64,000 nucleotides of DNA. Origin: Escherichia coli (GTDB taxonomy: Bacteria > Pseudomonadota > Gammaproteobacteria > Enterobacterales > Enterobacteriaceae). Location: assembly GCA_025336725.1 (NCBI GenBank), contig GCA_025336725.1_3647.1. One strand, 5' to 3'. A model generated the notes under the pieces. That model was given only the letters and a program-made list of their open reading frames with translations, did no database searches and had not been told where the DNA came from. How positions within the stretch are numbered: the first letter of the stretch is position 1; every line of letters starts with the position of its first letter. Position numbers and translations under genes: made by a program. Below, one piece after another: positions 1 through 64,000 of this stretch.

Positions 1-1770
1 TTTTAGCAGGAAGCTTATGGTCAATCTTCAAACGTGGATGATTAAGAAGACCAGTATCAACCTTATCCTCCTTGATTGGATCAAGGACCGATCTGCGGTT
101 TCGCAAGGATAACCACAAGACGATGTCCTTAGCCATTTCTCCGTTCAATTTTTCAAGATTCGGGCACAGGTGCCCAAACGTATCTTTCAGTTGTGGAGAA
201 GTGATAAGTGCCCTGGCTTTTCTACGTATTTTCCCGAATACTTCTTTTTTAATCCTTTCGGAGTTAGGGAAGCTTCGGAACTTGTGCACAGTTGTCTGGA
301 ATTTAGCATCAGTTTTGTTCCAGAAGTTGATAATCAGGTCACAATACTCTGACTCTAAAAGCTCGTCCATATATGCATATACTCGTGCATCAACATCTGC
401 ATCAGGTAAAGCTTTCTTCTTGCTGTCTTTAGTTACATCTTTAGTTCTCCACATTGTTGGAAGCCAACCAGCACTGATCAGGTATCGCTTAATATCGTCC
501 TGATTGCTGATTTTCATGGGTATCTTGCATTCCGGCATTCGCTTCTGCTGCAGATCGCTTATTGCCTGATCCATCAGCTCTTTAGGTAAAGGGTGCGGTG
601 TAGAGGTGCCTTTAATATACCCCCTCAAGAAATCAGCCATCTTGTCTGGGTCTTTGCAGCCCATCTCTTCACACCATTTTATCCCCATTTTACTGACATC
701 CCCTGTGGAGGTAAATGCTCGTTTAGGCGGAGCTTTGAACTCTAAAGCGCTCATGTCCACAGGATAGCCAAGTTTATCTTTTAACCATTTCCAGCCATTA
801 TTAGAAATTGTCCCATCTTGGTTAAACGGCTTTTCAGGGAATTTAGGCCGCTGAGATATTGATAATTCTTTTAAAGGAAGTTGAGGTTCAACACGATCAG
901 CGATCTCTTTCATCCACGCATCACAGCGGTCACGTAAAGCAATAGCCCCGTCTATGTCAAAATACACACCTTGACGGGCCTGCAGCTCCATCAGGAAGTG
1001 CTGCAGCATGCCTCGACGCAATGCATTCTTCCAGGCGATCTTTTTGAACCCTTTCGGCTTCTCTTTGGCAGGATCGTACATAAAGTTCTGCATGTCAGAT
1101 TTGCCGTAGAATACACCTTTCGATTCCGCTACCAATTCTTTCCAGAGCAACTCCTGGATGATAACGTCCTCGAACACACGATCCACATACTTCCACAACG
1201 GAAGCTCGCGCCAGTCATCAATTTGAACTTTTTGGTTACCAAGGGCATAGCCCCATGCCATAAGACCGTGAGGTCCAACAGGCTGCATTTTCTTAGTAAC
1301 TGGGTTAAATACTGAGTCTGGACAACCTTTTGGCAAAGGTCGGTCAGGCCACAAGATTCGGCTCATAGCCAATGTATCAAACAGATTAACCTGGTGGTCG
1401 TTGATAGTTCCCATACACTTAGGATCACGGAACATATCAAAATGAATACCAGATAATCTCTCCATCAGCATAAAGTCGTAGCTGTAGCAGTTGTGGCAGT
1501 TCAAAGCCGTGGGTGACCAGTCAGAATTGCCTGTGAGCCAACCTTCCAACTCTGAAAAATCTGCTATGCGAACTTCAAAATCTTTATAAAGAGTTTTCTT
1601 TGCCAGAATAAAGTTCTTAGCCTTCTCTATATCCTCTTCAGAGTAGTGTGTGCGGTCATTTAGAGGAAGGAACAGCATAAAACGGTTCTTATTCAGCTCT
1701 TTAAACAAGCCGCAGTGATAATAAAGATCTAGGTCTTCTAGTAAACCAGAGGCCTCCAGGTCGAAAGACC
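1..1770 (-). CDS. DNA polymerase, family A (T7 gp5-like), N-terminal 3'-5' exonuclease part; partial, continues past window start
   Basis: Open minus-strand frame from ATG at 1768-1770 (AAGGAG RBS upstream) to the window edge; N-terminus MSMWSFDLEASGL.., ..HNCYSYDF.., ..LMAWGYALGN.. resemble T7 DNAP exo motifs. Confidence 0.8.
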
Positions 1771-1838
1771 ACATACTCATATACAGTTCTCCTTAAAGGG
1801 GAGGCGGTTGTACTACCCCTCCCACTCTTGGTTAAACA

Positions 1839-3920
1839 TTAAAAAGGTGTCTCATCGTCTTCAAAACCGGGAACAGGGTCAGAGGACGGATCATCATACG
1901 GAAGGTTTTCTTGTGTGTCAACAGGGTTAACAGCAGGGGTTATAACCTTATCAGCCACAACCTTGCCCACAGGTGTTTCTACAACTGCATGCTCCTGATC
2001 CTCAAACATAGCCTGAGGTCTCCAAACAACCTCCCCACCTTCCCCATCTGTAAACATCTGCATTTCTTTGTCCCAGTACCAGTTGCTGGCATCATGGAAC
2101 TTGCCTGTGTGGGGATCCATAACTAGAGTGTCTGCAATACCTAAGGTTTTTGCTGGGCGGTTTTTAAGACCTACCAGTCGGACACGTCCACGGGAACGAT
2201 CCACCATCTCCTCTGCCTCTACCCCGACAACCACCCAGCTAAGTTGCTCCAATCCGGCACTACCGCGAAGGTTCTCTTTTCGTACAGGGTACCAGAAAGG
2301 TAACGGATTTCCATCCTTATCCTTCGGAGGTACAATCTCTGTGCGCTTCAGGTGAGCAATCACCAAGATAAACACATTAAACTGCTTACAGAACGCGGCT
2401 AGTTGAGTCATAGCCATGTCAAGTTCTTTGCGCTCATCCTTAACATTAAGCCCTGAAATCACCATAGACAAGTGATCCAGCACAATGTAACGGCAGTGAT
2501 ACAGGCACACCATTTGTTTAAGCTTAGTGATCAGCTCATCTACAGGGATGGAGCCGAAATGCTTGAACACTTTGATTTTTCCGGCCTTGGCCCAAGATTG
2601 ATGAATCTCAGCGTGCTCCTGATCGGTCAGGAACTGACTGGGGTCTTCAACAAACTCTTTAACATCAAACCCCAGCTGGTTAGCGTACAGAGAGTTGATT
2701 GCTTCCTCAGGATCCTCTTCAAGGTGAATCAGGCACAGGCGATCATCCTCTTCATAATCATCAGCTTTAGGGCATGTTGGATCCATCAAGTATCTTGCAA
2801 TGCAATGTTCCAGCTTCTTGGCTACAGTTGTTTTACCACCGCCAGACGGGCCTGTCAGCATCATCAAGGTGCCTTTGTGGAGTCCTTTCAGCATCTTCTG
2901 CAGTTTAGGGAACTCTGCACTAATATCCACGCCATTGGAAGTCTTCTTACGAAGAGATTCAATGGAGAAGTCTTCTAAATCAGATACAGCATCAGGCACA
3001 TATTTGACTGGGTGACGGAACATGTTGACAATATCTTCCAGCTTTTTAGCCTTCAGCATGTCACGAATATCTTTTACACCATCAGGGTCGTTTACCTCAC
3101 CTGGGTATTCCACGTGGTAAACGTTGTCAGCCATCAAAAATGCTGCGATATTATGCGTAGCTTCAACACCTTTGATAACGTGTTTTTGCTTCTCTACCTC
3201 GTTAGCTGCATCGTTGTCCATTGCAAGGACTACTGTTCCGTAGCTACGGATAAATTTCTCATTGTTCGCAAAAGTGTCTACGGCGTTTGCACACCCGCAG
3301 TTAATTCCGACAAAAGGCAGGCATGGTTTTCCTGCCAGATCACCGCCGTTAATAACTGCATCAATCCCATCCTGGACTTCTTTAGCCCACTGCTTCACCT
3401 TCGCCGGGGCTTTAGCATTGGTGAGAATTCCTTTTACTTGTACCTGATATGCAGCCTGCCACGCTGCAATAACATCTCCTTCCCCCTCACAAACGTTAAT
3501 CTGCTTGCGGTTGTTGGAGGATGCACACAGCTTTTGACCAAACATCTGGGAGTTGGCCTTTACTATGCCGACAACCGAGAAATGGCCCCTTTGCTCTTTA
3601 GGGATTGTCCAGTCACGCTTTTTAAAGCCAGATAGATTACCGTAGCGGTCATAATACGGAAAGTAGGTGGCAGTAACAGTTACGCCATCCTCTTGGGATA
3701 GCGATGATCGTACACCAAAATATTGTGCAGCCATCAGTCCAATATTTTGTTGTGGAACAGGGACAATTTTAGTATTTTCTAAAACAGTCTCTACAGTTTC
3801 AACTTCTTTTTCATCACGATAGTCTCGTTTCACACTTCCCCCACTTTTATACTTAGTTGCTTTCGGGTTTGGCTCACCGAAACGGTTGTATGCAGATGCC
3901 ATGAATTTACTGCCCATCAA
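1839..3920 (-). CDS. bifunctional DNA primase/helicase (T7 gp4-like)
   Basis: 693 aa; TOPRIM-like segment (..VVLAMDNDAANE..) followed by RecA-type helicase core with Walker A LTGPSGGGKTT. Confidence 0.8.
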   Translation of the reverse strand: MMGSKFMASAYNRFGEPNPKATKYKSGGSVKRDYRDEKEVETVETVLENTKIVPVPQQNIGLMAAQYFGVRSSLSQEDGVTVTATYFPYYDRYGNLSGFKKRDWTIPKEQRGHFSVVGIVKANSQMFGQKLCASSNNRKQINVCEGEGDVIAAWQAAYQVQVKGILTNAKAPAKVKQWAKEVQDGIDAVINGGDLAGKPCLPFVGINCGCANAVDTFANNEKFIRSYGTVVLAMDNDAANEVEKQKHVIKGVEATHNIAAFLMADNVYHVEYPGEVNDPDGVKDIRDMLKAKKLEDIVNMFRHPVKYVPDAVSDLEDFSIESLRKKTSNGVDISAEFPKLQKMLKGLHKGTLMMLTGPSGGGKTTVAKKLEHCIARYLMDPTCPKADDYEEDDRLCLIHLEEDPEEAINSLYANQLGFDVKEFVEDPSQFLTDQEHAEIHQSWAKAGKIKVFKHFGSIPVDELITKLKQMVCLYHCRYIVLDHLSMVISGLNVKDERKELDMAMTQLAAFCKQFNVFILVIAHLKRTEIVPPKDKDGNPLPFWYPVRKENLRGSAGLEQLSWVVVGVEAEEMVDRSRGRVRLVGLKNRPAKTLGIADTLVMDPHTGKFHDASNWYWDKEMQMFTDGEGGEVVWRPQAMFEDQEHAVVETPVGKVVADKVITPAVNPVDTQENLPYDDPSSDPVPGFEDDETPF

Positions 3921-4671
3921 TTCTTCTCCTTACTGCAGGCTCGTTTGCTAAGAATACAGCTCTTGCCCAGCCACGTGGTGTAAGGCTTCGAATCATCTTC
4001 GTCCTTGCACTCTTTCCACCTAGCTTAGCGTGTTGCATGGAATACCCGCTAACCGCGTCAACTATTTGCGGGACAGGTTTTGTGACCAGGATTATAAATC
4101 CATTACCTATCCAGCCGCAAGTTATTTTTGGATAGGCATCACGTGGAGCTATAAATTCAGGAAACCAAGGGTTTACATCATCCTCCGGTAAATACCCGCC
4201 ATAGTCAGAAGGATGAAAACGGTAATCAGGTTTGCGCCACAGTGTGGACATAACACCAACAGGATTCTCTACATGCCACGGGCAATCGTAAATCTCTCCC
4301 AGCTCTTCCGCAACCCGAGCATCCTTTACAGCATTAATTTGGATCATGGGGTCCTTAGCCAGCTTTTTCTTAAAATGTGCAGCACCTGATACCGCTAAAT
4401 GCGTGCACGGAGGAAATGCAAGAATAAAGTCTGGAGCTGGGTACATGCAAAAAGTTTCCTGAGGGAACCATGGGTCAATCCAATAATCCACATAGTGAAT
4501 GTTGGGATGATCAGTTATCACCTCTGCATAACTGCCGTGATCAGCACCTTCTGCATTAAAGCACAGGCACAGGTACCCAGCTTTTGCCCAGTCAATGACT
4601 GCACCACCAGACCCGTCAAATAGACTCCACACAACACCTTTGTGGTAGTGTTCTTTGTAGATAAATTTCAA
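3907..4671 (-). CDS. SAM-dependent methyltransferase-like protein with DNA cytosine-5 MTase-like motifs
   Basis: FDGSGG (motif I-like), FPPCTHLAVSG (PC motif IV-like), HVENPVG (ENV motif VI-like); start moved to TTG at 4671 (AGGAGA RBS 7 nt upstream) because ORF-track GTG start 4701 lies inside a hairpin. Confidence 0.35.
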   Translation of the reverse strand: MKFIYKEHYHKGVVWSLFDGSGGAVIDWAKAGYLCLCFNAEGADHGSYAEVITDHPNIHYVDYWIDPWFPQETFCMYPAPDFILAFPPCTHLAVSGAAHFKKKLAKDPMIQINAVKDARVAEELGEIYDCPWHVENPVGVMSTLWRKPDYRFHPSDYGGYLPEDDVNPWFPEFIAPRDAYPKITCGWIGNGFIILVTKPVPQIVDAVSGYSMQHAKLGGKSARTKMIRSLTPRGWARAVFLANEPAVRRRIDGQ

Positions 4672-4682
4672 TTTGCTGTCTC

Positions 4683-5204
4683 CTAATGCAAAAAGCCCCA
4701 CCCTTTCGGGCAGGGCCTAGTGTTAAACCCGATACCTATTGTATACTCGGTGGATACCAATGTCAAATCTAAATTTAAAATTTCTTGCATCTCATAGTAT
4801 GCGTCCAGGGTGAGATACATTTCTCCATCCTTTTCTACATACTTGTCCAAGTGCTTGAGGCATTTCGGATAACTATCGAGTGCAGCTTTCAGACACTCAA
4901 ATTCTGTGCTGTTGATGAATCCTTCCATCTTAGCTACCCGTTCTGGAGTAACGATAGCGCTGTAGTGAGATTTAGCTTCCTGAATGCAATGGGTCCAAGC
5001 ATCAACTTTCTCTTCGAAAAGTCCGAAGAACTTCTTTTTAGTGAGCTTCAGATTCTTTAAGTGCTTAAGCACTCGGTTGCCGATCACAGACACATCACGA
5101 AACTTAAGGATCACTTTGTCGATATCCTCGCGACCTATTTTCACAAAGCAAGCCTCACACATTTCAGGAGCTGCGTAACCTACTTTCCACATAAAATCTG
5201 ACAT
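4683..5204 (-). CDS. hypothetical protein with N-terminal Cys-rich motif
   Basis: 173 aa ORF; N-terminus WKVGYAAPEMCEAC resembles motif in plus-strand ORF 22155..22355. Confidence 0.5.
   Translation of the reverse strand: MSDFMWKVGYAAPEMCEACFVKIGREDIDKVILKFRDVSVIGNRVLKHLKNLKLTKKKFFGLFEEKVDAWTHCIQEAKSHYSAIVTPERVAKMEGFINSTEFECLKAALDSYPKCLKHLDKYVEKDGEMYLTLDAYYEMQEILNLDLTLVSTEYTIGIGFNTRPCPKGWGFLH
4690..4716 (-). terminator. terminator-like GC hairpin plus T-run overlapping 3' end of upstream ORF
   Basis: Minus strand GCCCTGCCC-GAAA-GGGTGGGGC followed by TTTTT; overlaps last codons of ORF 4683..5204, so function uncertain. Confidence 0.3.
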
Positions 5205-5215
5205 ACTCCTTCTCC

Positions 5216-5611
5216 TTATTCCTGAAAAGCTATGATATCATATGAACTTGCAGATGATCCTGGTGAAGAATGACTCCAGTCTAGGTCATCAGAGTAGTCA
5301 GCGTACTGTGCACCACTACGTAGTTTGTATTTTACCCACTTACCTGGTGCAGGGTTTTCACCACCTTCCCACACTTCCCAGCCTTCTGGCAGGCCGCCCT
5401 GAGCGTAGTCATCCACCTCACTAATAATCTTAGGGTTTGGCACCAATATTCCTGCTGGTTCTTCCTTCTTAGCAAGTGTCCATACAGCGTAGGTGTCTGA
5501 GCAGGCGCATGATAGCAAAGTATATCCACTATTCAGAACTTCTGCAAGCTCTTTTTCAGCATCTTCCAATTTGGTTAAGTGGTATTGGATAATCTTTACA
5601 CCTGTAATCAT
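5216..5611 (-). CDS. hypothetical protein
   Basis: 131 aa ORF packed in same-strand operon. Confidence 0.5.
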   Translation of the reverse strand: MITGVKIIQYHLTKLEDAEKELAEVLNSGYTLLSCACSDTYAVWTLAKKEEPAGILVPNPKIISEVDDYAQGGLPEGWEVWEGGENPAPGKWVKYKLRSGAQYADYSDDLDWSHSSPGSSASSYDIIAFQE

Positions 5612-5913
5612 CAGAAACCTCCTGTCTCTTCAGCAAATGCAGCCGCTGTTGTTGCTGCATCCAGATAAGACTCTAGTTCACGTGCTGCCCGTTTGTAAAT
5701 CGAGTGGCGAATATCGTTCGGCAGTTGGTAAAAATCCACCTCTTCTCCGTTGTGGTAAACATGCACATCAGTAATCTGTCTAAATCCATAATAATCAACA
5801 TCAGAATCACGGCACTCTGGATCTGGCAACTGGACAACTGCCTGAGCCTCTACAGTGAGCATATTGTCAAGTTCGAAATCGATTTCAAAAGTGTATGGTT
5901 TATAACGCTTCAT
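5611..5913 (-). CDS. hypothetical small acidic protein
   Basis: 100 aa ORF, start/stop abutting neighbour. Confidence 0.5.
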   Translation of the reverse strand: MKRYKPYTFEIDFELDNMLTVEAQAVVQLPDPECRDSDVDYYGFRQITDVHVYHNGEEVDFYQLPNDIRHSIYKRAARELESYLDAATTAAAFAEETGGF

Positions 5914-5974
5914 CGTTTGGTGTTCTCCTTAGTTTTTGTGGGGAGGAGTGCCTCCCCTTTATACTCACATTTTA

Positions 5975-6316
5975 CTACTCAAGGTCTTCAGAGTCAAGCT
6001 CAAAAAGAATCAAACTGTGCATGCCTGCAGAGAGATCAACACACCCTGCAACAATAAGGGTTTGATAGTAAGGTTCAGCACCCTCAATATCTTCGTTAAA
6101 ATCCACAACAAGGTAGTCACCTTTGTTAAAGGTGTATTTGTCCGATGTAAACGCAAAACCTGCCCAGTCCCCTACTGCAGGATCTTTATCAGTCACCTTT
6201 GTTAGTAGTAGATCTTTTTCACGAGATCTTTTAGTAAAATCGTGAATCACAACATCCTTCTCTTCAGGAGTCGGATTGCCACACACGTAGTTAACGATAT
6301 TTCTCCACAAACTCAT
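5975..6316 (-). CDS. hypothetical protein
   Basis: 113 aa ORF, 4-nt overlap with downstream helicase gene. Confidence 0.5.
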   Translation of the reverse strand: MSLWRNIVNYVCGNPTPEEKDVVIHDFTKRSREKDLLLTKVTDKDPAVGDWAGFAFTSDKYTFNKGDYLVVDFNEDIEGAEPYYQTLIVAGCVDLSAGMHSLILFELDSEDLE

Positions 6317-7683
6317 ACGTCCCCCTTTTCTGCTCTAGTTTCAAAATCTTTCCTGACTTTCTCGTCTAAGCCAGGGAAAGTTGTATTATAAAACTCTACG
6401 ACTCTCGGGTCAACAATAATATCCACCTCTCTTAATGGACGCAATAAGTTTATTCCTTGTATCGTCTTAACCCGACTCAAGGCAACATACGTCATTCCGG
6501 GAGAGAAAGCTCCGTTCTTTCCGAGGTCTAGGTTGTAACAATCTAACGTAAGTCCTTGACTTTTATGCGATGTTACTGCGTACCCAGATTTCAAAGGAAG
6601 TTGCTCATAAGACCCGATCACAACCCTCTCTATGAACTTCTCCATCTTCCTTTCGGCAATATTGTACCTCTGGGAAGGTTTGTACTCGTTATTCTCCCAC
6701 AATCTCGGCTCAATTTCAACCTGTGTTCCGTCTTCTAGCTCAACTACTACGGATTTGGTCTTGAATTTTACCACTGTGGCACGTGTCCCGTTAACATAAT
6801 ACGGAACTTTGTGAGTAGGGTCAACATCGTTTGAGGTTATCATAACCTTCATCCCTATCTTCAGCCTCATTTCCTGCTCCACAGGTAGTGTGGAAGGGAA
6901 CTTACCTTTCATTTTACCAATGTAGGTCTTCTCTGGGGCCTTGATGGCATCATAGAAACGTCTGTTCACCTCCTCTGCTTGCTTATTGGTGGCACAGATG
7001 GTCAAGGCATCTGTTGGGACACCACCATGATAGCAACGAGTGTTAAGCTCTGCTACAACCTCTTTTATGCGACGACCTTCACGAACACAGTTCAACATTG
7101 TGGCGAAGCGAACAGATTCCTGACGGAACTGGTCTACCAAGGCTATGTTGTGAAGATTAAGATCCTCCCAAGATTCTGTATAGCAACACAGATCTGTGTG
7201 GTAGAAGTTGAAGTAGGCTTCTTTCTCCATAGAAGAGACAACTGGAGGTGCTTGGTAGAAATCTCCAAACAATAACACCTGAATGCCTCCGAAAGGTTTG
7301 TCATTTTTCCGAAGAAAGCGGAGTTTTCTATCCATCTCTATGAACTTGTCAGCACGGATCATAGAGATTTCATCGATAATCAGGATGGTAAATGCCTTGC
7401 TTTTCAGAGGCTTTGCTGTTTTTGCCCTTATTGCTGTCCAGTCTGACTCCATGCTCACACCTGCGGCAAGATCGAAAGTTCGGTGCGCTGTTGCTCCATT
7501 AACGTTTAAAGCGGCTACCCCTGTCGGGGCAACCGTTATGCAAGAGTCTCCATACATGGACTGGATCATGTTGATAAGATATGTCTTCCCGGTTCCACCA
7601 GGTCCACTTACGAAGACATTCTCACCGCTCATGATTGCAACAAGGGCAGCATCTGTGCCTACATCGTACTGCCCTTTTTCCAT
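6313..7683 (-). CDS. SF1B DNA helicase (PIF1/RecD/Dda-like)
   Basis: 456 aa; Walker A VSGPGGTGKTYL, Walker B IIDEISM, motif LLFGDFYQAPPV typical of PIF1/Dda-like helicases. Confidence 0.8.
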   Translation of the reverse strand: MEKGQYDVGTDAALVAIMSGENVFVSGPGGTGKTYLINMIQSMYGDSCITVAPTGVAALNVNGATAHRTFDLAAGVSMESDWTAIRAKTAKPLKSKAFTILIIDEISMIRADKFIEMDRKLRFLRKNDKPFGGIQVLLFGDFYQAPPVVSSMEKEAYFNFYHTDLCCYTESWEDLNLHNIALVDQFRQESVRFATMLNCVREGRRIKEVVAELNTRCYHGGVPTDALTICATNKQAEEVNRRFYDAIKAPEKTYIGKMKGKFPSTLPVEQEMRLKIGMKVMITSNDVDPTHKVPYYVNGTRATVVKFKTKSVVVELEDGTQVEIEPRLWENNEYKPSQRYNIAERKMEKFIERVVIGSYEQLPLKSGYAVTSHKSQGLTLDCYNLDLGKNGAFSPGMTYVALSRVKTIQGINLLRPLREVDIIVDPRVVEFYNTTFPGLDEKVRKDFETRAEKGDV

Positions 7684-8924
7684 TACGCCTCCTCGTAGAT
7701 AATGTCGATAGTATTACCGTCGCGGTCAACCACGTACTCAATTGGGTCGCCATCTTTGCGCGATTCTGGAGCTACTACGATTTCGTAGCGGCATGCACGG
7801 CACTTGGCGCTGTTGTGTTGGTAAGGTACACTAACTACATCGGCAGGGTCAACCATAACCGTCATCACAGTTCCGTAGCTCTTTGCATACTCTTTGCTGG
7901 CACAGTGCAGGCCATAAGAGCATGCAGCTTCCGGATCATCCTCTACAAAGTTACGAGGCATGGATACAAAAGCCCCCTGGTATTGTGGGACTTTACCACT
8001 GTGCCAATCCACCCACTTGTCGCCGTTAAACTGAACCCCTTTGTAGCAAATGATTCGACCATCTTCTGCAATCTGAATGTCGTTTGCCTGCATAAAATCG
8101 TAGAGCATGTTTACAGATTTTGCAGAAGGATTGCGTAGCAGGCGAACGAGGAATTTCACATAGCGGTCATCCAGTGTTCCGTCTGCATAATCTTTCTCAA
8201 TTTTCTTTGCAATGGTGGATCGCATCTCTACACCGTAGTAGTAGAGCTTACCATCTTTCATGATCAGGTTGTCTGCAAGTGTGGTGAACTCATTCTTTCG
8301 TTCCAGCCAGACAAGGATTTCACCAATTGCCTCGTCATATTCCTGAACAGAGATATGGTCGAAGACTTTCTGGTAAACTTCCTCACTTTCACTGCGGCGA
8401 ATTTCAAAAATACCTTCGTTGCAGGTGATCTGGAGGAGTTCCCCGCAAATAACCACCAAAGGCTCGATGCTTCGGGTCTGTTGCTGAGACACACTGCTCA
8501 CCACCTCCAGCACCGGGTCTTTTACTTCTACTAAAGGTTCTTCTGACTTGATTGCTACCCCAGTGAACCCTACACCGTGAACAACACACAGTGGATATAC
8601 CACACCCCAACGTTTAACGGAACCTTCTCCTAAATCTAAGATCATGGCGTACTTACCGTTATCTTCCAGCCCATATCGAAATAAACGGGCCTCTTCACGG
8701 GTTTCAAAATACTCACGGGTGTAGCAGACGCTGTCACGGTCAGGATCGAACAACTCTGGGGCACCTACTGCCAGTGTCCAGGTTGTGTTACCTTTCTCAA
8801 TAGCGCATGTGAAACCCTTCTTCTCAAGCTCTGCACGGCGGTCACGTGCTTCTTTACGAGTTTTGAAATGTTCGTAGATGAAAATCATCTTGGTCTCCTT
8901 ATTTGATGTTATTCTTTGTATCAA
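7683..8924 (-). CDS. rIIB: rIIB-like protein
   Basis: 413 aa directly downstream of rIIA-like gene; C-terminal region (..LYDFMQANDIQIAEDG.., ..VDPADVVSVPYQHN..) matches my recollection of T4 rIIB. Confidence 0.75.
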   Translation of the reverse strand: MIQRITSNKETKMIFIYEHFKTRKEARDRRAELEKKGFTCAIEKGNTTWTLAVGAPELFDPDRDSVCYTREYFETREEARLFRYGLEDNGKYAMILDLGEGSVKRWGVVYPLCVVHGVGFTGVAIKSEEPLVEVKDPVLEVVSSVSQQQTRSIEPLVVICGELLQITCNEGIFEIRRSESEEVYQKVFDHISVQEYDEAIGEILVWLERKNEFTTLADNLIMKDGKLYYYGVEMRSTIAKKIEKDYADGTLDDRYVKFLVRLLRNPSAKSVNMLYDFMQANDIQIAEDGRIICYKGVQFNGDKWVDWHSGKVPQYQGAFVSMPRNFVEDDPEAACSYGLHCASKEYAKSYGTVMTVMVDPADVVSVPYQHNSAKCRACRYEIVVAPESRKDGDPIEYVVDRDGNTIDIIYEEA

Positions 8925-10881
8925 TCAGTTCACGGTATTCAATCATAGCAGGAGTGTCCCAATATTTCAAGCCTACATGCTTCAAAAGTGGATATTTCTT
9001 TTCCAATCTTGCAATATAGGCCTTCCCGCACTTAACCCCGTTGGCGATTAAGATTTTGGCACGATGATTTAGCTCACCGTATCTCCACGTGGTGCTACCT
9101 TCCCACTTGTGGAAATGTGGCCGATAACTTCCAAAATCCTGCATGGGGATAATTTTACCTAACTGTCTGTACAGGCTGTCATATGAAGTTTCATTTGCTG
9201 CGCGAGTTAGTAAGAATTTCCAAGCATCCTCTTTCAACAAATGTTCCACATCCTTCTCTGTAACATATTGGCAATCAGGATCAGTCCAAAGCAGACGAGA
9301 TTCCGACACCAGGTACAGATCTTCCCCTTCAGGAATCTGGAGTGCCGCACGCACACGGTCATAATCTTGCTGGTAGATGTTGCTCATCTGCCCTAGCCAA
9401 CAACTTCCGCGTTGGATATCCCCCTCATACGGTATGCAGTGCTTAATCTTCCTGAACTCTGCCTTAGTAATACGCTCACGCCGGAAGTAACCATCCTTCT
9501 CAAGTTTTTTAACCCAATAGCCTGGTTCGTAACGGGTTTTGGTTTCACCTTTCTTCGTAGGTCGGCGTGGAAGCTCCGATAACAATTTGACCGTATCTGC
9601 AAAAAACGGATGGTGTGCCGCCTCTTTAAACTCTTTCACCAGATCCGTGTTACGGCAATAGAAAACGTTGCGTCCGGTAATCTCGCTTAAGTAGTTACAC
9701 TTATTCCGGTTATATTTGCCGTCTCCGTCGTTAAATACTAAATAAACTCCCCGTAAGAATTCTACCTTTCCGTAGCAGGCGTAACCTATGCGGCCTTTAT
9801 TTAAGCCGCCAGCGAAGATCTCGCAGTCCCCCAAATTTCCTAGCCCTGTTTCTTCCCAGCGGTCATACATAAAATTCTTACCGAAGATGTGCCCGAACAC
9901 TCCACTGTTCTTCATCATCTCGCGTGCTTCTGAGGATGTTTTTGCTGTCTCCAGTTCTGCAACAACTTCTGCTCCACGAAGGCGAATGCCTTCTTTGACA
10001 AAAGCTTCCAAACGCTCTTGGAATCCACCATCGTCGTGACCTTCTATGGTCCATTCACGCCCTGGGTTAATATTGCAATCTCCGATAGGGATCTCTACAC
10101 AAATTGCAGGATAATCTATTAGTGTCTCCAGGAACTTAGAACGGTAAGGTTGGTGACCCATTACCACACGACTCTCGTCAGAGCTGGTATAACCCTTCAG
10201 GATGGTCATCTTCCAACCATCTTTTTCATAATAATACTGCGCCTCTACTTTGTCTCCCTCCAGCATCTTGCTCGTCATCGGGTCGGTGACAGTGAACGGA
10301 AATTTTGCATAGCGCAGGCATGATGCAATAGCGGTGCGATATTTCAGAACATGCTCTTTCTTAACATGAAACTGAACTTTTACCCCGTTGTGCTCTTCAG
10401 TCTTCCGCTCACGGATCTTGGTGACATTTGGGATACCCTGGTCCAAGAACAATAGGTATGTGCTTTCCACACCGTTGTGCACACTGATTACATCGAAAGT
10501 GTCCACCATGCTGAACGGGGCCTTTGAACCAACACCCTTATTACCAACCAGAGCGTTGCTATTGCGCTTGGTTGACTCACCGAGGTTCATGAAAGTGTTG
10601 CGGACCATTTCTTCTGACATACCGAGGCCAACGTCCTGCACAAAGAAGTATGGTTCAAGATCTGTAGGAGAGTGAATGATGATCGGCATATCACCTCGTC
10701 CAGACTCAACATGGGAGTCCACAGCGTTGAAGATTGGTTCACGGCAGTTTGCCAGCACCTTATCTTCATAAATCCCTTTAATGATTAACCCAAAAGTCTC
10801 TTTGTTCAGAGAAATTGATCCCCTTGTGACCTCCAAATTCCCAGTTAGCACTGCTTTAGTTTCATTACTGTTTACAATCAT
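8899..10881 (-). CDS. rIIA: rIIA-like protein (GHKL/Bergerat ATPase fold)
   Basis: 660 aa; N-terminal GHKL motifs ..VQDVGLGMSEEM.. and ..GNKGVGSKAPFSMVDTFDVISVHNG.. closely resemble T4 rIIA (..RDFGPGMSDFD.., ..[25 protein letters not shown]..). Confidence 0.8.
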   Translation of the reverse strand: MIVNSNETKAVLTGNLEVTRGSISLNKETFGLIIKGIYEDKVLANCREPIFNAVDSHVESGRGDMPIIIHSPTDLEPYFFVQDVGLGMSEEMVRNTFMNLGESTKRNSNALVGNKGVGSKAPFSMVDTFDVISVHNGVESTYLLFLDQGIPNVTKIRERKTEEHNGVKVQFHVKKEHVLKYRTAIASCLRYAKFPFTVTDPMTSKMLEGDKVEAQYYYEKDGWKMTILKGYTSSDESRVVMGHQPYRSKFLETLIDYPAICVEIPIGDCNINPGREWTIEGHDDGGFQERLEAFVKEGIRLRGAEVVAELETAKTSSEAREMMKNSGVFGHIFGKNFMYDRWEETGLGNLGDCEIFAGGLNKGRIGYACYGKVEFLRGVYLVFNDGDGKYNRNKCNYLSEITGRNVFYCRNTDLVKEFKEAAHHPFFADTVKLLSELPRRPTKKGETKTRYEPGYWVKKLEKDGYFRRERITKAEFRKIKHCIPYEGDIQRGSCWLGQMSNIYQQDYDRVRAALQIPEGEDLYLVSESRLLWTDPDCQYVTEKDVEHLLKEDAWKFLLTRAANETSYDSLYRQLGKIIPMQDFGSYRPHFHKWEGSTTWRYGELNHRAKILIANGVKCGKAYIARLEKKYPLLKHVGLKYWDTPAMIEYRELIDTKNNIK

Positions 10882-11378
10882 TTATTGCGCTCCTTGTAGT
10901 AGATATGGTTCCCGAATTGAGCTGTCCTCTGCATCTTTTTTGCCCATTTCGGTCGTATTTTGGTTGTATGGTAGTGTGTTGCTCCACCTGTTATATCCAT
11001 AGCCATGTATGCAACATGGTTGTTATTATAGACCTTTAGAAGCATCTTTGCAAGACTTTTAGCGTGATCCCATGAATCTTTTTCTGTCACCTTAAAAGTT
11101 TTGCCGTGGTTTGTCCACGAAAACTGGTTAGGTTGGTAGACAATCTTTCTTATCGTGTCTGGGTATTTAGGGTGGGATTTCCTGTTTAGTGTGGCAAACC
11201 CAGATGCCAGCATACCCATCGTGCCATCCCCTCTAGCCTCCCTGTAGATATTGCATGCCAGAATGTTTTCCTTAGTATCCGATGGCTTGCAAGTATGATA
11301 TACTTTTTGTTTTGGTGCTGCAACAACAGGCAGCGATAAAAGTGCGCTCAAAATAATAGCAAAGATCTTAATTTTCAC
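10878..11378 (-). CDS. secreted cell-wall hydrolase, SleB family (endolysin candidate)
   Basis: 166 aa; N-terminal signal peptide MKIKIFAIILSALLSLPVVAAP; SleB-like motif NIYREARGDG...ATLNRK...YQPNQFSW. Confidence 0.6.
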   Translation of the reverse strand: MKIKIFAIILSALLSLPVVAAPKQKVYHTCKPSDTKENILACNIYREARGDGTMGMLASGFATLNRKSHPKYPDTIRKIVYQPNQFSWTNHGKTFKVTEKDSWDHAKSLAKMLLKVYNNNHVAYMAMDITGGATHYHTTKIRPKWAKKMQRTAQFGNHIYYKERNK

Positions 11379-11391
11379 AATAACTCCAAAT

Positions 11392-11417
11392 AGAAAATCC
11401 CCGCCGAAGCGGGGGTG
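11392..11417 (-). terminator. rho-independent terminator
   Basis: Minus strand CCCCCGC-TTCG-GCGGGG hairpin followed by TTTTCTATT, just downstream of stop of ORF 11427..11807. Confidence 0.6.
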
Positions 11418-11426
11418 TCTTAGAAA

Positions 11427-11807
11427 TTAATCGTAGTGTGCCAAAATCTCTCCATCGTTGCAAGTTCCTTCTACAAAGTTATGAAGATTCATGCACTCAT
11501 CTTGATAGAAGAATTTACCGCTTTTCAGCCGTAAGCCAAACAACTCCGCATCTCCACGATGGCAAGCCTCTACAAGTTCATAGATTTCATACGGCAACTC
11601 TCCGTCGTCATGGAAGAACCCAGCTTTATCGTTGACATAGATGAAGAAATAATCACTGCTGTCGCAAGCGTCCAATATTTCAAACCAGATTTCATCTACA
11701 TCTTTTTCTCGGATATCGATCACGCAAGTGGAGCTGCATTCGTACTCCTTCTCCGGCTCCTCGGTCAATACTACCAGGTAGTTTCCCCGCTTACCTACTT
11801 TAGCCAT
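11427..11807 (-). CDS. hypothetical acidic protein
   Basis: 126 aa, strongly D/E-rich. Confidence 0.5.
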   Translation of the reverse strand: MAKVGKRGNYLVVLTEEPEKEYECSSTCVIDIREKDVDEIWFEILDACDSSDYFFIYVNDKAGFFHDDGELPYEIYELVEACHRGDAELFGLRLKSGKFFYQDECMNLHNFVEGTCNDGEILAHYD

Positions 11808-11816
11808 ACAACCTCC

Positions 11817-13001
11817 TCAAGCTTTAGCCAAAATGGCGCTAAACTCTTCACCAAACTCTTTTACAATCTTCATCAGGTTTGGGTACGCTTTGATCAGTTG
11901 AGCAACGATCTTGTCACGACCTTTACCGATAAGCAAGGCATTTCCTAAGGCATTAGGTTTCATCATCGCCATAAAGACTGAGAATACAAAGTCTCGGTTC
12001 TCATCCTTGAAATTTTCCCAAAGGAAATCAAGGAAGTTTGCCACACAGCTGACGAGATCTTCGTCGGAGATACTTGCATTTTCCATCATGTTACGAATAG
12101 CGATACAACCTTCAGACCCCAGAATCCACAAGATGTCTGGCTGCTTAGGGCCTACATATTCTTTGCAGCCTCCTGCCATAATCCGACCGATTTCTGGCAA
12201 GTTTCGTTTCTTGGTGTGGTAGGTCCAAATTTCTACCGCTGCAGTGTGACCAATGGCACCTTGTAGAAGAACACGGGCCATAGCGTCAGAAATAATACCG
12301 CTGTCAAAATCGTGCAGGATGTCAGATGCAGCAACCCAAGAGCGCGGTGTAGCAAAAGATGGACAATTAATCTCAGCCATGGCCTCATAATTATCGATGG
12401 CTGATGGGACTCTTTTCAGATATCCAATTACCGAGGAGTGCACCCCATTAAGGAATGCATAGTCCTCAATAAACACCTCTGCACTGCTTGTAACTTCTAC
12501 AATGATAAAGCGGTTAGCTAGAGGAGCTTCGAGTGCCGAAAGAACAGCACCGTCTGTAGCACGGTTACCTGCAGCTACAAAAACAGAGCCTTTAGGAAAT
12601 GCATAGGTGCCGCACTTGTGGTCGAGCATAATTTGCATTGCAACCTTCTGCAGGTAGTTATCTGCATGAGTAAGCTCGTCTAGAAAGATAATTCCGCTCC
12701 AGTCCGGATCTGCAGGCCAAAATTCTGGAATTGCAAACACTGTACGTGTAGTTCCATCTGCCTCCACAGGGATAGGCAGTCCAGATAAGTCAGCAGGATC
12801 TTTATCTGACAACCGCACGTCAACCAGGTTGTCATCTCGCTCACCGAACATATTATCAGCAATCTGCTTCATCACCTGGCTCTTCCCCACGCCCATCGGT
12901 CCTAAAATCAGGACAGATCGGTTATGACGCTGGGCAAATTGAATAATAGCTGGCAACTCGCGGACAGTGATTTGACCACTTTCGAATACGTTTCTCGACA
13001 T
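11817..13001 (-). CDS. MoxR-like AAA+ ATPase (AAA_5 type)
   Basis: 394 aa; Walker A GPMGVGKS, Walker B IIFLDEL, sensor-like VAAGN. Confidence 0.7.
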   Translation of the reverse strand: MSRNVFESGQITVRELPAIIQFAQRHNRSVLILGPMGVGKSQVMKQIADNMFGERDDNLVDVRLSDKDPADLSGLPIPVEADGTTRTVFAIPEFWPADPDWSGIIFLDELTHADNYLQKVAMQIMLDHKCGTYAFPKGSVFVAAGNRATDGAVLSALEAPLANRFIIVEVTSSAEVFIEDYAFLNGVHSSVIGYLKRVPSAIDNYEAMAEINCPSFATPRSWVAASDILHDFDSGIISDAMARVLLQGAIGHTAAVEIWTYHTKKRNLPEIGRIMAGGCKEYVGPKQPDILWILGSEGCIAIRNMMENASISDEDLVSCVANFLDFLWENFKDENRDFVFSVFMAMMKPNALGNALLIGKGRDKIVAQLIKAYPNLMKIVKEFGEEFSAILAKA

Positions 13002-13270
13002 TAGTAAAAGTCCTCTACTTGTGTGTAAGTGTTTTCAAAGTTTTCCAAAACAGACATCACATCGGATCTGTCAATATCATACGCAACTCTCCAGACATAT
13101 GCAACCCTTTCTGCTGTTGCCTCTTCTGGCGCTAGTCGTCTGCTGGCATAAAAGAGTGTTGGAGTACACTTTCTTGCTTGCCCTCTAACTTTCCCATAAT
13201 AATATCTGTGAATATCTTTGTCAAAATTTAATTCTTTTTCTGCACGAAGTTCGTACTGCTGGTATAACAT
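13001..13270 (-). CDS. hypothetical protein
   Basis: 89 aa ORF abutting ATPase gene. Confidence 0.45.
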   Translation of the reverse strand: MLYQQYELRAEKELNFDKDIHRYYYGKVRGQARKCTPTLFYASRRLAPEEATAERVAYVWRVAYDIDRSDVMSVLENFENTYTQVEDFY

Positions 13271-13314
13271 CTCTACTGCTCCTTAAGCAGCATCCTTGCT
13301 GCCATCCATACCCA

Positions 13315-13695
13315 CTAAAATGCAGTCCGAATCCAGACAAGGTTCTTATCTGCCCAATCATAGAGGCAAGTCATTGCACTATTGAATTGCTCACACGGAG
13401 GATAATCTTCTTCCATCTTGCGCATAGCAGAGCCTTGTGGGTAAAGCTCCCGTGCTGCAAACCACGCGTCGTAGTCATCAACGGTATCGAAGTAGTATAC
13501 AACATCCTCCAACTCAGGATCGAACTTTGAACTATCAGGATCCAGCTGTTCAGGGAACTTGGAGCGTAACTTGCCAGCCACAATACTTGCCAACTCGCTA
13601 ACATGCTTGTTGTCCCACTCTACCAGTTTCCCGTCTTCAGTTATGCGTCCTAACCACTGATCATGAAGGTCAACTGTTGTCTTCCACTGGGCCAT
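13315..13695 (-). CDS. hypothetical acidic protein
   Basis: 126 aa ORF. Confidence 0.5.
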   Translation of the reverse strand: MAQWKTTVDLHDQWLGRITEDGKLVEWDNKHVSELASIVAGKLRSKFPEQLDPDSSKFDPELEDVVYYFDTVDDYDAWFAARELYPQGSAMRKMEEDYPPCEQFNSAMTCLYDWADKNLVWIRTAF

Positions 13696-13697
13696 TA

Positions 13698-13955
13698 TCA
13701 GTCTACCTCTTCTTCTCGTTGCAGTTCAAGATACCCATAGGTCTGGATATCTTCAAGGGTGTGGAACTCTCCATCTGCTGCTAAGGCACGGACAACCTGG
13801 CATAGAGTTTTATAAGGTACTTTCTCCAAACCCAGATTCAGCGCAGGAAAAACCTTATCTAAGTCAACAAAATATACAAACTGTAGCTCACCAGTTTCAA
13901 AAGGCGTATCTTCGATAAACATCTTCTCGGCATTAGTCAAGATCTGCACTTTCAT
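13698..13955 (-). CDS. hypothetical acidic protein
   Basis: 85 aa ORF; start overlaps stop of upstream ORF by 1 nt. Confidence 0.5.
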   Translation of the reverse strand: MKVQILTNAEKMFIEDTPFETGELQFVYFVDLDKVFPALNLGLEKVPYKTLCQVVRALAADGEFHTLEDIQTYGYLELQREEEVD

Positions 13956-14311
13956 TATTCTACCCCCTCTTCTTTTTCTTCAGCATTAGTTTCAGTGCTA
14001 CCCCACTCTGGATTTTCCACCTCGATAGTGAACTCACGCACTACACGGTAATTGCCCATGAAGCGCTCCACTTCTTCAAGGCTTATGGAGAGGCCATTGG
14101 CAACCAAATCTGCAGCACCCTTCTCTACCAGGTAGTCCAGATTGGCTTCCAAGGCTTCAGGCTCAAACCCTGTCAATGCAATCATATAACCTTCCCCTTC
14201 ATCAAGGAGGGCAATACAGCCCAACTGATTTTCTTTTAAAAAGCAGTGACCATCACTATTGATTGGTTGCTCATTGCAGTAAATAGCTGCACGATAAGTA
14301 ACTTTAGACAT
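13955..14311 (-). CDS. hypothetical acidic protein
   Basis: 118 aa ORF, acidic C-terminus. Confidence 0.5.
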   Translation of the reverse strand: MSKVTYRAAIYCNEQPINSDGHCFLKENQLGCIALLDEGEGYMIALTGFEPEALEANLDYLVEKGAADLVANGLSISLEEVERFMGNYRVVREFTIEVENPEWGSTETNAEEKEEGVE

Positions 14312-14323
14312 TGGTAGGCCTCC

Positions 14324-14602
14324 TTAGGCAACTGTCATTTTACATTCTTGAAATTTTAGCACAAGACGGTGATTGTGTCTAGTGTCTAAAAAGATTTTTT
14401 CAACCATCAGGCACACGGTGTAACCGTCCATCTTGTTGACAACAAAATCCCCAGGGTGAGGGAGAATGTCCCCAGGATTGGGGAAACATAACCCGCTCAA
14501 GAAGGCATCATCGGTGGTGGACCTGATGGATTTCCACACACTATCTGCCTGGACACTCTCACCAACATAATATACACTACCACATGCCTTCATCATAGTC
14601 AA
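14324..14602 (-). CDS. hypothetical protein
   Basis: 92 aa ORF; 4-nt overlap with upstream gene. Confidence 0.45.
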   Translation of the reverse strand: MTMMKACGSVYYVGESVQADSVWKSIRSTTDDAFLSGLCFPNPGDILPHPGDFVVNKMDGYTVCLMVEKIFLDTRHNHRLVLKFQECKMTVA

Positions 14603-15498
14603 ATCTCCGCGTAAATTAAACTGGAATCAGTATACTTCTTTAGTGGGTAAATATCCTGTCCATAGATGCCGTCATTAAACACCTCATCTACCCAAAGGCT
14701 ACACTTATATCCCATCATCTCTAAAACACCCATCTCTTCTTCGGTAAACTTATCACCGCTCTTGCAAGATGTCAACACCTCATTCTGTACTCTTGCTACC
14801 TCGAAGCGATTATTGGCAATATCGCTATTAGCGATCAAATACTCACCCAAAGGGTGTGCGGCATTAAAGATGCACAGTGGACGGTTGACGTAATAGTCTC
14901 CAGGTGTATAAAAATTATTGAGGTCTTTCACTAGAACATTCTTATCAGTCACTTCATTTATAACATCATGCATATCGCACATCTTTATATGTTTGAGGAT
15001 TCCATCCCCCATCACAAAATAAAAACTTGCTGAAACACTTTCGGCATAGATCTTACTAGATCCGTTGTAGTTGTATTTTACTCGGATGCTAACGGAGGTT
15101 TTTCCTGTCGCGTTAGCCATCATCCAAAGGAACGGAAGTTCAAACTTCTCCTCTGAGGAAACAAAAGGTGAAGTTGCCAGAGATCGGAAACCACCAGAGA
15201 AGTTGAAAGTTACAGAGCCGCTCCGGCGATATGATACCGCATATTCTACTTTTATATCGACATAGCCGTTGGAGTAAGTGTGGCCTCCATTATCCAGATA
15301 TGTCCACTTATCAGATCCGGATACCAGCCTACGCTCAATAACCTTCATTACTATAGGAATTAGCGGGTTGGTACAAACCGATTTTGAAGTAGCTTTATCA
15401 TCCAAAGCCTCGTAAATTGCAGAAAGGATATCACCTGCTGAGAGATTGGTTGTGATATCTTGTTTCCACCGAGTGCTAAAGCTGTTAAGATTTGCCAT
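14599..15498 (-). CDS. hypothetical protein, first gene of leftward early operon
   Basis: Start set to ATG 15498 (AGGAG RBS; MANLNSF..), because ORF-track GTG at 15540 lies upstream of the predicted -10 element. Confidence 0.5.
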   Translation of the reverse strand: MANLNSFSTRWKQDITTNLSAGDILSAIYEALDDKATSKSVCTNPLIPIVMKVIERRLVSGSDKWTYLDNGGHTYSNGYVDIKVEYAVSYRRSGSVTFNFSGGFRSLATSPFVSSEEKFELPFLWMMANATGKTSVSIRVKYNYNGSSKIYAESVSASFYFVMGDGILKHIKMCDMHDVINEVTDKNVLVKDLNNFYTPGDYYVNRPLCIFNAAHPLGEYLIANSDIANNRFEVARVQNEVLTSCKSGDKFTEEEMGVLEMMGYKCSLWVDEVFNDGIYGQDIYPLKKYTDSSLIYAEI

Positions 15499-15538
15499 GA
15501 TTAAGTGCTCCTGTGTTCGTTTTCTTTCGAATGGGTGC

Positions 15539-15567
15539 ACTATATCGTAGATTTATAGTAAAGTCAA
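15539..15567 (-). promoter_or_regulatory. sigma70-like promoter, leftward
   Basis: Minus strand TTGACT (15567-15562), 17-nt spacer, TATAGT (15544-15539). Confidence 0.55.
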
Positions 15568-15580
15568 TACGTTTTTGAGG

Positions 15581-15609
15581 TTGACATCTGTCGAGGCACT
15601 TGATAAGAT
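15581..15609 (+). promoter_or_regulatory. sigma70-like promoter, rightward
   Basis: TTGACA (15581-15586), 17-nt spacer, TAAGAT (15604-15609); back to back with the leftward promoter. Confidence 0.55.
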
Positions 15610-15640
15610 TTCTTCACCTACAAAGCACAAGAGACAACTC

Positions 15641-16630
15641 ATGAATCTTGAAAAATATTATACACCAGAAGAGTTAGAGCGCCTGCTCAAAAAATATAGA
15701 CGTAAACAGAATAATGCACGGAAACGAGATATAGAGTTCAACCTGTCATGGGAAGAATATCTCCTATTTGGTAAAAAACTTTTAGGAGAGGGAGTATGCG
15801 ACTATACCCTTATACCTTTCGACATGCACACAGATGAAAACGGACTGGGAAATCCTTTCTACCCATCTCTAGAGCGGATAGATGATGAAGGTCCTTATGC
15901 GGTTGATAACTGTTGTGTGGTAGGATTGAGATGCAACTCTCTAAAGGACTGTCTGGTAGATAAAAAGACCGCAGTCTTGATTAAAGACAAAACTGATCGA
16001 AAAATTGTCCAGCAGATGATGCTCCACCTGAGCGAAGAGCGTATGGAGAAATTGAAAGGTGATTACACTTTTGAAGATTTCATCTTGCAATATGGAACGG
16101 AAGAGGATAAACTAGCACTCTTTGACGAAGAATGGGAGGAAGATATGTCACCAATGCAGGATTTTAAAAACTTCATGGCTAATCGTGGAGCCAACAAGCA
16201 CATTTCTGACATTGTAAACGAGCCTGCAGTAGAGGAGATTGAAGAGATGACGCAACAGGCTTACGAAGAGGAAAAAGAGCCTCAAGGGGTCGAAGAAGAG
16301 CTTACAGAAGAGGTTCCTGCACTGCCTGACGATGTTGAGATTGCCAAAGCTTACACTTTCTATTGCCAGACGTTCTACGATGCAGGTATGAAAGTTGATC
16401 TGTCATTCAGCCAGTTTAAGAGCACATACATTCGAAAATGTTGTGCTTTAACTGGTGAACGTCTCGGTGCCGGACTTAAACCCCTATTAGTTACCGACTG
16501 GAACAAAGGTTTCACCAAAGGTAACTTCATGGTAGTATCTCCAATCATGGAGAAGGCTATGACAGACCTTATGAAGACCACTCGCATGACAATGACCGAG
16601 TTGGCTGGTATTTTCAAGCACGTTAAATAA
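15641..16630 (+). CDS. hypothetical acidic protein with two degenerate HNH-like halves
   Basis: Start moved to ATG 15641, downstream of promoter; central E/D-rich linker; ..SLERIDDEGPYAVDNCCVVGLRCNSLKD.. and ..CCALTGERLG..LVTDWNKGFTKGNFMVV.. Confidence 0.45.
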   Translation: MNLEKYYTPEELERLLKKYRRKQNNARKRDIEFNLSWEEYLLFGKKLLGEGVCDYTLIPFDMHTDENGLGNPFYPSLERIDDEGPYAVDNCCVVGLRCNSLKDCLVDKKTAVLIKDKTDRKIVQQMMLHLSEERMEKLKGDYTFEDFILQYGTEEDKLALFDEEWEEDMSPMQDFKNFMANRGANKHISDIVNEPAVEEIEEMTQQAYEEEKEPQGVEEELTEEVPALPDDVEIAKAYTFYCQTFYDAGMKVDLSFSQFKSTYIRKCCALTGERLGAGLKPLLVTDWNKGFTKGNFMVVSPIMEKAMTDLMKTTRMTMTELAGIFKHVK

Positions 16631-16642
16631 TGACAGGGGCCA

Positions 16643-18124
16643 ATGGCCCCTTCTGGAGTTTTAATGGATAGCAGAAGTTCAGAAATCATTACCGCACAAA
16701 AAGATGATGCCTTGCGAATGCTGCAGGCCGCTCGCATGTACCTTCTTGAAAAGCTGCCGTTTTATGGCACACTGTTGTCAGGGTTGCAGTTCGTAGAAAA
16801 CCACACATGGTGCTCCACTATGGCAACAGACCATAAACGCATCTACTACAGCCCTGAGTTCATTATGGGGTTGGCAGATGAGCGTAAAACCATTCTTAAA
16901 GCATCTCTGACTGACAAGCAGTTTGAGATGGCTGAGGTTTTCTATTCCCCAAAATCTGTGAAAGAGGTGGCCTTCCTTCTGTCACATGAGGTGGGGCATA
17001 TTATCTGTGATCATCTGGTCCGTGGTAAAAGCTTTGAGCCGGAACTGTTCAATATTGCTTGTGATCACGTTATCAACACAGGTCTTGTGGTTGACTTTAG
17101 CAAGCCTCCTTGTGTTTTCTTCCCGAAGGGGAAAAGCACTGAGTTCGTAAAAGGTAAGCCTTTTGGCTTCTTAGCTAATTGCTACTGCGACATGAAGTTT
17201 CATGGATGGATTGCTGAGAACGTCTATGCAGTTCTTGATAAACAAAGAGATCAGAATAGCGGTAAAAGTAAGAACGGTAAAGGCGAGAACTTCCAAGGAG
17301 ATAAACGACAAACCGATGATCACATGAGCGGGAACGGTGGCACCAGTGATGATCTTGGAAAGGCTATGGGGTATGATCAGCCGCAACCAGTAATCAGTCA
17401 ATCTGATAAAGATCAGGCCATGCAGGACTCTGGTGACATGTTGGAAGCAGCAATGCAAGCTTCAGGAGGTCGTTGCCCTGAGGCGGTGCGCGAGTTTGTC
17501 AAAAACAGAGGCAAGCCTGTAATCAACTATATAGATATTATTAAGCAACGTATGTTGTCTAAACGAAAGGCCGAGCTAACCTACAGAAAACCTGGTCGCC
17601 GATCTGGGTCTTTGACCACCACAATGCGAAAAGTTGGAGCTATAAACAAGAATCAACACATTATTGTTCCTGGTCGTAATCCGGAAAACACCATAGATAT
17701 TGTAGTGGCTTTGGACGTTTCTGGGTCGATCTCGCAAAGAACTTTAAAGAAAATGTTCAATGAGATCACCGGGTTGTGCAATTTGTATAAAGAGTTTAAG
17801 GTTACGATGTTCTGTTGGTCAACCGAGGTTGGAGAGGTTAAAGTATACACTCGCGGTAACATCGATGAGATGATTAACTATGAGGTCCACTCAACATGGG
17901 GCACAACAGCCGCCTGCGTGTTCGAGTATCTGGATGCTAACATACCGAATGCAAAAGATGTCATCGTCCTTACCGACCTCTACTTTGAGCACAACTTTGA
18001 ACAAAAGGCTGTTGACAACAAGTGGAAAAAGTACGATACTTTATGGGTTCTCACCGAAGGGTATAATAAAAATTATATCCCGAGCTTTGGGAAAACTGTG
18101 GAATTAATCGAGTATGCTAAGTAA
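16643..18124 (+). CDS. putative metallopeptidase / von Willebrand factor A domain protein
   Basis: 493 aa; HExxH motif (LLSHEVGHIICDH) in N-terminal half; VWA MIDAS-like DxSGS (IVVALDVSGSIS) in C-terminal half. Confidence 0.6.
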   Translation: MAPSGVLMDSRSSEIITAQKDDALRMLQAARMYLLEKLPFYGTLLSGLQFVENHTWCSTMATDHKRIYYSPEFIMGLADERKTILKASLTDKQFEMAEVFYSPKSVKEVAFLLSHEVGHIICDHLVRGKSFEPELFNIACDHVINTGLVVDFSKPPCVFFPKGKSTEFVKGKPFGFLANCYCDMKFHGWIAENVYAVLDKQRDQNSGKSKNGKGENFQGDKRQTDDHMSGNGGTSDDLGKAMGYDQPQPVISQSDKDQAMQDSGDMLEAAMQASGGRCPEAVREFVKNRGKPVINYIDIIKQRMLSKRKAELTYRKPGRRSGSLTTTMRKVGAINKNQHIIVPGRNPENTIDIVVALDVSGSISQRTLKKMFNEITGLCNLYKEFKVTMFCWSTEVGEVKVYTRGNIDEMINYEVHSTWGTTAACVFEYLDANIPNAKDVIVLTDLYFEHNFEQKAVDNKWKKYDTLWVLTEGYNKNYIPSFGKTVELIEYAK

Positions 18125-18130
18125 GAGAGG

Positions 18131-18397
18131 ATGGTATTTATGGCAACAGAGGTAGTAATTAAAGCTGAACGCCCAGTTAAAAAAGCTATCAACACGTTCC
18201 CTGTAGGAACCATTGTGAGCATGATTACAGAGTCAGGCCGTGTATCTACACTGCTAATCGTGAAATCTGCATGCTCATCTTGTGTGTGGGCATACGATCT
18301 TGACGAGAAAGAACTGAAAGATTTTGTCGGGGAGCTGAAAGCAACAGAGCTTGACGCTCGTATCGAAGTATTTGGTGAAACTATGGAGGAAGAGTAA
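18131..18397 (+). CDS. small hypothetical protein, paralogue 1 of 3
   Basis: 88 aa; shares F-x-x-G-[ET]-[IV]-[VL] and downstream Cys pattern with the next two ORFs. Confidence 0.45.
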   Translation: MVFMATEVVIKAERPVKKAINTFPVGTIVSMITESGRVSTLLIVKSACSSCVWAYDLDEKELKDFVGELKATELDARIEVFGETMEEE

Positions 18398-18660
18398 TGA
18401 CTACAAAAATCACCATTGCAGAACCAAAAGCTAACACGCAACCTATCGAAAAGTTTAAATGCGGTGAGGTGGTAACATTCACACCAGATAATGAAGATGC
18501 CAAGATTTTTGCCATGGTCACAGCCGAGTGGATGTGTGACAATACCACACAGGTGCTGCGTTTTGACACCTATCTTACAGATGAAATCAGGAACGACAAG
18601 ATCGTGACTGGTGTGGATACTGAGATTATTTTCTACAAGAGCTTTTTAGAGGGTTTCTGA
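18397..18660 (+). CDS. small hypothetical protein, paralogue 2 of 3
   Basis: 87 aa; start overlaps upstream stop. Confidence 0.45.
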   Translation: MTTKITIAEPKANTQPIEKFKCGEVVTFTPDNEDAKIFAMVTAEWMCDNTTQVLRFDTYLTDEIRNDKIVTGVDTEIIFYKSFLEGF

Positions 18661-18661
18661 T

Positions 18662-18895
18662 ATGGCAAAAATTCGTAAATTATCCAGCAATCAGGTTGTG
18701 AAAGACTTTGAATCTGGGGAGATCTTGTATGTCCGTGATGCAGATGATGAATGTGAAGATCTTGTTATGCTGGTAGGGCACGCTGAAGACGGATGCATCC
18801 AGGCTGTTTTTCTTGAAACAGCGATGGTGCACTGGATAGAGCTGGACCTGAAAGCACGAAAACCTAAAGCAGAAATCATTATTTACGAAGATTAA
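18662..18895 (+). CDS. small hypothetical protein, paralogue 3 of 3
   Basis: 77 aa; FESGEILYV... pattern. Confidence 0.45.
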   Translation: MAKIRKLSSNQVVKDFESGEILYVRDADDECEDLVMLVGHAEDGCIQAVFLETAMVHWIELDLKARKPKAEIIIYED

Positions 18896-18911
18896 CAAGA
18901 AGGAGAGAGCC

Positions 18912-19361
18912 GTGTTGAGCAAACGTGAATGCGACAGCATTAGCCTGAATTCTTATAAGAAACAATGGTTTGGTGTAGAAGTTTGCCGACTACGGCTGGG
19001 CTCCTACTTGAACTTCGTCCATTATGAGAGCGACAGTCGTATCGTTTCTTATGAAGTGTTCTACACTAAGAATACATTCGAGCTGAGACGTAAGGTGGAT
19101 GGCGGGAGATCTACCGCCCAGAATAATTGGGAAACTATTCTGCCTCCAGATGTTATAGGAAGTCCCCTGAATGTATCTGAAGATGAAAATCTTATGGTTC
19201 ATGCTATGATGGGACTTGACAGCTTAGAGCTGGCGATCTATGATATGTCCATCGAAGCAGTTAAGTTGGACTACATCGAAAACACTTTAGAGGAAGGTAT
19301 CAAGAAGTTTCTCGGTGAGAAATTGAAAGCCCACTTTCATAAGGAGCTATATCTGTTATGA
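18912..19361 (+). CDS. hypothetical protein
   Basis: 149 aa ORF. Confidence 0.45.
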   Translation: MLSKRECDSISLNSYKKQWFGVEVCRLRLGSYLNFVHYESDSRIVSYEVFYTKNTFELRRKVDGGRSTAQNNWETILPPDVIGSPLNVSEDENLMVHAMMGLDSLELAIYDMSIEAVKLDYIENTLEEGIKKFLGEKLKAHFHKELYLL

Positions 19362-19603
19362 AGACCCGTAAAGAACGTAACAAGATTTTACCTGGCGCTC
19401 TCGAACACATGATGAAGTGCAGATCTATCTGGCACTCTGCCAAGGAGGGCCAGCATGTGGTCGTGGTTAGTGATAATGTCAACCCGTTCGGTGATTATGT
19501 CACCATGATGACTCCATACATCCGCGACGGTGTTGTGGAAGTGGTTCCTTATAACGGTCTGCATGAGAGGCATTTTGAGAGCACTTTGCTAGTGGAGCTA
19601 TAA
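19358..19603 (+). CDS. hypothetical protein
   Basis: 81 aa ORF, 4-nt overlap with upstream ORF. Confidence 0.45.
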   Translation: MKTRKERNKILPGALEHMMKCRSIWHSAKEGQHVVVVSDNVNPFGDYVTMMTPYIRDGVVEVVPYNGLHERHFESTLLVEL

Positions 19604-19605
19604 TT

Positions 19606-20088
19606 ATGGCGGTCAATGTGGCTTACAACACAGGAAAGCTTGACAGAGACATTGGGTGTCTTGTCCTTTCAGATACAGAGGAGTATTGGGGTTATGGGTT
19701 GCTGTCAGACCCACACCCGAGCAACCTTGTATCAACGGTGCTCTATCGCTACGACCCTGTACCAACGGTGCACGACAAAGATATTCACGACCTTCGGATC
19801 AAGTGTCTGGAAGATCTTCTGAACAATGGCTGCAACGATCTGCGGGTAGCCAAGGAGAAGCTTACAAACATTCACAAAGAGGAAGTGATGAGCACCCTCA
19901 GTAAGAGGTCAGTGCACAAAAAGATGATGTTAAACTTTGCGATGGGTATCTACATGGATGGGTATAAGGGAGGGGATCCGATCCTCAAGCTTCGCTGCCC
20001 AACACTGTGGGAAAGAGTGGTTGACAGTAAAGACAGTACTGCCCTGCTAGAGAACTCCACACTGCAGGTTGGATTTGGCGGTATGTAG
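19606..20088 (+). CDS. hypothetical protein
   Basis: 160 aa ORF. Confidence 0.45.
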   Translation: MAVNVAYNTGKLDRDIGCLVLSDTEEYWGYGLLSDPHPSNLVSTVLYRYDPVPTVHDKDIHDLRIKCLEDLLNNGCNDLRVAKEKLTNIHKEEVMSTLSKRSVHKKMMLNFAMGIYMDGYKGGDPILKLRCPTLWERVVDSKDSTALLENSTLQVGFGGM

Positions 20089-20230
20089 ACGGATACCCTC
20101 TGTGGGCATGTGGGCCTGGGGAATTTGTTGACAGACCTAGCGCGGTAGTGGATTTGCTATTGCAGTTTGAATAAAAGGTGAGTTATAAAGCATTCATACA
20201 CCTATCAACAATACAACAAGAGAGACTGAG

Positions 20231-20506
20231 ATGACGAAAGAAGAAGCTGACGTATTAGACTTTGCGCTGGAGGCTACGCAAGAGGCCCTGGTGTTAGCTT
20301 GGAAAATGAATCAGCGTGCTGCAGAATGCAACCGCCGAATCAATGAGATCCTGGGTATGTCTATGTATGATTTCACCATGCATGCCGGAGAGATCCCTGA
20401 ATTAACTGCTGAGATGAATGATCTTGACGATAAAATTAATATCATTCTGAAGACAGCAGAAACAACTCATCAAACCGCCCGTAAATTTATCAACGAGAAG
20501 GTGTGA
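20231..20506 (+). CDS. hypothetical protein
   Basis: 91 aa ORF after 140-nt intergenic region. Confidence 0.45.
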   Translation: MTKEEADVLDFALEATQEALVLAWKMNQRAAECNRRINEILGMSMYDFTMHAGEIPELTAEMNDLDDKINIILKTAETTHQTARKFINEKV

Positions 20507-20982
20507 ATATGGACTACAGCTACTGCGGGGAAGAAGTCCCTTTTAACTACAGCAATCTCACCACGAGCAATCCATATGAGACTCGCCACGGCACACACAT
20601 CATTGCCATTGACTTTGATGGAACATTTAATGCGAGTCCTTTCATCTTCTCCCGCCTGATTAAGGACTTGAAAAAGGAAGGGTGGACAGTATACCTTGTG
20701 ACTTCTCGGTTCATCACTCAAGACAACGTGGACATTGAGTATTGGCGTAAGGAGTTGGATGTAGGTGTGTTCTACACAGGCGGTGTACAAAAGGCAGCCT
20801 ACTTGGCACAGTTCGATATCTACCCTGACATCTGGGTGGATGATTCTCCGGCTTGCATTCCTGCTAAAAATCAGTTAGAGTTCGCAATGAAGGAGATTAA
20901 GTATAAGTCTGACGCAAAGCGTAATGGATGGCCTTTTATTATTGAAGATTACCCAGATCCTGAACCGGAGAAAGAGCCATGA
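20503..20982 (+). CDS. HAD-superfamily phosphatase-like protein (nucleotidase-like)
   Basis: 159 aa; HAD motif I IIAIDFDGT followed by ..VYLVTSR.. (motif II-like). Confidence 0.4.
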   Translation: MNMDYSYCGEEVPFNYSNLTTSNPYETRHGTHIIAIDFDGTFNASPFIFSRLIKDLKKEGWTVYLVTSRFITQDNVDIEYWRKELDVGVFYTGGVQKAAYLAQFDIYPDIWVDDSPACIPAKNQLEFAMKEIKYKSDAKRNGWPFIIEDYPDPEPEKEP

Positions 20983-21148
20983 AACGAAGGTATCATTACT
21001 TAATGTGGAAGTTATATCATGGTGCTGCTAAAGCCTATCTCACCACGCTTGGTAATGACAATCACTACATCATGTTACACCTCGCCGCCATTAAGCATCA
21101 CAACGAGTGGATTCATGCAATCGTGGCAGGTGATAAAGACTTTAAGTA
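20978..21148 (+). CDS. small hypothetical protein (56 aa), translationally coupled
   Basis: ATG overlaps upstream TGA stop (ATGA); below ORF-track size cutoff. Confidence 0.35.
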
Positions 21149-21199
21149 AAATATACCTCAAAAACGTATAGTGCAGCTTTCTAGACGGAGACTGATTAA

Positions 21200-21580
21200 A
21201 TGTGCAAGTGTAAATCCTATAATTGGAAAATTAAAGGTGCCAAGCGCCCAAATGTTATCGTCGATGTGCCTAAAAATCTTCGTGACGGCAAAAAACGTGT
21301 GTGCCTTGATAAGTGTATGGCTAAGCCTATCATGAGCTTGTGGGCAGCAGGTTTGAAAACGCTAAACTGCTGCTGTGGTCATAACAAAGATGTTCCAAGC
21401 ATCATTATCCCAGAAGATGCAGATCCTAAAGCTTATGCCAAAATACTGACCCGCTATCCCAGCACCTTCCTGATCGGAAAATGGTGTCACGATGAACTTC
21501 AATGGTGGATAGCCTATGGTAGTATAGGCACCACTTTTGGCTTCCCAGCTTTGTCAGAGCGGTATGTCAAGGTGTCATAA
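21200..21580 (+). CDS. hypothetical Cys-rich protein
   Basis: 126 aa ORF with GGAG RBS; multiple Cys clusters. Confidence 0.45.
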   Translation: MCKCKSYNWKIKGAKRPNVIVDVPKNLRDGKKRVCLDKCMAKPIMSLWAAGLKTLNCCCGHNKDVPSIIIPEDADPKAYAKILTRYPSTFLIGKWCHDELQWWIAYGSIGTTFGFPALSERYVKVS

Positions 21581-21589
21581 TAGAATTTA

Positions 21590-21607
21590 AGGCCTCAAAC
21601 GAGGCCT
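21590..21607 (+). other. stem-loop immediately after stop codon
   Basis: AGGCCTC-AAAC-GAGGCCT perfect 7-bp stem; no T-run, so terminator function uncertain. Confidence 0.3.
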
Positions 21608-21684
21608 GTGCCTTCATAAATTGCCCCACCCTGTGCGATTGCCTTTCTGAATAAAATACCCTCTCAGATCTCTTAAAATTAAGC

Positions 21685-21713
21685 TTGACACCGACACCTG
21701 ATTTGTATATGAT
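21685..21713 (+). promoter_or_regulatory. sigma70-like promoter
   Basis: TTGACA (21685-21690), 17-nt spacer, TATGAT (21708-21713), about 30 nt upstream of ORF 21744. Confidence 0.55.
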
Positions 21714-21743
21714 TCTCTCACCAACCAAACAGAGGGGACTGTC

Positions 21744-22151
21744 ATGGATAATCTTACAAGTGTGAACGTCGAAATTGTTAAACTAAAATTTTTGGGATTT
21801 CGAGACCCTGATTCTTTAACAGCTATACTAATGGATACCCACTTCACGCCAGGGGAAGAGTACACTGCCTTCCGTTATATTCACGGAGATCACGAATCGG
21901 CCTATAGTGTGAATACAAACCTCGGCGAGGGATATTTCATCAAAGATATCACAGATCACTTGTGGGGTATGTGGGAATTGGTGGAAGAAGAGAATAAATC
22001 CCTTCCCAAAGAGATTTGGGTGCACACCTTCCACACAGGTAAGTTCGGAGGTACGGAACATAAGTCTATCCACTATGAAGAAGAAAGTGCCATCAAACAA
22101 CAAGCTGTGCTTGGTGGATCTGTAGAAAAATTTGTTAAATGCGGGGACTGA
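21744..22151 (+). CDS. hypothetical protein
   Basis: 135 aa ORF downstream of strong promoter-like element. Confidence 0.5.
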   Translation: MDNLTSVNVEIVKLKFLGFRDPDSLTAILMDTHFTPGEEYTAFRYIHGDHESAYSVNTNLGEGYFIKDITDHLWGMWELVEEENKSLPKEIWVHTFHTGKFGGTEHKSIHYEEESAIKQQAVLGGSVEKFVKCGD

Positions 22152-22154
22152 GAA

Positions 22155-22355
22155 ATGGCTGATTTTTGTAAAGATTGCTCTGAAGAGTTGTTTGGCTTTG
22201 ACTGCAAAGATTTGGAAGGTCTGATCACTGAGGATCAGTGGAAGGAAGGCTATGCAGCACCTGTTATTTGTGAAGGTTGTGGCTATACCTATGTTGACCA
22301 TAAAGGTAAGCGCGTCAAGCCGTCTGAAGATGGGGCATGTTGGGAGTATTACTAA
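22155..22355 (+). CDS. small Cys-rich (zinc-ribbon-like) protein
   Basis: 66 aa; CKDC...C..C and EGYAAPVICEGCG motifs. Confidence 0.45.
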   Translation: MADFCKDCSEELFGFDCKDLEGLITEDQWKEGYAAPVICEGCGYTYVDHKGKRVKPSEDGACWEYY

Positions 22356-22363
22356 CTATAAAA

Positions 22364-22390
22364 GAAAGGGGGCATTTCTCCCTTTTTTAT
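22364..22390. terminator. bidirectional terminator at convergence of plus and minus operons
   Basis: GGGGG-CATTT-CTCCC hairpin with T-rich flank on the plus strand (TTTTTTAT) and on the minus strand (TTTCTTTT). Confidence 0.5.
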
Positions 22391-22395
22391 CTTTA

Positions 22396-23043
22396 CTACT
22401 TGTTAAAGAGAGAAAGTCGCGTAGGCTCCAGACGATACTGCTGGTCACCAGGGAACATAACACCTATAGAGGCTGTCCCTAGAATCCTACCTTCCTTTCC
22501 AGACTCCATTCTGAACCCTACCCATCCTGAACTCCTTGCAGCCTCGATGTTGTCGCTATACCCGAAAGTGGCAAGATCGTCAACACCAGCCCCAAACAGC
22601 AACTGAAGCTGACTTCTCGGAAGCCCTATAATTTCAGGAATATATGCACCAAAGTACACCATCTGCCCTACCTTAGGACCACTGCCGTACTCCATCGGCT
22701 TGCTTGTAGGAAAAGTCTTCATACCAGAAGTCCCTGCCGGATTAGGGTATGCCCCGTTTGTTGCTGTGCCTATCCACATTCTCCACTGAGGTGCCATCTG
22801 TCTGACAGTGAAAGATGTTGAAGACGTTTTGCGGCCTGCATCATCCGTAACTACAAACTTTATAGTGACATTACCAGGGGCTTTAAATGTTACCAATCCT
22901 GTGGTAGCATCCACTGTTGCAATGCTAGTATTACTACTTTCCCAAGTCTTTCTAATCCCTGGCACATTGGAAGGGGTAATAGAAGGTTCCTGCATCTGCA
23001 GTTTACCGCCCACAATCCCTATGCCGTTACCTGGATTATACAA
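22396..23043 (-). CDS. Ig-like (Big_2-type) domain protein; possibly C-terminal extension of upstream large protein
   Basis: ..WESSNTSIATVDATTGLVTFKAPGNVTIKFVV.. Big_2-like; ORF-track start is TTG, frame open from 14 nt below the upstream stop. Confidence 0.4.
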   Translation of the reverse strand: MYNPGNGIGIVGGKLQMQEPSITPSNVPGIRKTWESSNTSIATVDATTGLVTFKAPGNVTIKFVVTDDAGRKTSSTSFTVRQMAPQWRMWIGTATNGAYPNPAGTSGMKTFPTSKPMEYGSGPKVGQMVYFGAYIPEIIGLPRSQLQLLFGAGVDDLATFGYSDNIEAARSSGWVGFRMESGKEGRILGTASIGVMFPGDQQYRLEPTRLSLFNK

Positions 23044-23057
23044 CGCACCAACTTCAT

Positions 23058-26000
23058 CTACAATGTTACCTGCCTTGAGGTCAGCTTTAGAGAAGCTGGG
23101 GTGCCGTTATATGTGTGTGTCCCTGAGAAGGTTACATCTGCCTTGCCGTTGGAGATGCAAACCAAAGCATACTTCCTGTCAGGTAACTGTGCCCCAGTTT
23201 CTGGGTGAGTTTTACCCACCTGGAACACGCTCGGGTCAGTAGAGTCGTGGCTATCACTAACAGAGCTTGGACCCCCCATCAACTGTGACAAGCAATTCCT
23301 TACCCATGTCCAGTTATTGTCACTAGAGAAGTCTACAGTCAAATCAAACACAACCCACTCATTTGGCTTCCACACAGGTGTTGTGATCAACTTACCAACA
23401 CCCCCACCCTGAAGGGTAGGAGATTGTTCAGTGATCAAGGCAGAGTATGCCAGAGTTCCCAACTGCATAGTCTGGCTTGCTGTCCTCACTACCTTAGAAT
23501 CAGCATCTGTGAAGTTGTTGATGATCTGGAATGTGCCATAAGTGTTTTTACAGGTAATTCTGGCATTCAGTGTATCAATCTTTCTCACATCTGCCATGGC
23601 AGTGTTAGACACAGAGAAGTCAGAAGCTTTAGCTGAGTTTGCTGCAACAGCCGGATCAACGTTGAGGGTTGCGTTGAACTGGCAGGCAGGAGTAACCAGT
23701 AGCTTGTTATCACCTATTTGCTTCCATGAAACACTTTGAACAGGGAGATTCCATTTAATACCTGAGAAAACTTTAGCAACCCTTGGTCCCAAAGCTCCAG
23801 TTCTATTGTCTTTACAGCACATAGACATAGTGATCGTTGACGGAGTTGCTTGACCAAACAATTGCTGTGCTTTTGCAGAGGACATAGTGTAGAAATTGTC
23901 CTTAACAAACTCATCAGCCGCTAACGATCCGTCAGACCTCCACCATTGTACCTGGTACCCTGTCTTATCCCAGCCACCAACCTGCTTCAAGTCCTCCCAA
24001 GAGATTTCTAGATCCCCAGTGGTAGGATTGATTGCAGCAGTTCCTGGTGTACCGGATGACCACAATGGGATATCGAACCACGCAGGTTTAACAGATTGCA
24101 CTGCGTTAGGACCTATTGCAGCAGCAAGTTGCCGGCCCATCAATACGCGAGCATCTTTCACCAGACCCCACTCGATCATAGATCCAGAGTAACCTTCTTT
24201 CTTGTAGGCTGAGGATCCGTTCAGATGGATGAGTCTGCTGCAGTCGAAGCCATACGCCCCGCCACCGTTAGGGTCTGCAAAGTTAGTTATGATTCTATCC
24301 CTAATATTTTTCCATGCCCTACCTCCAATCTCGTAGCCATGATCATAGCATCTTTGCAACGTTGTCCAGCAAATGATTGCCATTCTTCTGCCGCCCGTGA
24401 ACCCGAAAGCGCCGTCATTCAGCTCTTTCCACAGGTAACAGTTGGTTGTCCACATAGCCCTGTGGATATTGAACCAGTTTATAGATTTAGCGGAGTTGTT
24501 CCACCGAGTTCCGGGTAATTCAGGCCACACTGCATTTACTAGCATGTCCTCTGTACCAGCATCTATCAGGAAGCCTCTTACCTTCTTGCCCATACCTGCC
24601 CTGTCTTTAGCAATCCAATTGCCAAACAGTCTCAGTTTTGGACCGTAGACAACATCTTCTGGATGCTCAAAAGAAACATACTTTAGATATACTGTAGGGT
24701 CACCATAGGTGCCATCACAAACAGCTTTGTGCATGTTCTCGCCAAGATCTAAACGAAGTCCTGTTACAACTTTAGACGTGTCGGTGAATTTGTCTGTTAA
24801 ATCAAATTCATACCACCACCATCCACCGCCAAGCATGAATTTCTTGCATCGCACAGTGTCTGTATCGGATATTCTCTTATCCCCAGCAAAAGGTGAATCA
24901 GCAAACTGATAGTGCAGAGCAGTCTCGAACAGATGTGTTGATGTGCCGTTTTCTGCAAGAACTTGCTTGCCTATTAAGTCACACTTAATGATCATCACAA
25001 CACGCTTGTACCCGTTTGTTACCGGAACTTGCATAGATATAGATGTTCCGTCCATGTTCGATCTTAGTACGGTCATGATGATATAGGGGTCAACAGCGTT
25101 GCCTAAAGTTTCAGGCCCTGGGATTATCTTGTACTTCTTGACCTGCCCCATAAATCTATCACTGGCGTAAGTTGCAGCCTCTAAGCAAGAGCCTCCACCA
25201 GGTAACTCACCAGGTCCCCAGAAAAATGCGCCATAACAGTTATAAAACCACTTGTTAGGGTCGTATTTGTTCTTGAAGGTCTGAACCTCGTTGGCCTGTT
25301 TTGTCAAGAAAACCTGCGTATCTGTGAAGATTGCAGGGTTTACTCTTGACTGTCGATTAGCATACCCGGTTTGGTTAAACCATTGATTGCAAGAGTAGTC
25401 CCTCATATAGTCATAATCAGAGTATTTGTTGTTTGCATCCTCGTTCCAACACATATTGAGGTTGGTGCCGCCCATGCACACAATATATTCTTCAACGTAT
25501 TTATCACTTCTGGTAGGAACACCTATGAACCATCTGTTAACAGGCTCATCCCAAGCGGTGCGCTCATCTTTAACGCAGATCGCAATCCAGTTATGTGTCC
25601 CTGTTTTCTTGCACACATCTCGCTTCATACCGTAGTAGAATTCTTTAGTATTTGGCTCAGGTGCGCTTATTAGGTAGCTCCACGCCTGGTCCGCATAGGT
25701 TCCATTGGTACGAGGGTCATGATCAAAAGCATACATGATGATCCTTTCCCCACCAAGATGTTCGCCAAGAGTAACTTTGATATTCACATCGCCGTAACCG
25801 TTGCGAACAACATCCATATTGTCAATAGAGATGCCTCTAGGGGTGTAGGCAATTTTCAGTGAGTTATCCTCACTAGTGCCACCAAGGGTGATCCCTATGT
25901 TGTTTGTTGTCCCGTCGGCATATCTTACTGTGGCTTCCCAGCGTATTCCGAAATATCCTACATCATGGCTGACAATTTTCAGTGTACGAGCACCAGAGTT

Positions 26001-26369
26001 AGGTTTTCCAGGATCAGGCCAAGGGTTTGGGTGTTCGTGAACAGTTAACGATGTCCCGTTTTGTTCATTGACCTGCAACATTTTACCACCTCTGCCGTTT
26101 GGGTTGAACTCCCATAAGGCCTGTGTCTGCACCAAGTTATCATAGGTATTTCGTCGCTGATTATAAATCTCTTGGGTAACATCATAAGTTACTGATCCAG
26201 CATCCATTCTATGGAGTCTGACCATATACGATGTATCCCCTTCTACTGCAGGCTGAGCCGCATTCAGTCCAAAGTATATAGTATCATTAACATGGAACTG
26301 TTTGTTTCTACCGACAGTATGCCATTTACCATCAGACTGGTAAGCCGGGACAATGGTGTTCCAGTTCAA
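23058..26369 (-). CDS. large tail fiber / tailspike-like protein with putative carbohydrate-active domain
   Basis: 1103 aa; ORF-track start is TTG without good RBS; frame open upstream into 3' end of ORF 26423..28033. Confidence 0.45.
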   Translation of the reverse strand: MNWNTIVPAYQSDGKWHTVGRNKQFHVNDTIYFGLNAAQPAVEGDTSYMVRLHRMDAGSVTYDVTQEIYNQRRNTYDNLVQTQALWEFNPNGRGGKMLQVNEQNGTSLTVHEHPNPWPDPGKPNSGARTLKIVSHDVGYFGIRWEATVRYADGTTNNIGITLGGTSEDNSLKIAYTPRGISIDNMDVVRNGYGDVNIKVTLGEHLGGERIIMYAFDHDPRTNGTYADQAWSYLISAPEPNTKEFYYGMKRDVCKKTGTHNWIAICVKDERTAWDEPVNRWFIGVPTRSDKYVEEYIVCMGGTNLNMCWNEDANNKYSDYDYMRDYSCNQWFNQTGYANRQSRVNPAIFTDTQVFLTKQANEVQTFKNKYDPNKWFYNCYGAFFWGPGELPGGGSCLEAATYASDRFMGQVKKYKIIPGPETLGNAVDPYIIMTVLRSNMDGTSISMQVPVTNGYKRVVMIIKCDLIGKQVLAENGTSTHLFETALHYQFADSPFAGDKRISDTDTVRCKKFMLGGGWWWYEFDLTDKFTDTSKVVTGLRLDLGENMHKAVCDGTYGDPTVYLKYVSFEHPEDVVYGPKLRLFGNWIAKDRAGMGKKVRGFLIDAGTEDMLVNAVWPELPGTRWNNSAKSINWFNIHRAMWTTNCYLWKELNDGAFGFTGGRRMAIICWTTLQRCYDHGYEIGGRAWKNIRDRIITNFADPNGGGAYGFDCSRLIHLNGSSAYKKEGYSGSMIEWGLVKDARVLMGRQLAAAIGPNAVQSVKPAWFDIPLWSSGTPGTAAINPTTGDLEISWEDLKQVGGWDKTGYQVQWWRSDGSLAADEFVKDNFYTMSSAKAQQLFGQATPSTITMSMCCKDNRTGALGPRVAKVFSGIKWNLPVQSVSWKQIGDNKLLVTPACQFNATLNVDPAVAANSAKASDFSVSNTAMADVRKIDTLNARITCKNTYGTFQIINNFTDADSKVVRTASQTMQLGTLAYSALITEQSPTLQGGGVGKLITTPVWKPNEWVVFDLTVDFSSDNNWTWVRNCLSQLMGGPSSVSDSHDSTDPSVFQVGKTHPETGAQLPDRKYALVCISNGKADVTFSGTHTYNGTPASLKLTSRQVTL

Positions 26370-26422
26370 AGTCCTTGTTGTATGAGTCCTGCCTGTGCCA
26401 TGTTTGTCATGATAGGTTATTT

Positions 26423-28033
26423 TTACGGATACAGCCCACGTCTGTTAACATTCCTGTTATACTGGGTGACAATAACTTCGTTGGCCCCTCCGTGGTTCCA
26501 GTTGGTAGAGAATTGGTAATTTGCATCTGTAACAACCGTGCCTGCAGCATTTACCAGTTCAATCTTGTCAATAATGAACGTAGCCCCCTCTGGCTGAGGC
26601 TTCAATTTCATCTTGACTGTGTCGCCAATGTAGATATTGCTAACGCTGCTAACACCGTTAACGTCGAAAATATCATCAACTCCCCAACTGTCTACTGGGA
26701 CATTTTTATACCAATTCTCAGGAACCTCTGTGAACCCTTGACTATTAAGTCTGCCGCCAAACAGGTTATTAGAACCTGCAAAACTTCCCCTTGGAATGCC
26801 TGACCACCAAAGTTTACCATTAACAACAGTAAAAGTCCCTAAGAAACCTTCTCTGTGAATGCCTTGGAAATAAACACTTTCTGTCCAGCTAACTGGGAGG
26901 CGTTGCTCAACGTATTTGGCTGTGGCAAGAGCTTGATAGTGGATAAAATTGGCCCTGGGGCTATTGTTTGCAGACTGTGCACCAATATCATTACATAAGT
27001 TGCGAGAGAATCCGCGATACTGCTTAGTACCATTATTGAAGAAAATGCCACTTGTTCCGTACCCACGAGCCATTATTACTTCATGGGTGTAGGTAATATT
27101 TAAGGAACGCCATGTATCATCTCCCCAGACATCTTGCCCGTAGAATACGTTAACAAGCTGCTGATCATTAGGCTTGTGCATCCTCTGCGTTGCAATTATC
27201 GCCCCGTTAGGACCACACATGAATCCTTTCCACTCCTCATCTGCAGGAATGCCTTTCAAATCGTTGCGAGTAATCTGAGCAGGGGGCCAAACAAGGTCGT
27301 TTCTACTGTTGTTTCTCAGAAAGTCGTATCCAGCAATCCAAAAACCTCTAGGCCCACCGAAAATAACAGAGTTGTCATGCACCTCGCAGTTGATACTTGG
27401 GTTTTTCCAAGGGCCTGTTTCAGGATTTTCTGATGTTTCACCAATCTTTACAGGAGTTGCATGCTGGTTCTTATCTACATGTAAAGATCCGTAGGTGTTG
27501 TTACCAGACCCATACAGGTTCAGTATGCCAGTACCTTCTGCCTCTGCAATAACCCAGACAGTGTTGTTAATACCTCCCATTACCTCAATAAGGCGCTCTG
27601 GGTGGGTGTCAAGGTGCAATCCTTTAACAATCTGTTCCGGAAGAGGTGTCCACTCGTTGACGCAAACATCGTTACCACCTGCCGCAGTGGATCCGATAAG
27701 ACCTGCAGTGCAGCCGATGTAGAAAAACTGGTTATCAAAAGTCCGGATCACAAACGCACGGTCTGCTCTCCACACATGATCAACATTCCAGGCTGTCTCG
27801 CTCGGGTAGTTTATAGGGCTACGATCCCCAGTGCGACACTCCCCGAACTTGTTATAGCCAGTAATATTAAGCTGACCATCGTCAAAAAGTATAGCTAAGC
27901 TATTTACATAAGCTACTGTAGTGCTTGTACCGTCACTGTTGTCTATTGGATATGACAGAACAGCAAGTTCCTTAACTCCACTCCTCTTATCGAGGAAATG
28001 ACGACCAAGTTTTAGCAAAGGGATTGGAAGCAT
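26423..28033 (-). CDS. tail fiber/tailspike-like protein, possibly N-terminal part of the 23058..26369 protein
   Basis: 536 aa; ATG with GGAGA RBS; Gly/Asn-rich beta-rich repeats. Confidence 0.45.
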   Translation of the reverse strand: MLPIPLLKLGRHFLDKRSGVKELAVLSYPIDNSDGTSTTVAYVNSLAILFDDGQLNITGYNKFGECRTGDRSPINYPSETAWNVDHVWRADRAFVIRTFDNQFFYIGCTAGLIGSTAAGGNDVCVNEWTPLPEQIVKGLHLDTHPERLIEVMGGINNTVWVIAEAEGTGILNLYGSGNNTYGSLHVDKNQHATPVKIGETSENPETGPWKNPSINCEVHDNSVIFGGPRGFWIAGYDFLRNNSRNDLVWPPAQITRNDLKGIPADEEWKGFMCGPNGAIIATQRMHKPNDQQLVNVFYGQDVWGDDTWRSLNITYTHEVIMARGYGTSGIFFNNGTKQYRGFSRNLCNDIGAQSANNSPRANFIHYQALATAKYVEQRLPVSWTESVYFQGIHREGFLGTFTVVNGKLWWSGIPRGSFAGSNNLFGGRLNSQGFTEVPENWYKNVPVDSWGVDDIFDVNGVSSVSNIYIGDTVKMKLKPQPEGATFIIDKIELVNAAGTVVTDANYQFSTNWNHGGANEVIVTQYNRNVNRRGLYP

Positions 28034-28047
28034 TGTGTTCTCCAGAT

Positions 28048-28072
28048 AAGAAAACCGCCCCGTCAGGAGCGG
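28048..28072 (-). terminator. rho-independent terminator
   Basis: Minus strand CCGCTCC-TGAC-GGGGCGG followed by TTTTCTT, downstream of ORF 28082..29827. Confidence 0.5.
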
Positions 28073-28081
28073 TCAGATATA

Positions 28082-29827
28082 TTAACGTTGTGCAATAACC
28101 ACATCCACAATATCACCAACACCACAATATGTCAATTGTAGCAAGGTGACACTGTTGGCTTTGTTGTTAATAACAGGAGTAGCCGACAGTATGGCATATT
28201 TATCGTGTAAAGTCACGTTGTGGCCTACAGCATCCTGAATGACATAGATGATTGCAGTGAACGGGTAAGGTTTATCTTCAGCCGATGTTCCAGGCCATTG
28301 CCCTATTGTAAAATCCCCTTTCGCGTGGACAACATACATATTGGCCTGCCCGTTAGGTGTCCATGTCCCACTAGATGCGTCAGCCTCCTCTAAGTCAAAC
28401 TCCACCTTCCCTGCATGGAAAGCAGGGGCAGTAATAGTTTTACCAGCTTCAATTTCTTGAGAGGTGGTTATCTTGCCACTGGAGTTAATGCCATTACAGA
28501 CAAAGTTGACATTAGAGAAGTCTGGCAGCCACCCAGTCACTGTACCTGATATTTCAAGGTTGTGAAGGTAGGTGGTGCCCGTCCCTGCTGCGTTTAAACT
28601 AACATCTCCATTTACCTGCAAGTTTCTGGTAACGTTGCAGTTTTCAGAGTTTGCAGTTGTTGCAGTTAGAGTGGTGGTTGTCAGCTCGGTAATTACACCT
28701 TTGTTGGCTGTAAGCCCCTCTCCTTCAAAAGTGGCACGCTCATTCACCCTCAGAGTATTTAAAGATATGTTCTGGACAGATGCTGTGCCACGAATGACTA
28801 TAGATCCACCAACCTCTAAATCTCCATTGATCAGTGCATCTCCCGTGCTTTCAATATAGCTAGGGTAGATCATGGTGCCATCTACAGAGTAGGTTATCCC
28901 TGTAACGGTGCCTGTCACCTCAAGGTTCTTAACCCTAGTGGTCCCATCAACCTGCAATGTCGGTTCGGTGGCTGCCTTCATGGCATTACCACGAATGTAC
29001 ACGTAGTCAAAAAAGTTATTACCTAGACCATCAAAATGCACATCGTTGTTATTAGCCACTGGTTTCCCAGAAGTTATAGTGTCAGCTATAACTCTGTGAG
29101 TTGATACTTCATGAGGTTGCAGCTCTGTGCTTCTCCAGTCTGCATGCTTAGGATCGCTCCACGCAAAAGTTAGTGTAGAAGTATTTGCCGTAAGGATTAG
29201 GTTCCTGAAGCGTGCAGTAGAATCTGCTCCATTAACAGGCCCGTGTAAGGTAAGGGTGCCCCCAACTATGGTGTTAGCAAGTTCTGTAAGACCTTTTACC
29301 ACCAAAGATCCTACAGTAACTTTCATCCCCTCCATGGCTTTAAATATGCTATCCACATAGTCAACAACAAACTCTGTGTTTGCTATAGACTCTGACTTAT
29401 CATCCATCGGAGGTGTAGGTACTCTCGGGTCACCTTCGAACCTTGGGCTGTTAAGTTTTGCGTAGTATTTTGCCATTACTGCAGAATCGGTGTATAATCT
29501 CCAGTTCGGAGATTGTGAAGGATCTGCTGGCATCCTAACCGGGTTAGATTTTGATGCTGCTGGGGCGTACCACCACTGAGTGCCTGTATCCCCTTTAAAC
29601 TCATACAACTGGTTAAAAACTGTTGTGGATGCACCATACGCCCAAGGGATTGGTGGCGTTTTAAAATAAAGGGTGTCAAGCATGGCTTTTCGTACCGTAG
29701 GGATGGTGGTCCCATCCTCTACGACAACTTCATCCACAGCGTTACCGTTGACAATCAAGTGCAAACGTTCAGAATCAACAATTACTTGATCTACCGCCTG
29801 CTCGAAGCTTGTCATGTCTTGCGCCAT
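28082..29827 (-). CDS. tailspike/tail fiber protein (beta-helix-like repeats)
   Basis: 581 aa; AGGAGA RBS; repetitive ..NLEVTGTVTG.., ..NLEISGTVTG.. segments. Confidence 0.5.
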   Translation of the reverse strand: MAQDMTSFEQAVDQVIVDSERLHLIVNGNAVDEVVVEDGTTIPTVRKAMLDTLYFKTPPIPWAYGASTTVFNQLYEFKGDTGTQWWYAPAASKSNPVRMPADPSQSPNWRLYTDSAVMAKYYAKLNSPRFEGDPRVPTPPMDDKSESIANTEFVVDYVDSIFKAMEGMKVTVGSLVVKGLTELANTIVGGTLTLHGPVNGADSTARFRNLILTANTSTLTFAWSDPKHADWRSTELQPHEVSTHRVIADTITSGKPVANNNDVHFDGLGNNFFDYVYIRGNAMKAATEPTLQVDGTTRVKNLEVTGTVTGITYSVDGTMIYPSYIESTGDALINGDLEVGGSIVIRGTASVQNISLNTLRVNERATFEGEGLTANKGVITELTTTTLTATTANSENCNVTRNLQVNGDVSLNAAGTGTTYLHNLEISGTVTGWLPDFSNVNFVCNGINSSGKITTSQEIEAGKTITAPAFHAGKVEFDLEEADASSGTWTPNGQANMYVVHAKGDFTIGQWPGTSAEDKPYPFTAIIYVIQDAVGHNVTLHDKYAILSATPVINNKANSVTLLQLTYCGVGDIVDVVIAQR

Positions 29828-29836
29828 GATTTCTCC

Positions 29837-30103
29837 TTAAGCTTTTTGCTCTTCGTTTTTAACGTAGTCAGGGTGCTGGCAACCCCACCGGAGCGAGATG
29901 AATTTGCTAATAAGCTGGGGGCAAGCTACCGAAGGTGCGTATATCCACGCATACCATTCAGGAAGCGTATCATTATACCCCATATGAATAAACACCCCAG
30001 TCATCACTGCCATGCCTATGTTTGACCATAGCTTAGATTGGGACACTTTCGTAGGGTCATCAGATGCCGCAACCAACCCCCATAAAAACTGAGTTAATTT
30101 CAT
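29837..30103 (-). CDS. small membrane protein (holin-like topology?)
   Basis: 88 aa; 2-3 hydrophobic segments and charged C-terminus. Confidence 0.3.
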   Translation of the reverse strand: MKLTQFLWGLVAASDDPTKVSQSKLWSNIGMAVMTGVFIHMGYNDTLPEWYAWIYAPSVACPQLISKFISLRWGCQHPDYVKNEEQKA

Positions 30104-30112
30104 TTACCCTCT

Positions 30113-30850
30113 TTAAGCATAAGATATCGTGATCCATTGACCGTTTACAAATTTTTGAATAGCACCAGTCCAATAGTCACCTTGATACGGGTGTTTATAG
30201 GCGTAATTGCCGGAGCACATTACATGCCCAGGGTATACTCTTGATTCTCTGTAGGTGGTTCTGAAACGGTTTGCTATCCTTACATCTTCAACACCCCTAC
30301 TAGGCATAGGGATAGTAAGGTTACCACTGCTATCTGCGCTACTACCATTTACCCTGCGGACCACGTTTCTCCCACCAACTGTTGCATATTGACCTCTGGC
30401 GGTTTTATCGTTACAATCTACTCTTCCCCCTATTTGAGCGCTGCCGCAGGATTGTTGTCCATTAACAGTGGCTCTAGGTATCGTTACCGCATTAGCATTT
30501 GCAGAGGAGCTTTTTGCATCATTGCATTCAAGATTCCCTTGGATAGCCAGTCTTGCACGGTTGGCAGTTATAGCATTGAGCTTCATAGCCGAAAACACAG
30601 GTTGCCCACCAGAAGGTTGAAATCTCCAACGGAAACCGTCTATTTGGTGAGAGGGATCATCAAGGTCTGTGCCGTCAGCACCACCTATGTTGTCCATAAT
30701 CCAGAAATCCATCATCGTCTTGTCTGGAGTTATGGTGGTGTATATCGCCGCATTGTCTGTTGACGCGGATGCGAACTCGATTCTTTGAAGACCTAAAGTT
30801 TGAGTCTGGATCATTGTGTCTCCAGCCTTGTCAACATAAAGGTCATCCAT
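30113..30850 (-). CDS. tail fiber 1, C-terminal part (P2 gpH / Mu S-like); frame-split from N-domain ORF
   Basis: C-terminus ..AIQKFVNGQWITISYA resembles P2 gpH end (..IQKYINGTWYNVAQV); paralogue of 32171..32956. Confidence 0.6.
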   Translation of the reverse strand: MDDLYVDKAGDTMIQTQTLGLQRIEFASASTDNAAIYTTITPDKTMMDFWIMDNIGGADGTDLDDPSHQIDGFRWRFQPSGGQPVFSAMKLNAITANRARLAIQGNLECNDAKSSSANANAVTIPRATVNGQQSCGSAQIGGRVDCNDKTARGQYATVGGRNVVRRVNGSSADSSGNLTIPMPSRGVEDVRIANRFRTTYRESRVYPGHVMCSGNYAYKHPYQGDYWTGAIQKFVNGQWITISYA

Positions 30851-31161
30851 TTCTTCAGGCGAGTATACATTGAGAACTTGACGTGCGGCAGCTTTGTCTG
30901 GAACGTCTGCTGATTATTAGTGACCCTTAAGAATCTATTATCCCATCCTGGGACAACATCTTCTGTTAAATGCTTCAACATTTGGTGAGAGAGCATGTGA
31001 AGTTCAAAGTTATCAACCTCACATGCCACTCTTTGTGTCATATCCCAACCTTTCAATCTCTCTTCTTTTTTTGGCTGAGACTTATTCAACTCTCCCGTAT
31101 TTTCAAGCACAACATCCTGATTGGCCCAAATATCAAGAGGGATAACTGGTTTAGTCATCAC
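30811..31161 (-). CDS. tail fiber 1, N-terminal domain ORF (different frame)
   Basis: AGGAG RBS + ATG; MMTKPVIPLDIWANQDVVL..KGWD.. homologous to N-domain ORF 33019..33213; last ~45 codons look out of frame. Confidence 0.5.
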   Translation of the reverse strand: MMTKPVIPLDIWANQDVVLENTGELNKSQPKKEERLKGWDMTQRVACEVDNFELHMLSHQMLKHLTEDVVPGWDNRFLRVTNNQQTFQTKLPHVKFSMYTRLKKWMTFMLTRLETQ

Positions 31162-31209
31162 GTTCTCCTGAGAAAATTCCTTAGACTATTTTAACACTTT
31201 AGAGAACAA

Positions 31210-31240
31210 ATGCAAGAACGGAGTCCTTTCCGTTCTGACC
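31210..31240 (-). terminator. terminator-like hairpin
   Basis: Minus strand GAACGG-AAAGGACT-CCGTTC followed by T-rich tract, upstream of fiber-1 RBS. Confidence 0.3.
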
Positions 31241-31368
31241 TTTGTTTACCTTTTACTATGCTCTACGAGCATGTGCAAAATCTTTTGTATAGTCGGCTCG
31301 ATGTTTCGAGACATCTGTCCTGACATCCTGCTTAAGGTCGTTAATATCGGCCTCTAGCTTGCTTAACT

Positions 31369-31560
31369 CTAAGTCTCGATAACGGAATCGTTATCTTTTT
31401 GTAACCATGCTATTTTCGACACTAAAATGAGGTCTTTCTCCAGCTCATCTAGCCTCTTGGAAATTCCTTTCATTTGCACACTGGTTGAAAGCCCATACAC
31501 AGATCGGGACAACAGTAGCTTCCATGCAGATACCGTATAAAGCCGCCAAATCCAACCCAC
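31369..31560 (-). CDS. small hypothetical protein; coiled-coil continuation in -1 frame to 31256
   Basis: GTG start 5 nt after strong GAGGAGG RBS; -1 frame continues ..LSKLEADINDLKQDVRTDVSKHRADYTKDF.. with no start codon. Confidence 0.4.
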   Translation of the reverse strand: MGWIWRLYTVSAWKLLLSRSVYGLSTSVQMKGISKRLDELEKDLILVSKIAWLQKDNDSVIET

Positions 31561-31571
31561 AACACCTCCTC

Positions 31572-32156
31572 TTAGAGGGTAGGTCGTCTCCCGAAGAAAA
31601 TGTCAGGGGCTTTAGATGTATCTATTTCAAGCAGTTTTACCCTGTATATTTTCAAATCTCTGATGTTGCGTTTTTGGTCATCAGTAAGATCGTATTCAAG
31701 GTCAATCATGTCTTGATAGGCACCAATTCTAGCAGTAGCCCAAGCAAGTTCTGTCTCTATGACACCCTCTGCCTGTTGAACAAAGAATTCATTGTCTGTG
31801 ACAAATTCATCACCAACTAAACGCAAAGCGTCGTGGTGGAGCATAATGTTTTCTGGTACCTCTTCTTTTTTGGCGATAACCACACGAAGACCTGGAGCAG
31901 GCCACAAGGCATCAGGTTCTTCTGTAGATGTCTTAAGAATACCCTTCTCGTCAACAAGTAGGAAGATACAGCCCGGATTTTCTTGTCGTAGTGTTCGTGA
32001 TTGCACATACCAATCGCCATCATCATTACGTAAAAAATATCCGGTGTATGCCGTGTAATCCTCAACCTCCTGAGGAGTCAGCTCCTTGGTCTCCTTGTTG
32101 GTGTAGTATTCGCCAGATCCCGGTTGGTAAAGTTTAAACTCTTGAAGTATTTTCAT
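31572..32156 (-). CDS. tail fiber assembly protein (Tfa / gpG / Mu U family)
   Basis: 194 aa; C-terminus ..IRDLKIYRVKLLEIDTSKAPDIFF.. resembles lambda Tfa (..[22 protein letters not shown]..). Confidence 0.75.
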   Translation of the reverse strand: MKILQEFKLYQPGSGEYYTNKETKELTPQEVEDYTAYTGYFLRNDDGDWYVQSRTLRQENPGCIFLLVDEKGILKTSTEEPDALWPAPGLRVVIAKKEEVPENIMLHHDALRLVGDEFVTDNEFFVQQAEGVIETELAWATARIGAYQDMIDLEYDLTDDQKRNIRDLKIYRVKLLEIDTSKAPDIFFGRRPTL

Positions 32157-32170
32157 GCTAGTCCTCCGAT

Positions 32171-32956
32171 CTATGCATAATTAACAGTGATCCATTGACC
32201 ATTTACAAGTTTTTGTAAAGGTCCTGCCCAGTAGGTTGAACCACGCATCTCTTTTTTGTCACCGAAATGCCAGCCTGTGACAACGTAGCCGTTGCGGATT
32301 GGAGATTCAGAAACGCCGTCCACAAGTCTTGCACCGATTCTGATGTCTTGCACACCTGTCTGCGGGATAGTGATCGTTACATCACCGTTACCGTTAGCCG
32401 TCACTCCGTTCACAGAGCGAACCACATTTCTGTTACCTACAACACAGTGCTGGCTTCTTACAACCATACTGTCACAACTTGCACCACCATTAACATATAC
32501 TGACCCAGCCGTCAACTGACTGGCAACATTACAGTTGGTGAATGTTGCTGTATTGCTGATAGTAAGGTTATTGCACCTCATGTTATCGACAACTTCAACA
32601 TTGCCTACCACTTTCAACAGCGCACGGTTAGCCGTGATCGCGTTAAGGTACATCAAAGTGAACTCTGGATTAATATCCGGCTGAGTTGGCTGGAATCTCC
32701 AACGAAACGCATCTACTGTAGATGTGCCACCATCATCAAACGCCCCAGTGTTATCACTTAACCCAAAGTCGAGAGTTGTCTTATCTGGACCGATAGTTGT
32801 CTCTATCCAAGCCTTATCTGTCTCGGCAGCTTTAAAGTTGATACGCTGCAAACCTAAGGGGCCTGTCATTGTATCGCCTGTAACTTTTACATACCTGGCG
32901 TCTGCCTCTTCCTTAGTAATAATCCCAAGGTTTCTACGGGCAACAGGAATGTTCAA
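32171..32956 (-). CDS. tail fiber 2, C-terminal part (P2 gpH / Mu S-like); frame-split from N-domain ORF
   Basis: C-terminus ..PLQKLVNGQWITVNYA; ORF-track start is TTG preceded by TGA TAA TAA; followed by Tfa gene. Confidence 0.6.
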   Translation of the reverse strand: MNIPVARRNLGIITKEEADARYVKVTGDTMTGPLGLQRINFKAAETDKAWIETTIGPDKTTLDFGLSDNTGAFDDGGTSTVDAFRWRFQPTQPDINPEFTLMYLNAITANRALLKVVGNVEVVDNMRCNNLTISNTATFTNCNVASQLTAGSVYVNGGASCDSMVVRSQHCVVGNRNVVRSVNGVTANGNGDVTITIPQTGVQDIRIGARLVDGVSESPIRNGYVVTGWHFGDKKEMRGSTYWAGPLQKLVNGQWITVNYA

Positions 32957-33018
32957 AAATCGCTCAGGTTATTATCACGTATTGTGATAACGGCCCTCTG
33001 TAAGGTGGGATCTGCTCG

Positions 33019-33213
33019 TCAGCAATATATTTTGCCCAAGTCCCGGAGCATATTGAAAATATAGTTAAGTTCTTCACATGACGGCTTTTGACCAAGATCC
33101 CAACCTTTTCTCCACAAATCATCAATCGGGCGTAGCCTGTTCTGTCTGTGGGTGTTAGGCAGAACCTGATCCTCCTCTGCCCAAATCTCTAATGGAAAAC
33201 TAGGTTTTGACAT
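33019..33213 (-). CDS. tail fiber 2, N-terminal domain ORF
   Basis: 64 aa; MSKPSFPLEIWAEEDQVL..KGWD.. homologous to 30811..31161. Confidence 0.5.
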   Translation of the reverse strand: MSKPSFPLEIWAEEDQVLPNTHRQNRLRPIDDLWRKGWDLGQKPSCEELNYIFNMLRDLGKIYC

Positions 33214-33225
33214 TTTATCTCCTGA

Positions 33226-35298
33226 TTATGAGAAGTCTGGCGGGACAACATCTTCTACATACCCTTTCAGAGCAACCTGCCCCATATGAAGCACGGTAGA
33301 ATCTCTGGCGGTAACAGTGATGCTGTCAGACATTACTTGCGGGTATGCCCACACATACTGTTTTACCTCAGGGTATCTATACTCTATGGTTGCCATGTTC
33401 CCGCAGATACATCTCCATAAAAATTCTTGGTAATTCCTGGTTGGGTCGTAGCCATATACCGGAGCAAGCTCTTTGCTAGGAACGAACCCTGCAAGGTATT
33501 GTATTTCAGACGGTTGCCAACCTAACTTAACGATAGGTATGTTTACAGACTCTTTTGCCTTTTCAATACCACCCTGCATCACCCAATCGTAGCACTCAGT
33601 GCAGAAGAAATCAAGAGCACCTGCTTCCTTTTTATATTGGTCAGCAAGGTTCAGCTTTTGCGTAAGCTCGGTTTCCATAATGGTCGGAAAAAACAGCAAA
33701 GCTGTCATCTGAGCCGATGCAGCGTGTGCTTTTATTGCCTTTGAAATAGCTGCAATACGAGCGCCAAGCTTACCACGACAAAATGCTACATACTTGTCAT
33801 AAACACCACCAGTTTTAGGATCGTCAATAGTCCCAATATCTAATGCATACTCGCCTGTCTCATCATAAAACGCCTGTTTTGTAGGGTAATCATAAATACA
33901 AGGTCTACGAGTATCGGTATTGTACCACCACCATGGTTCACCAACCTGCATAATCACTGGCAGGTTGTTTCTCATAGCGGCTGATGCAAAATTCTTAAAT
34001 ACTGCAGTAAGGAAATTCATACCCTCTTCAATGGTTGGAGACAGGAGGTAGCTACAAGGTGTATACCCTGTTTTAGCGTAGTTATCGTTCCAGTCTCTTT
34101 GGGTCCATTCCAACGGACAGGCATCGCTGAAAAGCTCAAAACTTACAGATTGCATAACGTCGAAGTTATGTCGTTTGGCATTGTACATAAAATCATCATG
34201 CCATTTATAAGCTGCAGCGTTTAGAGCTCCTGTTTTGTTTATAGACCATTGGGTTCCTGACCATGTGTAGTCATAATAATGGCTCATACCAACATAATGG
34301 TTTATGGTTCCTGTATAGCCCAGACGCTTGATATTGCTCAACACCCTTAAAGGGGATACGTTCCACATATCGTCATATGCGGTGCAGATCCCAACGTCAT
34401 GCTCTTTCACTTGAATATTGTTAAGTTGCATCATTTTCCAACCTGTGTCTGGCTGAAGCAGATCTAGGCGCAACTCACACTCTACATTTTCCGTTCTTGG
34501 GTCTGTGCTATTGCTTACCCAATCTTTAGGCATAAGCGGTATTAAAATCCTTCTCACCTGTCGAGGATCAACACCCATCATGTTGTTGTTCTGGTCCATC
34601 CCGACGCAGTCCTCGAAATCAATATGAATTTCTGCAACATTCTTATCCTCTGAGATGCTGACAGCATATTGAGCTAAAGGAACATAGATGATTGTGCCAT
34701 CAACAAGGTCTACAGTCATAATCATCTTTTCAGGGGTGGAGAAGTTGCTGGCATTAGTTATTGACATTCTGAACCAAAGCTTGGTGTTTCTCATCTCATA
34801 GTGATCATCAAATCCAATGCCGAAATGGTCATACTTGTCAACTGTTTCCCAAATGCACCCAGCCATGCCTCCATATGTTCTTGACACTAAACGGTTAATA
34901 CAGCAGTTATTATCCGCAACAATACAGGTGCTTTCAGTCTGCTGTGTGTTTGTAACCCAATATCTTGGGTGAAACATTCTCTCCTCAACGGTATCCCAAG
35001 ATATTCTGTCAAGATTCTCATCTGAAACTATTGTACATTTTGCTCTTTGTGTTCCAATCATAACCCCTTGGGAGTTTGATGAAAACTCCATAAAGAAGCT
35101 TCTTGGCAACCTGTTTGGCAATTTGTCAACAATTTCTACAGGAATCTCAATACTGGTTGCCCCAACCGGGATAGTTACATCGCCCTCAACATGATCATAA
35201 TCCCTACCTGGAACGGCAGTATCTTGAACTGTGCGATAATGAAACCGTGCAGCCATTGTAGAGTAATCACGGTAAGGTTTAAAAACAGCTATTGCCAT
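33226..35298 (-). CDS. tail protein with Calx-beta-like N-terminal domain (receptor-binding / enzymatic candidate)
   Basis: 690 aa; Calx-beta-like ..QDTAVPGRDYDHVEGDVTIPVGATSIEIPVEIVDKLPN..EF.. Confidence 0.4.
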   Translation of the reverse strand: MAIAVFKPYRDYSTMAARFHYRTVQDTAVPGRDYDHVEGDVTIPVGATSIEIPVEIVDKLPNRLPRSFFMEFSSNSQGVMIGTQRAKCTIVSDENLDRISWDTVEERMFHPRYWVTNTQQTESTCIVADNNCCINRLVSRTYGGMAGCIWETVDKYDHFGIGFDDHYEMRNTKLWFRMSITNASNFSTPEKMIMTVDLVDGTIIYVPLAQYAVSISEDKNVAEIHIDFEDCVGMDQNNNMMGVDPRQVRRILIPLMPKDWVSNSTDPRTENVECELRLDLLQPDTGWKMMQLNNIQVKEHDVGICTAYDDMWNVSPLRVLSNIKRLGYTGTINHYVGMSHYYDYTWSGTQWSINKTGALNAAAYKWHDDFMYNAKRHNFDVMQSVSFELFSDACPLEWTQRDWNDNYAKTGYTPCSYLLSPTIEEGMNFLTAVFKNFASAAMRNNLPVIMQVGEPWWWYNTDTRRPCIYDYPTKQAFYDETGEYALDIGTIDDPKTGGVYDKYVAFCRGKLGARIAAISKAIKAHAASAQMTALLFFPTIMETELTQKLNLADQYKKEAGALDFFCTECYDWVMQGGIEKAKESVNIPIVKLGWQPSEIQYLAGFVPSKELAPVYGYDPTRNYQEFLWRCICGNMATIEYRYPEVKQYVWAYPQVMSDSITVTARDSTVLHMGQVALKGYVEDVVPPDFS

Positions 35299-35984
35299 TA
35301 ACCCTCCTGTCTAGTTGCGTTTACTGTAATACTTTCACAATAAATAGTTGTGGTGTCCCAATCAGGTCTTACGTCAGGAACATACAGCAAAGTAGCCAGC
35401 CCACCAACTCCGAACTGGTTTTCTTCCCATACTGATCCGAAGCCAAGAGCTGTGGAGTCTCCTTCAAAACCAAAAGCTTGCCCTTGCGATTCTGTAAGAC
35501 GCAAATGACAAGGCAATGGCAGCATATCTAAGATCTGATCGATGGACTGCAATATGTCAAAGCAGGTTTTTCTAATGTTTATGTCAAATCTAAAGTTGTC
35601 ACCTTTCCACGTATCGAAATTATCTCTTCCGAACAATTGTCGCAAGGTTGAGATGACATCTTCACGAGTCCCGCCCCTCGATGCTGCTGCCTGCTGAATA
35701 ATTAGGGTAGCACGAAAATCAGCATCTGAAAGCCCATTCCGAAGAATACCGAGTTGATTACCAACTTCGTCAAGGTATCTTCCGCTGGCATTGTTAAGCA
35801 ATCTTCCTTCAGCTAAGCCTACCAGCATCTTATCAACATTCTCCAACCTTTTAAGGTACACGGTTAAGAATGTGACTAAATTAACCTTCTCAGCCAGAAA
35901 ATCTCCAGGTAGGTAGTCAAGACCTCCCTGAACAAAATCTGGCAGAGTGTGGATGTGGTTGACATCCGACTTAATCTCTGCCAT
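35298..35984 (-). CDS. baseplate protein (P2 gpI-like, tentative)
   Basis: 228 aa immediately downstream of baseplate J-like gene; called by position. Confidence 0.4.
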   Translation of the reverse strand: MAEIKSDVNHIHTLPDFVQGGLDYLPGDFLAEKVNLVTFLTVYLKRLENVDKMLVGLAEGRLLNNASGRYLDEVGNQLGILRNGLSDADFRATLIIQQAAASRGGTREDVISTLRQLFGRDNFDTWKGDNFRFDINIRKTCFDILQSIDQILDMLPLPCHLRLTESQGQAFGFEGDSTALGFGSVWEENQFGVGGLATLLYVPDVRPDWDTTTIYCESITVNATRQEG

Positions 35985-35995
35985 ATCTCGCCGCC

Positions 35996-37516
35996 TTAAA
36001 TAGTTTGTTGGAAAGTTATATTACTTTCGTCGAGGTCAAACACTTCGGTCATGTTTGCAACAACATCGTTTGTAGTGTAAGCTTCGTCAGAGGCTCCCAC
36101 AGGTTTAACTTGAATTACAAGTCTGTTAAATCTGCCTATTGACACAGCAGCCGATGCAGCGCCAACTAATTGGATATTATACAACGTGTCTGCAACATCC
36201 AAGCCGTTAACAACCTGCAAAAGAGCCTCTGTAATGGCATCTTTTTCGGTAGTGGAAAGTGCAGCACCCGAGTAAGTAATTCTCATATCCAAGCGGTAAG
36301 TGTTTGCCTTAGAATAATAAATCCTTTCAGTCTGACCGTCTGATGTGGTAATATCGTAGAAGATATTCCCATAAGTTCTGTTTGTGCAAGCTATGGTTTG
36401 ATACAGCGCTTGACAAATATCCTCTGTTGCACCACCAAACACTACCACTTGAAATTTGTAAGGTGGTATACCTTTCGCATCCGTTTTATCGGTGTTGTTA
36501 GAGAACACTCTTACTTTCTCAACACCTTTCACTTCGCTTACAGCGCTAAGGATTGCAGGGCGGGTAGCTTTAGATGTCAACTGTTTAGTGCTGGAGGCTC
36601 TTAGGCGGTACTCTGAGTCTTTCTCAACATCTCTGCCCTCATTGAATCTTTCTCGGTTGGTAAGCTTGATAAATCCGCTGGGGGTAGGTGACATTGTTGT
36701 TACAGTTTCTGCCTCTCTTGACAGCTCGCCTGCCTCATTAGCAATAACATCCAAAGTGATAGTTCTTTCCCCTACAATCGGGGATACTCTGAAATCTACT
36801 CTACTATTAAGTCCAACTTGATCAAGATTTGAATTGTACCCTATCCACAACGTTCCTGTCAACATATCGATCTGAATCAAATCGTCGTTCAACAGGGTTG
36901 TATTATCGACAATGAATTGCTTAATCTCTCCGTAAAAGCTTGGCAAATCAGAAGAGTCCAGAGACTTATCTGTTAAAACCAGACTTTTTGTTTTGATACT
37001 TCCATCTGTCTGGTTGGTAATTTGAAAGTTGTATTTCCCAATTCTTAGATCTGGAGCATTTATTCTGTGAGCAATAAGATTCCCTGCTACTTGCACATCA
37101 TTGCTAAGAACAAAGTTGCCACTATCCAGCGTATAAGTTTTGGAATCGTAAATCATATTGTACGGCACAGTTGTGTTGATCGTCAACTGGCAGGTACCTG
37201 ATGATTTAGAACGGCCTCTTCGGTAAATACCCTGTCTTCCAAGAAGTTCGTCTAGGTAAATACCTTCTGCCCCATACAGCGTCTGTGATGCGTATACAGA
37301 TGCTGCCATAAGAATAAGTTGATACTCTCGCTCGTTGAAGATAGTGGTCAGCTTATCCGCAACGGAGTTACTCTGTACGTTGAAGTTTTCGCCAAAAGCA
37401 CGGATCAGGCTTTGCTTAGTTTCAACGATTAGGTCATTTAGGGTTGGTATAACGAAACCAGCCTCTGTCAATCCATACTTAGCCACGTCACTCCTCCGGT
37501 ATGAAAATCTATACAA
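35996..37516 (-). CDS. baseplate wedge protein (Baseplate_J / P2 gpJ / Mu gp47-like)
   Basis: 506 aa; N-terminal ..LIRAFGENFNVQSNSVADKLTTIFNEREYQL..ASQTLYGAEGIYLDELL.. typical of baseplate J family. Confidence 0.55.
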   Translation of the reverse strand: MYRFSYRRSDVAKYGLTEAGFVIPTLNDLIVETKQSLIRAFGENFNVQSNSVADKLTTIFNEREYQLILMAASVYASQTLYGAEGIYLDELLGRQGIYRRGRSKSSGTCQLTINTTVPYNMIYDSKTYTLDSGNFVLSNDVQVAGNLIAHRINAPDLRIGKYNFQITNQTDGSIKTKSLVLTDKSLDSSDLPSFYGEIKQFIVDNTTLLNDDLIQIDMLTGTLWIGYNSNLDQVGLNSRVDFRVSPIVGERTITLDVIANEAGELSREAETVTTMSPTPSGFIKLTNRERFNEGRDVEKDSEYRLRASSTKQLTSKATRPAILSAVSEVKGVEKVRVFSNNTDKTDAKGIPPYKFQVVVFGGATEDICQALYQTIACTNRTYGNIFYDITTSDGQTERIYYSKANTYRLDMRITYSGAALSTTEKDAITEALLQVVNGLDVADTLYNIQLVGAASAAVSIGRFNRLVIQVKPVGASDEAYTTNDVVANMTEVFDLDESNITFQQTI

Positions 37517-37551
37517 GGTATTTTACCAAATTTTGTAACAATAGTCAATCT

Positions 37552-37584
37552 GAGCATAAAAATAAACCCCGCCGAAGCGGGGCT
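37552..37584 (-). terminator. rho-independent terminator
   Basis: Minus strand GCCCCGC-TTCG-GCGGGG hairpin followed by TTTATTTTTAT. Confidence 0.6.
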
Positions 37585-37591
37585 TTAAAGG

Positions 37592-38144
37592 TTAGTCGTG
37601 AGACTCGTTCCAAGGTCCCTGGAAGCTTGAGTTAGAACGGCTTACCACAACAGTAGGACAGGATATTGCGACCCCTGTTACAGAAGACGTTGACCATGGT
37701 GTGTAGATTTCAACAACAATATCTATGGTTTGTTCACCAAGACCTGTTATCCCTACCGCACACATGCCGTTGTTGTCGTTTCCGTATTTCTTACCTGCAA
37801 GGATTTGATGTCCGGCTATCCAAACGTTGAGCTGGGGTTTCGGCAAGAGTAGCCATTCAGTTTAAAGAAGAATGTTACGTTCTTACCCTGACCTGAAACG
37901 TTATCTACGTATCTCCACCTCCAACGGCAAACCCTTTGCTTGGGAGTTATATACTGGAGCACAATCCCCGTAAGTCCCTGTGTGTGCAACAATTGCACCG
38001 AACTGGTTAGCACGGATAACAGAAGCTTCTACACGACCACGGAAGGTATCTCCGGTTGCATCTATGGTGCCTCTAAAGCTACCATTATTGGCATAAATAT
38101 CCCCACGGAAGGTACCACTAGTGGCGTTAACTGCCCCCGTGAAG
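37592..38144 (-). pseudogene. frameshifted 3' continuation of lambda J-like gene (receptor-binding region in three frames)
   Basis: After stop at 38145 a -1 frame encodes ..GNFTGAVNATSGTFRGDIYANNGSFRGTIDATGDTFRG.. (lambda J C-terminal-like), then two more frame changes (ORFs 37816..38013, 37592..37846). Confidence 0.5.
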
Positions 38145-41100
38145 TTACCAGAACTGGCGTTGAGCGTTGCCTTTCACCCACACATCCATAAATTGGGGCG
38201 TGCCCGTTCTTGTTAATATACCAACCGTATTTATGGTACTTCCGTTGCCATCGTAGTTGTTTGACGAAATCTCCTGTGCAATCTTGGCTGAAGAGATCGT
38301 GCCATTTTCTATGAAGGCATCTTTCAAGAACGCTTGGTTGTTCTTGATTGCGAAAGCAAGGGTTGCTGTTCCGTTTCCAGGGTTATATACCGCAAAATTG
38401 TTTGCACTAACCATAAAGTAGGATTGAACTTGGCCCCCAGACCCTTCCATCCCCAACTGGATACCTGCAACATATTTATTCCCTGCGGAGTCCACCTGTA
38501 TTTTTGTGCCCCACTGAGCGTTTACTTTACCCTCTAAGTCGGTTACAGCCTTAGATGTTGTAGCTACTGCAGCCCTGATCTCGGACACATCTCCAACATC
38601 ATCAATGATCTCCTGCTTAGCAACAGCAAGTTCTTGACGAATAGCTGACGCTGTTCCGTTAATCAGGTCAACAGTGGCCTGATTAGTTTCAGAAATATTT
38701 GCAGACAAATCTTTCTTAGCTTGGGTAAGCTTATTATCCAACCCCGTAATATTGTTGGTGTTGGTTGTAATCTGCCCTTTAGCAGAGGTTAATTGTTCAG
38801 ATAAGGCTGCAGTTTTCTGATTCAGCAGGTCCGTTGTGGCCTTGTTGGTGGTAGAGATCAATGTATTGAGATCAGATTTAGTGGTGTTGATCTTGCCATC
38901 TAGAGTGGTGTAGTTTTTAGATACCGTGGCGTTAGTCTGGCTAATCTTCTGGTCAAGAGTCTGAGAAGTTCTATTCAGCAAATCCACAGTGGCCTGATTG
39001 GTGCTCAGAATGCTTGCATCCAGCTCAGATCTCTGAGTATTCAACTTACCTTCCAGGCTCTTATCTCCAGCCAGATATCCTTTTTCAACATCACCGATCT
39101 GCTCGGTTAGCTCACCTTGTGCAGCAACCAGTTTTTCATCCAACGCATCTGTTTTCTTGTTAAGAAGATCAGTGGTGGATTTGTTGGTTGTCTCAATCAA
39201 CGACGACAGTTTGGCACTCTCATTATTCAAGTTGTTGGTCAACTCACCTTTCGTTGCCGTCAGCTTATTGTCCAGTGCCTCGGTTTTCCGATTAAGGAGA
39301 TCTGTAGTCGTCTTATTGGTTGATACAATCAGAGAGTTCAGCTCAGAGCTTTCCTGTGCTAAAGCATCTTCCAACTCCCCCCTTGTTGAAACAATCTTCT
39401 CGTCCAAAGCTTCAGTTTTCTGATTTAGCAGATCGGTTGTAGCTTTGTTAGTGGTCTGGATTAGAGAAGTCAGCTTGCCACTTTCTTTAGAAAGATCATC
39501 TGCAAACTTGTTCTGAGTGGCTACCAGTTTCTGGTCTAGAGTGGTAAGCGTTCCATTAACGTCCTGGAAGTTGTCGTGGGTTTCTTGGATGAATATTCCA
39601 ACCCTATCCCCCAACTGAGCATACAGCTTGTCTACTCTAGAGAACTCACCTTCCATGTGGTCAAAAGCCTCGTCAACTCTACCATCCATGTACCTGTTAA
39701 GTTCTGTGACACGATTTTCAACCTCTTCAATAGAGGAATCCAAAGTGCTCATCAACTCTTTATAAGTTTCTGTCTTTTTGAATTCAGCATCTATCTGAGG
39801 CATCAAATCCTCGATAGAGGTGTAGCAGCGTGCAGCGCATTCTACAAACTGAGAGCTACCAAAAGCGTTTGTGGTTCGAATATACCAATAATAAACCTTA
39901 TCGTTCTGCAGGCCTTCAGATGTCCAAGTTGAACCAACACCCATACGGGTGGCGTTTGAAGTAACGGTTGCATCGCTGGTGTCGGGCAACCTTGTCATAC
40001 CAGATGTCCAAAAGTCATACTGGGTGCTTACACTTGCTAAATCCCTGCTGTGTGGAATCAAGGTGATAGCAAAGTATCCCTGCTTAACCTCTACAGAAAC
40101 AGGAGCTTCAGGTGCCTGAATGTTAAACTCGCAGTACGCTTCTGGAGATACACCACCTTTATAAGATGTTGCAACCACGGTTGCTGTGTATGATCCTTTG
40201 GTCAAGCCTTCTACTCGGACAAACTGCTCAACTGTCTGTGCTGTCCAAACAATCTCTCCGTTCTTTCTTACCTGCACAATATTTTGAGCGTAAGTTCCAA
40301 CGTTGTCCCAAGCCAAAACACCGTGAGTTACTTCCCCGGCTTGGAGAACGGAATACCTGAAGTTTTGCGGTTGAGCTACACCAGATGGAGATATCGGAAT
40401 ATCTACATTACCAGAGTCCGGAAGTTGTCCTGTGGCATCATTCCACTCTTTAGCATCTTGACGGAGTTTTACCTTGACACCACCCTTTTTAGTAAACTCC
40501 CATTCAAGAACCCTCATTTCTTGGCCCACTATACCAATACTTGGGAGGTTCATTGTAACGTAACGACCAGGTTTAAATTTAAAACCTCGCATATTGCAGG
40601 TGACTTCAATAATCCTGCCAGCTCTAGCGCGTCTTAAGAAGATTGCAGAAACACGCTGGGCTTGATAAGGGCTGGTAACAAAGCGATAGTCTATATCGAT
40701 TATCTTTCTTTCTCCATCCTTCTCTATCCACTCTGGGACAAACACTGATGGAAAATCTGTTTCAGAATATCCTTTGGTCGGGCTAGTGAATCTGCCAGTT
40801 ATTGTGTTGGATCTTTTGTCAAACGAGGCTTCCGGATAGATCTTAACCTCACCACAGACACAGTCCTCACTCAGTGTCATTGTTGCAGGGCCATAGTATG
40901 CACCAACCAGCAAACCATACTTACCAGCAACATAACTAAGATCTGCACCACAGGCTTTCAGCATTTCTGCCATAATACTTGCTGGGGCCTCATCCATGTC
41001 GAACTCACCGTTAATTGTGTAACGTCGCTCACTGGTTCCGTCAGCGTTTTTTACCGCCTCGTCGCATATGTTGGCAGCCTCCTTGAAGGACTCCCAGTTG

Positions 41101-41744
41101 ATGGTCTCGTCAGGACATTTAAGGTACGTTCTTAAATAGTCTAGGATCACCAAGGCAGCGTTATTGGTATACACCTCTTTACTGATACGAGGATCATAGC
41201 ATTTTTTACCAACCTTGACGAGTGTGACGTTTGGCAACCCAAAAGGAAACTTGTTAGGGTCAAACTTGAAGCTGGCACGTAGCCAACTGATCCCTCTACC
41301 TATCATGTCTGGTGACCAAGATGGGCAGTGTGTCCCCATGAAAGGATCAGCTGTTTTTCTGTCGTTATGTAGCTCCCACGATACCAAATCTCCATACGAG
41401 GAAATAGGATTACCATCGATAAGTATATCTTCTATACCTTCCAGAGGGTGATTGGCAAGAACAATAGCACAATGAAGAGTTTTGTCTCTATCCTGCTCCA
41501 AAAACGCAAGCAATCCGGATGTGCGTGTCTTACCATACACTACAGAGCAAGGTGCAGCAGAAGATCTGAGAAGCTTTTGTCTATCTTGCTGACTTCTGTA
41601 AGATTTGTTGCCCTCAAAAATCTTATCCAGAGTTCTGGTGGTAACAGTGTTCAGGCTGTCAGCCAGAGCTGCCTTGGATGCGTTCCAGTCATAACTTGAA
41701 GATCTTGCAGAAGCAACGATGTTATCAATCATTGCAATTGGCAT
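38145..41744 (-). CDS. central tail fiber / host specificity protein, lambda gpJ-like
   Basis: 1199 aa; ..APEAPVSVEVKQGYFAITLIPH.. and ..NKYVAGIQLGMEGSGGQVQSYFMVSANNFAVYNPGNG.. match lambda J; internal coiled-coil repeats. Confidence 0.75.
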   Translation of the reverse strand: MPIAMIDNIVASARSSSYDWNASKAALADSLNTVTTRTLDKIFEGNKSYRSQQDRQKLLRSSAAPCSVVYGKTRTSGLLAFLEQDRDKTLHCAIVLANHPLEGIEDILIDGNPISSYGDLVSWELHNDRKTADPFMGTHCPSWSPDMIGRGISWLRASFKFDPNKFPFGLPNVTLVKVGKKCYDPRISKEVYTNNAALVILDYLRTYLKCPDETINWESFKEAANICDEAVKNADGTSERRYTINGEFDMDEAPASIMAEMLKACGADLSYVAGKYGLLVGAYYGPATMTLSEDCVCGEVKIYPEASFDKRSNTITGRFTSPTKGYSETDFPSVFVPEWIEKDGERKIIDIDYRFVTSPYQAQRVSAIFLRRARAGRIIEVTCNMRGFKFKPGRYVTMNLPSIGIVGQEMRVLEWEFTKKGGVKVKLRQDAKEWNDATGQLPDSGNVDIPISPSGVAQPQNFRYSVLQAGEVTHGVLAWDNVGTYAQNIVQVRKNGEIVWTAQTVEQFVRVEGLTKGSYTATVVATSYKGGVSPEAYCEFNIQAPEAPVSVEVKQGYFAITLIPHSRDLASVSTQYDFWTSGMTRLPDTSDATVTSNATRMGVGSTWTSEGLQNDKVYYWYIRTTNAFGSSQFVECAARCYTSIEDLMPQIDAEFKKTETYKELMSTLDSSIEEVENRVTELNRYMDGRVDEAFDHMEGEFSRVDKLYAQLGDRVGIFIQETHDNFQDVNGTLTTLDQKLVATQNKFADDLSKESGKLTSLIQTTNKATTDLLNQKTEALDEKIVSTRGELEDALAQESSELNSLIVSTNKTTTDLLNRKTEALDNKLTATKGELTNNLNNESAKLSSLIETTNKSTTDLLNKKTDALDEKLVAAQGELTEQIGDVEKGYLAGDKSLEGKLNTQRSELDASILSTNQATVDLLNRTSQTLDQKISQTNATVSKNYTTLDGKINTTKSDLNTLISTTNKATTDLLNQKTAALSEQLTSAKGQITTNTNNITGLDNKLTQAKKDLSANISETNQATVDLINGTASAIRQELAVAKQEIIDDVGDVSEIRAAVATTSKAVTDLEGKVNAQWGTKIQVDSAGNKYVAGIQLGMEGSGGQVQSYFMVSANNFAVYNPGNGTATLAFAIKNNQAFLKDAFIENGTISSAKIAQEISSNNYDGNGSTINTVGILTRTGTPQFMDVWVKGNAQRQFW
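38640..39500 (-). repeat. tandem ~130-nt coding repeats inside J-like gene
   Basis: About 6 repeats of ..SxLxSLIxTTNKxTTDLLNxKTxALDxKLxxxxGELT..; boundaries approximate. Confidence 0.5.
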
Positions 41745-42181
41745 TAATACCTCCAGACATCAACAACGATAGAATCTTTCATGTCGAACATAAAGACCCC
41801 TTTATCACCTTTCGCCCAAATCTGGTTGTTCCAGAACACACCAGCGGTGAGCCCGTTCAGACCTTCGAAAATAACAATATCTCCACGCTGAACCTGCTTA
41901 GGAGTGTCCAGTCGAGTCATAAAGAAATCAAAAATAGTAGGCAGGTGTGTAGTTTTGAAACGAAGCATGCACCATCTTTTGCTTTCCAACTCTGTTTTAT
42001 ACGTCCCTTCGAAGTTAGAAAGAAAATCTGTTCCGTATTGGGCATCAACACACTTAGCTGCAAAGGTGCAACAATCGTGGAATCCCCATTCAAAAGGTAT
42101 GGTGGCCTCCTCGTCAAACACTTTCCACAATCTTTCTTGCCAATCCACTAAACGAGGGTGTGTGCTCATTAAACCTCCCAA
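41744..42181 (-). CDS. tail tip assembly protein, NlpC/P60-like (lambda gpK-like)
   Basis: 145 aa; candidate catalytic Cys in ..HDCCTFAAKC..; immediately upstream of J-like gene. Confidence 0.5.
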   Translation of the reverse strand: MGGLMSTHPRLVDWQERLWKVFDEEATIPFEWGFHDCCTFAAKCVDAQYGTDFLSNFEGTYKTELESKRWCMLRFKTTHLPTIFDFFMTRLDTPKQVQRGDIVIFEGLNGLTAGVFWNNQIWAKGDKGVFMFDMKDSIVVDVWRY

Positions 42182-42735
42182 ATGATCGGGCGGCTCGCCA
42201 CCTGATCCACATATTTAAAAAATCTGTCGTTATCGTTTCTTGAGCTGTGGCTTTCCTCCGTGTACCGATAAGGAAAACCTCTTAACCAGCTGTTGAAGAT
42301 GGAAGAGATGGATATGGACAAAGCGCTATTCTCTCCTGTCTGAATAGCCATATCTGTTATAAGGCCGTCAAACAAGCCATTAGTTGTGACAGGCAGACCA
42401 TTCTCCATAGCGGTAATGTACAACGTGGCACGACAACCAGAATACTCCGTCTTCAGCAGATCACCCACATACTTAGGATCAAACCCGTTTAATGTTGCTA
42501 CCACAGATCCGAAGTTGGTGGCATCTTTCTCAGACACAGCAGTTAATGTTGCTGATCCACCTATCCCTATAAAATGTTGCCCCTCAATTACTACAACACC
42601 AGTGCCTGAGCACACCCTAACAGTTCCTGTCGGTAGCTCCAGCTTTGCAGCAATTAAGATCTCAACACCATCAAGCTCCAGCTTTTCAAGAAATAAATTA
42701 TCTAATGGCGCTCTGATCATCTTAGAAATCCTCAA
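42169..42735 (-). CDS. minor tail protein (lambda gpL-like, tentative)
   Basis: 188 aa; position between M-like and K-like genes. Confidence 0.35.
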   Translation of the reverse strand: MRISKMIRAPLDNLFLEKLELDGVEILIAAKLELPTGTVRVCSGTGVVVIEGQHFIGIGGSATLTAVSEKDATNFGSVVATLNGFDPKYVGDLLKTEYSGCRATLYITAMENGLPVTTNGLFDGLITDMAIQTGENSALSISISSIFNSWLRGFPYRYTEESHSSRNDNDRFFKYVDQVASRPIIWEV

Positions 42736-43312
42736 AGAAGTTGATAACTATATTATCACCTTTTTGCATAGCATCGACTTTTTGCTTAATTTTATAAATA
42801 TCTCTGATATGAAACCTACCCTTCGGGGATTGAGTTATTATCTTCATAGTGTCCCCTGCGGCAATAGGTTTTCTAAGTCTTGGAGATATGCTTATAACAG
42901 CAGACCCAACACCATCGCTACGCACTGGAGCTGTTACCACTTTCAATTCATCATTGACAGATATTTTATCCCCAGCTCTGGCTATGTCTCTGTTTGGCTC
43001 CCACCCAACCGTCCTCAAAAAATCATCGTTACCAGTAGGCCCAAGGGCGATTGGCTCATTAGCTGTTACTGAGTGACCGTAAGTTTTAATAAGAAAGATG
43101 TTTCCATCTTTATACACCTGATCAACAAAGCTCTTAAGCTCTAGCAACTGTGACTCGCTGATATTGGAAACCGTCAAAGTGCCTTTCCAGTTAGGTGTGG
43201 CATAGGTTACTTTTTGCGTTTTACCTGTAAACGGACTTTTAAACGTAACAATATCTGCCAGTAGCTCCAATCTAATATCTGGAAGGTATCTAGGCCTTTC
43301 CCATAAAAACAT
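42722..43312 (-). CDS. minor tail protein (lambda gpM-like N-terminal region, tentative)
   Basis: 196 aa; ..GTLTVSNISESQLLELKSFVDQ.. resembles lambda gpM ..YSVTLSVPREEATVLESFLEEHG.. Confidence 0.35.
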   Translation of the reverse strand: MFLWERPRYLPDIRLELLADIVTFKSPFTGKTQKVTYATPNWKGTLTVSNISESQLLELKSFVDQVYKDGNIFLIKTYGHSVTANEPIALGPTGNDDFLRTVGWEPNRDIARAGDKISVNDELKVVTAPVRSDGVGSAVISISPRLRKPIAAGDTMKIITQSPKGRFHIRDIYKIKQKVDAMQKGDNIVINFFEDF

Positions 43313-43373
43313 TGTGCCTCCAGGTTAAACAATCATGATAGTTATTTTACCAGATTTTGAGTTAATACGCAAT

Positions 43374-43403
43374 ACAAACAAAAAGCCCCCGCCGAAGCGA
43401 GGG
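43374..43403 (-). terminator. rho-independent terminator
   Basis: Minus strand GCCCTCGC-TTCG-GCGGGGGC followed by TTTTTGTTTG, just downstream of fiber gene stop. Confidence 0.6.
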
Positions 43404-43411
43404 CAAAACAG

Positions 43412-46400
43412 TTACTTCAGTTTCTCTTGCAACCCAGTAACAACCTCTGTCAATTTTTTAACCTGCTCCTCAAGGGCGGTTATTTTATCATCCTGTTCCC
43501 TGCAAACCTGGACAAGCAAGCCTGTAACAGCTGCGTAGTCAACGTTATAGAACCTTTCCTCGGTCATCAGAGGAATACCGTCTTGAGTAGGACCTTCTAT
43601 TTCCTTCCTTTTCACGAAAGACCCTACTGCCTCTGGCAATGCTTCCATAACCTCTTGAGCAATCACGCCTGCATAAGGCATACCATTCTCTTTCAAGGTG
43701 TAGGTATAGCCTTTCATCTTTCTAATTGCTTCCAGAGCGTTAGGTATGACCTCTATATTATCCTTCAGGTCACGGTCAGAACTTTGACTAACAGTGGTGC
43801 ACTCTACCGTGCCGTTGACAGCAAAATATCTTGATTTAGCCTCATCTGCCTTAGCTCCACAGTGGAATACCCAGCTGGCGGCTGTTGAGTTATCACTTAT
43901 CTGAAGCTCCAGCACACTCTTCCTATCCGCGCCATTACCCCAATAGAATAATCTAGCATTATCAGCAGGTAGGTTACCGTTGTTGCTGGGATCTTCAGAA
44001 CCACCAACATGAATGCATAGCTCTTTATCTGTTTCATCAACATTTCGATTCGGGCGTAACTGGATAGCTTTACCAGAATCATGCCGCCAAACTTCCCACA
44101 TATAAGTGGAGCCAGTTCTATCCATGTTACCAACACGCGTGTATCTGTCACCAAAACGTGTGATGTACTCCTGTACGCATCCTTTCGGATTGTTTGCATT
44201 GTTCTGGTAAACAATCAGAGTACCAGCGTACGGTGCTGGGTAATGTCTTTCAGATGTCGAGTTGGCATCAAGATGTTGGTGATAGATGCCCTCACAAGTA
44301 CCATCGTAAGTGTTTAGGTCTGTAGATTCAAGACCTGCACCTCTGTGTGAGAAGATCTTGTTCCACGGTCTGTGAGCACCACCCTCAATAGATCTGGTAT
44401 ACAACCTATCAAGGCGACCAGCTATCTGGAAAGCATAATTCCCAGAAAATGCCACAGACAGACCGCCAACAACCATCGAACCTTCCGGCCCGTTGACATT
44501 GCCAGCCATTATCTTGGAGGGGTTTGTATTACCAAACTGATTGTTCCAGTCAGCACCTGTCTGGCAAACATAGCCTCCCGGAGGGAAAAATGTGCCGTCT
44601 TTGTTGAAATTGTAGAACTTATGAGCTGTACCTACAACATCGCGAACGATAACTTGACCAGCTTCCGGAGTAGATCTGAACTCTGCCTGGCCTTGCAGTC
44701 TTGCACCATTACCACATTTAGAGGTAAAGGTGTTGTTGATCAGATCCTCTGTTCCTTCCGATGCAGCCTGGAACCCTGCATTAGAGAACAGTGCTTTTCG
44801 AGTAGTCTGACTACCTGGGCAGATGTAGTTAAGACCGTTGCACCATAACTCTGTCAGGCCAAACTCTGTTTTATTGGACAGGAAATATCTGTCAGAAGAC
44901 CCACGATACATCCACTGATTGGTGTAGAAACCTGTTACACCATTAAATTCAGCCAGAGGTCGAGTGTTTGTTACATTGTCACCTTTGATTGCTAGATTCA
45001 AGTCAGCAGATGCTAGAGGTGCACAGAATTTAACACCGTCTTGGTTGTTTGTTACATTGCCAACCTGCCAGTCTTCCTCTCTTGTTGACACCTCTATTAC
45101 GTCAGCGCTGGCATACACTGTTACAGGGAAGGCACGTGCCTCCACATAGAACGCAACATACTCTTGTTTACCCCTTGTTGGAGCAACGCACCCAAGTATC
45201 GCCTTCTCATTCTGGTAGAAATTTATCGACCCGGTAAAGAAGTCACCACGATCAGTCCAGCCACCAGTTCTGTAGTGGCACTGCAGTGTAGCACAGTTCA
45301 TAGGATCGTTGCCAGAAGAAGATCTGGTAACGATGGTTAAATCTGTCCCGATTGTTGGCGCATGGTTAGGATCGGTTCTGACAATAATCGGATAATACTT
45401 GCCATCCTGCATCGCTGCAGTTCTAGGCAGGTTTATATATGGTCTGACACCTGCTGCAAGAGGGATTCTGAATTGTGCCTGGGCATCTCCCACAGTCCTA
45501 GCACTGGTGCCACCGCAACCTATCGGCAAAGGTTCCCATTTAGCCTTGCGGTTGTTATAAACACCCCATTCCAGAGTACCATTACCGGATTCATCCATCC
45601 CTCCATCCCAGATTACCATTTTTGCGGCTTTCTTGGATCCCCAGAACCCTCTTTCTGCTCCTGAACTACGGATCCATTCTCCAAGACCCCAGTTTGTCAG
45701 CTGACCAGTAAGATCCCCAACCTGCATGTATTTAGGGCAGTCTAACACGCCATCTTCGCGGAAACCTAAATATCTATGAGTTTCAGATCCTTTTGCGCCT
45801 TTGTGCAGGTGGAGTGTCAACCAAGCCTTATTGTCGTTTCTTACCTCAGAGTAGATCCTATACCCATGCTCAAGGACACCGTCAGCGCTGTATTTGTCCC
45901 CGTTAACAATACCTGATGCTGACTTAACATCTCCAGAGTATTGAGCTAAGTAAAGGTGCCCGAAGGCTGGTGAGTTGTTTTTACCAAGGCCGATATGAGA
46001 TCTGAAGGTATCATCGTTACGAGGTCTGACCATCGGCTGCCATGCAGTCCACTGATTTGTGTTGGCCTGATAGGTTCTCAAATACCAAACATCTACGTTA
46101 GAGAATGGATAGTATTCCTGACGACAACCTGTACCGCCGTTAGCGTTGTTCTGCCAAACAATCAAGTGACCAGCACCAGAACCTGCAGGGTAACCATTTG
46201 CCTCAGTTGCATAAGCAGTCATCGGCTGGTAGTATATACCATCCTGATTACCAGTCAAGTTATTGATATTGAAATTTGGCTCAAGGGCTGCACGTTGCTT
46301 ATAGAAAGCACCGATATTGGTACGGATTCCAGCGGCATCTCTAGCCCCTGTGCCGCCCTGCTCTATAGCAAGAGGCTGCCAAGAAGCTGTTTGTTGGTTC

Positions 46401-47221
46401 CACATACCCCAACGGCCTGTTGCATCAAGCTGCAAGTACCCTGCCGTGTTTAAATCATCTCCAGCACGGATAACTGTTCTTGTTGGGTTGTTTGCCTCCA
46501 GGCGTTTAAATTCGTCACGAAGTGCTATTCTTTTTGTTGTTGCTACACCGTTGGTTACTGCAATGGTATACATGGCTCCAGAGGTAGCGCCACGGAAAAT
46601 GCCATCAACAGTTGTAGTATCACGACGAGATACCACACCGTTCAGAAATTTTTCACCAGCCGCTTCAGAAGGGTAATTAGTAGTTCTTCCCTCTTCAATA
46701 ACTGCAGGACCAACAAAGTTGACAAGGTGAATAACATCGCCTACAGTATGCACTGTGCCAAAATCTACCCGCTGTGCAAGTGCTTTAGCATCGTTGGCTG
46801 TCTGAACAGTAACATCCATTACATCCTGGACAGACTGCCCTTCGGCTGTCATGATCATAGATGCGCCAATGGTAGACTCCAGCTCCTCCCTTAAGGACGG
46901 ATCTGTATATACCATCCACGCAGCGTCAGTAATCCCACCGTCAGAATATGGTGAAGACAGTGCAGGGACAGTGTGTGGAAATTCGCCTTTCCAACGCAGG
47001 TATAGATCTTCCTCTTCGAAGTAGGCAAAATCCATTGGGCCGTTTAACTTACCACCTTCCTTAAAGGAGATTACATGAGAAACAGTCCCATCCACATGGA
47101 CAACATCGCCAATTTTTACACGACGGGTCAGGTCTGGTTGTTGAACAACCAGGTAATCATCCTCTGTCACTGCGGTAGTGGCAGGAAGAGATTCAATTCT
47201 GACAACTTTAATATCAGCCAT
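43412..47221 (-). CDS. long tail fiber with C-terminal intramolecular chaperone (peptidase S74-like) domain
   Basis: 1269 aa; C-terminus ..SDRDLKDNIEVIPNALEAIRKMKGYTYTLKENGMPYAGVIAQEV..; N-terminal domain shared with ORF 49856..50524. Confidence 0.7.
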   Translation of the reverse strand: MADIKVVRIESLPATTAVTEDDYLVVQQPDLTRRVKIGDVVHVDGTVSHVISFKEGGKLNGPMDFAYFEEEDLYLRWKGEFPHTVPALSSPYSDGGITDAAWMVYTDPSLREELESTIGASMIMTAEGQSVQDVMDVTVQTANDAKALAQRVDFGTVHTVGDVIHLVNFVGPAVIEEGRTTNYPSEAAGEKFLNGVVSRRDTTTVDGIFRGATSGAMYTIAVTNGVATTKRIALRDEFKRLEANNPTRTVIRAGDDLNTAGYLQLDATGRWGMWNQQTASWQPLAIEQGGTGARDAAGIRTNIGAFYKQRAALEPNFNINNLTGNQDGIYYQPMTAYATEANGYPAGSGAGHLIVWQNNANGGTGCRQEYYPFSNVDVWYLRTYQANTNQWTAWQPMVRPRNDDTFRSHIGLGKNNSPAFGHLYLAQYSGDVKSASGIVNGDKYSADGVLEHGYRIYSEVRNDNKAWLTLHLHKGAKGSETHRYLGFREDGVLDCPKYMQVGDLTGQLTNWGLGEWIRSSGAERGFWGSKKAAKMVIWDGGMDESGNGTLEWGVYNNRKAKWEPLPIGCGGTSARTVGDAQAQFRIPLAAGVRPYINLPRTAAMQDGKYYPIIVRTDPNHAPTIGTDLTIVTRSSSGNDPMNCATLQCHYRTGGWTDRGDFFTGSINFYQNEKAILGCVAPTRGKQEYVAFYVEARAFPVTVYASADVIEVSTREEDWQVGNVTNNQDGVKFCAPLASADLNLAIKGDNVTNTRPLAEFNGVTGFYTNQWMYRGSSDRYFLSNKTEFGLTELWCNGLNYICPGSQTTRKALFSNAGFQAASEGTEDLINNTFTSKCGNGARLQGQAEFRSTPEAGQVIVRDVVGTAHKFYNFNKDGTFFPPGGYVCQTGADWNNQFGNTNPSKIMAGNVNGPEGSMVVGGLSVAFSGNYAFQIAGRLDRLYTRSIEGGAHRPWNKIFSHRGAGLESTDLNTYDGTCEGIYHQHLDANSTSERHYPAPYAGTLIVYQNNANNPKGCVQEYITRFGDRYTRVGNMDRTGSTYMWEVWRHDSGKAIQLRPNRNVDETDKELCIHVGGSEDPSNNGNLPADNARLFYWGNGADRKSVLELQISDNSTAASWVFHCGAKADEAKSRYFAVNGTVECTTVSQSSDRDLKDNIEVIPNALEAIRKMKGYTYTLKENGMPYAGVIAQEVMEALPEAVGSFVKRKEIEGPTQDGIPLMTEERFYNVDYAAVTGLLVQVCREQDDKITALEEQVKKLTEVVTGLQEKLK

Positions 47222-47256
47222 TCTTTCTCCTGAAAGGGGGCAAACAGCCCCCTATG

Positions 47257-49854
47257 TTAAAGGTACAATCCACGGTATTGAGCATAAAGTCCCAGACCGC
47301 GAAGGATTTCGCCAGAGTGATAGCCTACCGGATCAGAAACTGCCCAGCAGCCGTTTAAAACATTATCCCCGTTAATGAAGTGGTGCTTTTGCAGTAACTT
47401 CACACAGGCTTCTACAACAATATCTATTTGGGGTATTGTCTCTGAATACCCGCACAGACCTAGCCAGCAGCAACCTGCAAGCCATTCACCAACCACCCAC
47501 ATCCTGTCTCCTCTGTCTTGATAAGAATATCCCCCAGAGGTGTTAAAGTCTGTAGGCAGATTTCCTGAATGAGATGACTGGAATCTGTTGAGGAACCATG
47601 CCCATTTCTGGCAGAACAGGAATAGTCTTTCATCAACAGGTTCTTTATGTTTCTTGAGCTCATATATTGTTCGGCACGCAGCAACAAAAGATCTTGACTG
47701 GAGTTTAGAGTTATCTACCATCTCCCACCAACCAGTCAATCCTTCATTACCTCTCTGCCATACATAACGTGAGGCAACTGGACCCTCTGTCTTAAATGTA
47801 TTATTATACCAGACTTGAGCGTCATACAGAAAGCCTATTGTATTTGACAATCTATGGCGATCTATGTTTTCTGCACCCATGCAGTAGACTGCTGGGTATT
47901 GCATACCAGGGTATGGCCAATTTGGCTTTTCCTCTAAGAGATAGTTTTCCTTATCTATCACCTTTCCGGCAGGGAACACACCCGGTGTGTGCCTGTATGC
48001 ACCTTGCTTGTAGTTTCTGACATAGCAATCACCAACCTTAGCGGTTGATTCTGTCTTGCTTGCCATCCACACGCTAAACCATATTAGATAAGCATCCCTA
48101 TCTGCAATATAGAACTGCGGCAGCGTGTTTACGCAGTACAGATCAAACAAGCCATTACCTATCTGCCTGTCGCTTAGACTGAAATCTACAGAGGTGAGCC
48201 CTTTAGGATTAGCAAAGAAAGGTTTAATCTCTTCTTCGGTGTGATGAGGTTGTGTCGGATCTAGTTTGAAATCTCCTAGAGTAAGAGTTTCTGTTATCCA
48301 TTGTCCATTAGTGGCATATAGATCAGCATACCATAACCACCTATCTTTGTCAAGAAATTTGACCCTTACCATCTCATCATCTGACCGATAAGTTACTGAA
48401 TTTAAAGAAATCTCTCTCCCAAAATTGAAAGTTACTTTACCTCTTGCTATATTACAACGGGTGAAGTTGTCAGAGTGGTTGTAAATGTCGGTATCATACT
48501 GCATACTAACACTAGCGCCACCGCTTACGACAATGTTTTCCTCTTTAGGTAAGAGATACGGATTACCGTCTTTACCAACTACCTCTACGAAATCAGTGAC
48601 CTTGGCAACTGTCTCTGTTACCTCTGACCCTCCAAAAGGGACCCCTATCCTATACTGTTTTTTGTTATTGTTGCCATCATTAAGGATGAAATGTGGCTGG
48701 AACAGAACTCCTTCTCCTCCGAAATTCATAACAATTTCAGCATCTCTGCCGATCTTGTATGTGGTCCCTTTTTGGATTATTTCACAAGGCTGGCGTGCGT
48801 TCATTCTAAAATTGATATACCCGTCGCTGTCCCTACTCATGACAGGAACTGTTCCTGCAACGAGACAGGCTCCATCTGTGAACGGTGCCTTAATCAACGT
48901 GGTCTTTCTAAACAACTTGTCGTAGGCATTTATATCACTGAAATTAAGCAACTTGTTGTAAGACTGTTTAAACGCGGTGTAATACTTTTCCTCACCTGTC
49001 AAGGTGTAGAGTTGATAACAAGCGTCGCACCACATTTCTTCCCCGTCCAACTCTGGGGCTTGATTATCTGCAACCACATTTATAGGATTTACAATTACAG
49101 GGGATCCAGCAGGTATCACCGATCCACCCTGCTCTTGTGGCAATCTCACACAGTAGGTTACCTTGTGGCTGCCTGTAACACCCTTATCCTGCAGTTGGAT
49201 TGTGCCGAACTCTGCAGACGTATGACCACTATCGGCTATGCTACCGTTGGCCCAATAGCGGTTACCGTCCCATGCTATATACCACTCAACCCACCAACTT
49301 AATCCAGATGTTGTCCAATTTGGGTTAGCATCTGTGCCGCCGTAAACATCAGAGTCTACAGTGTTTCTTCCTAACACACCGTTATACGCTTGGAATGCCT
49401 TGTCCAGGTATTCCCCCCATGTTGGAGATCCAGCTGGGATTTTTCCTCTACCGTTGGTAAAAGACACCACCACATCTTTAAACCCACCGTGTGATGGGAC
49501 CCCATCTGTGGATAGAGGGTAGTGGGACAATCTTTGCATTTTACTTTCTACGGCATATGCACCCAGAAGATGACTATTGTACGCTTCCCAAGCATCTTTT
49601 GCCCTATCCAGATAGAAATAGCTTTTCGATGCCCTGTATGCTTCAATGTATCCCAGAATCAACACAGCTTGGGACTCATGCATTGCCCAATCATTATTTA
49701 TCTTACTCCCTGACCAACCTGACGCTATAAGTCCATCTTGGTTTACCAGCTTGTTCTGCGTAGGAAGATTGGTAATACCTGTGTTGTTATCGAGGCACTT
49801 CCTGTGCCCCTCAATCATCTGGAATACGTTATCAATGTTGTGTTGAATACGCAT
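47257..49854 (-). CDS. tailspike-like protein, possible polysaccharide-degrading domain
   Basis: 865 aa; weak resemblance to (alpha/alpha)6-barrel glycoside hydrolases; call is tentative. Confidence 0.35.
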   Translation of the reverse strand: MRIQHNIDNVFQMIEGHRKCLDNNTGITNLPTQNKLVNQDGLIASGWSGSKINNDWAMHESQAVLILGYIEAYRASKSYFYLDRAKDAWEAYNSHLLGAYAVESKMQRLSHYPLSTDGVPSHGGFKDVVVSFTNGRGKIPAGSPTWGEYLDKAFQAYNGVLGRNTVDSDVYGGTDANPNWTTSGLSWWVEWYIAWDGNRYWANGSIADSGHTSAEFGTIQLQDKGVTGSHKVTYCVRLPQEQGGSVIPAGSPVIVNPINVVADNQAPELDGEEMWCDACYQLYTLTGEEKYYTAFKQSYNKLLNFSDINAYDKLFRKTTLIKAPFTDGACLVAGTVPVMSRDSDGYINFRMNARQPCEIIQKGTTYKIGRDAEIVMNFGGEGVLFQPHFILNDGNNNKKQYRIGVPFGGSEVTETVAKVTDFVEVVGKDGNPYLLPKEENIVVSGGASVSMQYDTDIYNHSDNFTRCNIARGKVTFNFGREISLNSVTYRSDDEMVRVKFLDKDRWLWYADLYATNGQWITETLTLGDFKLDPTQPHHTEEEIKPFFANPKGLTSVDFSLSDRQIGNGLFDLYCVNTLPQFYIADRDAYLIWFSVWMASKTESTAKVGDCYVRNYKQGAYRHTPGVFPAGKVIDKENYLLEEKPNWPYPGMQYPAVYCMGAENIDRHRLSNTIGFLYDAQVWYNNTFKTEGPVASRYVWQRGNEGLTGWWEMVDNSKLQSRSFVAACRTIYELKKHKEPVDERLFLFCQKWAWFLNRFQSSHSGNLPTDFNTSGGYSYQDRGDRMWVVGEWLAGCCWLGLCGYSETIPQIDIVVEACVKLLQKHHFINGDNVLNGCWAVSDPVGYHSGEILRGLGLYAQYRGLYL

Positions 49855-49855
49855 C

Positions 49856-50524
49856 TTAGATAGCTCCTGCGATAATCAGTGCTCCGTACCAAGTTAACCC
49901 GTTGTCGTAGGTTTCCAACTTGAAAATGTCTGTTGCACCAGCTGTAAATGTCAGGATAGGATCTCTTCCGTATGCCCATTTAACATTATCAGGCCAATAG
50001 ACTTTGTTACCGCCAGAGGTCTGAGTAATGCATACGGTTATAGTTCTCGCCACACCTTCAAGACCTTCTGTTTGATTTTCAAAAGAGATTGTGGTGTTTG
50101 AAGTTAGTCGAACTTTAAAAGTGTCAGCAACTTCAAGATCCATATCAAGCTGACCACCAATAGATCCGTAATCAACTATTCTGCCAGAAGAAGTTGCAGC
50201 AAGCTCACCAAAAACAGACCAGGCTTTTGCAGACACACCCCCAGCACCCTCTACAGTGGAGTCTGGGAGGATTATTTTAGGATAATCCCCGTTCCACGTG
50301 TAGTAGCGCTTAGTTTCTGGGTCATAAGCAAAGTCCTTCTTGCTCTTAAGATAACCACCCTCTGTGAAATAGACTATCTTAGTAATGCTAAGATCGTTGA
50401 CAACATCGTCAATCTTAGCCTTTCTTGTCCCATCAGTCTGGTTGACAACCAAGAAGTCATCACTCAGGACTGTTTCTGCATCTTCAAGATCTGGAATTGG
50501 TATTGTAGGATAAGCTACAGCCAT
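49856..50524 (-). CDS. tail fiber anchor-domain protein
   Basis: 222 aa; N-terminus ..DDFLVVNQTDGTRKAKIDDVV..FTEGGYL..DFAY.. homologous to N-terminus of the 1269-aa fiber. Confidence 0.45.
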   Translation of the reverse strand: MAVAYPTIPIPDLEDAETVLSDDFLVVNQTDGTRKAKIDDVVNDLSITKIVYFTEGGYLKSKKDFAYDPETKRYYTWNGDYPKIILPDSTVEGAGGVSAKAWSVFGELAATSSGRIVDYGSIGGQLDMDLEVADTFKVRLTSNTTISFENQTEGLEGVARTITVCITQTSGGNKVYWPDNVKWAYGRDPILTFTAGATDIFKLETYDNGLTWYGALIIAGAI

Positions 50525-50533
50525 GATTTCTCC

Positions 50534-51118
50534 TTAGTTAACATCAATAGCACGACCAGACTGGTTGGCAATAGCCTCATCATTGGAGGTAGCAATAACA
50601 CCAGAGTATTCGCGCTCATCTGGAGCAAGCGTCCAGGTATTGCGGTTAATGGTTTGTTCTGCCTCAGTCATCAGCAGATCTTTATCCTGAGTCAACAGAG
50701 AGCCTACAGGGATCGGGTTTTCCATCTCAGGACCAGCATACTGGTTCCACCATGTGGCATCTCCGGTTCTAGGCAATCTGAAGTTGATCAGGTAGTACAG
50801 TTTATTAGCCCACTTAATCCAACCCTCATCATCACAGAGAGAGGTTGTCCCAGAATCAGGCTGTGGGTAGGTGAACTGATCAAGACCTACGAAAGCCAGC
50901 CTTACAATCTCGTTCTCTTTGGTAACAACCTCAAAGAACGCTTGGTATGTTCTAGATCTTCGATCCATGGTAGACTGGAAGTTTATGATGTTTAGCACAT
51001 CCGGCTCTTGTCTTGCCACTTCCATAATCTTGTTATCAAGAACAGTCTTCATGACCTTCTTGCTGAGAAAGTCCATATAAGGGAGCAAACAGCTCGTCAG
51101 CAGCCAGCTCCCTTCCAC
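50534..51118 (-). CDS. baseplate wedge protein gp25/W-like, C-terminal part (frame-split)
   Basis: ORF-track GTG start without RBS; ..KIMEVARQEPDVLNIINF.. downstream of N-part in another frame. Confidence 0.4.
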   Translation of the reverse strand: MEGSWLLTSCLLPYMDFLSKKVMKTVLDNKIMEVARQEPDVLNIINFQSTMDRRSRTYQAFFEVVTKENEIVRLAFVGLDQFTYPQPDSGTTSLCDDEGWIKWANKLYYLINFRLPRTGDATWWNQYAGPEMENPIPVGSLLTQDKDLLMTEAEQTINRNTWTLAPDEREYSGVIATSNDEAIANQSGRAIDVN

Positions 51119-51246
51119 GTATTAAACCTCATCCACAAGCGCTGGCGCAGACTTACCTGGTTTGAATCTATCAACTCAAGACCTTTGTCTATCGCCAAAT
51201 CGCCTGTCTGCGGGTCCATCAATATGTCACTATAAAGCGTAGCCAT
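51097..51246 (-). CDS. baseplate wedge protein gp25/W-like, N-terminal part (49 aa ORF)
   Basis: ATG at 51246 with AGGG RBS right after gpV-like stop; MATLYSDILMDPQTGDLAIDKGLELIDSNQVSLRQRLWMRFNTWKG matches gp25/W N-terminal pattern. Confidence 0.4.
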   Translation of the reverse strand: MATLYSDILMDPQTGDLAIDKGLELIDSNQVSLRQRLWMRFNTWKGAGC

Positions 51247-51258
51247 GAAAGCCCTCTA

Positions 51259-51936
51259 TTAGTGCGGTCCACTTGTCTCGCCATCAGGGCAAGAGTGGGT
51301 ATGACCTTTATATTCTGCATAGAATGAATCCAAATCCACACCTGCAGCAGTTATAATTCTACCAGACGGGTCTATTGTGGCACCATTCATTCTGATATTT
51401 CCATCCACAGCAGCTCGCAAATTGGCAGCCCCGTTAGTAAAAGAGAACTCCCCGCTGCTGTCGCACCGTAGTGTCCCACCAGGTGTTTGAAGCTCAAAAT
51501 CTCCAGAAGGTGTCAGTTTAAAATAAACCCTATCATTCCATAACTCTACGTTATCAGGATCGATCTGTAAAGCGTTTGAGTCTGAATGAACAGAGGTTAT
51601 TGCCCACCCAGGAAACAGACCGTGAGTTTGTTGATCGTCGTTATTGTTTTCATTTCTCTCTGAAAACTGCAATCCTACAACATCTCCAGCCTTAATAGGG
51701 AGTGTTAACCTTGCCTTTCCGCTGTTTGCAGACATCACCTGAATTGGAACATCATAGATAAGGGGATACCTCTCTACATCCCCGTCATCAAACATGGTTT
51801 CGGCTATTGGTTGCACGGCTGCAGAGGGGATACTATAATCTACACTGACAACTCTGGCCCTAATACTGGTGTGGTAGTCCCTCATTATTTTTTCTATAAA
51901 GGATCTTACAGCAGCATCTTTCCTGTTTATTGCCAT
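51259..51936 (-). CDS. baseplate central spike protein (P2 gpV / Mu gp45-like)
   Basis: 225 aa; C-terminal ..HTHSCPDGETSGPH resembles P2 gpV apex motif. Confidence 0.7.
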   Translation of the reverse strand: MAINRKDAAVRSFIEKIMRDYHTSIRARVVSVDYSIPSAAVQPIAETMFDDGDVERYPLIYDVPIQVMSANSGKARLTLPIKAGDVVGLQFSERNENNNDDQQTHGLFPGWAITSVHSDSNALQIDPDNVELWNDRVYFKLTPSGDFELQTPGGTLRCDSSGEFSFTNGAANLRAAVDGNIRMNGATIDPSGRIITAAGVDLDSFYAEYKGHTHSCPDGETSGPH

Positions 51937-52940
51937 TATACCTCCTCAGTTTTGTCAACAACTCCACCCACTGCTTCTCCAAGTCCAAGCTCTGTAATGT
52001 AATCACCACCTTCGATGGTGCCTTTGTGGTGCACCGTGATCACCTTGTAGAAGCCTGTGTATTGTCTACTCTTAAGATAGATGGTGGACTCTGGAAGGAT
52101 AGCCCCGTTAAGGCATGTGGTCACGGTAAGACCAACGTCCTCTTTCGGGTTTTTCTTTTTCTTTTTAGATGTTGAACCGCCTTTTGCAGCAGCTTTAGCT
52201 TTTCGTTTTCTAGCAGGCTCTGGGTTTTTAGGGGTGGGCGATCCATGCATCCCAGACTCTACACTGATTTCAAATACAGAGTCCTTGAACCTTTTTCCAA
52301 CTTTGGTCCAATACAAAGCCCCGTCCTGAACGCTAAATGTTGAGTTGGTCAGTCTTGCAAACCTGCGGAGGTTCTCTGCAGTGTTTCCAGAGAAAGCCAT
52401 AGAGTATTGCAAAGTCTGGTTTCCAAAACCCACAACCCTACCTTTTGGCAAGTTCATATCCTTCAGTAGGTCATTAAGCACAGAGTTCAGAGGTGTGCCT
52501 TTCTGATAAGATCTTGTGCTTTGGCACTTAATGATGTTCTCAGTACCATCCCCAAAGATGAACTTAGTTTTTCTGGTAGGACCTTCCCATCTGTCTTCAA
52601 CAAACTCCACAGTTCCGGAGAATATCAACTGGTTCTCATTATCATAGCCAGCCTCAAACATCACTGCAAGAGCATCAGCTTGGTGCATGTCCAGATAGTT
52701 AACCGTATCGTCAGACAGGTTGTAAACTATCACATAGCCTTTGTTTGGCTCTTTGGTATTGTCCTTTTGTATGTCAAACTCTATATTGGCAGCACCTGTG
52801 TCTGAGCTAACCTCATAAACGCCAGAATCACTTTCTCCTTTCTTTTCAACAGATTTTGGGATATTGGTTTTTGATTTTCCGCCATGTTCTACAGGGCGAC
52901 CAAACAATAATCGCCATGTTCTACGTCTATACTCTGCCAT
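51936..52940 (-). CDS. tail/baseplate protein (hub-like, tentative)
   Basis: 334 aa; upstream of spike gene; Lys-rich internal linker. Confidence 0.35.
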   Translation of the reverse strand: MAEYRRRTWRLLFGRPVEHGGKSKTNIPKSVEKKGESDSGVYEVSSDTGAANIEFDIQKDNTKEPNKGYVIVYNLSDDTVNYLDMHQADALAVMFEAGYDNENQLIFSGTVEFVEDRWEGPTRKTKFIFGDGTENIIKCQSTRSYQKGTPLNSVLNDLLKDMNLPKGRVVGFGNQTLQYSMAFSGNTAENLRRFARLTNSTFSVQDGALYWTKVGKRFKDSVFEISVESGMHGSPTPKNPEPARKRKAKAAAKGGSTSKKKKKNPKEDVGLTVTTCLNGAILPESTIYLKSRQYTGFYKVITVHHKGTIEGGDYITELGLGEAVGGVVDKTEEV

Positions 52941-53320
52941 TATGCTAACCCTTGCTGTTCCTTGTAAAGATCAACTGGGGTGCCGTATACAAGTTGTAGC
53001 TCAGATCTGGCCCCAAGGTTGTATCTTCCAACCCTGCCCCAATATTGATCGTCTTTAAACGACAGAGCCATCAGCCTACCCTTCGGTAAATCGTCTCTGT
53101 AATGCAGCCCGTCTAAAATGTCTTGACAAGCTGTTACTTTTCTGGTTACTAAAGGACTGTCGCCTACTGGACCAAGGGATAACCACCAGGACTCATCCCT
53201 CTCGTTCCATTGCATACGCATTTCATAGGTTTCATTATCTAAAACCACACGCATGGTCTGATCAGGAAAGCCGTCAATGTCCCACACAAAGGTGATTATG
53301 CACCAATCTTTAAGCTCCAT
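52940..53320 (-). CDS. hypothetical tail protein
   Basis: 126 aa ORF in tail operon. Confidence 0.4.
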   Translation of the reverse strand: MELKDWCIITFVWDIDGFPDQTMRVVLDNETYEMRMQWNERDESWWLSLGPVGDSPLVTRKVTACQDILDGLHYRDDLPKGRLMALSFKDDQYWGRVGRYNLGARSELQLVYGTPVDLYKEQQGLA

Positions 53321-53332
53321 TACACGCTCCCC

Positions 53333-53878
53333 TTATTTTCCGTTAACTTTGTTGTAGTTCCCCTGCTCAGATGGGACTATGGTGGAAGGTCTTCCATATT
53401 CCTGATAATACCAATCTGCAGCCGATTGGGTAACACCGTTTTCATCTGTCCACATCATGGATTTGTATGGCTGCCACTCTTCTGCAGCATTTGTGGACGC
53501 GGTGTCTGCAAATGCCCCTGTGTCTCTCTTGTTACCTACGTTACTACCATTCTTGCAATCGTTGACAGCCCCTTTTTGCTGGGTCTTGCCGACCTTCTTG
53601 GGGTTGCTGTATACAGTTGCATTAACAACCTTGTTCAAGTAGAATGTGCGGAATTCTGTAAGTTCCACATCAAACACCATTGCAGCACCCTCACCAACAG
53701 ACTTGTTGGCAGAAAGACTGGTTATAATGTAGTTTTCAAGGAGTCTCTCTTCAGTAACTAAAGAAACCAACTGCCGCTTATTAATGATCTCGTCAAAGTT
53801 TCCAGTGCAGCGCCGCAAGTCGCATAGACGCTGCAGGGTTTTTAGAGTCAGTATTCCTGTCAATGTAGTTTTGCTCAT
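53333..53878 (-). CDS. hypothetical tail protein
   Basis: 181 aa; ATG at 53878 directly after in-frame TAA; overlaps upstream ORF by 86 nt. Confidence 0.4.
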   Translation of the reverse strand: MSKTTLTGILTLKTLQRLCDLRRCTGNFDEIINKRQLVSLVTEERLLENYIITSLSANKSVGEGAAMVFDVELTEFRTFYLNKVVNATVYSNPKKVGKTQQKGAVNDCKNGSNVGNKRDTGAFADTASTNAAEEWQPYKSMMWTDENGVTQSAADWYYQEYGRPSTIVPSEQGNYNKVNGK

Positions 53879-54218
53879 AGATTATATGTGGTGATGTATT
53901 TACCCTACCAGTAAAAGAAAATACACCATCTTTAATTACAGCGTGGTCTGACAGGGTAGATTTATCTTCCACCGCAAACCCAGTCTTATCAACAGAATGT
54001 TTGAAAGAATAGTTCTCAACCTGGTCGAAGATAATGGCAAGATCGTTAGTAAAGTTTTTACCCTTCATCTCCGTATTGCGACCACCATAGTTAAGACCGC
54101 TGACAAACATAGTATACTTTACATCGCTTTCAGTTTGCTGCTCTGCCTTTTCAGCCTTTGGAGATTTAACCTCTTGAGGCTTGTACAGGTCTTTTTCATC
54201 AACTATATTGCTTGGCAT
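53793..54218 (-). CDS. hypothetical tail protein
   Basis: 141 aa ORF; 3' end overlaps next gene in a different frame. Confidence 0.4.
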   Translation of the reverse strand: MPSNIVDEKDLYKPQEVKSPKAEKAEQQTESDVKYTMFVSGLNYGGRNTEMKGKNFTNDLAIIFDQVENYSFKHSVDKTGFAVEDKSTLSDHAVIKDGVFSFTGRVNTSPHIIYEQNYIDRNTDSKNPAASMRLAALHWKL

Positions 54219-54282
54219 AACCTCTCCAGGACACTCCTATACCATCTAGATATTGTATCATAAACAGCTACGTTTTTACAAC

Positions 54283-54312
54283 ACCGATAAAATAAAGGGG
54301 GCCGGAGCCCCC
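54283..54312 (-). terminator. rho-independent terminator
   Basis: Minus strand GGGGGC-TCCG-GCCCCC followed by TTATTTTAT. Confidence 0.5.
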
Positions 54313-54323
54313 TGCACAGTTTA

Positions 54324-54464
54324 TTACCAAAGGTCGGTAGACATGAAGTTGATATCTTTATTGTTCTCCCACTCAAGTTTTGCATCAAATATTTTGTTAA
54401 ACTCGCCCTCATCTATTGAAATCGTGATTTTCCCATCACTGATCTCTAAAGGTAGCATTTCCAT
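54324..54464 (-). CDS. small hypothetical ORF (46 aa)
   Basis: MEMLPLEISDGKITISIDEGEF.., below ORF-track cutoff; sits just upstream of terminator; weak RBS. Confidence 0.25.
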   Translation of the reverse strand: MEMLPLEISDGKITISIDEGEFNKIFDAKLEWENNKDINFMSTDLW

Positions 54465-54637
54465 AGTTCTTAATTGAGAAGCAAAACCGAGGCCACCCCG
54501 GCAACGGAAAATCCCGCCCCATTAAGGTGTCCAAAGGATTAACAAACCCGTTACCTCAAATGAAAGTATCTTTGCGAATCATATCGCTGATAGCATCCAG
54601 CTGCTGATTTCTTTCACTTAGTGGGTTGTAACGGTCA

Positions 54638-56662
54638 TTAAATAATTCCGGCGCTTAGTATTATACCGATAATGCCCAGCTTACCGAGCAGACCAACTTT
54701 GCCACCAGGTGTCTTGAGGCCACCCCCACCTTTTCCTGCCGGAGCTCCACCACCAGATCCTTCTGTAGTAGCGGCACCAGCTGCTGCTGCTGCTCCAGCT
54801 GCACCCCTTAGAGAGTTAAGGAATTTAAAGGTTTTTACAAGCATGGATGCCATGACAAAACCTTTTGTTAGGGCGTTGACTACCAGCATGATGGCAGCAG
54901 CAAACCCTGCCCATTTAGCATAGCTAAAGGTGTCATGAAGCTCTTCAGAATATTCCTTCGTCTTAGCTGTTATGAATCCCCATTTAATCCCCCATTCAAG
55001 GAAAAACATGCGGATCTTGACTATAGTGTTGTTTAGTTCACCAACTACCCAGTTAAGGCCTCTCACAAACCCGCTAACAAAATCACCAGAGGCATCCACA
55101 CAAATTACGGGGAGTCTCGCCAGTGCGAATCAGTGTATAATGAACTCTGTTAATTCATCGCTTAACGGGTGAACAGCTTCTGACAGGATAATTCGATGAA
55201 GGTTTTCAGTCTGTTTTCTGCCAATGCGTTAGACTTCTGCATTCTTTCATAACCGGCTGCAGATGCCTCGTTCATATACTTAGCCACATACTTCATGATC
55301 TTGGCTGTCTTAACCTCACCTTTCTTCATCATGTCCATGAACTGATCCATGGACAGTTCAGAAAAGACCAAAAGCCTCTTTGGTGGCTTTGATAAAGGTT
55401 ATGCGGGCAATGCTTCAGCAAGTTGTTGCTTCAGTTCTTCGGACATTACCTGTCCTTTCCCGAGCAATTTGCTGGATTGCCATGATACCACGCTGGTATT
55501 TTACCTCATCGGCACCATAAGCAGCAGCATACTGTGAGTATGCAGAAAACAGCTCATGCACTTCCTGATTTGTCATCTGGTTTTTGGCGTTTACCGACAT
55601 CTGGGCGTAACCTTGAAGACCAGATTTGAGATCAAAACCAAGACGCATAGCCTCTTGCTGGACAAACGCAACCTCACTGTTGGCTTTGTTTGGATCTCCA
55701 GTAACAGCAGTAAGAGCAGCACTTGCCCCCTCCATCATGTGACCAGATCTGTTCACAGCAGTAAATCCAGAGAAAGCCGTATACGCAGCTGTTGCATTAA
55801 TAACAGACCTACGTAAGTCTCTCATGGCATCACCAAGTGTAAGCGTTTGGCTGGTGGCGCTTTTAAATCCAGACTGCAGAGCTGACAGGTGGGCGTTAAA
55901 GGTTGACTTTTTCATCTCCCCGCGAGCAAACCTGGACTCTAACTCTGAGTATCCAGGCAAGCTTCCACGGAATCCGGCTCCATACTTGGCAGAAAGTCTT
56001 ATCGCAGAGTTGTAGAGGTGGGTTCTCCTTGCCTCACGATCCGACATAAGCCTATTATCCATGCCAGCTTTACTGTCCCTTCTTAGCTGTCTATGATAAC
56101 GATTCATAGCAGCTGTCTGAGCTTTCACAAGGTTAGGGTCGGAAGCCACACCACCCATATTAGGGTTACCAGGGATATACTTGAAAGATTTGGCATTAGC
56201 CAAAACTCTTGCCTTAGGTGCCTTATAACCGCCGTAAGACACTGGTGTAGATTTGGCAGCCTTTTTGGCCTCTTTAGCTTGCTGCTGGTAGAACTTACGC
56301 ATCCTAGCCATTTCTGGATTTTTAGCGGTAAGATTGCCTACAGCTTGTTTACGTCTCGCGTTCTCCCTACGTTCTATTGCGGCCCTTACTGCAGCCTCTT
56401 TCTTGGCTTGTGCTACGCTCTCCCTGTGCAGTTTAGCATTTGCCTGAGATTGCTGTCTGGCAACCCGCTGCATTGTTTGCTGGGTTTTAACAGCCACTGC
56501 CTGCCATCTACTCATCGGGTTGGCTGAGTTAAAATCCTCGCCAAGTTTCCTGAACTCCCTCCCAATACTGCGAATTTTCTCTACAGCTTTTTTGTAGGAG
56601 GAGTTCTCTATCTCAAAGCCAATCTTGTTGACTGTTGTGGCAACTATTTTGTTTGTAGCCAT
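54638..56662 (-). pseudogene. tail tape measure protein gene, apparently disrupted
   Basis: Three consecutive same-strand ORFs in three frames (55415..56662, 55162..55371, 54638..55099) downstream of G/GT chaperone; the two distal ORFs lack RBS and ATG; additional in-frame TAA. Confidence 0.5.
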
Positions 56663-56674
56663 GCTTTCCTCATA

Positions 56675-56711
56675 ATAAAAAGGGCCAGATCCCAGAAAAG
56701 GAATCCGGCCC
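56675..56711 (-). terminator. hairpin plus T-run between chaperone and tape measure genes (terminator or attenuator)
   Basis: Minus strand GGGCCGGAT-(12-nt loop)-ATCTGGCCC followed by TTTTTAT. Confidence 0.35.
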
Positions 56712-56716
56712 TTAGA

Positions 56717-57450
56717 TTATCCTCTCCTGCGCTTAGCTTTCGCAGCAGCTGCGGCAGCCTTCTGCTCCCGCTCCATTTCCCTGTTTTGGACGGTATCTAG
56801 GAATTCTTCGATATCAAGATACTCACAGAGCTTCAGGAAATACGCCATATCTGCAAGATTTAGCGATTCAAAATTTTCCCCTTTGAAATTCTTGAGCACC
56901 CTGCACCAAAGAAAGTCGAACCAGTTAAGTGAACTGTTCTTGGCTGCCCACTCACTGGCCCTCACAACAACCTTGCTTATTCCTGCTCTTCCGGAGTCTG
57001 ATCCAGATTGTTCACCTGCTGGATCATACCCATCTGCTGTAACATCTCCAGAAGGCTTCCTAAACCGTCTTGTGTGAAAAAACAGCCGTAGTTAACCTCC
57101 AGAACCTTACCTGCCAGCTTAATCATCTCCAGCAGATGCCCTGCAAACACAACATCAGGGTTAAGCTTATCCACACCATCCACGGTAATATCTTCGAACA
57201 AGATTTTAAATAACTCTTCAATAGAGTTATCATCAAGTTCCTGGAACAGGTAAGCTAGGGCTGTAGGAAGGACCTCTGCCATATTCTGACCGCCTGAGAG
57301 AATAGATCCACCGATAGCACCTAGCGGGACAGCCACAATCTTACCGATTTTAGGCATGTTTTTCATTGCTTTCATCGGCCCCCAGTGAGTGATCACAAAG
57401 TTGTGCCCTGCTAAATCAATCTCTGTTGTAGGTCTAAAGTTTATAGCCAT
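56717..57450 (-). CDS. tail assembly chaperone frameshift product (gpGT-like) via -1 ribosomal frameshift
   Basis: -1 frame is open from near the slippery site through ORF 56717..56965 (82 aa, no own RBS). Confidence 0.55.
56977..57450 (-). CDS. tail assembly chaperone (gpG-like)
   Basis: 157 aa upstream of tape measure; slippery heptamer near 3' end. Confidence 0.65.
   Translation of the reverse strand: MAINFRPTTEIDLAGHNFVITHWGPMKAMKNMPKIGKIVAVPLGAIGGSILSGGQNMAEVLPTALAYLFQELDDNSIEELFKILFEDITVDGVDKLNPDVVFAGHLLEMIKLAGKVLEVNYGCFFTQDGLGSLLEMLQQMGMIQQVNNLDQTPEEQE
57076..57082 (-). other. -1 slippery heptamer T TTT TTC
   Basis: Minus strand ..GGC TGT TTT TTC ACA..; forward strand A6 run 57077-57082. 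Confidence 0.55.
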
Positions 57451-57493
57451 TTTATAGCATCCTTATTAGTCATGTTGTGCACCATATTTGTGT

Positions 57494-57522
57494 ATTTTAC
57501 CATGATTATAGCGCATTGTCAA
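57494..57522 (-). promoter_or_regulatory. sigma70-like promoter upstream of chaperone gene
   Basis: Minus strand TTGACA (57522-57517), 17-nt spacer, TAAAAT (57499-57494). Confidence 0.4.
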
Positions 57523-57523
57523 T

Positions 57524-58762
57524 TTAACCTTTCAACCAATCCAAGTATGCAGGATCATTTTTACCTTCATCGCTGTGCCATTCGAAGCGAGAGTTGCCGC
57601 TGTTTTCAAGGATATAGCAGCCTGCATTTTTAGCATTCCACTCTTGTGTTTTCTCAGGATCGTATAAGGACTCGTCCAACCCTAAATGCTTCAGTGTCTC
57701 TTGGATGTTTGACTTCCACCAAGCCTGTCTTGGCATTCTGCCACCACGGTAGCTCCAGAAGCTGGTAGATACCTGATCGTCCTCTGCCAAAATCCAGCCA
57801 TCCTCCTCCTTATAGGACACACCTGTGAAGTAATCCCTGTCAAGGAAGGATTGAACATGATCCATCTTAAACTCTTTTTGGATATGCTTAAACAGCTTAC
57901 TACGCCCACCAGGAACGTTACAGCTTGTTGCATACCTTACCATGTCCCACATAACGAAAGGGGTTACCTTTTGATCTCTGTTTTTCAATACCTTAAAACT
58001 CATACAAGCTACCAGCTCACCGTCAGATGTAAACAGACCCTTCTTCACTTCCTTGGCGGGAGCATACCCTTGAATGTGGTTTTTCTCCATAAAGTCACGG
58101 TAAGTTTTATTGTCCACATCCCTAACTGTGCACTTTCTGGCATAGACGGTCTTCTCGTCTTTGACTCCTAAAGCATTCTTAAGATATCTCTCAATGATAG
58201 GTCTTTTCCGAGCATCCTGCCAATCACAATCCCATATAGACAACATGCGAATACCTTGTTTTTCACAGGCCTTCCTTTTCAGGATGTGGTACCATTTCCC
58301 CTTACTATCCACGGAGTGCCAATAGGCACCATTATATTCCACAGCAAGCTTAAGCTCCGGGATATAAATGTCCAGCTCCATCTTTTTCTTGGAAGGATCT
58401 TTAAAGTTGTCCAGAATCCGCACGTTCTCTTCAATATCTCCGCTATAGACACTTTTAATGAACGTCAGGATCTCTTTTTCACCATTAGACTGATTGCGAC
58501 AGCAACGAGGGCATCCTTGTCCTTTCCCGTAATGGAATTCAGGACGCTGCATGAAGATATTCCCACACTCTTTGTGGCGCATCATCATAGGCGTTGAGGC
58601 GTTCACATAAGAGTCTTCAAAATACTCATAATCCCCACCATGAACTTCTACACATCTCTCAACTATTTCTTGGAAGCTAGGAACTTTTTTCACAGAAACA
58701 GACCTTGCTGCGCAAGTCTTGCACCCTTGCCCAGATAAATGCTTGCTGGGTTTCTGATACAT
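57524..58762 (-). CDS. homing endonuclease-like protein (zinc ribbon plus nuclease-like domain)
   Basis: 412 aa between tube and chaperone genes; N-terminal HGGDYEY..C..CG..F.Q.P..H..G.GCP.C zinc-ribbon; central ..LDIYIPELKLAVEYNGAYWH.. Confidence 0.45.
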   Translation of the reverse strand: MYQKPSKHLSGQGCKTCAARSVSVKKVPSFQEIVERCVEVHGGDYEYFEDSYVNASTPMMMRHKECGNIFMQRPEFHYGKGQGCPRCCRNQSNGEKEILTFIKSVYSGDIEENVRILDNFKDPSKKKMELDIYIPELKLAVEYNGAYWHSVDSKGKWYHILKRKACEKQGIRMLSIWDCDWQDARKRPIIERYLKNALGVKDEKTVYARKCTVRDVDNKTYRDFMEKNHIQGYAPAKEVKKGLFTSDGELVACMSFKVLKNRDQKVTPFVMWDMVRYATSCNVPGGRSKLFKHIQKEFKMDHVQSFLDRDYFTGVSYKEEDGWILAEDDQVSTSFWSYRGGRMPRQAWWKSNIQETLKHLGLDESLYDPEKTQEWNAKNAGCYILENSGNSRFEWHSDEGKNDPAYLDWLKG

Positions 58763-58849
58763 TATTCTTCCGCACGTTTTGCAATGAATCTCAACCTTAT
58801 CCCAGAGGTCTTGCTTACTACATGGCTATGACCATACTTTTCAGCATTT

Positions 58850-59149
58850 TCAAGGATATCTTTTTAATACCTTTTTGATCCACTCCTCGGTAGTGCACCT
58901 GTTACCACGCTCATGTGGGAATTTCTTACCCTTTCTTGATTTTGCAGATCTCTCAGCTCCACAAACAGGGCATCCTCTTTTTAGATTTATATGGTTATCA
59001 GGTGTCTGGTTGAAGTGGTTACCGCAGGTATTGCAGACTATTTCTACCTTATCTTTGCATGTTTTGTATTCTATAAGAGAATAATCGTACTTATCTCCGT
59101 GAACCCTACGAGCTTTTTCGATAAACCTTTCTGCACTCAATTTAGCCAT
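58850..59149 (-). CDS. small zinc-ribbon protein related to N-terminus of adjacent endonuclease-like gene
   Basis: 99 aa; HGDKYDYS..CNTCGNHFNQTPDNHINLKRGCPVCG parallels N-terminus of ORF 57524..58762. Confidence 0.45.
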   Translation of the reverse strand: MAKLSAERFIEKARRVHGDKYDYSLIEYKTCKDKVEIVCNTCGNHFNQTPDNHINLKRGCPVCGAERSAKSRKGKKFPHERGNRCTTEEWIKKVLKRYP

Positions 59150-59209
59150 AACTGTCTCCTCCTTTATTGTAGGATACTAAAAACAAACAAATATGTCAAA
59201 ACCCTAAAA

Positions 59210-59237
59210 GCAAAAAAGCCCCACCCGAAGGTGAGGC
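59210..59237 (-). terminator. rho-independent terminator
   Basis: Minus strand GCCTCACC-TTCG-GGTGGGGC followed by TTTTTTGC, downstream of tube-like gene. Confidence 0.55.
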
Positions 59238-59255
59238 TTATACTAAAGTGTGCCC

Positions 59256-59729
59256 TTAGATAATACCTGCAAGACCTGCGAGGCCAGTGAGAGCACCAGT
59301 GATGTTGTCACGGTTGAGCCATGCATCCAGAATACCGATATCCCAGTCCAGTTGACCTACTTCGGTTCCGTAAGTCAGGTCAGGCTGTTTCTGGATCCAA
59401 CCGATTGTAGAAATACCAGGGCCTTGGCTACCTTCCAGCAGAACCGGGAAGAATACCAGACCAGTAATCGATGCCTGTTTCTGCCAGTCGGAAAGGTAGG
59501 CGTTCCATACAGAAGTGTTCTGCAAAGATACAGTCATAACACCGGATTGGTTACGAGACAGAGCCGCAGACATTTCGCCATCCACACCAACGTGAGGGTA
59601 GATGTTGTCTTCATTTCTTGAAACAACGATCTTGGTGTCAGCAGCGAAGCCAGTGACACGCTGCTGCATCAGATACAGTTTGACCTTTTTAGGGTCATAC
59701 GCATAAGGAGTTAAAATTTGAGTTTCCAT
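59256..59729 (-). CDS. tail tube-like protein (tentative)
   Basis: 157 aa directly after 458-aa gene and before chaperone/TMP genes; called by size and position. Confidence 0.45.
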   Translation of the reverse strand: METQILTPYAYDPKKVKLYLMQQRVTGFAADTKIVVSRNEDNIYPHVGVDGEMSAALSRNQSGVMTVSLQNTSVWNAYLSDWQKQASITGLVFFPVLLEGSQGPGISTIGWIQKQPDLTYGTEVGQLDWDIGILDAWLNRDNITGALTGLAGLAGII

Positions 59730-59739
59730 CTAGTATTCC

Positions 59740-61116
59740 TTATTCAGTCATTGCAACAGCATTGGTGGATTTAGAACCAACTTTGTCCAGAAGAACGTTG
59801 ATCCGGATACGAACGAAGTGCAGAGCGTTGTTATACACCAGTTCTACTTTCACACCTTCCAGAACACGAGCAGCCAACTGGTTGGTCGGGATTTCTGCAC
59901 GTTTTGGAACTGTAATGATCGGGTCGTAGAATACATTGTTGTCTTCGTCAAAACCTGTCAGGATAGCACCGTTCTTAATGCCCGTATTGATCGGGTTGTT
60001 CATCAGAACAGACTTGATAACTGGCAGATCATCATCAGACATCTTCATGCTCAGGCCCATATTAGAGCGGCGGTGCATATATCCGAACATGGACTCTTCA
60101 GATCTAAACTTAATCCAGTGAGCGAAGCGGATAGCATCTGCATACTGACCAGAGGCACATTTACCTTCCCAGAAAGCACCAACACCGTTGATTGTTCTGT
60201 AGAAGTTAATGTTGTTCTCCCAAATCGCCATGCGCTGGGTCAATGTCAGTGATGGTGCAAGCACACCAGGCATCTGTTTTAAGTGTAAGCTGTCTCCGTA
60301 AGATGGATCGTTGGATGCCATAGCACCGATAATACCGCCCTCTGGGAAGTCTTTGTCGGCGCGAGGGTCGTACATACCAACACTGTCATATTTTGCAGCT
60401 TTCAGTTTAGCGGCGATGTTGCTGTCTTTACCAGTTACATCTTCTGAAGTAGAGTAGACATGTAACTTGTAGTTAGCCTGAGCCCACTTAGCACACGCCT
60501 CAATGTCTGTGTGGTCTTCATGACACAGGAAGTACCAATTGTCCCGCTCAGCATTGATCTTGTCAATTACTGTAGAAGGTTTTTCAGCATTGGCGATATT
60601 TTTGATTGTATAGTTACCAGTATGATAACCAACAGTGCAGTCACCAGTGATGGTGAGAACACCTTCAGAAGCCTCTACAGTGATATCGTTCAAGCTATCA
60701 TCTGCTTCAATTTTAGTCTTCATTGACTCTGCAATCTGAGTTGCACCTGTTCCACCAGAAACAGGGACTATCAAGGCAGTATTGTAGTCACCTTTTGCAA
60801 TAGTCATTACGACATCGGTATCAGCTGCAGCAGCAATGCCTTTGAAATCTACAGTGGTTTTTTCTTTGGCTTGTCTGCCGATCATAACATATTGTGGAGG
60901 GAATACACCACCAAAAGCTTTTGCTGCAAACTCATATGCTGCAGAGCCTTGTGCGAAACCATCTTCCACCATCTGGTCCAGCTCAGCATATACGCGAGCT
61001 CGCTCAGTAAAGTTATTGTGGATAGCGATGAACAGGGGAGTTTCGAAACCTACAGTGTCAATAGGCTGGGTTCCGAGGTTAACTGTAACATCTACCACTT
61101 TATCTAAATATGGCAT
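59740..61116 (-). CDS. tail sheath-like protein (tentative)
   Basis: 458 aa; GAGGA RBS; position immediately upstream of tube-like gene. Confidence 0.45.
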   Translation of the reverse strand: MPYLDKVVDVTVNLGTQPIDTVGFETPLFIAIHNNFTERARVYAELDQMVEDGFAQGSAAYEFAAKAFGGVFPPQYVMIGRQAKEKTTVDFKGIAAAADTDVVMTIAKGDYNTALIVPVSGGTGATQIAESMKTKIEADDSLNDITVEASEGVLTITGDCTVGYHTGNYTIKNIANAEKPSTVIDKINAERDNWYFLCHEDHTDIEACAKWAQANYKLHVYSTSEDVTGKDSNIAAKLKAAKYDSVGMYDPRADKDFPEGGIIGAMASNDPSYGDSLHLKQMPGVLAPSLTLTQRMAIWENNINFYRTINGVGAFWEGKCASGQYADAIRFAHWIKFRSEESMFGYMHRRSNMGLSMKMSDDDLPVIKSVLMNNPINTGIKNGAILTGFDEDNNVFYDPIITVPKRAEIPTNQLAARVLEGVKVELVYNNALHFVRIRINVLLDKVGSKSTNAVAMTE

Positions 61117-61188
61117 TTGTTTCCTCTTAATATCTGTGCACGGATATCAAACACGCAGTGTAATCATTACACTACACAATTATAACGA

Positions 61189-61740
61189 TTACTGACCGCT
61201 GTCTGTAACCGCTTGACCAGCATCGGGTGAAGGGAAATGTGTGGTTACTTCAGCCTTTATTCCCTGGAGATCTTCAAAAGCCCCAATGTCTGTCTCAACA
61301 AACCTTACGTTAAATGTCAACATTACAGTGGCTCTATTTTCATACGTCTGCTTATTCAACGGCACCCTTTGAGGTGAGATTGTTGAATTGTTAGAGTAGG
61401 CAAAGCACGATCCCAGAGGGAAATACTTGTCATAAAACATTGGGAGATTTATTGCTTGCAGCACTCTACTCAGTGCAGCATATGCCCTGCCACGATAAGC
61501 TGTTAACAGATAAGTAACAGTGTAACTATGGGTGACGTAAGCATTACCCTCCGCATCTTGAAACTCATTGTCTTCCCAAGTGGTAGGATTGATCGCCAAT
61601 GTTTGTAAAAGTACAAACTCACCTTCCGGCTTCGGTATGGTAGAACTTTCTGCCAGAACCACAGTTCTTCCTGTAGCAACCTTGACGAGTTTAGCAATAG
61701 TGGTTTCAAGATCAGAAAAAACTTTTTCGAAAGCTTCCAT
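61189..61740 (-). CDS. virion neck/tail completion protein (hypothetical)
   Basis: 183 aa, translationally coupled with upstream ORF. Confidence 0.4.
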   Translation of the reverse strand: MEAFEKVFSDLETTIAKLVKVATGRTVVLAESSTIPKPEGEFVLLQTLAINPTTWEDNEFQDAEGNAYVTHSYTVTYLLTAYRGRAYAALSRVLQAINLPMFYDKYFPLGSCFAYSNNSTISPQRVPLNKQTYENRATVMLTFNVRFVETDIGAFEDLQGIKAEVTTHFPSPDAGQAVTDSGQ

Positions 61741-62165
61741 TAGTTTTCTCCTTCAGGCTCTTCTACCACAAAAAATCTATATCTTCCCCCACCAGACGTG
61801 ATATATGCATCACACTTTAAAACGGTAAACCATTTCAAGTCACCGCGGATGTCAGGCAGTTGAATTTGATCAGCCATTGCATACGTTCCTTCATCCGGAC
61901 TATACAACTTGGTTGATGAGTAAACTGTAAAAGCCTCATACTGTCTGTCACCCTCAGGGTTTATTTGAGAGGAGTAATCTTTAGCTGCCCTTCCTGTCAA
62001 CGGCTGCACAACACACTCTAAGACATCAAACTCTTCATATTCAAGTTCTAACCCCTCGTTAGCAAAAGGCCCACCAATTGTTTTGTTATACACTCTGTGG
62101 CGACCTTTGAATGTTTTACGAGGTATTAGCCTGTTCTTTCCTATCAGCCTATAACCTGCTGCCAC
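61740..62165 (-). CDS. virion neck protein (hypothetical)
   Basis: 141 aa ORF. Confidence 0.4.
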   Translation of the reverse strand: MAAGYRLIGKNRLIPRKTFKGRHRVYNKTIGGPFANEGLELEYEEFDVLECVVQPLTGRAAKDYSSQINPEGDRQYEAFTVYSSTKLYSPDEGTYAMADQIQLPDIRGDLKWFTVLKCDAYITSGGGRYRFFVVEEPEGEN

Positions 62166-62174
62166 TCAACCCCC

Positions 62175-62651
62175 TTATTTTTGCTGTCCAATTTTAAAGG
62201 TTGCAGATTCAAGCAGCACATCGTAATGCCGCATAGCTTCGTTGAAGCCCTTCTCTTGTGCCCACTGCTCACTAACCGTAGGATTACTAAACTGCCCCGC
62301 CTCAATAACAAACTGGATAGCTTTAGCCCCTGTATCCCCCATCTGCTTAAGAATAGCCTCTGCACTTGATCCTCTAGCCATAGCTCTCAACAATTTTTCT
62401 GTCAAGGTCTGCAGTTGCGTGCTGTGAAATGCAAAGGCCGTCTCCATGAAATTGCGAACAGGCAGCCCGTTCCAACCGAAGTTGTGAATAGCTGCCAATG
62501 TTGCCATATTTAAGCCTGACGGGTGAGGTTCATCATAAAAGCCGTAGGTTATTGTTTTGCTTTCTAGTTTCACAAGGTCTTTGTAAAAGCGATCTAAACG
62601 CTTTAGGTTGAACCTGGTTTGACATCTAACCTTTAGCATTATATTCCTCAC
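62175..62651 (-). CDS. virion morphogenesis protein (hypothetical)
   Basis: 158 aa ORF. Confidence 0.4.
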   Translation of the reverse strand: MRNIMLKVRCQTRFNLKRLDRFYKDLVKLESKTITYGFYDEPHPSGLNMATLAAIHNFGWNGLPVRNFMETAFAFHSTQLQTLTEKLLRAMARGSSAEAILKQMGDTGAKAIQFVIEAGQFSNPTVSEQWAQEKGFNEAMRHYDVLLESATFKIGQQK

Positions 62652-62692
62652 TAATGTATTTTACCACAAAGATACATCAAAAGCAACAATTT

Positions 62693-63313
62693 TTAAAAAC
62701 TGCGTTTGCGTCTTGGGTGGCGAGGAGGTTGGTTATTTAGACCACTGATAGGTGTAATCCCCTGGACATCGAACGGTCCGTTGCTGTTTTCATTAAATTT
62801 AACCCGAATTCCTTCATCTACACGAACACCCCCAATGATAATCATTCTGCTGTAAGCATCTAGCTCAGAATCTACATAGTCTGGGTTTGCCAGCAACCAA
62901 TCAAGGAAATCTTTCCATTGGGCGTAGGAAGATCCACCACGAATCTCTATGGTCTCATCACCTATTTTTTCCAGACGGGAAGTTATACTTGCATTACCGC
63001 TGGACACTTCCTGCATCATCAGCCACCGCACAAGCTGCACAAGCACATTGTACTTAAGTAGGGGAAGCTTATCAGGGTCTGCCGGATAATTTAATTTCAA
63101 CTTTTCCATGTCAAGGAATGTTTTAATTACCTCATCAGGGAGGGTTTCCTCATCAACATTGCCAAGCAACAACCTCATAATATTAATAAGAGGTTGGTCT
63201 GGATCAGGTTCCGGAGGTACAGGATCTTCTTTTGGTGGTTCTTCTGGGGTATCGACTACACCATCATGGTTAGGCGGGGACGGGATAATCTCTTCATCTT
63301 CATACCATGCCAT
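62693..63313 (-). CDS. hypothetical virion protein with Pro/Glu-rich N-terminus
   Basis: Start set to ATG 63313 (MAWYEDEE.., GAGGT RBS) rather than ORF-track 63370. Confidence 0.4.
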   Translation of the reverse strand: MAWYEDEEIIPSPPNHDGVVDTPEEPPKEDPVPPEPDPDQPLINIMRLLLGNVDEETLPDEVIKTFLDMEKLKLNYPADPDKLPLLKYNVLVQLVRWLMMQEVSSGNASITSRLEKIGDETIEIRGGSSYAQWKDFLDWLLANPDYVDSELDAYSRMIIIGGVRVDEGIRVKFNENSNGPFDVQGITPISGLNNQPPRHPRRKRSF

Positions 63314-63372
63314 TTGAAAATACCTCGTAAAAATAAAGCCCCATTCCTGATTTGGAAGGGGCCTTAACAAAA

Positions 63373-63942
63373 TTATGCCAGTGCAGCCTCAAAATCTTTC
63401 ATCATATTTTGGAAAGTTTTTGCCTTACTTAAGGTAACACCGTGCTCTTTAGCGAAGGTTTGGAGTGCATCTTTTGAACCACTTTTGTCATCTTCGTTGT
63501 TAAGAGCTGCGGCCTGTTTAAGGATTTCATCCTTATTCTCAACAGCTGCAGATGCGAAAGAGGCTACAGTCACATCTTGTGGATCTGCTACAGGACCTTC
63601 ACCGTCACCCTCAAGAGGTGGTTCCGGAACTTCAGGTTCAGGCTCTGGGGCCACTGTAGAGGTCAGCCCAAGATTTACAACCTGAGAGCGTTTCTTAGGC
63701 CATTCGATGGTGAAAGTTTGGGTATCTTCTTCATAAACAATGTTGCATTGCTCATCGTTTATGGTCACTTTCTTAGGCATACCTTCAGGGTCCCACAGAT
63801 GGCCCTCTGCAACGGAAACTTGGAAAGCAGCATCTACTTCTTTAAATACTGACGGGGTGAGTGTGATATTGACATCCCCACTTTGCAGTGTTAAAGTGCT
63901 TTCATCAAGGTTTTCTGTGAAGAACAGAAGAATAACACCCAT
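63373..63942 (-). CDS. hypothetical virion protein with PEPEPE linker; 5' end may lie further upstream
   Basis: 189 aa from ATG 63942; frame may continue toward window end. Confidence 0.4.
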   Translation of the reverse strand: MGVILLFFTENLDESTLTLQSGDVNITLTPSVFKEVDAAFQVSVAEGHLWDPEGMPKKVTINDEQCNIVYEEDTQTFTIEWPKKRSQVVNLGLTSTVAPEPEPEVPEPPLEGDGEGPVADPQDVTVASFASAAVENKDEILKQAAALNNEDDKSGSKDALQTFAKEHGVTLSKAKTFQNMMKDFEAALA

Positions 63943-64000
63943 ACGGATAGTTGAAATACCAGTATCAATTGGCAGGCCTGTGTGTTTTGCAATCTTCTGG

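Follow-up and report, generated by a model that had tools for sequence, protein, structure and literature searches.

An rIIA–rIIB gene pair in a Vequintavirus genome: a probable accessory locus for evasion of RexAB-type exclusion beside a lineage-specific SleB-like hydrolase gene

Results

Organization of the locus

The stretch of DNA analysed here in its entirety (64,000 nucleotides, hereafter the window) is the genome of a Vequintavirus, an rV5-like E. coli myovirus, and shares 98.8% identity with Escherichia phage S127 BCL3. An rIIA–rIIB gene pair belongs to a long leftward operon within the replication region, and all of the features described below are on the minus strand. In the order of transcription, the genes encode a MoxR-type AAA+ ATPase (positions 11,817 to 13,001; PHROG 1297, E 2e-110), a conserved hypothetical protein of 126 aa (11,427 to 11,807; PHROG 12370, E 1.6e-88), a SleB/CwlJ-type peptidoglycan hydrolase of 166 aa (10,878 to 11,378), RIIA (660 aa; 8,899 to 10,881), RIIB (401 aa; 7,683 to 8,888) and a PIF1/Dda-like SF1B helicase of 456 aa (6,313 to 7,683; PF05970, E 1.8e-33; PHROG 325), with methyltransferases and a primase/helicase further on. 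The first-pass annotation had described the replication genes as T7-like. The same operon does encode a T7 gp4-type primase/helicase as well as a family-A-type polymerase, but in a Vequintavirus genome the description fits only loosely.

Neighboring reading frames are tightly packed. The TGA stop codon of the hydrolase gene overlaps the ATG of rIIA (ATGA at positions 10,881 to 10,878), rIIB follows rIIA immediately on the same strand after a 10-nt spacer with a Shine-Dalgarno sequence inside, and the helicase ATG overlaps the rIIB stop codon (TAATG). These overlapping or nearly abutting start and stop codons suggest translational coupling. Because the hydrolase, rIIA and rIIB genes are all on the minus strand, the hydrolase gene is located upstream (5′) of rIIA, which reverses the initial description of rIIA and rIIB as directly upstream of the hydrolase.

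Just upstream of the hydrolase start codon, a GC hairpin that resembles a terminator by consensus match only, CCCCGCTTCGGCGGGG, precedes a T-run (11,399 to 11,414; six GC pairs, loop of four) and may represent a transcript boundary or an attenuation point. A scan of the window for sigma-70 promoters gave a background result (23 found versus 19.7 expected), and no promoter is claimed. Neither tRNA genes nor Rfam matches were found in the window.

The same locus is present at 90–99% nucleotide identity in about 120 GenBank records, the majority of which carry the labels rIIA, rIIB and SleB. Thus, the rIIA–rIIB pair of the window is genuine but already known. Gene lengths (hydrolase 501 nt, rIIA 1983 nt, rIIB 1206 nt, helicase 1371 nt), gene order and overlaps equal those of rV5, S127 BCL3, ECP26, Bas54/MaxBurger, EdH4 and Murica, and the window differs from other Vequintavirus genomes at this locus by point differences only, none of them structural. 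In many Vequintavirus entries, including the rV5 reference NC_011041, rIIA is the first gene of the record. Some GenBank records use the label "putative DNA-binding rIIA protein".

Several of the surrounding genes have counterparts in related phages. By position and annotation, the MoxR-type ATPase corresponds to bas54_0063, with a length of 1185 nt in both, and this gene of Bas54 is needed against the defence system DS-28. The 126-aa hypothetical protein, located between the MoxR ATPase and the hydrolase, has a 57% identical counterpart in a sister group whose locus has no hydrolase gene. The helicase is a conserved downstream neighbor in the Vequintavirinae-like lineage, and its Bas54 orthologue was strongly depleted in a clinical-isolate screen (10.1101/2025.11.20.689424).

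RIIA carries a GHKL ATPase domain with Hsp90-like features

The rIIA product matches the RIIA family PHROG 612 from end to end (E 5.1e-122), and BLASTP aligns its residues 1 to 198 with T4 rIIA (AF158101; 28% identity, E 7e-21). Its proposed homology to T4 rIIA, originally based on motifs, is therefore confirmed by database search, and the match values of both RIIA and RIIB against T4 and PHROG are far beyond chance. Beyond residue ~198 there is no BLASTP match to T4 rIIA. The protein begins with an ATPase domain of the GHKL/Hsp90 type, and its remainder is lineage-specific. Residues 50 to 147 are recognized by the Pfam model HATPase_c_3 (PF13589; 33.4 bits versus a cut-off of 25). The N-box, G1 and G2 motifs of this domain are intact, as they are in the N-terminal GHKL domain of T4 rIIA, and positions E48/N52/D55, D83/G85/G87, G113/G116/G118/K120 and R275/E276 are invariant in 30 rIIA homologues. 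In the literature, RIIA is characterized as a GHKL ATPase at its N-terminus, with a C-terminus that varies, and is assigned to a poorly understood counter-defence system (PMC7824862). Comparison of RIIA and RIIB with PDB chains by sequence gave no match, NCBIfam gave no family-level match, and no membrane-spanning segment is predicted in either protein.

The Hsp90 family provides the best profile and fold matches for RIIA. When the AF2 model (pLDDT 83) was compared by Foldseek, the best 50 matches listed were all Hsp90-family chains, most of them full-length, with a best E of 1e-16 and a TM-score of ~0.34. RIIA shares with HtpG, TRAP1 and GRP94 the Bergerat-fold motifs RE..NA.DA, D.G.GM, the S.TK lid and G..G.G, and its invariant IGD...SRE segment aligns with the Hsp90 catalytic loop DLPLNVSRE. 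A profile alignment of RIIA with HtpG runs as far as residue 426 of HtpG and brings the two SRE motifs into register; in RIIA this motif, with its R275, is invariant from rV5-like to very distant rIIA homologues. Sequence identity to the Hsp90 family is 13–16%, the TM-score is low, the Pfam HSP90 model (PF00183) matches none of the 30 rIIA homologues, and the C-terminal third of RIIA has no demonstrated equivalence to the Hsp90 dimerization domain. Unlike the Hsp90 family, RIIA also has a dedicated partner, RIIB, which itself has no PDB relative. Overall, RIIA appears to resemble Hsp90 in particular, and its SRE catalytic-loop motif is invariant; beyond the N-domain, the modeled likeness derives from a low-TM Foldseek match and one profile alignment.

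RIIB combines a conserved C-terminal domain with a variable N-terminal region

RIIB matches PHROG 609 (RIIB) over residues 144 to 385 (E 1.6e-61), and its C-terminal part, residues 172 to 371, aligns with T4 rIIB by BLASTP (37% identity, E 5e-39), as expected from the earlier assignment of the gene as an rIIB homologue. The Pfam family PF26926 (Phage_T4_rIIB) is found in database homologues at 35–99% identity to RIIB. The longest open reading frame would begin at TTG 8,924, but this start is unlikely: an AAGGAG Shine-Dalgarno sequence that overlaps the rIIA stop codon precedes ATG 8,888, and annotated relatives use the same ATG.

The protein consists of a tandem beta-alpha-beta-beta repeat (residues 1 to 42 and 55 to 101), a disordered linker (about residues 100 to 141) and the conserved rIIB C-terminal domain. 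No alignment with T4 rIIB was obtained before residue 172, and where the window's protein has the SPOR-like tandem repeat, the T4 protein has a candidate helix-turn-helix-like N-terminus. The N-terminal region of RIIB varies and is not what defines the family. A weak SPOR-like signal at the N-terminus (19 bits) falls below the 21-bit cut-off and occurs in a protein without an export signal; we therefore treat it as fold-level resemblance only and rejected a SPOR assignment. When the AF2 model of RIIB was compared with the PDB by Foldseek, nothing scored below E 0.1; the entries above this value were beta-alpha-beta-beta mini-proteins of a generic kind and, over 46 columns, one SPOR domain, and so the comparison offers no fold-based clue. 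A profile search of the PDB likewise returned only noise (E at least 0.1).

The neighboring hydrolase is SleB-like and carries a signal-like N-terminus

The first-pass annotation also proposed a SleB-like hydrolase beside the pair, and this assignment holds. The protein matches the SleB/CwlJ catalytic domain Hydrolase_2 (PF07486; 71.5 bits versus a cut-off of 27) and the catalytic domain of Bacillus cereus SleB (PDB 4F55; E 3e-6), and it keeps the Y-x-E-[AS]-R-G motif with the catalytic Glu. Although the catalytic domain and this motif are shared with spore SleB/CwlJ enzymes (PDB 4F55 and 4FET), the N-terminal peptidoglycan-binding domain of SleB is replaced by a Sec-type signal-like peptide. 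This N-terminus reads MKIK, IFAIILSALLSL and PVVA-A; residues 3 to 21 are strongly hydrophobic (Kyte-Doolittle 2.34), and the segment is a candidate signal peptide. KP12-like homologues keep a signal-like N-terminus with a different sequence, and a signal peptide has been reported for the CB7 homologue. Against the spore SleB equivalog model TIGR02869, only the C-terminal catalytic part aligns (49.3 bits versus a cut-off of 236.5), which is below the level for an equivalog of spore SleB. The hydrolase is, judging by its sequence, a phage accessory muralytic enzyme and not a germination enzyme.

The rIIA–rIIB adjacency is general, whereas the hydrolase neighbor is lineage-specific

We surveyed synteny at 80 IMG/VR rIIA loci. 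In essentially all of those with enough downstream DNA, rIIB directly follows rIIA. The same arrangement is found in T4, where rIIB follows rIIA immediately with a spacer of 10 to 11 nt as in the window. The flanking genes are not the same: in T4, rIIA.1 and the topoisomerase genes are found upstream, denB.1/denB lie downstream, and neither a hydrolase nor a PIF1 helicase gene is present among them.

The hydrolase gene adjoins the pair in 13 of the 18 Vequintavirinae-like loci that could be assessed, with rIIA identity as low as 33%, and only in that lineage; it is absent from about 58 more distant rIIA–rIIB loci. A collinear sister group has the order MoxR, hypothetical, rIIA, rIIB, helicase, without the hydrolase gene. 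The hydrolase is a lineage-specific neighbor of rIIA/rIIB and not part of a lysis cassette. Among Vequintavirinae-like loci with enough downstream DNA, nearly all have the PIF1/Dda-like helicase gene after rIIB; none of the 60 distant rII loci has it as a neighbor.

Discussion

Published experiments in related phages bear directly on the function of this locus. In EdH4, CRISPRi-ART knock-down of RIIA or RIIB lowered plating only on E. coli expressing lambda RexAB, and the same RexAB-restricted reduction was observed with T4, MM02, SUSP1 and N4 (PMC11879866). The test on Rex-type hosts that the first-pass annotation called for has thereby already been published for another phage of this genus. 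EdH4 is Vequintavirus murica, and its likeness to the window is predicted from its species, as phage Murica has ~90% nucleotide identity over rIIA. Transposon sequencing of Bas54 on K-12 classified all three genes as non-essential, with 90 of 101 TA sites hit in rIIA, 56 of 59 in rIIB and 32 of 36 in the hydrolase gene (10.1101/2025.11.20.689424). In one clinical-isolate comparison of that study, the pair had no conditional phenotype (log2FC −0.01 for rIIA and −0.34 for rIIB). T4 rIIA and rIIB are likewise non-essential, insertions in both are depleted in the presence of RexAB, and the Rex-evasion phenotype has been found in T4 as well as in a Vequintavirus. From homology and these same-genus experiments, we consider it probable that the locus is a Vequintavirus rIIA–rIIB accessory pair for evasion of RexAB-type systems and that the hydrolase gene is a separate accessory gene.

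According to this reading, the pair would be dispensable on ordinary hosts and required for plating on hosts with a RexAB-type abortive-infection system, which would otherwise depolarize the membrane and abort infection. RIIA would act as an Hsp90-type GHKL clamp driven by ATP, its nucleotide-binding motifs and Hsp90-like catalytic-loop arginine being intact. Since the way in which RII counters Rex is "poorly understood" even in T4, this clamp step is one that we infer. RIIA would work with its obligate partner RIIB, presumably in the cytoplasm because neither protein has a predicted membrane-spanning segment; the T4 RII proteins have been described as membrane-associated. Together, RIIA and RIIB would keep the Rex-type sensor/channel from being activated or would reverse its activation. 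The hydrolase would be a non-essential muralytic enzyme, predicted to be exported, that shares the transcript in this lineage only.

Other readings of the locus assign the pair, or its neighbors, different roles. The original proposal of a lysis-timing or exclusion-evasion module fares well in its second half, given the EdH4 knock-down phenotype, and poorly in its first. If the hydrolase, RIIA and RIIB acted as a single unit that times lysis, RII would restrain a secreted muralytic enzyme or set when it acts, and the overlap of the hydrolase stop with the rIIA start, as well as an adjacency kept in most assessable Vequintavirinae-like loci down to 33% rIIA identity, would be in keeping with such a role. 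In KP12-like relatives, the hydrolase and rIIA genes are separated by an ORF of 51 aa whose two hydrophobic segments make it a possible holin, Certreviruses have a similar small ORF after their SleB-like gene, the CB7 hydrolase homologue is toxic on expression, and the CR3 homologue has been linked to lysis. Yet Certreviruses have the hydrolase without rIIA/rIIB, and the converse holds for the collinear sister group and the roughly 58 distant loci. Near the hydrolase and rIIA genes of the window we found no holin-like small membrane ORF, spanin or homologue of the KP12-type two-TM peptide; in this group the spanins are encoded next to the terminase, and related phages are reported to have a lysozyme-type endolysin in their structural module. 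A classical holin-endolysin-spanin cassette is rejected for lack of an adjacent holin or spanin and for the non-essentiality of the Bas54 hydrolase orthologue. With all three Bas54 genes non-essential, and with "lysis inhibitor" a historical label for RII whose tested phenotype is Rex evasion, a lysis-timing module is quite improbable. A bolder version of the clamp model, in which RIIA is a true Hsp90-family machine (N-domain plus middle domain, with R275 in the catalytic loop) and not a generic GHKL ATPase, RIIB, its T4-type N-terminus exchanged in Vequintavirinae for a tandem SPOR-like module, is its dedicated adaptor or client, and the operon couples envelope remodeling to protection of membrane energetics, appears doubtful; such coupling by an early operon could arise from co-translation of the pair with a putatively Sec-exported hydrolase.

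A role of RII mainly in DNA metabolism, with an Hsp90/GHKL-type ATPase and its partner serving replication or recombination and Rex evasion being secondary, draws on the location of the pair within a replication module and on the TAATG coupling of rIIB to a helicase gene that is kept across nearly all Vequintavirinae-like loci assessed. T4 contributes further points in its favor: rIIA adjoins topoisomerase genes 60 and 39, the rIIB N-terminus can be read as a candidate helix-turn-helix, and rII mutations suppress ligase-deficient mutants. The DNA-binding label in some database records agrees with it as well. However, the helicase neighbor is missing from all 60 distant rII loci, neither gene carries a fitness cost in T4 or in Bas54 on K-12, and RexAB sensitivity is the only reproducible conditional phenotype across five genera. 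In addition, rIIB alone triggers a gasdermin defence (T6 RIIB triggers CARD/gasdermin-type systems), and rIIB loss leads to RexAB sensitivity, which together point to the host-defence interface. We therefore hold a primary role in DNA metabolism to be unlikely. That the two reading frames are chance ORFs or decayed pseudogenes is next to impossible and already refuted by conservation: they are full-length and free of frameshifts across about 120 genomes at 90–99% nucleotide identity, they are conserved in relatives down to 33% amino-acid identity, their catalytic motifs are invariant, and knock-down in EdH4 has a phenotype. No support for this reading was found.

Annotation of rIIA/rIIB and of the SleB-like hydrolase is routine for rV5-like phages, and the gene content reported here adds nothing new. 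The practical value of the probable assignment to RexAB-type evasion lies in correct annotation: the pair should be labeled as a Rex-type counter-defence or "membrane integrity protector", not as a "lysis inhibitor", and the hydrolase should not be taken for a lysis-cassette component. If RIIA were truly an Hsp90-family machine, the decades-old question of rII biochemistry could be put to the test as a matter of chaperone or clamp action. The Hsp90-type signature of RIIA, together with a RIIB partner that has no structural relative, could guide biochemical work on the RII mechanism.

Identity of the rIIA/rIIB pair and of its phage

Two long ORFs occupy the minus strand within positions 7683-10881 of the window. 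Over its whole length, the upstream ORF of the pair (10881..8899; 660 amino acids) fits PHROG family 612, "RIIA" (E 5.1e-122). It has a GHKL ATPase domain, scoring 33.4 bits for Pfam HATPase_c_3 (cut-off 25), and its residues 1-198 align with T4 rIIA (AF158101) at 28% identity (E 7e-21). The downstream ORF (8888..7683) fits PHROG family 609, "RIIB" (E 1.6e-61); its residues 172-371 align with T4 rIIB at 37% identity (E 5e-39), and Pfam PF26926 (Phage_T4_rIIB) is present in its database homologues. The first-pass annotation had proposed a T4-like rIIA/rIIB pair from motifs, naming a lack of significant database similarity as its refutation. Because the matches found are significant, the observation stands: the pair is genuine, bears the right names, and was known already.

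Escherichia phage S127 BCL3 shares 98.8% identity with the surrounding 6.8 kb (6300-13100), for which 123 phage records give matches at 80-99% identity; almost all of these are rV5-like E. coli myoviruses (Vequintavirinae/Vequintavirus). Taken by itself, the rIIA-rIIB segment has 120 matching records (90-99% identity), in which rIIA, rIIB, SleB/cell wall hydrolase, and helicase are the usual labels; several of these, the rV5 reference NC_011041 among them, start with rIIA. These genes are part of a long leftward operon extending to primase/helicase and DNA polymerase genes. The description "T7-like replication genes" therefore fits individual enzymes loosely and does not fit the phage itself, which is an rV5-like Vequintavirus. 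Sixteen GenBank MG0656xx records titled "Campylobacter phage" (host C. jejuni) are ~92% identical to the locus, and their host labels look doubtful. In Escherichia phage BP9 (PP488543.1), the match does not start until query base 346, and the annotation beneath it includes an "IS2 insertion element repressor InsA"; this points to an IS inserted close to the 3′ end of rIIB or to the helicase junction.

Gene boundaries and signals

For rIIB, the longest ORF would begin at TTG 8924, but all annotated relatives start at ATG 8888, yielding a 1206-nt gene. The rIIA stop codon (TAA, 8901-8899) sits within AAGGAG, with ATG 8888 seven bases on. At its other end, the rIIA ATG overlaps the TGA of the 5′ gene, a hydrolase (11378..10878), as ATGA, and the TAA of rIIB and the ATG of the gene after it overlap as TAATG. 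A strong terminator-like, GC-rich hairpin (11414-11399, minus strand; six GC pairs, a GCTTCGGC-type loop, and a T-run) is present inside the operon, 20 nt 5′ of the hydrolase start codon. A GC hairpin (CCCCTC...GAGGGG) also precedes rIIA in L005, a related locus that is without the hydrolase. Because a sigma-70 scan rose only to background level, we claim no promoter. Across the 64-kb window (1-64000), searches returned no tRNA genes and no Rfam family at the gathering threshold.

Published support for exclusion evasion by RII proteins

The locus had been read as a lysis-timing or exclusion-evasion module, and published experiments support the latter half of this reading. The RexAB system of lambda is countered by T4 rIIA/rIIB. 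When RIIA or RIIB is knocked down by CRISPRi-ART in T4, MM02, EdH4, SUSP1, or N4, nothing changes in the absence of Rex, but plating efficiency drops on E. coli expressing RexAB (PMC11879866). EdH4 is Vequintavirus murica, and Murica rIIA shares ~90% nucleotide identity with the window. Because this knock-down was published in a same-genus phage that it sensitised to RexAB, the test on Rex hosts that had been proposed is effectively done. RIIB of T6 by itself sets off a CARD/gasdermin defence, and T6 escapers that have lost rIIB are RexAB-sensitive.

Vequintavirus Bas54 is identical to the window in layout and gene lengths. In its HIDEN-SEQ transposon screen, TA sites were hit in the hydrolase (32/36), rIIA (90/101), and rIIB (56/59), and these genes and the helicase are all non-essential on K-12 (10.1101/2025.11.20.689424). 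The hydrolase-rIIA-rIIB block is flanked by a MoxR ATPase gene (11817-13001) and a PIF1-like helicase gene (6313-7683). The orthologue of the former, bas54_0063, is a validated anti-defence gene required against the defence system DS-28; that of the latter, bas54_0068, shows strong depletion (log2FC -6.3) in the same clinical-isolate comparison, and rIIA and rIIB show no such depletion there (10.1101/2025.11.20.689424). Host-range or anti-defence functions may be over-represented in this operon.

The helicase 3′ of rIIB has 760 amino acids in the KP12-like locus L006 (7236-9518) versus ~435 in others, such as the related locus L007 (7236-8543). The tblastn match is split, which hints at an insertion, for example of an intein or homing endonuclease. 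HNH/AP2 genes are also scattered through these loci.

Hydrolase adjacency is lineage-specific

The hydrolase (166 amino acids, minus strand) has a catalytic domain of the SleB/CwlJ type (PF07486, 71.5 bits). It lies 5′ of rIIA, reversing the order first described, in which the rII pair was upstream. B. cereus SleB (4F55) aligns with it and the Glu-containing motif is retained; the N-terminal domain of SleB is missing, and the score is far under the spore-SleB equivalog cut-off. Its N-terminus, MKIK-IFAIILSALLSL-PVVAA, is the sole strongly hydrophobic segment among four proteins examined, and distant homologues also start signal-like, with different sequence. A SleB-like enzyme with a signal peptide, toxic when expressed, is reported in all Vequintavirinae genera, its gene lying in the replication module; the structural module holds a lysozyme-type endolysin, and the spanins adjoin the terminase (PMC7344957, PMC12210895).

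Contigs encoding rIIB homologues and 80 IMG/VR loci with rIIA relatives were queried with the window proteins. Essentially all loci with enough downstream DNA have rIIA followed by rIIB. Among loci with a full-length rIIA of the Vequintavirinae type (33-98% identity), 18 could be assessed, and in 13 of them the hydrolase precedes rIIA; all of the ~58 assessable distant loci lack it. A collinear sister group (rIIA 53% identical) has the order MoxR-hypothetical-rIIA-rIIB-helicase without a hydrolase, and one further locus also lacks it. Certreviruses show the opposite pattern, keeping the hydrolase and missing rIIA/rIIB. From this pattern of presence and absence, the adjacency is lineage-specific synteny, compatible with co-expression; a lysis-timing module joining hydrolase and RII proteins is not supported.

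KP12-like Klebsiella phage relatives have an uncalled 51-amino acid ORF with two hydrophobic segments between hydrolase and rIIA (L006 3847-4002, also L007 and L008), resembling a holin candidate that follows the SleB-like gene in Certrevirus CB7. The window has no homologue of this ORF.

Architecture of rIIB and rIIA

The first 101 residues of rIIB form a tandem beta-alpha-beta-beta repeat (~45 amino acids each, "R.EAR...W"), which relatives at 35-50% identity keep, whereas T4 rIIB has a different N-terminus. The repeat gives a sub-threshold SPOR-like signal; a periplasmic peptidoglycan-binding role is unlikely because rIIB has no export signal. No membrane span is predicted in rIIB or rIIA. 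The conserved C-terminal domain of rIIB is modelled confidently, and model and profile searches found no PDB relative.

Among 30 rIIA homologues (20-96% identity), the GHKL motifs (E48/N52/D55, D83/G85/G87, and G113/G116/G118/K120) are invariant, as are Y246 and R275/E276. The latter two belong to an invariant motif at residues ~258-292, "IGD-x-x-[IV]-x-x-[SG]-R-E". A profile of this alignment retrieves the Hsp90 family first from the PDB (HtpG, E 5.9e-8; TRAP1, GRP94), and the HtpG alignment extends into the middle domain, where IGD...SRE falls on the Hsp90 catalytic loop DLPLNVSRE. With an AlphaFold model (pLDDT 83), all 50 matches listed by Foldseek are Hsp90-family proteins, mostly full-length (best E 1e-16, with TM-scores of only ~0.34). 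The best sequence and fold matches in the PDB are HtpG, TRAP1, and GRP94, not MutL, GyrB, or MORC. Pfam HSP90 has no match in rIIA. The literature covered by our search describes the protein only as a "GHKL domain plus variable C-terminus" (PMC7824862) and contains no rIIA-Hsp90 connection. That rIIA would act as an Hsp90-type clamp is a reasonable but unproven mechanistic model, suggested by sequence profile and predicted fold. Only two leads at this locus are worth noting: the Hsp90-like signature in rIIA and rIIB's orphan fold.

Follow-up and report, generated by a model that had tools for sequence, protein, structure and literature searches.

Phage rV5 gene 2 is listed as a 'cell wall hydrolase, PF07486, pI 10.0' (PMC3606486 Table S3), and the annotation of this orthologue of the gene described here as a Hydrolase_2 cell wall hydrolase dates from 2013; the same table includes a putative holin with two transmembrane domains (TMDs), and gp89 is called lysin by rV5's authors. 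SleB-like proteins with a signal peptide are present in all Vequintavirinae genera, as described in 2020, and one relative, 46% identical, is reported as toxic in Escherichia coli when expressed, with 'data not shown' (PMC7344957). In T5-like phages the holin and lysozyme genes lie together, with SleB located apart in the early region (PMC3326045). The literature already covers the gene and its family, the signal peptide, and the dispersal of lysis genes in rV5-like phages, and there are more than 100 near-identical GenBank records. Literature searches returned no experimental paper on the Vequintavirus SleB-like protein, nothing on SleB combined with signal-arrest-release, and neither a knockout nor a biochemical study of the second exported wall hydrolase of large lytic coliphages.

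The window analyzed here, a 64-kb stretch of DNA (64,000 nucleotides), is from a Vequintavirus of the rV5/FV3-like type and has colinear relatives at 94 to 98% nucleotide identity. Its SleB-like gene (10878..11378, minus strand) is an intact 166-aa open reading frame (ORF) with a GTG start and is, by sequence, the orthologue of rV5 gene 2 and FV3 ORF002. These and the ECP26 'cell wall hydrolase' gene are the same gene in other isolates, also coding for 166 aa with 97 to 98% aa identity and sharing both the overlap with rIIA and the upstream hairpin discussed below. FV3 ORF002 differs from the window protein at four residues (L13F, I141V, K144E, and N157S), with nothing functional among them, and the codon differences between the two genes, 13 synonymous and 4 non-synonymous, point firmly to purifying selection. 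We propose, with a probability of roughly 0.6, that the product acts in the periplasm as an accessory peptidoglycan hydrolase, is exported by Sec without a holin, and is not itself the chief agent of lysis.

The protein belongs to the SleB/CwlJ (Hydrolase_2) family by sequence and by predicted fold. It matches Pfam Hydrolase_2 (PF07486) over profile positions 2 to 100 of 100 (E=9.8e-20, 71.5 bits against a cutoff of 27), PHROG 938 'endolysin' (E=1e-27), and, in phmmer alignments covering aa 38-160, the SleB catalytic domains 4F55 and 4FET, its sole sequence matches in the PDB (E=3e-6 and 2e-5, respectively). An AlphaFold (AF2) model with a pLDDT of 88 matches 4F55 and 4FET alone in a Foldseek search of the PDB (probability 1.0, TM 0.72-0.78 on the target) and superposes on 4FET with a TM of 0.78 and an rmsd of 2.7; phmmer alignment, model, and Foldseek together place the SleB-fold catalytic domain at aa 38-161 (10896..11267, minus strand). 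The predicted catalytic glutamate, Glu47, is encoded by a GAG codon read from the sequence (11238..11240, minus strand) within the motif N-I-Y-R-E-A-R-G, and it aligns, as Y-R-E-A-R-G, with the catalytic Glu of Y-G-E-S-R-G in the Bacillus SleB structures 4F55 and 4FET. It is unchanged across a 9-sequence homologue alignment, and an E[AS]xx motif is present in 143 of 150 family representatives. If the analogy with Bacillus SleB holds, the enzyme would cleave MurNAc-GlcNAc bonds as a lytic transglycosylase. The analogy extrapolates from spore enzymes, whose substrate, the muramic delta-lactam cortex, is nonexistent in E. coli.

The first 20 residues, MKIKIFAIILSALLSLPVVA (11319..11378, minus strand), form a predicted Sec signal peptide with cleavage at VVA/AP. 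The call uses rules of thumb (hydropathy, n-region, and cleavage-site residues): there is an n-region with K2 and K4, a hydrophobic core of 15-17 residues, a Pro at -4, and V-x-A at -3/-1. The Kyte-Doolittle (KD) 17-mer at residues 5-21 scores 2.58, the top value among plausible genes in the window, and in a scan of all greedy-selected window ORFs a strong N-terminal hydrophobic segment is found among plausible genes in the SleB-like protein only, the other positives being tape-measure fragments or spurious antisense ORFs. An earlier sequence-only reading had reported a SleB-like hydrolase with a signal peptide at this locus, and it is borne out exactly for the ORF, by Pfam for the family, and on these heuristic features for the N-terminus. 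In the orthologues from Certrevirus, a Seunavirus-like phage, Justusliebigvirus, and T5-like phages the signal sequences are unrelated, and each closes with an AXA-type site (ALA/K, VLA/K, AQA/E, or SQA/S); a hydrophobic N-terminal segment is present in 132 of the 150 nearest family representatives, and a canonical-looking signal sequence appears to be conserved in kind across genera. A canonical holin-dependent endolysin is cytoplasmic and lacks an export signal, whereas the N-terminus here is signal-like.

The gene lies in a minus-strand block of early or replication type that codes for a primase-helicase, a Dda-like helicase, rIIB (7683..8924, minus strand; PHROG 609, E=1.6e-61), rIIA (8899..10881, minus strand; PHROG 612, E=5e-122; Pfam HATPase_c_3), the SleB-like protein, and a MoxR-like ATPase, in agreement with its earlier placement among early genes, and it may be expressed early, to judge solely from this neighborhood. 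Its stop overlaps the start of rIIA, the downstream gene, by 4 bp, and the gene upstream codes for an acidic 126-aa protein without a hydrophobic segment. No hydrophobic other-frame ORF of at least 30 aa is present on the coding strand from 10587 to 11378. Rather than forming part of an endolysin lysis cassette, the SleB-like gene is flanked by rIIA and the gene for a soluble 126-aa protein, and the observation that no holin or spanin is adjacent is upheld. The 126-aa gene (rV5 gp3, reported to be similar to T5.083) was also considered as a mark of shared synteny, but it is not beside SleB in T5-like or Certrevirus phages.

An intrinsic-terminator-like hairpin, CCCCGC-UUCG-GCGGGG followed by AUUUUCUAUU (11389..11414, minus strand), is located directly 5' of the SleB ribosome-binding site, a GGAG Shine-Dalgarno sequence (11384..11387, minus strand; read directly from the sequence) that is 5 nt 5' of the GTG start. 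The hairpin has six G-C pairs, is the strongest in a hairpin scan of 8500..16000, and is identical upstream of the SleB gene in FV3; it may attenuate expression of the SleB-like gene.

The statement that this is the only recognizable murein hydrolase holds within the window, where tblastn queries with T4 e, with the two spanins, and with FV3's lambda-R-like endolysin and 68-aa ORF give nothing below E=0.28, and where a Pfam muralytic domain is absent from the ten tail/baseplate proteins scanned; it does not hold for the phage type, as relatives carry a lambda-R-type endolysin. Lysis genes of relatives were examined directly in two genomes, FV3 and S127 BCL3 (rV5_ev156, nom, SYGMH1, and YN3 are common to both match lists). 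A signal-less lambda-R-type (GH104) endolysin is encoded in FV3 at 70869..71357 and in S127 BCL3 at 43238..43708; the FV3 protein has no Pfam match at E<=0.1, and its identity is taken from PDB 1AM7 (E=1.5e-48). FV3 also codes for an Rz/Rz1-type i-/o-spanin pair beside the large terminase gene TerL (60097..60779) and for a 78-aa putative holin with two TMDs (FV3_00121, 94416..94652), the equivalent of rV5 gp129. The holin gene is outside the region equivalent to the window, and the implied lack of any holin does not stand. Essentially the holin, endolysin, and spanin genes that count against the sequence-only reading are present in relatives beyond the window's right end, although they are dispersed and not in one cassette. 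The lysis genes of T4 are likewise dispersed. The window's right end falls in neck/tail-sheath genes, and the appearance of a hydrolase without holin or spanin is mainly due to the 64-kb window ending before the ordinary lysis genes of its relatives. Given relatives that are 94 to 98% identical, the window's own phage presumably also has the lambda-R-type endolysin, the spanins, and the holin.

The small membrane protein that had been put forward as the window's only holin candidate is an 88-aa ORF in the tail-fiber module (29837..30103, minus strand). The ORF, its location, and its match to PHROG 1322 'membrane protein' are confirmed, but it is weakly hydrophobic (maximum KD17 of 1.27). It is conserved in Vequintavirinae and Stephanstirmvirinae, and nothing positive speaks for it as a holin: it has no Pfam match, its PHROG label is 'membrane protein' alone, and none of the matches listed is annotated as a holin. 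T4 gene t also adjoins tail-fiber genes, so the tail-fiber location is itself no argument against a holin role.

These data bear directly on whether the SleB-like protein could be the principal endolysin, exported by Sec and in no need of a holin, as had been implied earlier. It is the sole recognizable wall hydrolase found in the 64-kb window, 'endolysin' is the label on many orthologue records as well as on PHROG 938, and the toxicity reported for the relative would fit, but the GenBank labels are family names transferred automatically, and both 'endolysin' and 'SleB' as database labels on this gene overstate what is known. Set against this role are the classical signal-less lambda-R-type endolysin, spanins, and two-TMD putative holin of FV3 and S127 BCL3, the designation of gp89 as the rV5 lysin, and the location of the gene in a replication-type block, behind a terminator-like hairpin and with a GTG start, and we consider it very improbable.

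The same genomic setting is consistent with early remodeling of periplasmic peptidoglycan for a purpose other than host lysis, possible purposes being effects on superinfecting phages, cell enlargement, muropeptide release, or partnership with the rII system. The gene is beside rIIA/rIIB and replication genes and not late genes, T5-like phages have the same separation of an early-region gene from the canonical lysis genes, and the Pakpunavirus homologue is likewise apart, adjoining DNA ligase and phosphohydrolase genes. In Pantoea a chromosomal homologue sits in a housekeeping neighborhood, flanked by zupT and ribB, which indicates that the family includes ordinary periplasmic enzymes tolerated by cells; E. 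coli itself has several lytic transglycosylases in its periplasm and tolerates them. However, the relative is reported to be toxic on expression, and in two sister lineages a holin-like two-TMD ORF lies directly 3' of the SleB gene, which suggests a link to lysis; a role in remodeling with no part in lysis is rather doubtful.

The sister-lineage ORFs also raise the question of a membrane-tethered endolysin of the signal-anchor-release (SAR) type with a pinholin-like partner, in which case the gene would be what is left of a second lysis module, its small membrane-protein partner having been lost or moved in Vequintavirus. In Certrevirus CR8 a 62-aa two-TMD ORF overlaps the SleB stop, and in a Seunavirus-like Salmonella phage a 57-aa two-TMD ORF with a charged tail is located between SleB and rIIA. 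The N-terminal anchor of the PaP1 homologue looks uncleaved, and the CB7 neighbor has been proposed as a class II holin by Buttimer et al. (PMC7344957). In the window, however, no pinholin or other small membrane ORF adjoins the SleB-like gene, and the small ORFs of the sister genera have no detectable similarity to the FV3 putative holin, although the BLASTP values against FV3_00121 (E=0.013 and 0.22) are from single comparisons and are uninformative for such short membrane proteins. The N-terminal hydrophobic 17-mer of the window protein has 10 of 17 residues strongly hydrophobic (I/L/F/V rich) and about 35% Gly/Ala/Ser/Thr; with its strong hydrophobicity, low Gly/Ala/Ser/Thr content, helix-breaking Pro, and AXA-type site it resembles a cleavable signal rather than a SAR domain, and a SAR-type enzyme is distinctly unlikely here.

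A wall hydrolase in the tail is common among phages, and none was recognized among the ten tail/baseplate proteins scanned in the window, as might be expected if the SleB-like protein were a virion-associated lysin that crosses the wall at DNA injection. This is hardly credible, as the Sec signal would direct the protein out of the cytoplasm, the site of virion assembly; the gene is outside the structural module, in the replication block, and gp2 is not among the rV5 virion proteins named in passages of the proteomics section on that phage.

As an accessory hydrolase, the precursor would pass through Sec and signal peptidase I would cleave it after A20, releasing a mature enzyme of 146 aa that is very basic (26 K/R versus 10 D/E), would act in the periplasm, and would get to the wall without any holin. 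Expression would be held low through terminator read-through and a weak GTG start, and we propose that at this low level the enzyme is tolerated until late infection and that it would pre-load or weaken the sacculus. Main lysis in this phage type would be the work of the cytoplasmic lambda-R-type endolysin, the two-TMD putative holin, and the Rz/Rz1-type spanins, all encoded outside the window. It is from the inferred export, periplasmic action, holin independence, and low expression that the accessory role is drawn.

Small Hydrolase_2 enzymes with predicted export occur in Vequintavirinae, Stephanstirmvirinae, T5-like Demerecviridae, and Pakpunavirus, and in the phage examples examined their genes are apart from the canonical endolysin gene. 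Several large lytic coliphage families keep a second wall hydrolase, exported by prediction, among their early genes, and its role would bear on when lysis occurs and on which lysins are chosen for application. A broader proposal, which we advance tentatively and regard as rather unlikely, is that small Sec-exported Hydrolase_2 enzymes are a recurrent early-expressed accessory of large virulent phages of Gram-negative hosts, acting well before lysis in remodeling, superinfection exclusion, or lysis priming; in Vequintavirinae the gene may be a relic of a second lysis module linked to rIIA/rIIB, consisting of an exported hydrolase and a two-TMD holin-like protein, from which Vequintavirus would have lost the holin partner.

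Comparison with known systems places the protein near other phage enzymes of the family. Pectobacterium CB7_83 and Cronobacter CR3_087 and CR8 gp090 have a signal peptide and Hydrolase_2 domain and are encoded in the replication region, as in the window, with 46-57% identity; however, Certrevirus and a Seunavirus-like phage have a two-TMD holin-like ORF after the SleB gene, whereas the window gene runs directly into rIIA. The T5-like SleB proteins (AKFV33 ORF81 and Gostya9 T59_00073c) are also small exported Hydrolase_2 proteins with a signal ending SQA/S, encoded early and apart from the holin-lysozyme pair, but they share only about 40% identity over the domain and have other neighbors, without an rII association.

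SAR endolysins (P1 Lyz and phage 21 R) and the Sec-secreted Lys44 of Oenococcus phage fOg44 get to the wall by the Sec route, without a holin pore. The window protein has, on heuristic features, a cleavable type I signal peptide of the Lys44 kind, but the catalytic families of all three differ from its own. The SAR domains of P1 Lyz and phage 21 R are Gly/Ala-rich and uncleaved, whereas its N-terminus looks cleavable, and each of the three is the sole endolysin of its phage, whereas the phage type considered here also has a classical endolysin. With the catalytic domain of Bacillus SleB, a germination-specific lytic transglycosylase, the phage protein shares the Pfam family, the predicted fold, and the catalytic Glu in N-x-Y-x-E-[AS]-R-G, although identity is about 21-24%. 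Bacillus SleB has a peptidoglycan-binding domain, YpeB, and a cortex substrate, and the phage protein has none of the three; following its signal peptide it is a single domain of 146 aa, with predicted export into a Gram-negative periplasm. It is not an orthologue of the spore cortex-lytic enzyme, and 'SleB' is a family label.

The SleB-like hydrolase gene (10878..11378, minus strand) codes for a 166-aa protein from a GTG start with GGAG five bases upstream, and its rV5 counterpart, gene 2, is recorded as 'cell wall hydrolase, 166 aa, pI 10.0, PF07486' (PMC3606486 Table S3). The product matches Pfam Hydrolase_2 (PF07486; 71.5 bits, cutoff 27) and PHROG 938 'endolysin', and the only solved structures matched by its sequence are the SleB catalytic domains 4F55 and 4FET, with whose catalytic Glu its Glu47 (in N-I-Y-R-E-A-R-G) is aligned. 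An AlphaFold model with nine homologues as input (mean pLDDT 88) has these same two domains as its only PDB fold matches (prob 1.0, TM 0.72-0.78 normalised to target). The gene is intact, and its 13 synonymous and 4 non-synonymous codon differences from the FV3 orthologue show purifying selection. As it has neither a peptidoglycan-binding domain nor a spore context, the protein is a Hydrolase_2 member and not SleB in the strict sense.

The N-terminus, MKIKIFAIILSALLSLPVVA/AP (slash at the cut, predicted by rules of thumb), has a basic n-region, a strongly hydrophobic core of 15-17 residues, and small residues at -3 and -1 preceded by Pro at -4; no other plausible window gene reaches its Kyte-Doolittle 17-mer value of 2.58. 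Signal sequences of orthologues in four other genera differ widely, but all end in a classical AXA-type site (predicted cuts ALA/K, VLA/K, AQA/E, and SQA/S), and of the 150 nearest family representatives, 132 have a hydrophobic segment at the N-terminus. We thus show a bona fide Hydrolase_2 domain with a catalytic Glu behind an export signal. Sec export and signal peptidase cleavage would yield a soluble, highly basic periplasmic enzyme (the predicted mature form has 26 K/R, 10 D/E, and two cysteines) that may be a lytic transglycosylase cleaving glycan strands, by analogy with Bacillus SleB. The feature is neither new nor unusual; the signal peptide and conservation across all Vequintavirinae genera have been described (PMC7344957), and Hydrolase_2 is among the dominant lysin domains of phages with Gram-negative hosts (PMC8223927). 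The family is very large: a profile search matched 27,736 cluster representatives with E<=0.001, of which 381 reached E<=1e-30, and homologues of the hydrolase occur in 1,336 phage records.

All neighbors are on the minus strand and include a primase-helicase (1839..3920), a Dda/Pif1-like helicase (6313..7683), rIIB (7683..8924), and rIIA (8899..10881), which overlaps the hydrolase stop by 4 bp; on the other side are a 126-aa acidic protein with no assigned function (11427..11807) and a MoxR-like ATPase (11817..13001). This is the rV5 leftward unit '10-1-238-164', which also contains the DNA polymerase, and by its neighborhood the gene is fairly described as lying among early genes, as the sequence-only reading had it. 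The claim that it has no adjacent holin or spanin also holds, in that a scan of the coding strand near the gene found no hydrophobic other-frame ORF of at least 30 aa. Directly 5' of the ribosome-binding site is a terminator-like hairpin, CCCCGC-UUCG-GCGGGG followed by AUUUUCUAUU (11399..11414), which is the strongest of its kind within 8500..16000 and is identical in FV3. The gap from this hairpin to the gene is too short for a promoter, which, with the GTG start, suggests low expression through read-through. Two adjacent large plus-strand ORFs (15575..18124) are inconsistently annotated in public records, as 'anti-sigma factor' or 'HNH endonuclease' in different relatives, and have strong PHROG HNH endonuclease matches and weak Srd/sigma70-decoy matches.

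By megablast of three window parts, the window is 94-98% identical at the nucleotide level to rV5/FV3-like E. coli myophages of the genus Vequintavirus, each query being mostly or fully covered by many GenBank phage records. Across the window, 16-23 GenBank "Campylobacter phage" records (MG0656xx; A147, A135, A13b, A112b, A12a, D#, and others) with C. jejuni as stated host likewise share 93-98% identity with rV5-like phages of E. coli; it looks as if the host label is wrong or the isolates were grown on a contaminant. Position 1 of FV3 corresponds to window position 8899, and the window ends in neck and tail-sheath genes, just short of the major capsid protein gene. Two structural genes (53336..56662, minus strand) are frameshifted relative to FV3, with the tape-measure homologue (54327..56662) spread across frames -1/-2/-1/-2/-3 and the Dit-like FV3_48 homologue split (53336..53791 and 53811..54245); these are probably indel errors of the source assembly, or else pseudogenes. 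A giant Ig-like-domain gene (22396..28033, minus strand), a single 5.6-kb CDS in FV3 (14055..19688), is here three ORFs (22396..23043, 23058..26369, and 26423..28033), which may be a genuine difference or the result of more frameshifts or stops. An insertion of ∼1.8 kb relative to FV3 (57451..59255), between the tail assembly chaperone (56977..57450) and tail tube (59256..59729) genes, contains ORFs of 412 aa (57524..58762; no Pfam match) and 99 aa (58850..59149).

The hydrolase could be the principal endolysin, but a classical lysis set co-exists with it in this phage type, making this very improbable. The rV5 lysin is gp89 (Phage_lysozyme), and gp129 (78 aa, two transmembrane domains [TMDs]) is the putative holin according to the rV5 authors (PMC3606486); the Rz/Rz1 pair adjoins the large terminase (Buttimer et al., PMC7344957). 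In FV3, the endolysin (70869..71357) lacks a signal sequence and matches lambda lysozyme 1AM7 (E=1.5e-48), and the putative holin (94416..94652) has 78 aa, two strong TMDs, and a charged tail. An N-terminal transmembrane protein and an overlapping lipoprotein with an LLCGC lipobox (60097..60779) are the FV3 i-/o-spanin pair, with ORFs of equal length at the corresponding position in S127 BCL3, the closest relative of the window, whose endolysin (43238..43708) lies ∼17 kb past the window end. Just downstream of the endolysin is a 68-aa ORF whose N-terminus bears a hydrophobic, lipobox-like segment (MAAC/LAC); the ORF is present in FV3 (ORF084; 48103..48309 of the sequence searched), where an HNH endonuclease gene intervenes, and in S127 BCL3 (43772..43978). 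No match to the FV3 lysozyme, spanin, or 68-aa ORF sequences was found in the window by tblastn. At least 92 phage records contain a lambda-R-type gene at >=80% identity; among them, FV3, rV5_ev156, nom, SYGMH1, and YN3 also have the SleB-like gene, and Phage_lysozyme is paired with a Hydrolase_2 'lytic protein' in related phages (PMC12210895; PMC10793346). Phages of this type thus have scattered lysis genes, as T4 does, and to judge by colinear relatives those of the present phage probably lie beyond these 64 kb. The proposal of a sole wall hydrolase with neither holin nor spanin is thus true of the window but not of the phage type; the observation is confirmed and its interpretation partly supported.

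The sequence-only reading also named an 88-aa ORF (29837..30103, minus strand) as the one small membrane-protein candidate. It matches PHROG 1322 'membrane protein', is weakly hydrophobic, has no Pfam match, and is kept in the tail-fiber module of Vequintavirinae and Stephanstirmvirinae, and no homologue among the records listed is named 'holin'. T4 t also adjoins tail-fiber genes, so this setting does not exclude a holin role, but such a role gains no positive support.

Since the hydrolase would reach the wall without a holin, and since phages of this type have an endolysin, holin, and spanins of the classical kind, we favor an accessory muralytic role for it over that of main lysis device (probability about 0.6). 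E. coli itself has several periplasmic glycan-cleaving enzymes, and one present at low level need not be lethal; the homologue of Pectobacterium phage CB7 was reported to be toxic when over-expressed (data not shown in PMC7344957). The Pantoea sp. C3 chromosome codes for a 148-aa Hydrolase_2 homologue (2911..3357 of the segment searched; 38-40% identity) between zupT and ribB, with GSP synthase, LigB-type dioxygenase, ZIP transporter, DHBP synthase, BMFP/UbiK-family, and HldE-like kinase neighbors; this is a chromosomal family member in a housekeeping setting, not a prophage gene. An early wall-remodeling or exclusion role unrelated to lysis is possible, if unlikely; T5-like phages and Pakpunavirus likewise encode exported Hydrolase_2 proteins separately from their lysis genes, in early or nucleotide-metabolism gene regions. 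A virion-associated lysin is hardly credible given the signal peptide and gene location.

Sister genera bring in a signal-anchor-release (SAR) enzyme tethered until a pinholin acts. In the Certrevirus Cronobacter phage CR8, a 62-aa two-TMD ORF (3929..4117 of the segment searched) overlaps the hydrolase stop, and in the Seunavirus-like Salmonella phage SEW_6S (gene order SleB, small ORF, rIIA, rIIB, helicase), a 57-aa ORF (3952..4125 of the segment searched) that has two TMDs and a charged tail lies between hydrolase and rIIA. However, the window has no such ORF beside the hydrolase, whose signal appears cleavable, and the similarity of the sister-genus proteins to the putative holin of Vequintavirus is too slight to be informative, leaving the SAR arrangement doubtful here. 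At the position right behind the SleB-like gene, where these sister genera have a small holin-like ORF, Vequintavirus has none.

Follow-up and report, generated by a model that had tools for sequence, protein, structure and literature searches.

A MoxR-type ATPase and a metallopeptidase-VWA protein of the N4 gp24/gp25 type, encoded on opposite strands of a Vequintavirus genome

Related ATPase-VWA systems

In N4-like phages (Schitoviridae), an AAA ATPase (gp24) and a vWFA protein (gp25) are encoded by genes that count among the 14 of the core set, with their function given as unknown (PMC4193335, PMC2784036). These genes stand side by side in the same orientation, among middle and replication genes. 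The same architecture, a MoxR ATPase with a vWA protein bearing an N-terminal metallopeptidase domain, is known from jumbo phages of group 2.2 (Iyer et al. 2021, Viruses 13:63). NorQ/NorD, which acts in iron insertion into NO reductase, and CbbQ/CbbO, which acts in Rubisco activation, likewise consist of an ATPase and a MIDAS-VWA subunit, and the MoxR ring is reported to engage the VWA domain of the partner (PMC13036017, PMC9976466). Another virus-encoded MoxR/VWA system, p618 (MoxR) and its VWA partner in Acidianus two-tailed virus (cited in PMC7824862), is alike by description, but the virus is archaeal, the VWA partner lacks a peptidase domain, and the role is in extracellular tail development. 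No biochemically characterised member of the DUF2201 metallopeptidase-VWA family was found in the literature.

The pair analysed here lies in a 64,000-nucleotide stretch of DNA (the window) from a Vequintavirus, an rV5-like E. coli phage, that is 94–98% identical to published phages. Both proteins were homologous to the N4 pair and showed the same two domains, the ATPase matching an "N4 gp24-like protein" (27% identity, E 2e-17) and the partner an "N4 gp25-like protein" (23–24% identity, E 6e-18), although both are longer than the N4 type (394 versus ~356 aa, and 486 versus ~408 aa). Both also matched proteins of the jumbo phages PBECO4 and Atu_ph07. The module is a known and widespread two-gene type of phages, here split between strands. 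The pair in the window is not new in itself, since the same genes and annotation are present in more than 100 GenBank records, and the published relatives already label the genes "MoxR ATPase" and "putative metallopeptidase / VWA-like".

Gene layout and operon structure

An earlier note on this DNA had placed a MoxR-like ATPase and an HExxH + VWA protein on opposite strands, and both open reading frames were found as described: a minus-strand frame of 394 aa (11817..13001) and a plus-strand frame of 493 aa (16643..18124), 3.6 kb apart with eight genes between them. The VWA gene probably starts at 16664, 21 nt inside the frame open from 16643, because GGAG lies 5 nt before the ATG at 16664, the ATG at 16643 falls within a 7-bp GC hairpin, and the GenBank orthologues are all 486 aa; the gene would then span 16664..18124. 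Found between the VWA gene and an Srd-like gene, this hairpin (16635..16651, plus strand, z = -2.5) may serve to attenuate or to stabilise.

The two genes had also been described as flanking divergent promoters. One gene does lie on either side of a 142-bp divergent intergenic region (15499..15640), but neither adjoins it directly, the ATPase gene being the seventh gene of the leftward unit, ~2.5 kb in, and the VWA gene the second of the rightward unit. The intergenic region contains two back-to-back sigma70-like sites, each matching the consensus at 10/12 positions (2 observed versus 0.8 expected per 300 bp), and these are putative promoters, one leftward (TTGACT-17-TATAGT, 15567..15539) and one rightward (TTGACA-17-TG-TAAGAT, 15581..15609). 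The early timing earlier assumed for both genes is conjectural, being deduced solely from promoter-like sites, and in N4 the homologues belong to the middle class of genes (PMC4193335). A terminator-like hairpin at 11399..11414 on the minus strand, CCCCGCTTCGGCGGGG followed by a T-run, ends the leftward unit one gene past the ATPase.

In nearly all other phages the genes are together. A DUF2201 gene was found directly downstream of the ATPase gene, on the same strand, at 67 of the 80 ATPase-anchored IMG/VR viral loci, with the contig ending within 200 nt, too soon to judge, at 9 more, and the split arrangement was seen only in Vequintavirus and Mydovirus-type loci. In Mydovirus Ro1 the pair is split as in the window. 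The ATPase-then-partner order on one strand was also seen in loci L002–L004, in the N4-like phage Ab09 and in the bacterium Sulfurivermis, and the genes are adjacent in locus L008; Certrevirus phiTE (Vequintavirinae) keeps the same order with one HNH gene in between. Among cultured phages, 813 records were counted for the ATPase against 661 for its partner, with parallel genus counts. This co-occurrence, the analysis of which had been suggested as a check, gives strong comparative support to the idea that the MoxR ATPase works with a VWA partner.

In the window, the ATPase gene is not immediately 5' of a co-oriented VWA gene, and this operon structure is derived, the proteins still being homologous to the N4 module. 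A rearrangement in the Vequintavirus/Mydovirus lineage would have put the ATPase gene across the bidirectional promoter region, so that an ancestral ATPase-then-VWA operon would now be split, with both genes still driven from one shared promoter region.

Domains and active sites of the two proteins

The ATPase (bas54_0063 orthologue, N4 gp24 family) was composed of an AAA+ core (~aa 1–270) and an extra C-terminal helical domain (aa 288–393), the latter unlike NorQ/CbbQ. Walker A (GPMGVGKS, aa 34–41; 12879..12902, minus strand) was invariant at G37, G39, K40 and S41 among 65 sequences, as were the Walker B acidic pair D108-E109 (12675..12680, minus strand), N146 (sensor 1), R164 (Arg finger, within PLANRF) and R220 (sensor 2, within ATPRSW). 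The protein matched PHROG 1297 (E 2e-110) and scored 15.5–16.9 bits against AAA_3 (PF07726), AAA_5 (PF07728) and bpMoxR (PF20030), whose gathering cut-offs are 22–27, staying below the gathering score for every Pfam AAA model, while homologues at 31–35% identity (E ~1e-45) bear AAA_3/AAA_5/bpMoxR in precomputed annotation. An AF2 model (pLDDT 85.9) contained a helix-2-insert hairpin (aa 75–90, lying after helix 2 and before strand 3) together with a short pre-sensor-1 hairpin (aa 129–135, ahead of the sensor-1 strand), both seen as predicted secondary structure only, and the model fits the clade 7 architecture of a helix-2 insert plus a pre-sensor-1 beta-hairpin. When the model was compared with the PDB, ranks 1–15 were all NorQ or AfCbbQ2 (E 3e-8 to 1e-6, target TM 0.6–0.67), and McrB, ClpC and MCM ranked lower. 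A MoxR member would be predicted to form a hexameric ring and to hydrolyse ATP.

The partner (bas54_0055 orthologue, N4 gp25/DUF2201 family) passed both the DUF2201_N and DUF2201 models, with 98.8 bits for PF13203 (cut-off 23.2) and 44 bits for PF09967 (cut-off 26.4). In 493-aa ORF numbering, its zincin motif HEVGHIICDH (16985..17014, plus strand) supplies H115, E116, H119 and H124, which together with D141 form an HExxHxxxxH..D signature that was invariant among 60 homologues; profile similarity to M48-type minimal gluzincins was weak (E 0.025–0.06). The VWA-like domain (17666..18121, plus strand) has a complete MIDAS, comprising D358-x-S360-x-S362 (DVSGS, aa 358–362, 17714..17728), T421 and D445, with DVSGS invariant across homologues (60–65 aligned per protein). 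The partner is a putative peptidase.

The identities first proposed for the two proteins therefore held under domain searches, the failure of which had been named beforehand as a refutation: the partner has both Pfam domains, the invariant zincin site and the full MIDAS, and the ATPase, sub-threshold in Pfam itself, has a complete set of AAA+ motifs, NorQ/CbbQ as best structures, and homologues that carry the MoxR-associated domains.

The structural matches raise the reading of the pair as a chaperone for cofactor insertion or as an enzyme activase, on the model of NorQ/NorD, CbbQ/CbbO or CobS/CobT, maturing a phage or host metalloenzyme such as ribonucleotide reductase. NorQ/NorD and CbbQ are the nearest solved structures, the 2026 NorQ-NorD structures being among the best matches for the ATPase and for the partner, and the NorD VWA domain among the structural matches of the partner; in many phages the pair is also found close to genes of nucleotide metabolism, thymidylate synthase among them. 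Sequence identity to the NorQ/NorD and CbbQ/CbbO systems is, however, only 16–20%, and the N-terminal domain of the partner is a zincin peptidase with an invariant active site, unlike the NorD/CbbO-type domain and absent from such chaperones. No conserved candidate client enzyme gene was found beside the pair in the neighbourhoods of any lineage examined. Membership of the NorQD/CbbQO type was rejected on the missing client gene and the zincin N-terminus.

A proposed counter-defence role and competing readings

The transposon-sequencing study (HIDEN-SEQ) of phage Bas54, Escherichia phage MaxBurger (2025 preprint, bioRxiv 10.1101/2025.11.20.689424), covers direct orthologues of both proteins. 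bas54_0063 is 99.2% identical in amino acid sequence to the window ATPase, with nothing materially different in sequence and the same surrounding gene order, and bas54_0055 is 98.4% identical to the partner. On K-12 neither gene is essential, insertions having been recovered at 94% of TA sites, and the ATPase is needed against DS-28, a two-gene bacterial defence system, a clean bas54_0063 knockout being sensitive to cloned DS-28 (bioRxiv 10.1101/2025.11.20.689424). With the orthologous ATPase countering DS-28, the role of the pair, earlier called not obvious from the sequence, is no longer wholly obscure.

These data count against the activase reading, since class I RNR is essential while the pair is not, and the phenotype is specific to host defence, and we regard that reading as very unlikely. 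They also oppose an essential assembly role in Vequintavirus. Iyer et al. 2021 (PMC7824862) put forward virion assembly and processing for the pair from jumbo phages of group 2.2, a pair that would act as a chaperone and processing protease, helping structural proteins to fold and assemble and trimming them, and there are analogies with the MoxR (p618)/VWA system required in Acidianus two-tailed virus tail development and with MoxR proteins in general as maturation chaperones (PMC13036017). Against this, structural genes score essential in Bas54 whereas the orthologues of the pair accept insertions, and Bas54 has a separate prohead protease. The pair also lies outside the structural module, beside host-takeover-type genes (Srd-like protein, rIIA/B) in the window and among replication and nucleotide-metabolism genes elsewhere, and its N4 homologues are middle genes. 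An assembly role is accordingly given little credence.

Our preferred reading, to which we assign a probability of roughly 0.55, is that the pair forms two subunits of one ATP-driven protein-remodelling or proteolysis machine of the N4 gp24/gp25 type, used for counter-defence. The ATPase would form a MoxR-type AAA+ ring, which the partner would bind through its own VWA domain; the MIDAS metal site would hold an acidic residue of the target protein, and the zinc-peptidase domain would cleave the target, or the partner itself. Such a machine would be accessory, outside the core replication and assembly apparatus, and would neutralise host factors inside the infected cell, DS-28 being at least one of them. 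Physical interaction of the two proteins, proteolysis of a host target, and joint action against DS-28 are all presumed in this scheme.

On the DS-28 host CFE311, which has further defences besides DS-28, insertions in bas54_0063 were entirely lost (log2FC -7.23, q = 0), and those in bas54_0055 were depleted only ~4.6-fold (log2FC -2.20, q = 0.009), with no effect for the flanking genes 0053, 0054, 0056, 0057, 0062 and 0064 (bioRxiv 10.1101/2025.11.20.689424 and supplement). The preprint itself passes over bas54_0055, and it is our reading of the supplementary table that suggests that the peptidase-VWA partner takes part against DS-28. As DS-28 factors the authors validated bas54_0063 and bas54_0140, not the peptidase-VWA gene; given this second factor and the weaker depletion of the partner, the ATPase may act largely without the partner. 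The Vequintavirus pair could accordingly have been uncoupled since the split, with the ATPase alone, perhaps with bas54_0140, acting against DS-28 and the peptidase-VWA protein having a separate minor role, and the distance between the effect sizes and the now separate transcription units point the same way. Opposing this, about 118–119 of the 122 records from Vequintavirus, and the Mydovirus lineage with its like split, keep both genes intact and under strong purifying selection (dN/dS 0.009 for the ATPase and 0.04–0.06 for the partner), the catalytic and MIDAS residues of the partner are intact, the partner is the only gene of its neighbourhood significantly depleted on CFE311, and the ATPase depends on its VWA partner in characterised MoxR systems (PMC9976466). 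Uncoupling is considered improbable.

DS-28 counter-defence cannot be the whole role, because the pair is core in all N4-like phages and is found in hosts of which it is improbable that all have DS-28. A broader and rather doubtful extension of the preferred reading is that the pair is a general ATP-powered counter-defence protease, in which VWA/MIDAS would recognise immune proteins, the AAA+ ring would remodel them and the zincin would destroy them, with DS-28 the first known target.

Over 600 genomes of cultured phages carry the pair, which is present in rV5-like and many jumbo phages as well as in N4-like phages. Few phage modules of unassigned function are conserved as widely, and the function of this one, once known, would annotate hundreds of genomes together. 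The Bas54 data link the ATPase to escape from one specific bacterial defence, and turn a "chaperone?" label into a testable claim, that of an energy-dependent counter-defence protease. If the general form of this claim were true, the pair would become the first anti-defence machine of AAA+/VWA type.

Gene coordinates and transcription units

The window derives from an E. coli myophage of the rV5/FV3 type, a Vequintavirus, and 122 phage records match the 6.8-kb stretch around the two genes at 94–98% identity. The matches to window 11400–18200 include sixteen records (MG0656xx) that carry the name 'Campylobacter phage' and C. jejuni as host; those listed are ~94% identical over the whole query, and contamination or mislabelling of these records seems likely. 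An earlier note had placed a MoxR-like ATPase and an HExxH/VWA protein on opposite strands; this two-gene observation was confirmed, with both open reading frames (ORFs) found as claimed, the ATPase at 11817..13001 on the minus strand (394 aa) and the partner at 16643..18124 on the plus strand (493 aa as an open frame), and the interpretation given there was supported. The partner most likely starts at 16664, giving a 486-aa product, since a GGAG lies 5 nt 5' of this ATG, the alternative in-frame ATG at 16643 sits within a 7-bp GC hairpin (16635..16651), and the protein is 486 aa long in all GenBank orthologues and in the main protein cluster; partner residue numbers below count on the 493-aa frame. 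The hairpin itself (AGGGGCC-AAT-GGCCCCT, a perfect 7-bp stem with a fold z of −2.5) lies between the stop of an Srd-like gene and the partner start and, being without a proper plus-strand T-run, may serve in attenuation, transcript processing or transcript stabilisation.

Both transcription units originate in a 142-bp divergent intergenic region (15499..15640). On the minus strand, the ATPase is the seventh gene of its unit, and one further ORF precedes the strong terminator-like hairpin (11399..11414) that closes the unit. On the plus strand, the Srd-like 'anti-sigma' gene (15641..16630) comes first and the partner gene second. Two back-to-back sigma70-like sites were located in the intergenic region, each matching 10/12 positions where 0.8 such sites are expected per 300 bp; the pair would fit transcription by host RNA polymerase and co-regulation of the two units. 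We infer the early expression claimed for both genes only tentatively, because a literature search on rV5 transcriptomics found no transcript data for rV5-like phages, and the N4 homologues are middle genes (PMC4193335). The best sigma70-like site of the region, TTGACA-17-TATTAT (11/12), was found at 13196–13224 (−), inside an 89-aa ORF directly upstream of the ATPase, and could be either the ATPase's own promoter or a chance match. No RNA family was detected by Rfam within 11–19 kb of the window. The two ORFs flanking the ATPase, of 89 aa (13001..13270, translationally coupled) and 126 aa (11427..11807), were rejected as members of the system, being absent as conserved genes from the distant lineages L007 and L008 and having unaffected orthologues in phage Bas54 on strain CFE311; the 'ATPase' label carried by the 89-aa ORF through PHROG 13164 is without any support.

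Domain identity of the ATPase and its partner

The pair is already annotated and described. Sister-phage GenBank records name the genes 'MoxR ATPase' and 'putative metallopeptidase' or 'VWA-like domain-containing protein', the N4 homologues gp24 and gp25 belong to the 14-gene core of N4-like phages, where they are entered as being of unknown function (PMC4193335; PMC2784036), and a MoxR plus metallopeptidase-vWA pair was described in group 2.2 jumbo phages (Iyer et al. 2021; PMC7824862).

The MoxR/VWA identity proposed in the earlier note is borne out by invariant AAA+ motifs, by NorQ and CbbQ as best structures and by the Pfam result for the partner. By Pfam, the partner scores above threshold for DUF2201_N ('putative metallopeptidase') with 98.8 bits and for DUF2201 ('VWA-like') with 44 bits, but the ATPase gives sub-threshold AAA matches only (AAA_14, AAA_5, bpMoxR; 15–21 bits). 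NCBIfam and PADLOC gave no meaningful match for either protein. A very large number of ~360-aa proteins match the ATPase at 31–35% identity over 70–92% of its length (E ~1e-45); their annotation lists AAA_3, which is the MoxR model, together with AAA_5 and, in some cases, bpMoxR. Across 65 homologues, Walker A (G37, G39, K40, S41), Walker B (D108, E109), sensor 1 (N146), the PLANRF arginine (R164) and the ATPRSW arginine (R220) are invariant. Its AlphaFold model (pLDDT 85.9) has the helix-2-insert and pre-sensor-1 hairpins of the MoxR/dynein clade, with an extra C-terminal helical domain, and in a search of solved structures NorQ took ranks 1–6 and 8–15, with the Rubisco activase CbbQ also at the top, and McrB, ClpC and MCM lower.

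For the partner, 60 homologues down to 20% identity share an invariant HExxHxxxxH...D zincin site (H115, E116, H119, H124, A139, D141) and a complete MIDAS (D358, S360, S362, G420, T421, D445). In the partner model (pLDDT 84.2) the N-terminal domain is helical, aa 205–250 form a disordered insert rich in G/S/D/K, and the C-terminal domain is alpha/beta; VWA domains dominated both fold searches run with this model. Searched against the PDB as a single sequence, the partner gave no match, and a profile gave VWA domains and very weak M48-like matches only; in these searches the peptidase domain lacks a close solved relative and is weakly similar, at the profile level, to M48-type minimal gluzincins. 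The homologue P0164 of the bacterium Sulfurivermis likewise has a disordered insert (aa ~140–200, rich in G/D/K/S) that separates the HExxH lobe from the remainder; in both DUF2201 proteins the insert is reminiscent of the NorD linker remodelled by NorQ and could be the element on which the ATPase pulls. In the literature, DUF2201 was met in four papers only, no functional study among them, and COG3864 gave nothing useful. Wrong labels for the DUF2201 peptidase-VWA family are widespread in public records: 'HNH endonuclease', which stands in PHROG 1314 and in many RefSeq entries, was rejected as Pfam finds no HNH domain, and 'anti-sigma factor' and 'DNA repair ATPase', used in some records, have no domain support.

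Pairing of the two genes across genomes

Co-occurrence was surveyed in 80 IMG/VR loci anchored on the ATPase, and agrees with the claim that the ATPase works with a VWA partner: the DUF2201 gene lies immediately 3' of the ATPase on the same strand in 67 of the 80. Of the remaining loci, nine lie on contigs that stop within 200 nt, two leave room for the gene but give no match, and two, the copy from Vequintavirus and that on a Mydovirus-like contig, are split. Adjacency was also seen in three uncultured phage contigs (L002–L004), the bacterium Sulfurivermis fontis, Atu_ph07 and others, and N4-like Pseudomonas phage Ab09 has the order N4 gp24-like, one small ORF, N4 gp25-like. A scan of genome contigs returned only four loci, all on MAG contigs and probably phage, which say little on bacterial distribution.

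Judged by gene order, the split is a derived rearrangement common to the Vequintavirus and Mydovirus genera examined, and not ancestral, since the order ATPase-[HNH]-VWA is kept on a single strand in Certrevirus phiTE (Vequintavirinae), and in Mydovirus Ro1 the two genes are split divergently, as they are in the window. GC skew is positive at 16–22 kb and negative elsewhere, and the partner gene lies in a short plus-strand island (window 15575–22000) within a minus-strand arm; both would be consistent with a rearrangement that split the module. Among 122 Vequintavirus records the ATPase is retained in 118 and the partner in 119, under strong purifying selection (dN/dS 0.009 for the ATPase, 0.04–0.06 for the partner). 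Comparative genomics argues that the two proteins are partners.

Bas54 genetics and the proposed machine

Escherichia phage MaxBurger (Bas54) encodes near-identical orthologues of the ATPase (bas54_0063, 99.2% aa) and the partner (bas54_0055, 98.4% aa), and was mutagenised by HIDEN-SEQ (bioRxiv 10.1101/2025.11.20.689424). According to this preprint, both genes are non-essential on K-12, and clean deletion of 0063, or of the unrelated small gene 0140, renders Bas54 sensitive to cloned DS-28, a two-gene system from uropathogenic strain CFE311. The role in infection, described earlier as not obvious from the sequence, has thus begun to be resolved by experiment, for 0063 against DS-28. Beyond its two genes and an exclusively plasmid-borne occurrence in one dataset, no description of DS-28 was found in the literature, and a CRISPRi-ART paper and a second transposon paper do not mention the ATPase or partner genes.

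In the CFE311 supplementary resampling table, mean reads fell from 148.7 to 0 for 0063 (log2FC −7.23, q = 0) and from 219.7 to 47.2 for 0055 (log2FC −2.20, q = 0.009), values that stand for one host with no second-host control, since the 'K-12 vs CFE303' sheet repeats the CFE311 numbers. Both sheets (supplementary file 9, Data S6 and S7) come from one TRANSIT run (input *_311.wig), and the file apparently lacks a CFE303 table. The neighbours flanking 0063 and 0055 were unaffected on CFE311, and 0055 receives no comment from the authors of the preprint. Separately, a 456-aa protein at 6313–7683 (−), downstream of rIIA/rIIB and annotated 'AAA family ATPase' or 'DNA helicase', has a Bas54 orthologue (bas54_0068) strongly depleted on CFE311 (log2FC −6.32, q = 0), for which no discussion was found in the preprint main text as consulted. 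The unequal phenotypes of the pair, with ATPase insertions fully lost against a ~4.6-fold drop for the partner, are compatible with the ATPase acting partly or wholly without the partner in Vequintavirus.

The best-supported reading is that ATPase and partner form a two-subunit, ATP-driven remodelling or proteolysis machine, serving the phage as an accessory for host takeover or counter-defence. In NorQ/NorD, a VWA 'finger' reaches into the pore of the AAA+ ring and the client is bound at the MIDAS (PMC9976466, PMC13036017); by analogy, the partner VWA domain would dock on the ATPase ring, its MIDAS would hold an acidic residue of the target, and its invariant zincin site would cleave that target. 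A NorQD-like role in cofactor insertion is improbable, as there is no client gene and the peptidase would be left unexplained. The virion assembly or processing proposed for the jumbo-phage pair (Iyer et al. 2021) is, as an essential chaperone role, unlikely here, since both genes are dispensable on K-12 in the preprint data and lie outside the structural module. As a remodelling or proteolysis machine, the module would have DS-28 as at most one target, since it is core to N4-like phages and spread over many host genera. Its function is beginning to emerge experimentally from the near-identical phage Bas54.

Follow-up and report, generated by a model that had tools for sequence, protein, structure and literature searches.

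In phage lambda, about 82 bp separate the start sites of PR and PRM, two back-to-back divergent sigma70 promoters. Symmetric bidirectional promoters, which Warman and colleagues are said to have described in 2021, reportedly share a single -10 region between the two directions and have starts about 18 bp apart. Closest to the locus considered here are promoters P010 and P011 of phage rV5, predicted by Kropinski et al. (2013, Virol J 10:76, Table S4), of which P010 lies at 6636..6681 on the minus strand (TTGACT...TATAGT) and P011 at 6685..6713 on the plus strand (TTGACA...TGATACGAT). The rV5 RefSeq record carries only P11 of the two, and the record of phage Gotham (MT682716) has both promoters at homologous sites, 13 bp apart, as predicted by PhagePromoter; the published rV5 pair and the Gotham annotation are both predictions. 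For any vequintavirus, we found no transcript mapping (start sites, RNA-seq) or reporter data in the searchable literature, and in the one RNA-seq paper that mentions vequintaviruses the phage sequenced was T5-like. A further described system is the sigma70-like early promoter consensus of Certrevirus, AAAA(N3-4)TGTTGAC(N17-19)TATAAT (Buttimer et al. 2020, PMC7344957).

The DNA analysed here, a stretch of 64,000 nucleotides that we refer to in full as the window, belongs to an rV5-like E. coli phage of the genus Vequintavirus, and the 2.2 kb around its promoter pair share 93-97% identity with over 100 Vequintavirus genomes (rV5, FV3, ECP26, BASEL phages and others). Both promoters, the leftward P_L and the rightward P_R, sit in the 142-bp gap that separates the orthologues of rV5 gp10 and gp11, which in rV5 or FV3 numbering is at about 6.6-6.7 kb, between gene 10 (-) and gene 11 (+). 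Judged by this position and by its alignable sequence, the pair is the orthologue of rV5 P010/P011. The P_L hexamers (TTGACT/TATAGT), the P_R -35 hexamer and TG, the 17-bp spacers and the 13-bp gap are the same in both phages, whereas the P_R -10 hexamer reads TACGAT in rV5 and TAAGAT in the window, and the spacers differ by two substitutions in P_L and four in P_R. The feature is an ordinary one and had already been published, of which the earlier note on this DNA was unaware.

Like lambda PR/PRM, the locus has opposed, non-overlapping cores that serve divergent units, with predicted starts about 84 bp apart, but neither operator repeats nor an adjacent repressor gene were found, and regulation by a repressor is unsupported. 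Like the symmetric bidirectional promoters, it would be transcribed both ways from one short region; its -10 and -35 elements are, however, separate, with the two -10 hexamers 59 bp apart and the predicted starts far more widely spaced, and it is not a promoter with a shared -10. In the Certrevirus consensus, as in the window, an A-tract precedes a strong -35 TTGAC: P_L, with the sequence CAAAAACGTATTGACT, fits AAAA-N-(T)GTTGAC bar one base, whereas P_R has no upstream A-tract on its own strand. As in the window, the Certrevirus promoters are concentrated among small, presumed early genes; the back-to-back arrangement is not described in that paper (PMC7344957).

Promoter elements and flanking genes

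Each promoter agrees with the sigma70 consensus at 10 of 12 positions. The -35 hexamer is identical to TTGACA in P_R (6/6) and one base removed from it in P_L (5/6), and the -10 hexamer matches TATAAT at five of six positions in P_L and at four of six in P_R, with A2 and T6 present in both. With spacers of 17 bp in either case, P_L and P_R both have the -35, the -10 and the spacing (17 +/- 1 bp) of sigma70 promoters. P_R is of the extended -10 class, with a TG one base upstream of its -10 hexamer (-15/-14), and this 4/6 hexamer depends on the TG. The earlier note was silent on this TG; its reading of TTGACT-17-TATAGT leftward and TTGACA-17-TAAGAT rightward, with 13 bp between them, proved correct to the base when checked against the sequence and by a consensus scan (Table 1).

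Table 1. Coordinates in the window of the promoter pair, the flanking genes and the terminators.
Feature	Position	Strand	Remarks
P_L (leftward, rV5 P010 orthologue) -35, TTGACT	15562..15567	-	sequence reading and consensus scan
P_L -10, TATAGT	15539..15544	-	sequence reading and consensus scan
P_R (rightward, rV5 P011 orthologue) -35, TTGACA	15581..15586	+	sequence reading and consensus scan
P_R extended -10, TGaTAAGAT	15601..15609	+	TG 15601-15602, hexamer 15604-15609
T5/A5 tract	15572..15576	.	exact centre of the 13-bp gap between the -35 hexamers
gp10 orthologue, first leftward gene	14599..15498	-	299 aa, PHROG 12338, function unknown
gp10 Shine-Dalgarno sequence, AGGAG	15512-15508	-	9 nt upstream of ATG 15498
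gp11 orthologue, first rightward gene	15641..16630	+	329 aa; N-terminal domain Srd-like/HNH-fold (PHROG 3118, 1400, 4592)
MoxR-like AAA ATPase gene	11817-13001	-	
DUF2201 metallopeptidase/VWA gene	16643-18124	+	
Intrinsic terminator, CCCCGCTTCGGCGGGG and T-rich tail	11399..11414	-	orthologue of rV5 t003; the leftward unit (gp10 to gp3) likely ends here
Intrinsic terminator, 11-bp stem and T6	22362..22388	+	closes the rightward block where the coding strand switches

The two cores (P_L 15539-15567, P_R 15581-15609) point away from each other without overlap, each facing a gene, and thus form a back-to-back divergent pair. Between the -35 hexamers lie 13 bp (15568-15580, TACGTTTTTGAGG), the only DNA that the two promoters would share, and the T5/A5 tract within them falls at -44..-40 of both P_L and P_R. 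This is the position of the proximal UP-element subsite, at which the alpha-CTD binds, so the tract could serve as a shared, UP-type alpha-CTD contact. Initiation by sigma70 holoenzyme takes place at a purine 6-9 nt past the -10 hexamer; an A stands exactly 7 nt past each -10 hexamer, at 15532 (-) and 15616 (+), and from this spacing we predict start sites there, 84 bp apart, with leaders of 34 nt leftward and 25 nt rightward. Because the cores do not overlap and the predicted starts are this far apart, both promoters could in principle be occupied at once.

The start codons that the earlier note proposed for the two flanking genes, at 15498 and 15641, are borne out. The leftward ATG follows a Shine-Dalgarno sequence (Table 1), and in 10 of the 15 relatives the extension to the GTG at 15540 is interrupted by an in-frame stop; the protein begun at the rightward ATG aligns at its N-terminus with homologues from other genera, and this codon is the start in the FV3, EmilHeitz, Gotham and Murica records. 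The alternative rightward start, the TTG at 15575, lies upstream of the predicted rightward start site; the extension that it opens is free of stops in 15/15 genomes and changes mostly by amino-acid replacement. That both starts of the open reading frame track lie within promoter elements is correct for the GTG at 15540, which overlaps the P_L -10 hexamer, but not for the TTG at 15575, which is outside any hexamer, in the T5 tract between the -35 elements. Public records disagree on the start of gp11, with three codons in use: besides the ATG given here, rV5 RefSeq has a TTG 42 nt downstream of it, and navn and rV5_ev146 have an ATG 63 nt upstream.

Public names of the two proteins also vary, gp10 being called '(putative) alpha-1,3-fucosyltransferase' and gp11 'HNH endonuclease', '(Srd-like) anti-sigma factor' or 'anti-termination'. 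A Pfam search of gp10 and gp11 gave no match, and the names 'fucosyltransferase', 'HNH endonuclease' and 'anti-termination' are therefore unconfirmed; among PHROG families, the N-terminal domain of gp11 matches those called 'Srd anti-sigma factor' and 'decoy of host sigma70'. Further downstream, a GC-rich perfect palindrome (AGGGGCCAATGGCCCCT, 16635-16651) lies between the gp11 stop at 16630 and the start of gp12, which is 16643 in the list of open reading frames and an ATG near 16664 in public records; the palindrome could be an intercistronic hairpin or an attenuator, and the scan scored it as resembling a terminator on the minus strand alone. Several relatives (L002, L003 and L005) have a rightward TTGCCA-17-TAAGAT with a TG (9/12) within the 5' end of gp10, where the window, at 15403-15431, has TTTCCA (8/12); the site is probably cryptic or a chance match.

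Conservation of the pair within and beyond the genus

Consensus-like sites are frequent in this phage. In the whole window, 36 sites agree with the consensus at 10 or more of 12 positions, compared with 16.4 +/- 3.6 in 100 dinucleotide shuffles, an excess of about twofold, and most of them are co-oriented with the local genes; a 12-kb scan returned 33 matches of at least 9/12 where 24 were expected. A lone 10/12 match is thus unremarkable and weak evidence, and conviction for the pair comes from position, orientation and conservation. The window-wide excess of sigma70-like sites agrees with the many host-type promoters reported for rV5.

We aligned 15 Vequintavirus genomes in which the promoter region is 84-98% identical to the window. 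Variable columns numbered 2 of 26 in the hexamers and TG, compared with 23 of 32 in the spacers and 54 of 116 in the other intergenic positions (one-sided Fisher tests, 5e-7 and 1e-4, respectively); these genomes are closely related and their columns are not phylogenetically independent, which is offset by the data from other genera. Both variable hexamer positions are the third base of a -10, that of P_L changing in a single genome and that of P_R being A or C, while the two -35 hexamers, the TG of P_R, A2 and T6 of both -10 hexamers and the T5 tract in the gap are invariant in 15/15. The length of the spacers is conserved and their sequence is variable, with changes at 12 of the 17 positions in P_L; the IMG/VR relative L005 likewise differs from the window at 8/17 positions of the P_L spacer and is identical to it at 12/12 positions of the P_L hexamers. 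This pattern indicates that purifying selection acts specifically on the promoter hexamers.

The promoter region (15480-15660) looks mosaic when compared with 14500-16700. Between ECP26 and the window, the gp11 protein is 100% identical and the 2.2-kb stretch 97%, and the 181-bp promoter region is only 91% identical; in C5, 206 and rV5_ev158 the identity of the 181-bp region is 98.3%. Such a mosaic of identities suggests recombination around the intergenic region. Sixteen GenBank records (MG0656xx) named 'Campylobacter phage', with C. jejuni as host, are about 95% identical to E. coli vequintaviruses, and their host labels look doubtful.

Beyond the genus, TTGACA was present upstream of the homologue of gp11 (the Srd-like gene) in every Vequintavirinae lineage fetched, and the cross-genus form of P_R is TTGACA, 16-18 bp and a (G/C/T)ATAAT-like hexamer, the ATG of the Srd-like gene following after 31-72 nt. 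P_R is adjoined by a leftward TTGAnn-16/17-TAnnnT in Seunavirus, Mydovirus, Henunavirus, TH18-like phages and several IMG/VR lineages, and the same back-to-back layout is found at the homologous divergence in Kashira, SSBI34, CR3/KaOmega and FBKp34 (Stephanstirmvirinae). Kashira has the same TCAAGTGTTGAC core at the homologous point of divergence, and five genes separate this core from the Srd-like gene; in SSBI34, CR3/KaOmega and FBKp34 the leftward arm opens with a phosphohydrolase gene. Both promoters of FBKp34 were annotated by its depositors, and its P_R contains the same TGATAAGAT as the extended -10 of P_R in the window. The leftward partner matches the consensus at only 8/12 positions in Seunavirus and Mydovirus and at about 6/12 in CR3 and KaOmega, where it may be weak or inactive because the match is so low. 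The T5-6 tract recurs in the 65%-identity IMG/VR group L006-L009. The first leftward genes of the different genera are distant homologues, and the divergent layout is therefore ancestral.

The earlier note's proposal of two back-to-back sigma70-like promoters thus stands, as the pair fits the two divergent gene blocks in placement and orientation, its hexamers are under specific purifying selection, and its layout is kept across genera. An alternative leftward register in Seunavirus, TCAACA-17-TACAGT, which overlaps the P_R -35 hexamer, was rejected because Mydovirus and Henunavirus do not conserve it. A mini-hairpin motif, AACGGG-N5-CCCA, is conserved in the 5' leader of the Srd-like gene, about 10-40 nt upstream of the ATG, among Seunavirus, Mydovirus, Henunavirus and related lineages; its stem is invariant, and the motif is absent from Vequintavirus, including the window.

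Transcription units and alternative explanations

With a probability of roughly 85%, we read the locus as two classical back-to-back promoters, orthologous to rV5 P010/P011, that would be used by unmodified host sigma70 RNA polymerase. Transcription from P_L would start near 15532 and proceed leftward through gp10 and the gene for the MoxR-like ATPase, ending at the terminator at 11414-11399; transcription from P_R would start near 15616 and proceed rightward through gp11, the gene for the DUF2201 metallopeptidase/VWA protein and then a string of small genes to the terminator at 22362-22388. At the equivalent boundary, between genes 26 and 27, rV5 carries a bidirectional terminator. Further matches of at least 10/12 occur in the leftward block (-35 starts at 14381, 13900 and 13224) and in the rightward block (18012, 19216, 19575, 21306 and 21685). 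Internal promoters at such sites would reinforce both arms, and because of these matches the pair need not drive whole operons; the earlier statement that it drives the two operons applies insofar as the pair would start each arm, but it is probably not the sole promoter of either. Since host polymerase would need no phage factor here, both units most likely become active as soon as infection begins, and the promoter type together with the gene content, small genes of unknown function lying downstream, suggests that they are early. The MoxR-like AAA ATPase and the DUF2201 metallopeptidase/VWA protein are likely partners and are encoded on opposite arms.

The modest local excess of matches of at least 9/12 (33 against 24) is what would favour regarding the pair as chance resemblances to the consensus with no function. 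The probability of this is negligible, since one match of at least 10/12 on each strand, correctly oriented, is expected within the 142-bp gap with a chance of only about 2e-4, and the hexamer-specific conservation and the cross-genus layout effectively refute it. It is somewhat less far-fetched, though still quite improbable, that P_R alone works and that P_L is fortuitous or vestigial, the leftward genes being expressed from the internal sites of at least 10/12 in their own block. The rV5 RefSeq record annotates just P11, and the weak leftward partners of Seunavirus, Mydovirus and CR3 point the same way, but in Vequintavirus the P_L hexamers are nearly invariant next to a spacer that varies at most of its positions, the TAnnnT register of the -10 is kept in every genus, no other promoter-like site was found upstream of gp10, and of the two promoters P_L is the one that MEME found in rV5. 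Slightly less probable again is that the inverted repeat GTCAA-N13-TTGAC is an operator at which a dimeric phage or host protein would shut both promoters, a true hub like lambda OR (PR/PRM). The two -35 hexamers do form an imperfect palindrome, and the first rightward gene has been annotated as an anti-sigma or Srd-like factor; the palindrome is, however, the automatic product of two opposed -35 hexamers, and a search of 15480-15660 for repeats and dyads found no other operator-like element. An 11-nt direct repeat (TGxTAAGATTT) and a 9-nt inverted repeat 87 nt apart in the same interval were judged to be chance. No further copy of the conserved leftward leader motif or of the motif formed by the gap and -35 was found in the 64-kb window, and neither gp10 nor gp11 has a Pfam DNA-binding domain. 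The earlier suggestion of a likely regulatory hub accordingly found no support, and the locus lacks the dyad operators and the adjacent gene for a DNA-binding regulator that characterize a repressor-controlled switch of the lambda OR type. T4 Srd, moreover, is reported to be a stimulator of RNase E and not a DNA binder (Qi et al. 2015, as cited for the stimulation), so negative feedback of gp11 on these promoters is speculation. An Rfam scan of 15300-15850 (E <= 1) returned no match, and folding of the two predicted leaders gave no meaningful structure: the leftward leader has a z of +0.5, and in the rightward one 5 bp pair weakly into a hairpin around the ATG (-4.4 kcal/mol, z -2.1).

The length of the gap between the -35 hexamers bears both on the operator and on a further possibility. 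The shortest gaps, of 3 bp, occur in Seunavirus, Mydovirus, TH18-like phages, Kashira, Certrevirus and FBKp34; Henunavirus and two IMG/VR lineages have 4 bp, Vequintavirus and the 65%-identity IMG/VR group have 13-14 bp (14 bp in L004 and L007), and SSBI34 has 23 bp. From one lineage to another, the spacing of the half-sites of the putative operator thus changes by 10 or 20 bp, a shift that a single dimeric binder would hardly accommodate. The classes of 3-4, 13-14 and 23 bp differ by steps of about one helical turn, a small and possibly new point that we regard as a lead and not as a result. Steps of about 10 bp would keep the rotational relation of the two promoters, and the geometry itself could then be under selection, either for the rotational relation of two RNA polymerases or for a shared alpha-CTD site, with polymerases or alpha-CTDs interacting on the A/T tract and the arms firing in a coupled manner. 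Such coupling could mean cooperation, mutual exclusion or a link through supercoiling, with the two arms co-regulated as one unit. The restriction of the gaps to these few lengths, the invariant T5 tract at the exact centre of the window's gap, and the placement of the ATPase and its likely VWA partner on opposite arms, which would reward coordinated expression, all argue for selection on the geometry. Only two independent changes of gap length are involved, however, with a rough chance of about 0.04; a difference of +/-1 bp is tolerated within a class, as L004, L007 and Henunavirus illustrate, and the steps would be explained equally well if lineages had acquired A/T-rich UP modules, each about 10 bp long. 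We consider coupled promoters a tentative idea, doubtful on present evidence although distinctly more probable than an operator or a solitary P_R, and retain two classical sigma70 promoters as the preferred reading.

Significance for rV5-like phages

The value of these results lies mainly in annotation, as they fix both start codons, together with the limits of promoters and terminators proposed for the two divergent units in this isolate, and they provide comparative support for the 2013 prediction in rV5. For the engineering of rV5-like therapeutic phages, the pair would be a sensible compact bidirectional promoter. If the spacing quantised in steps of 10 bp holds in more lineages, these phages would offer a small natural experiment on polymerases that share one upstream region.
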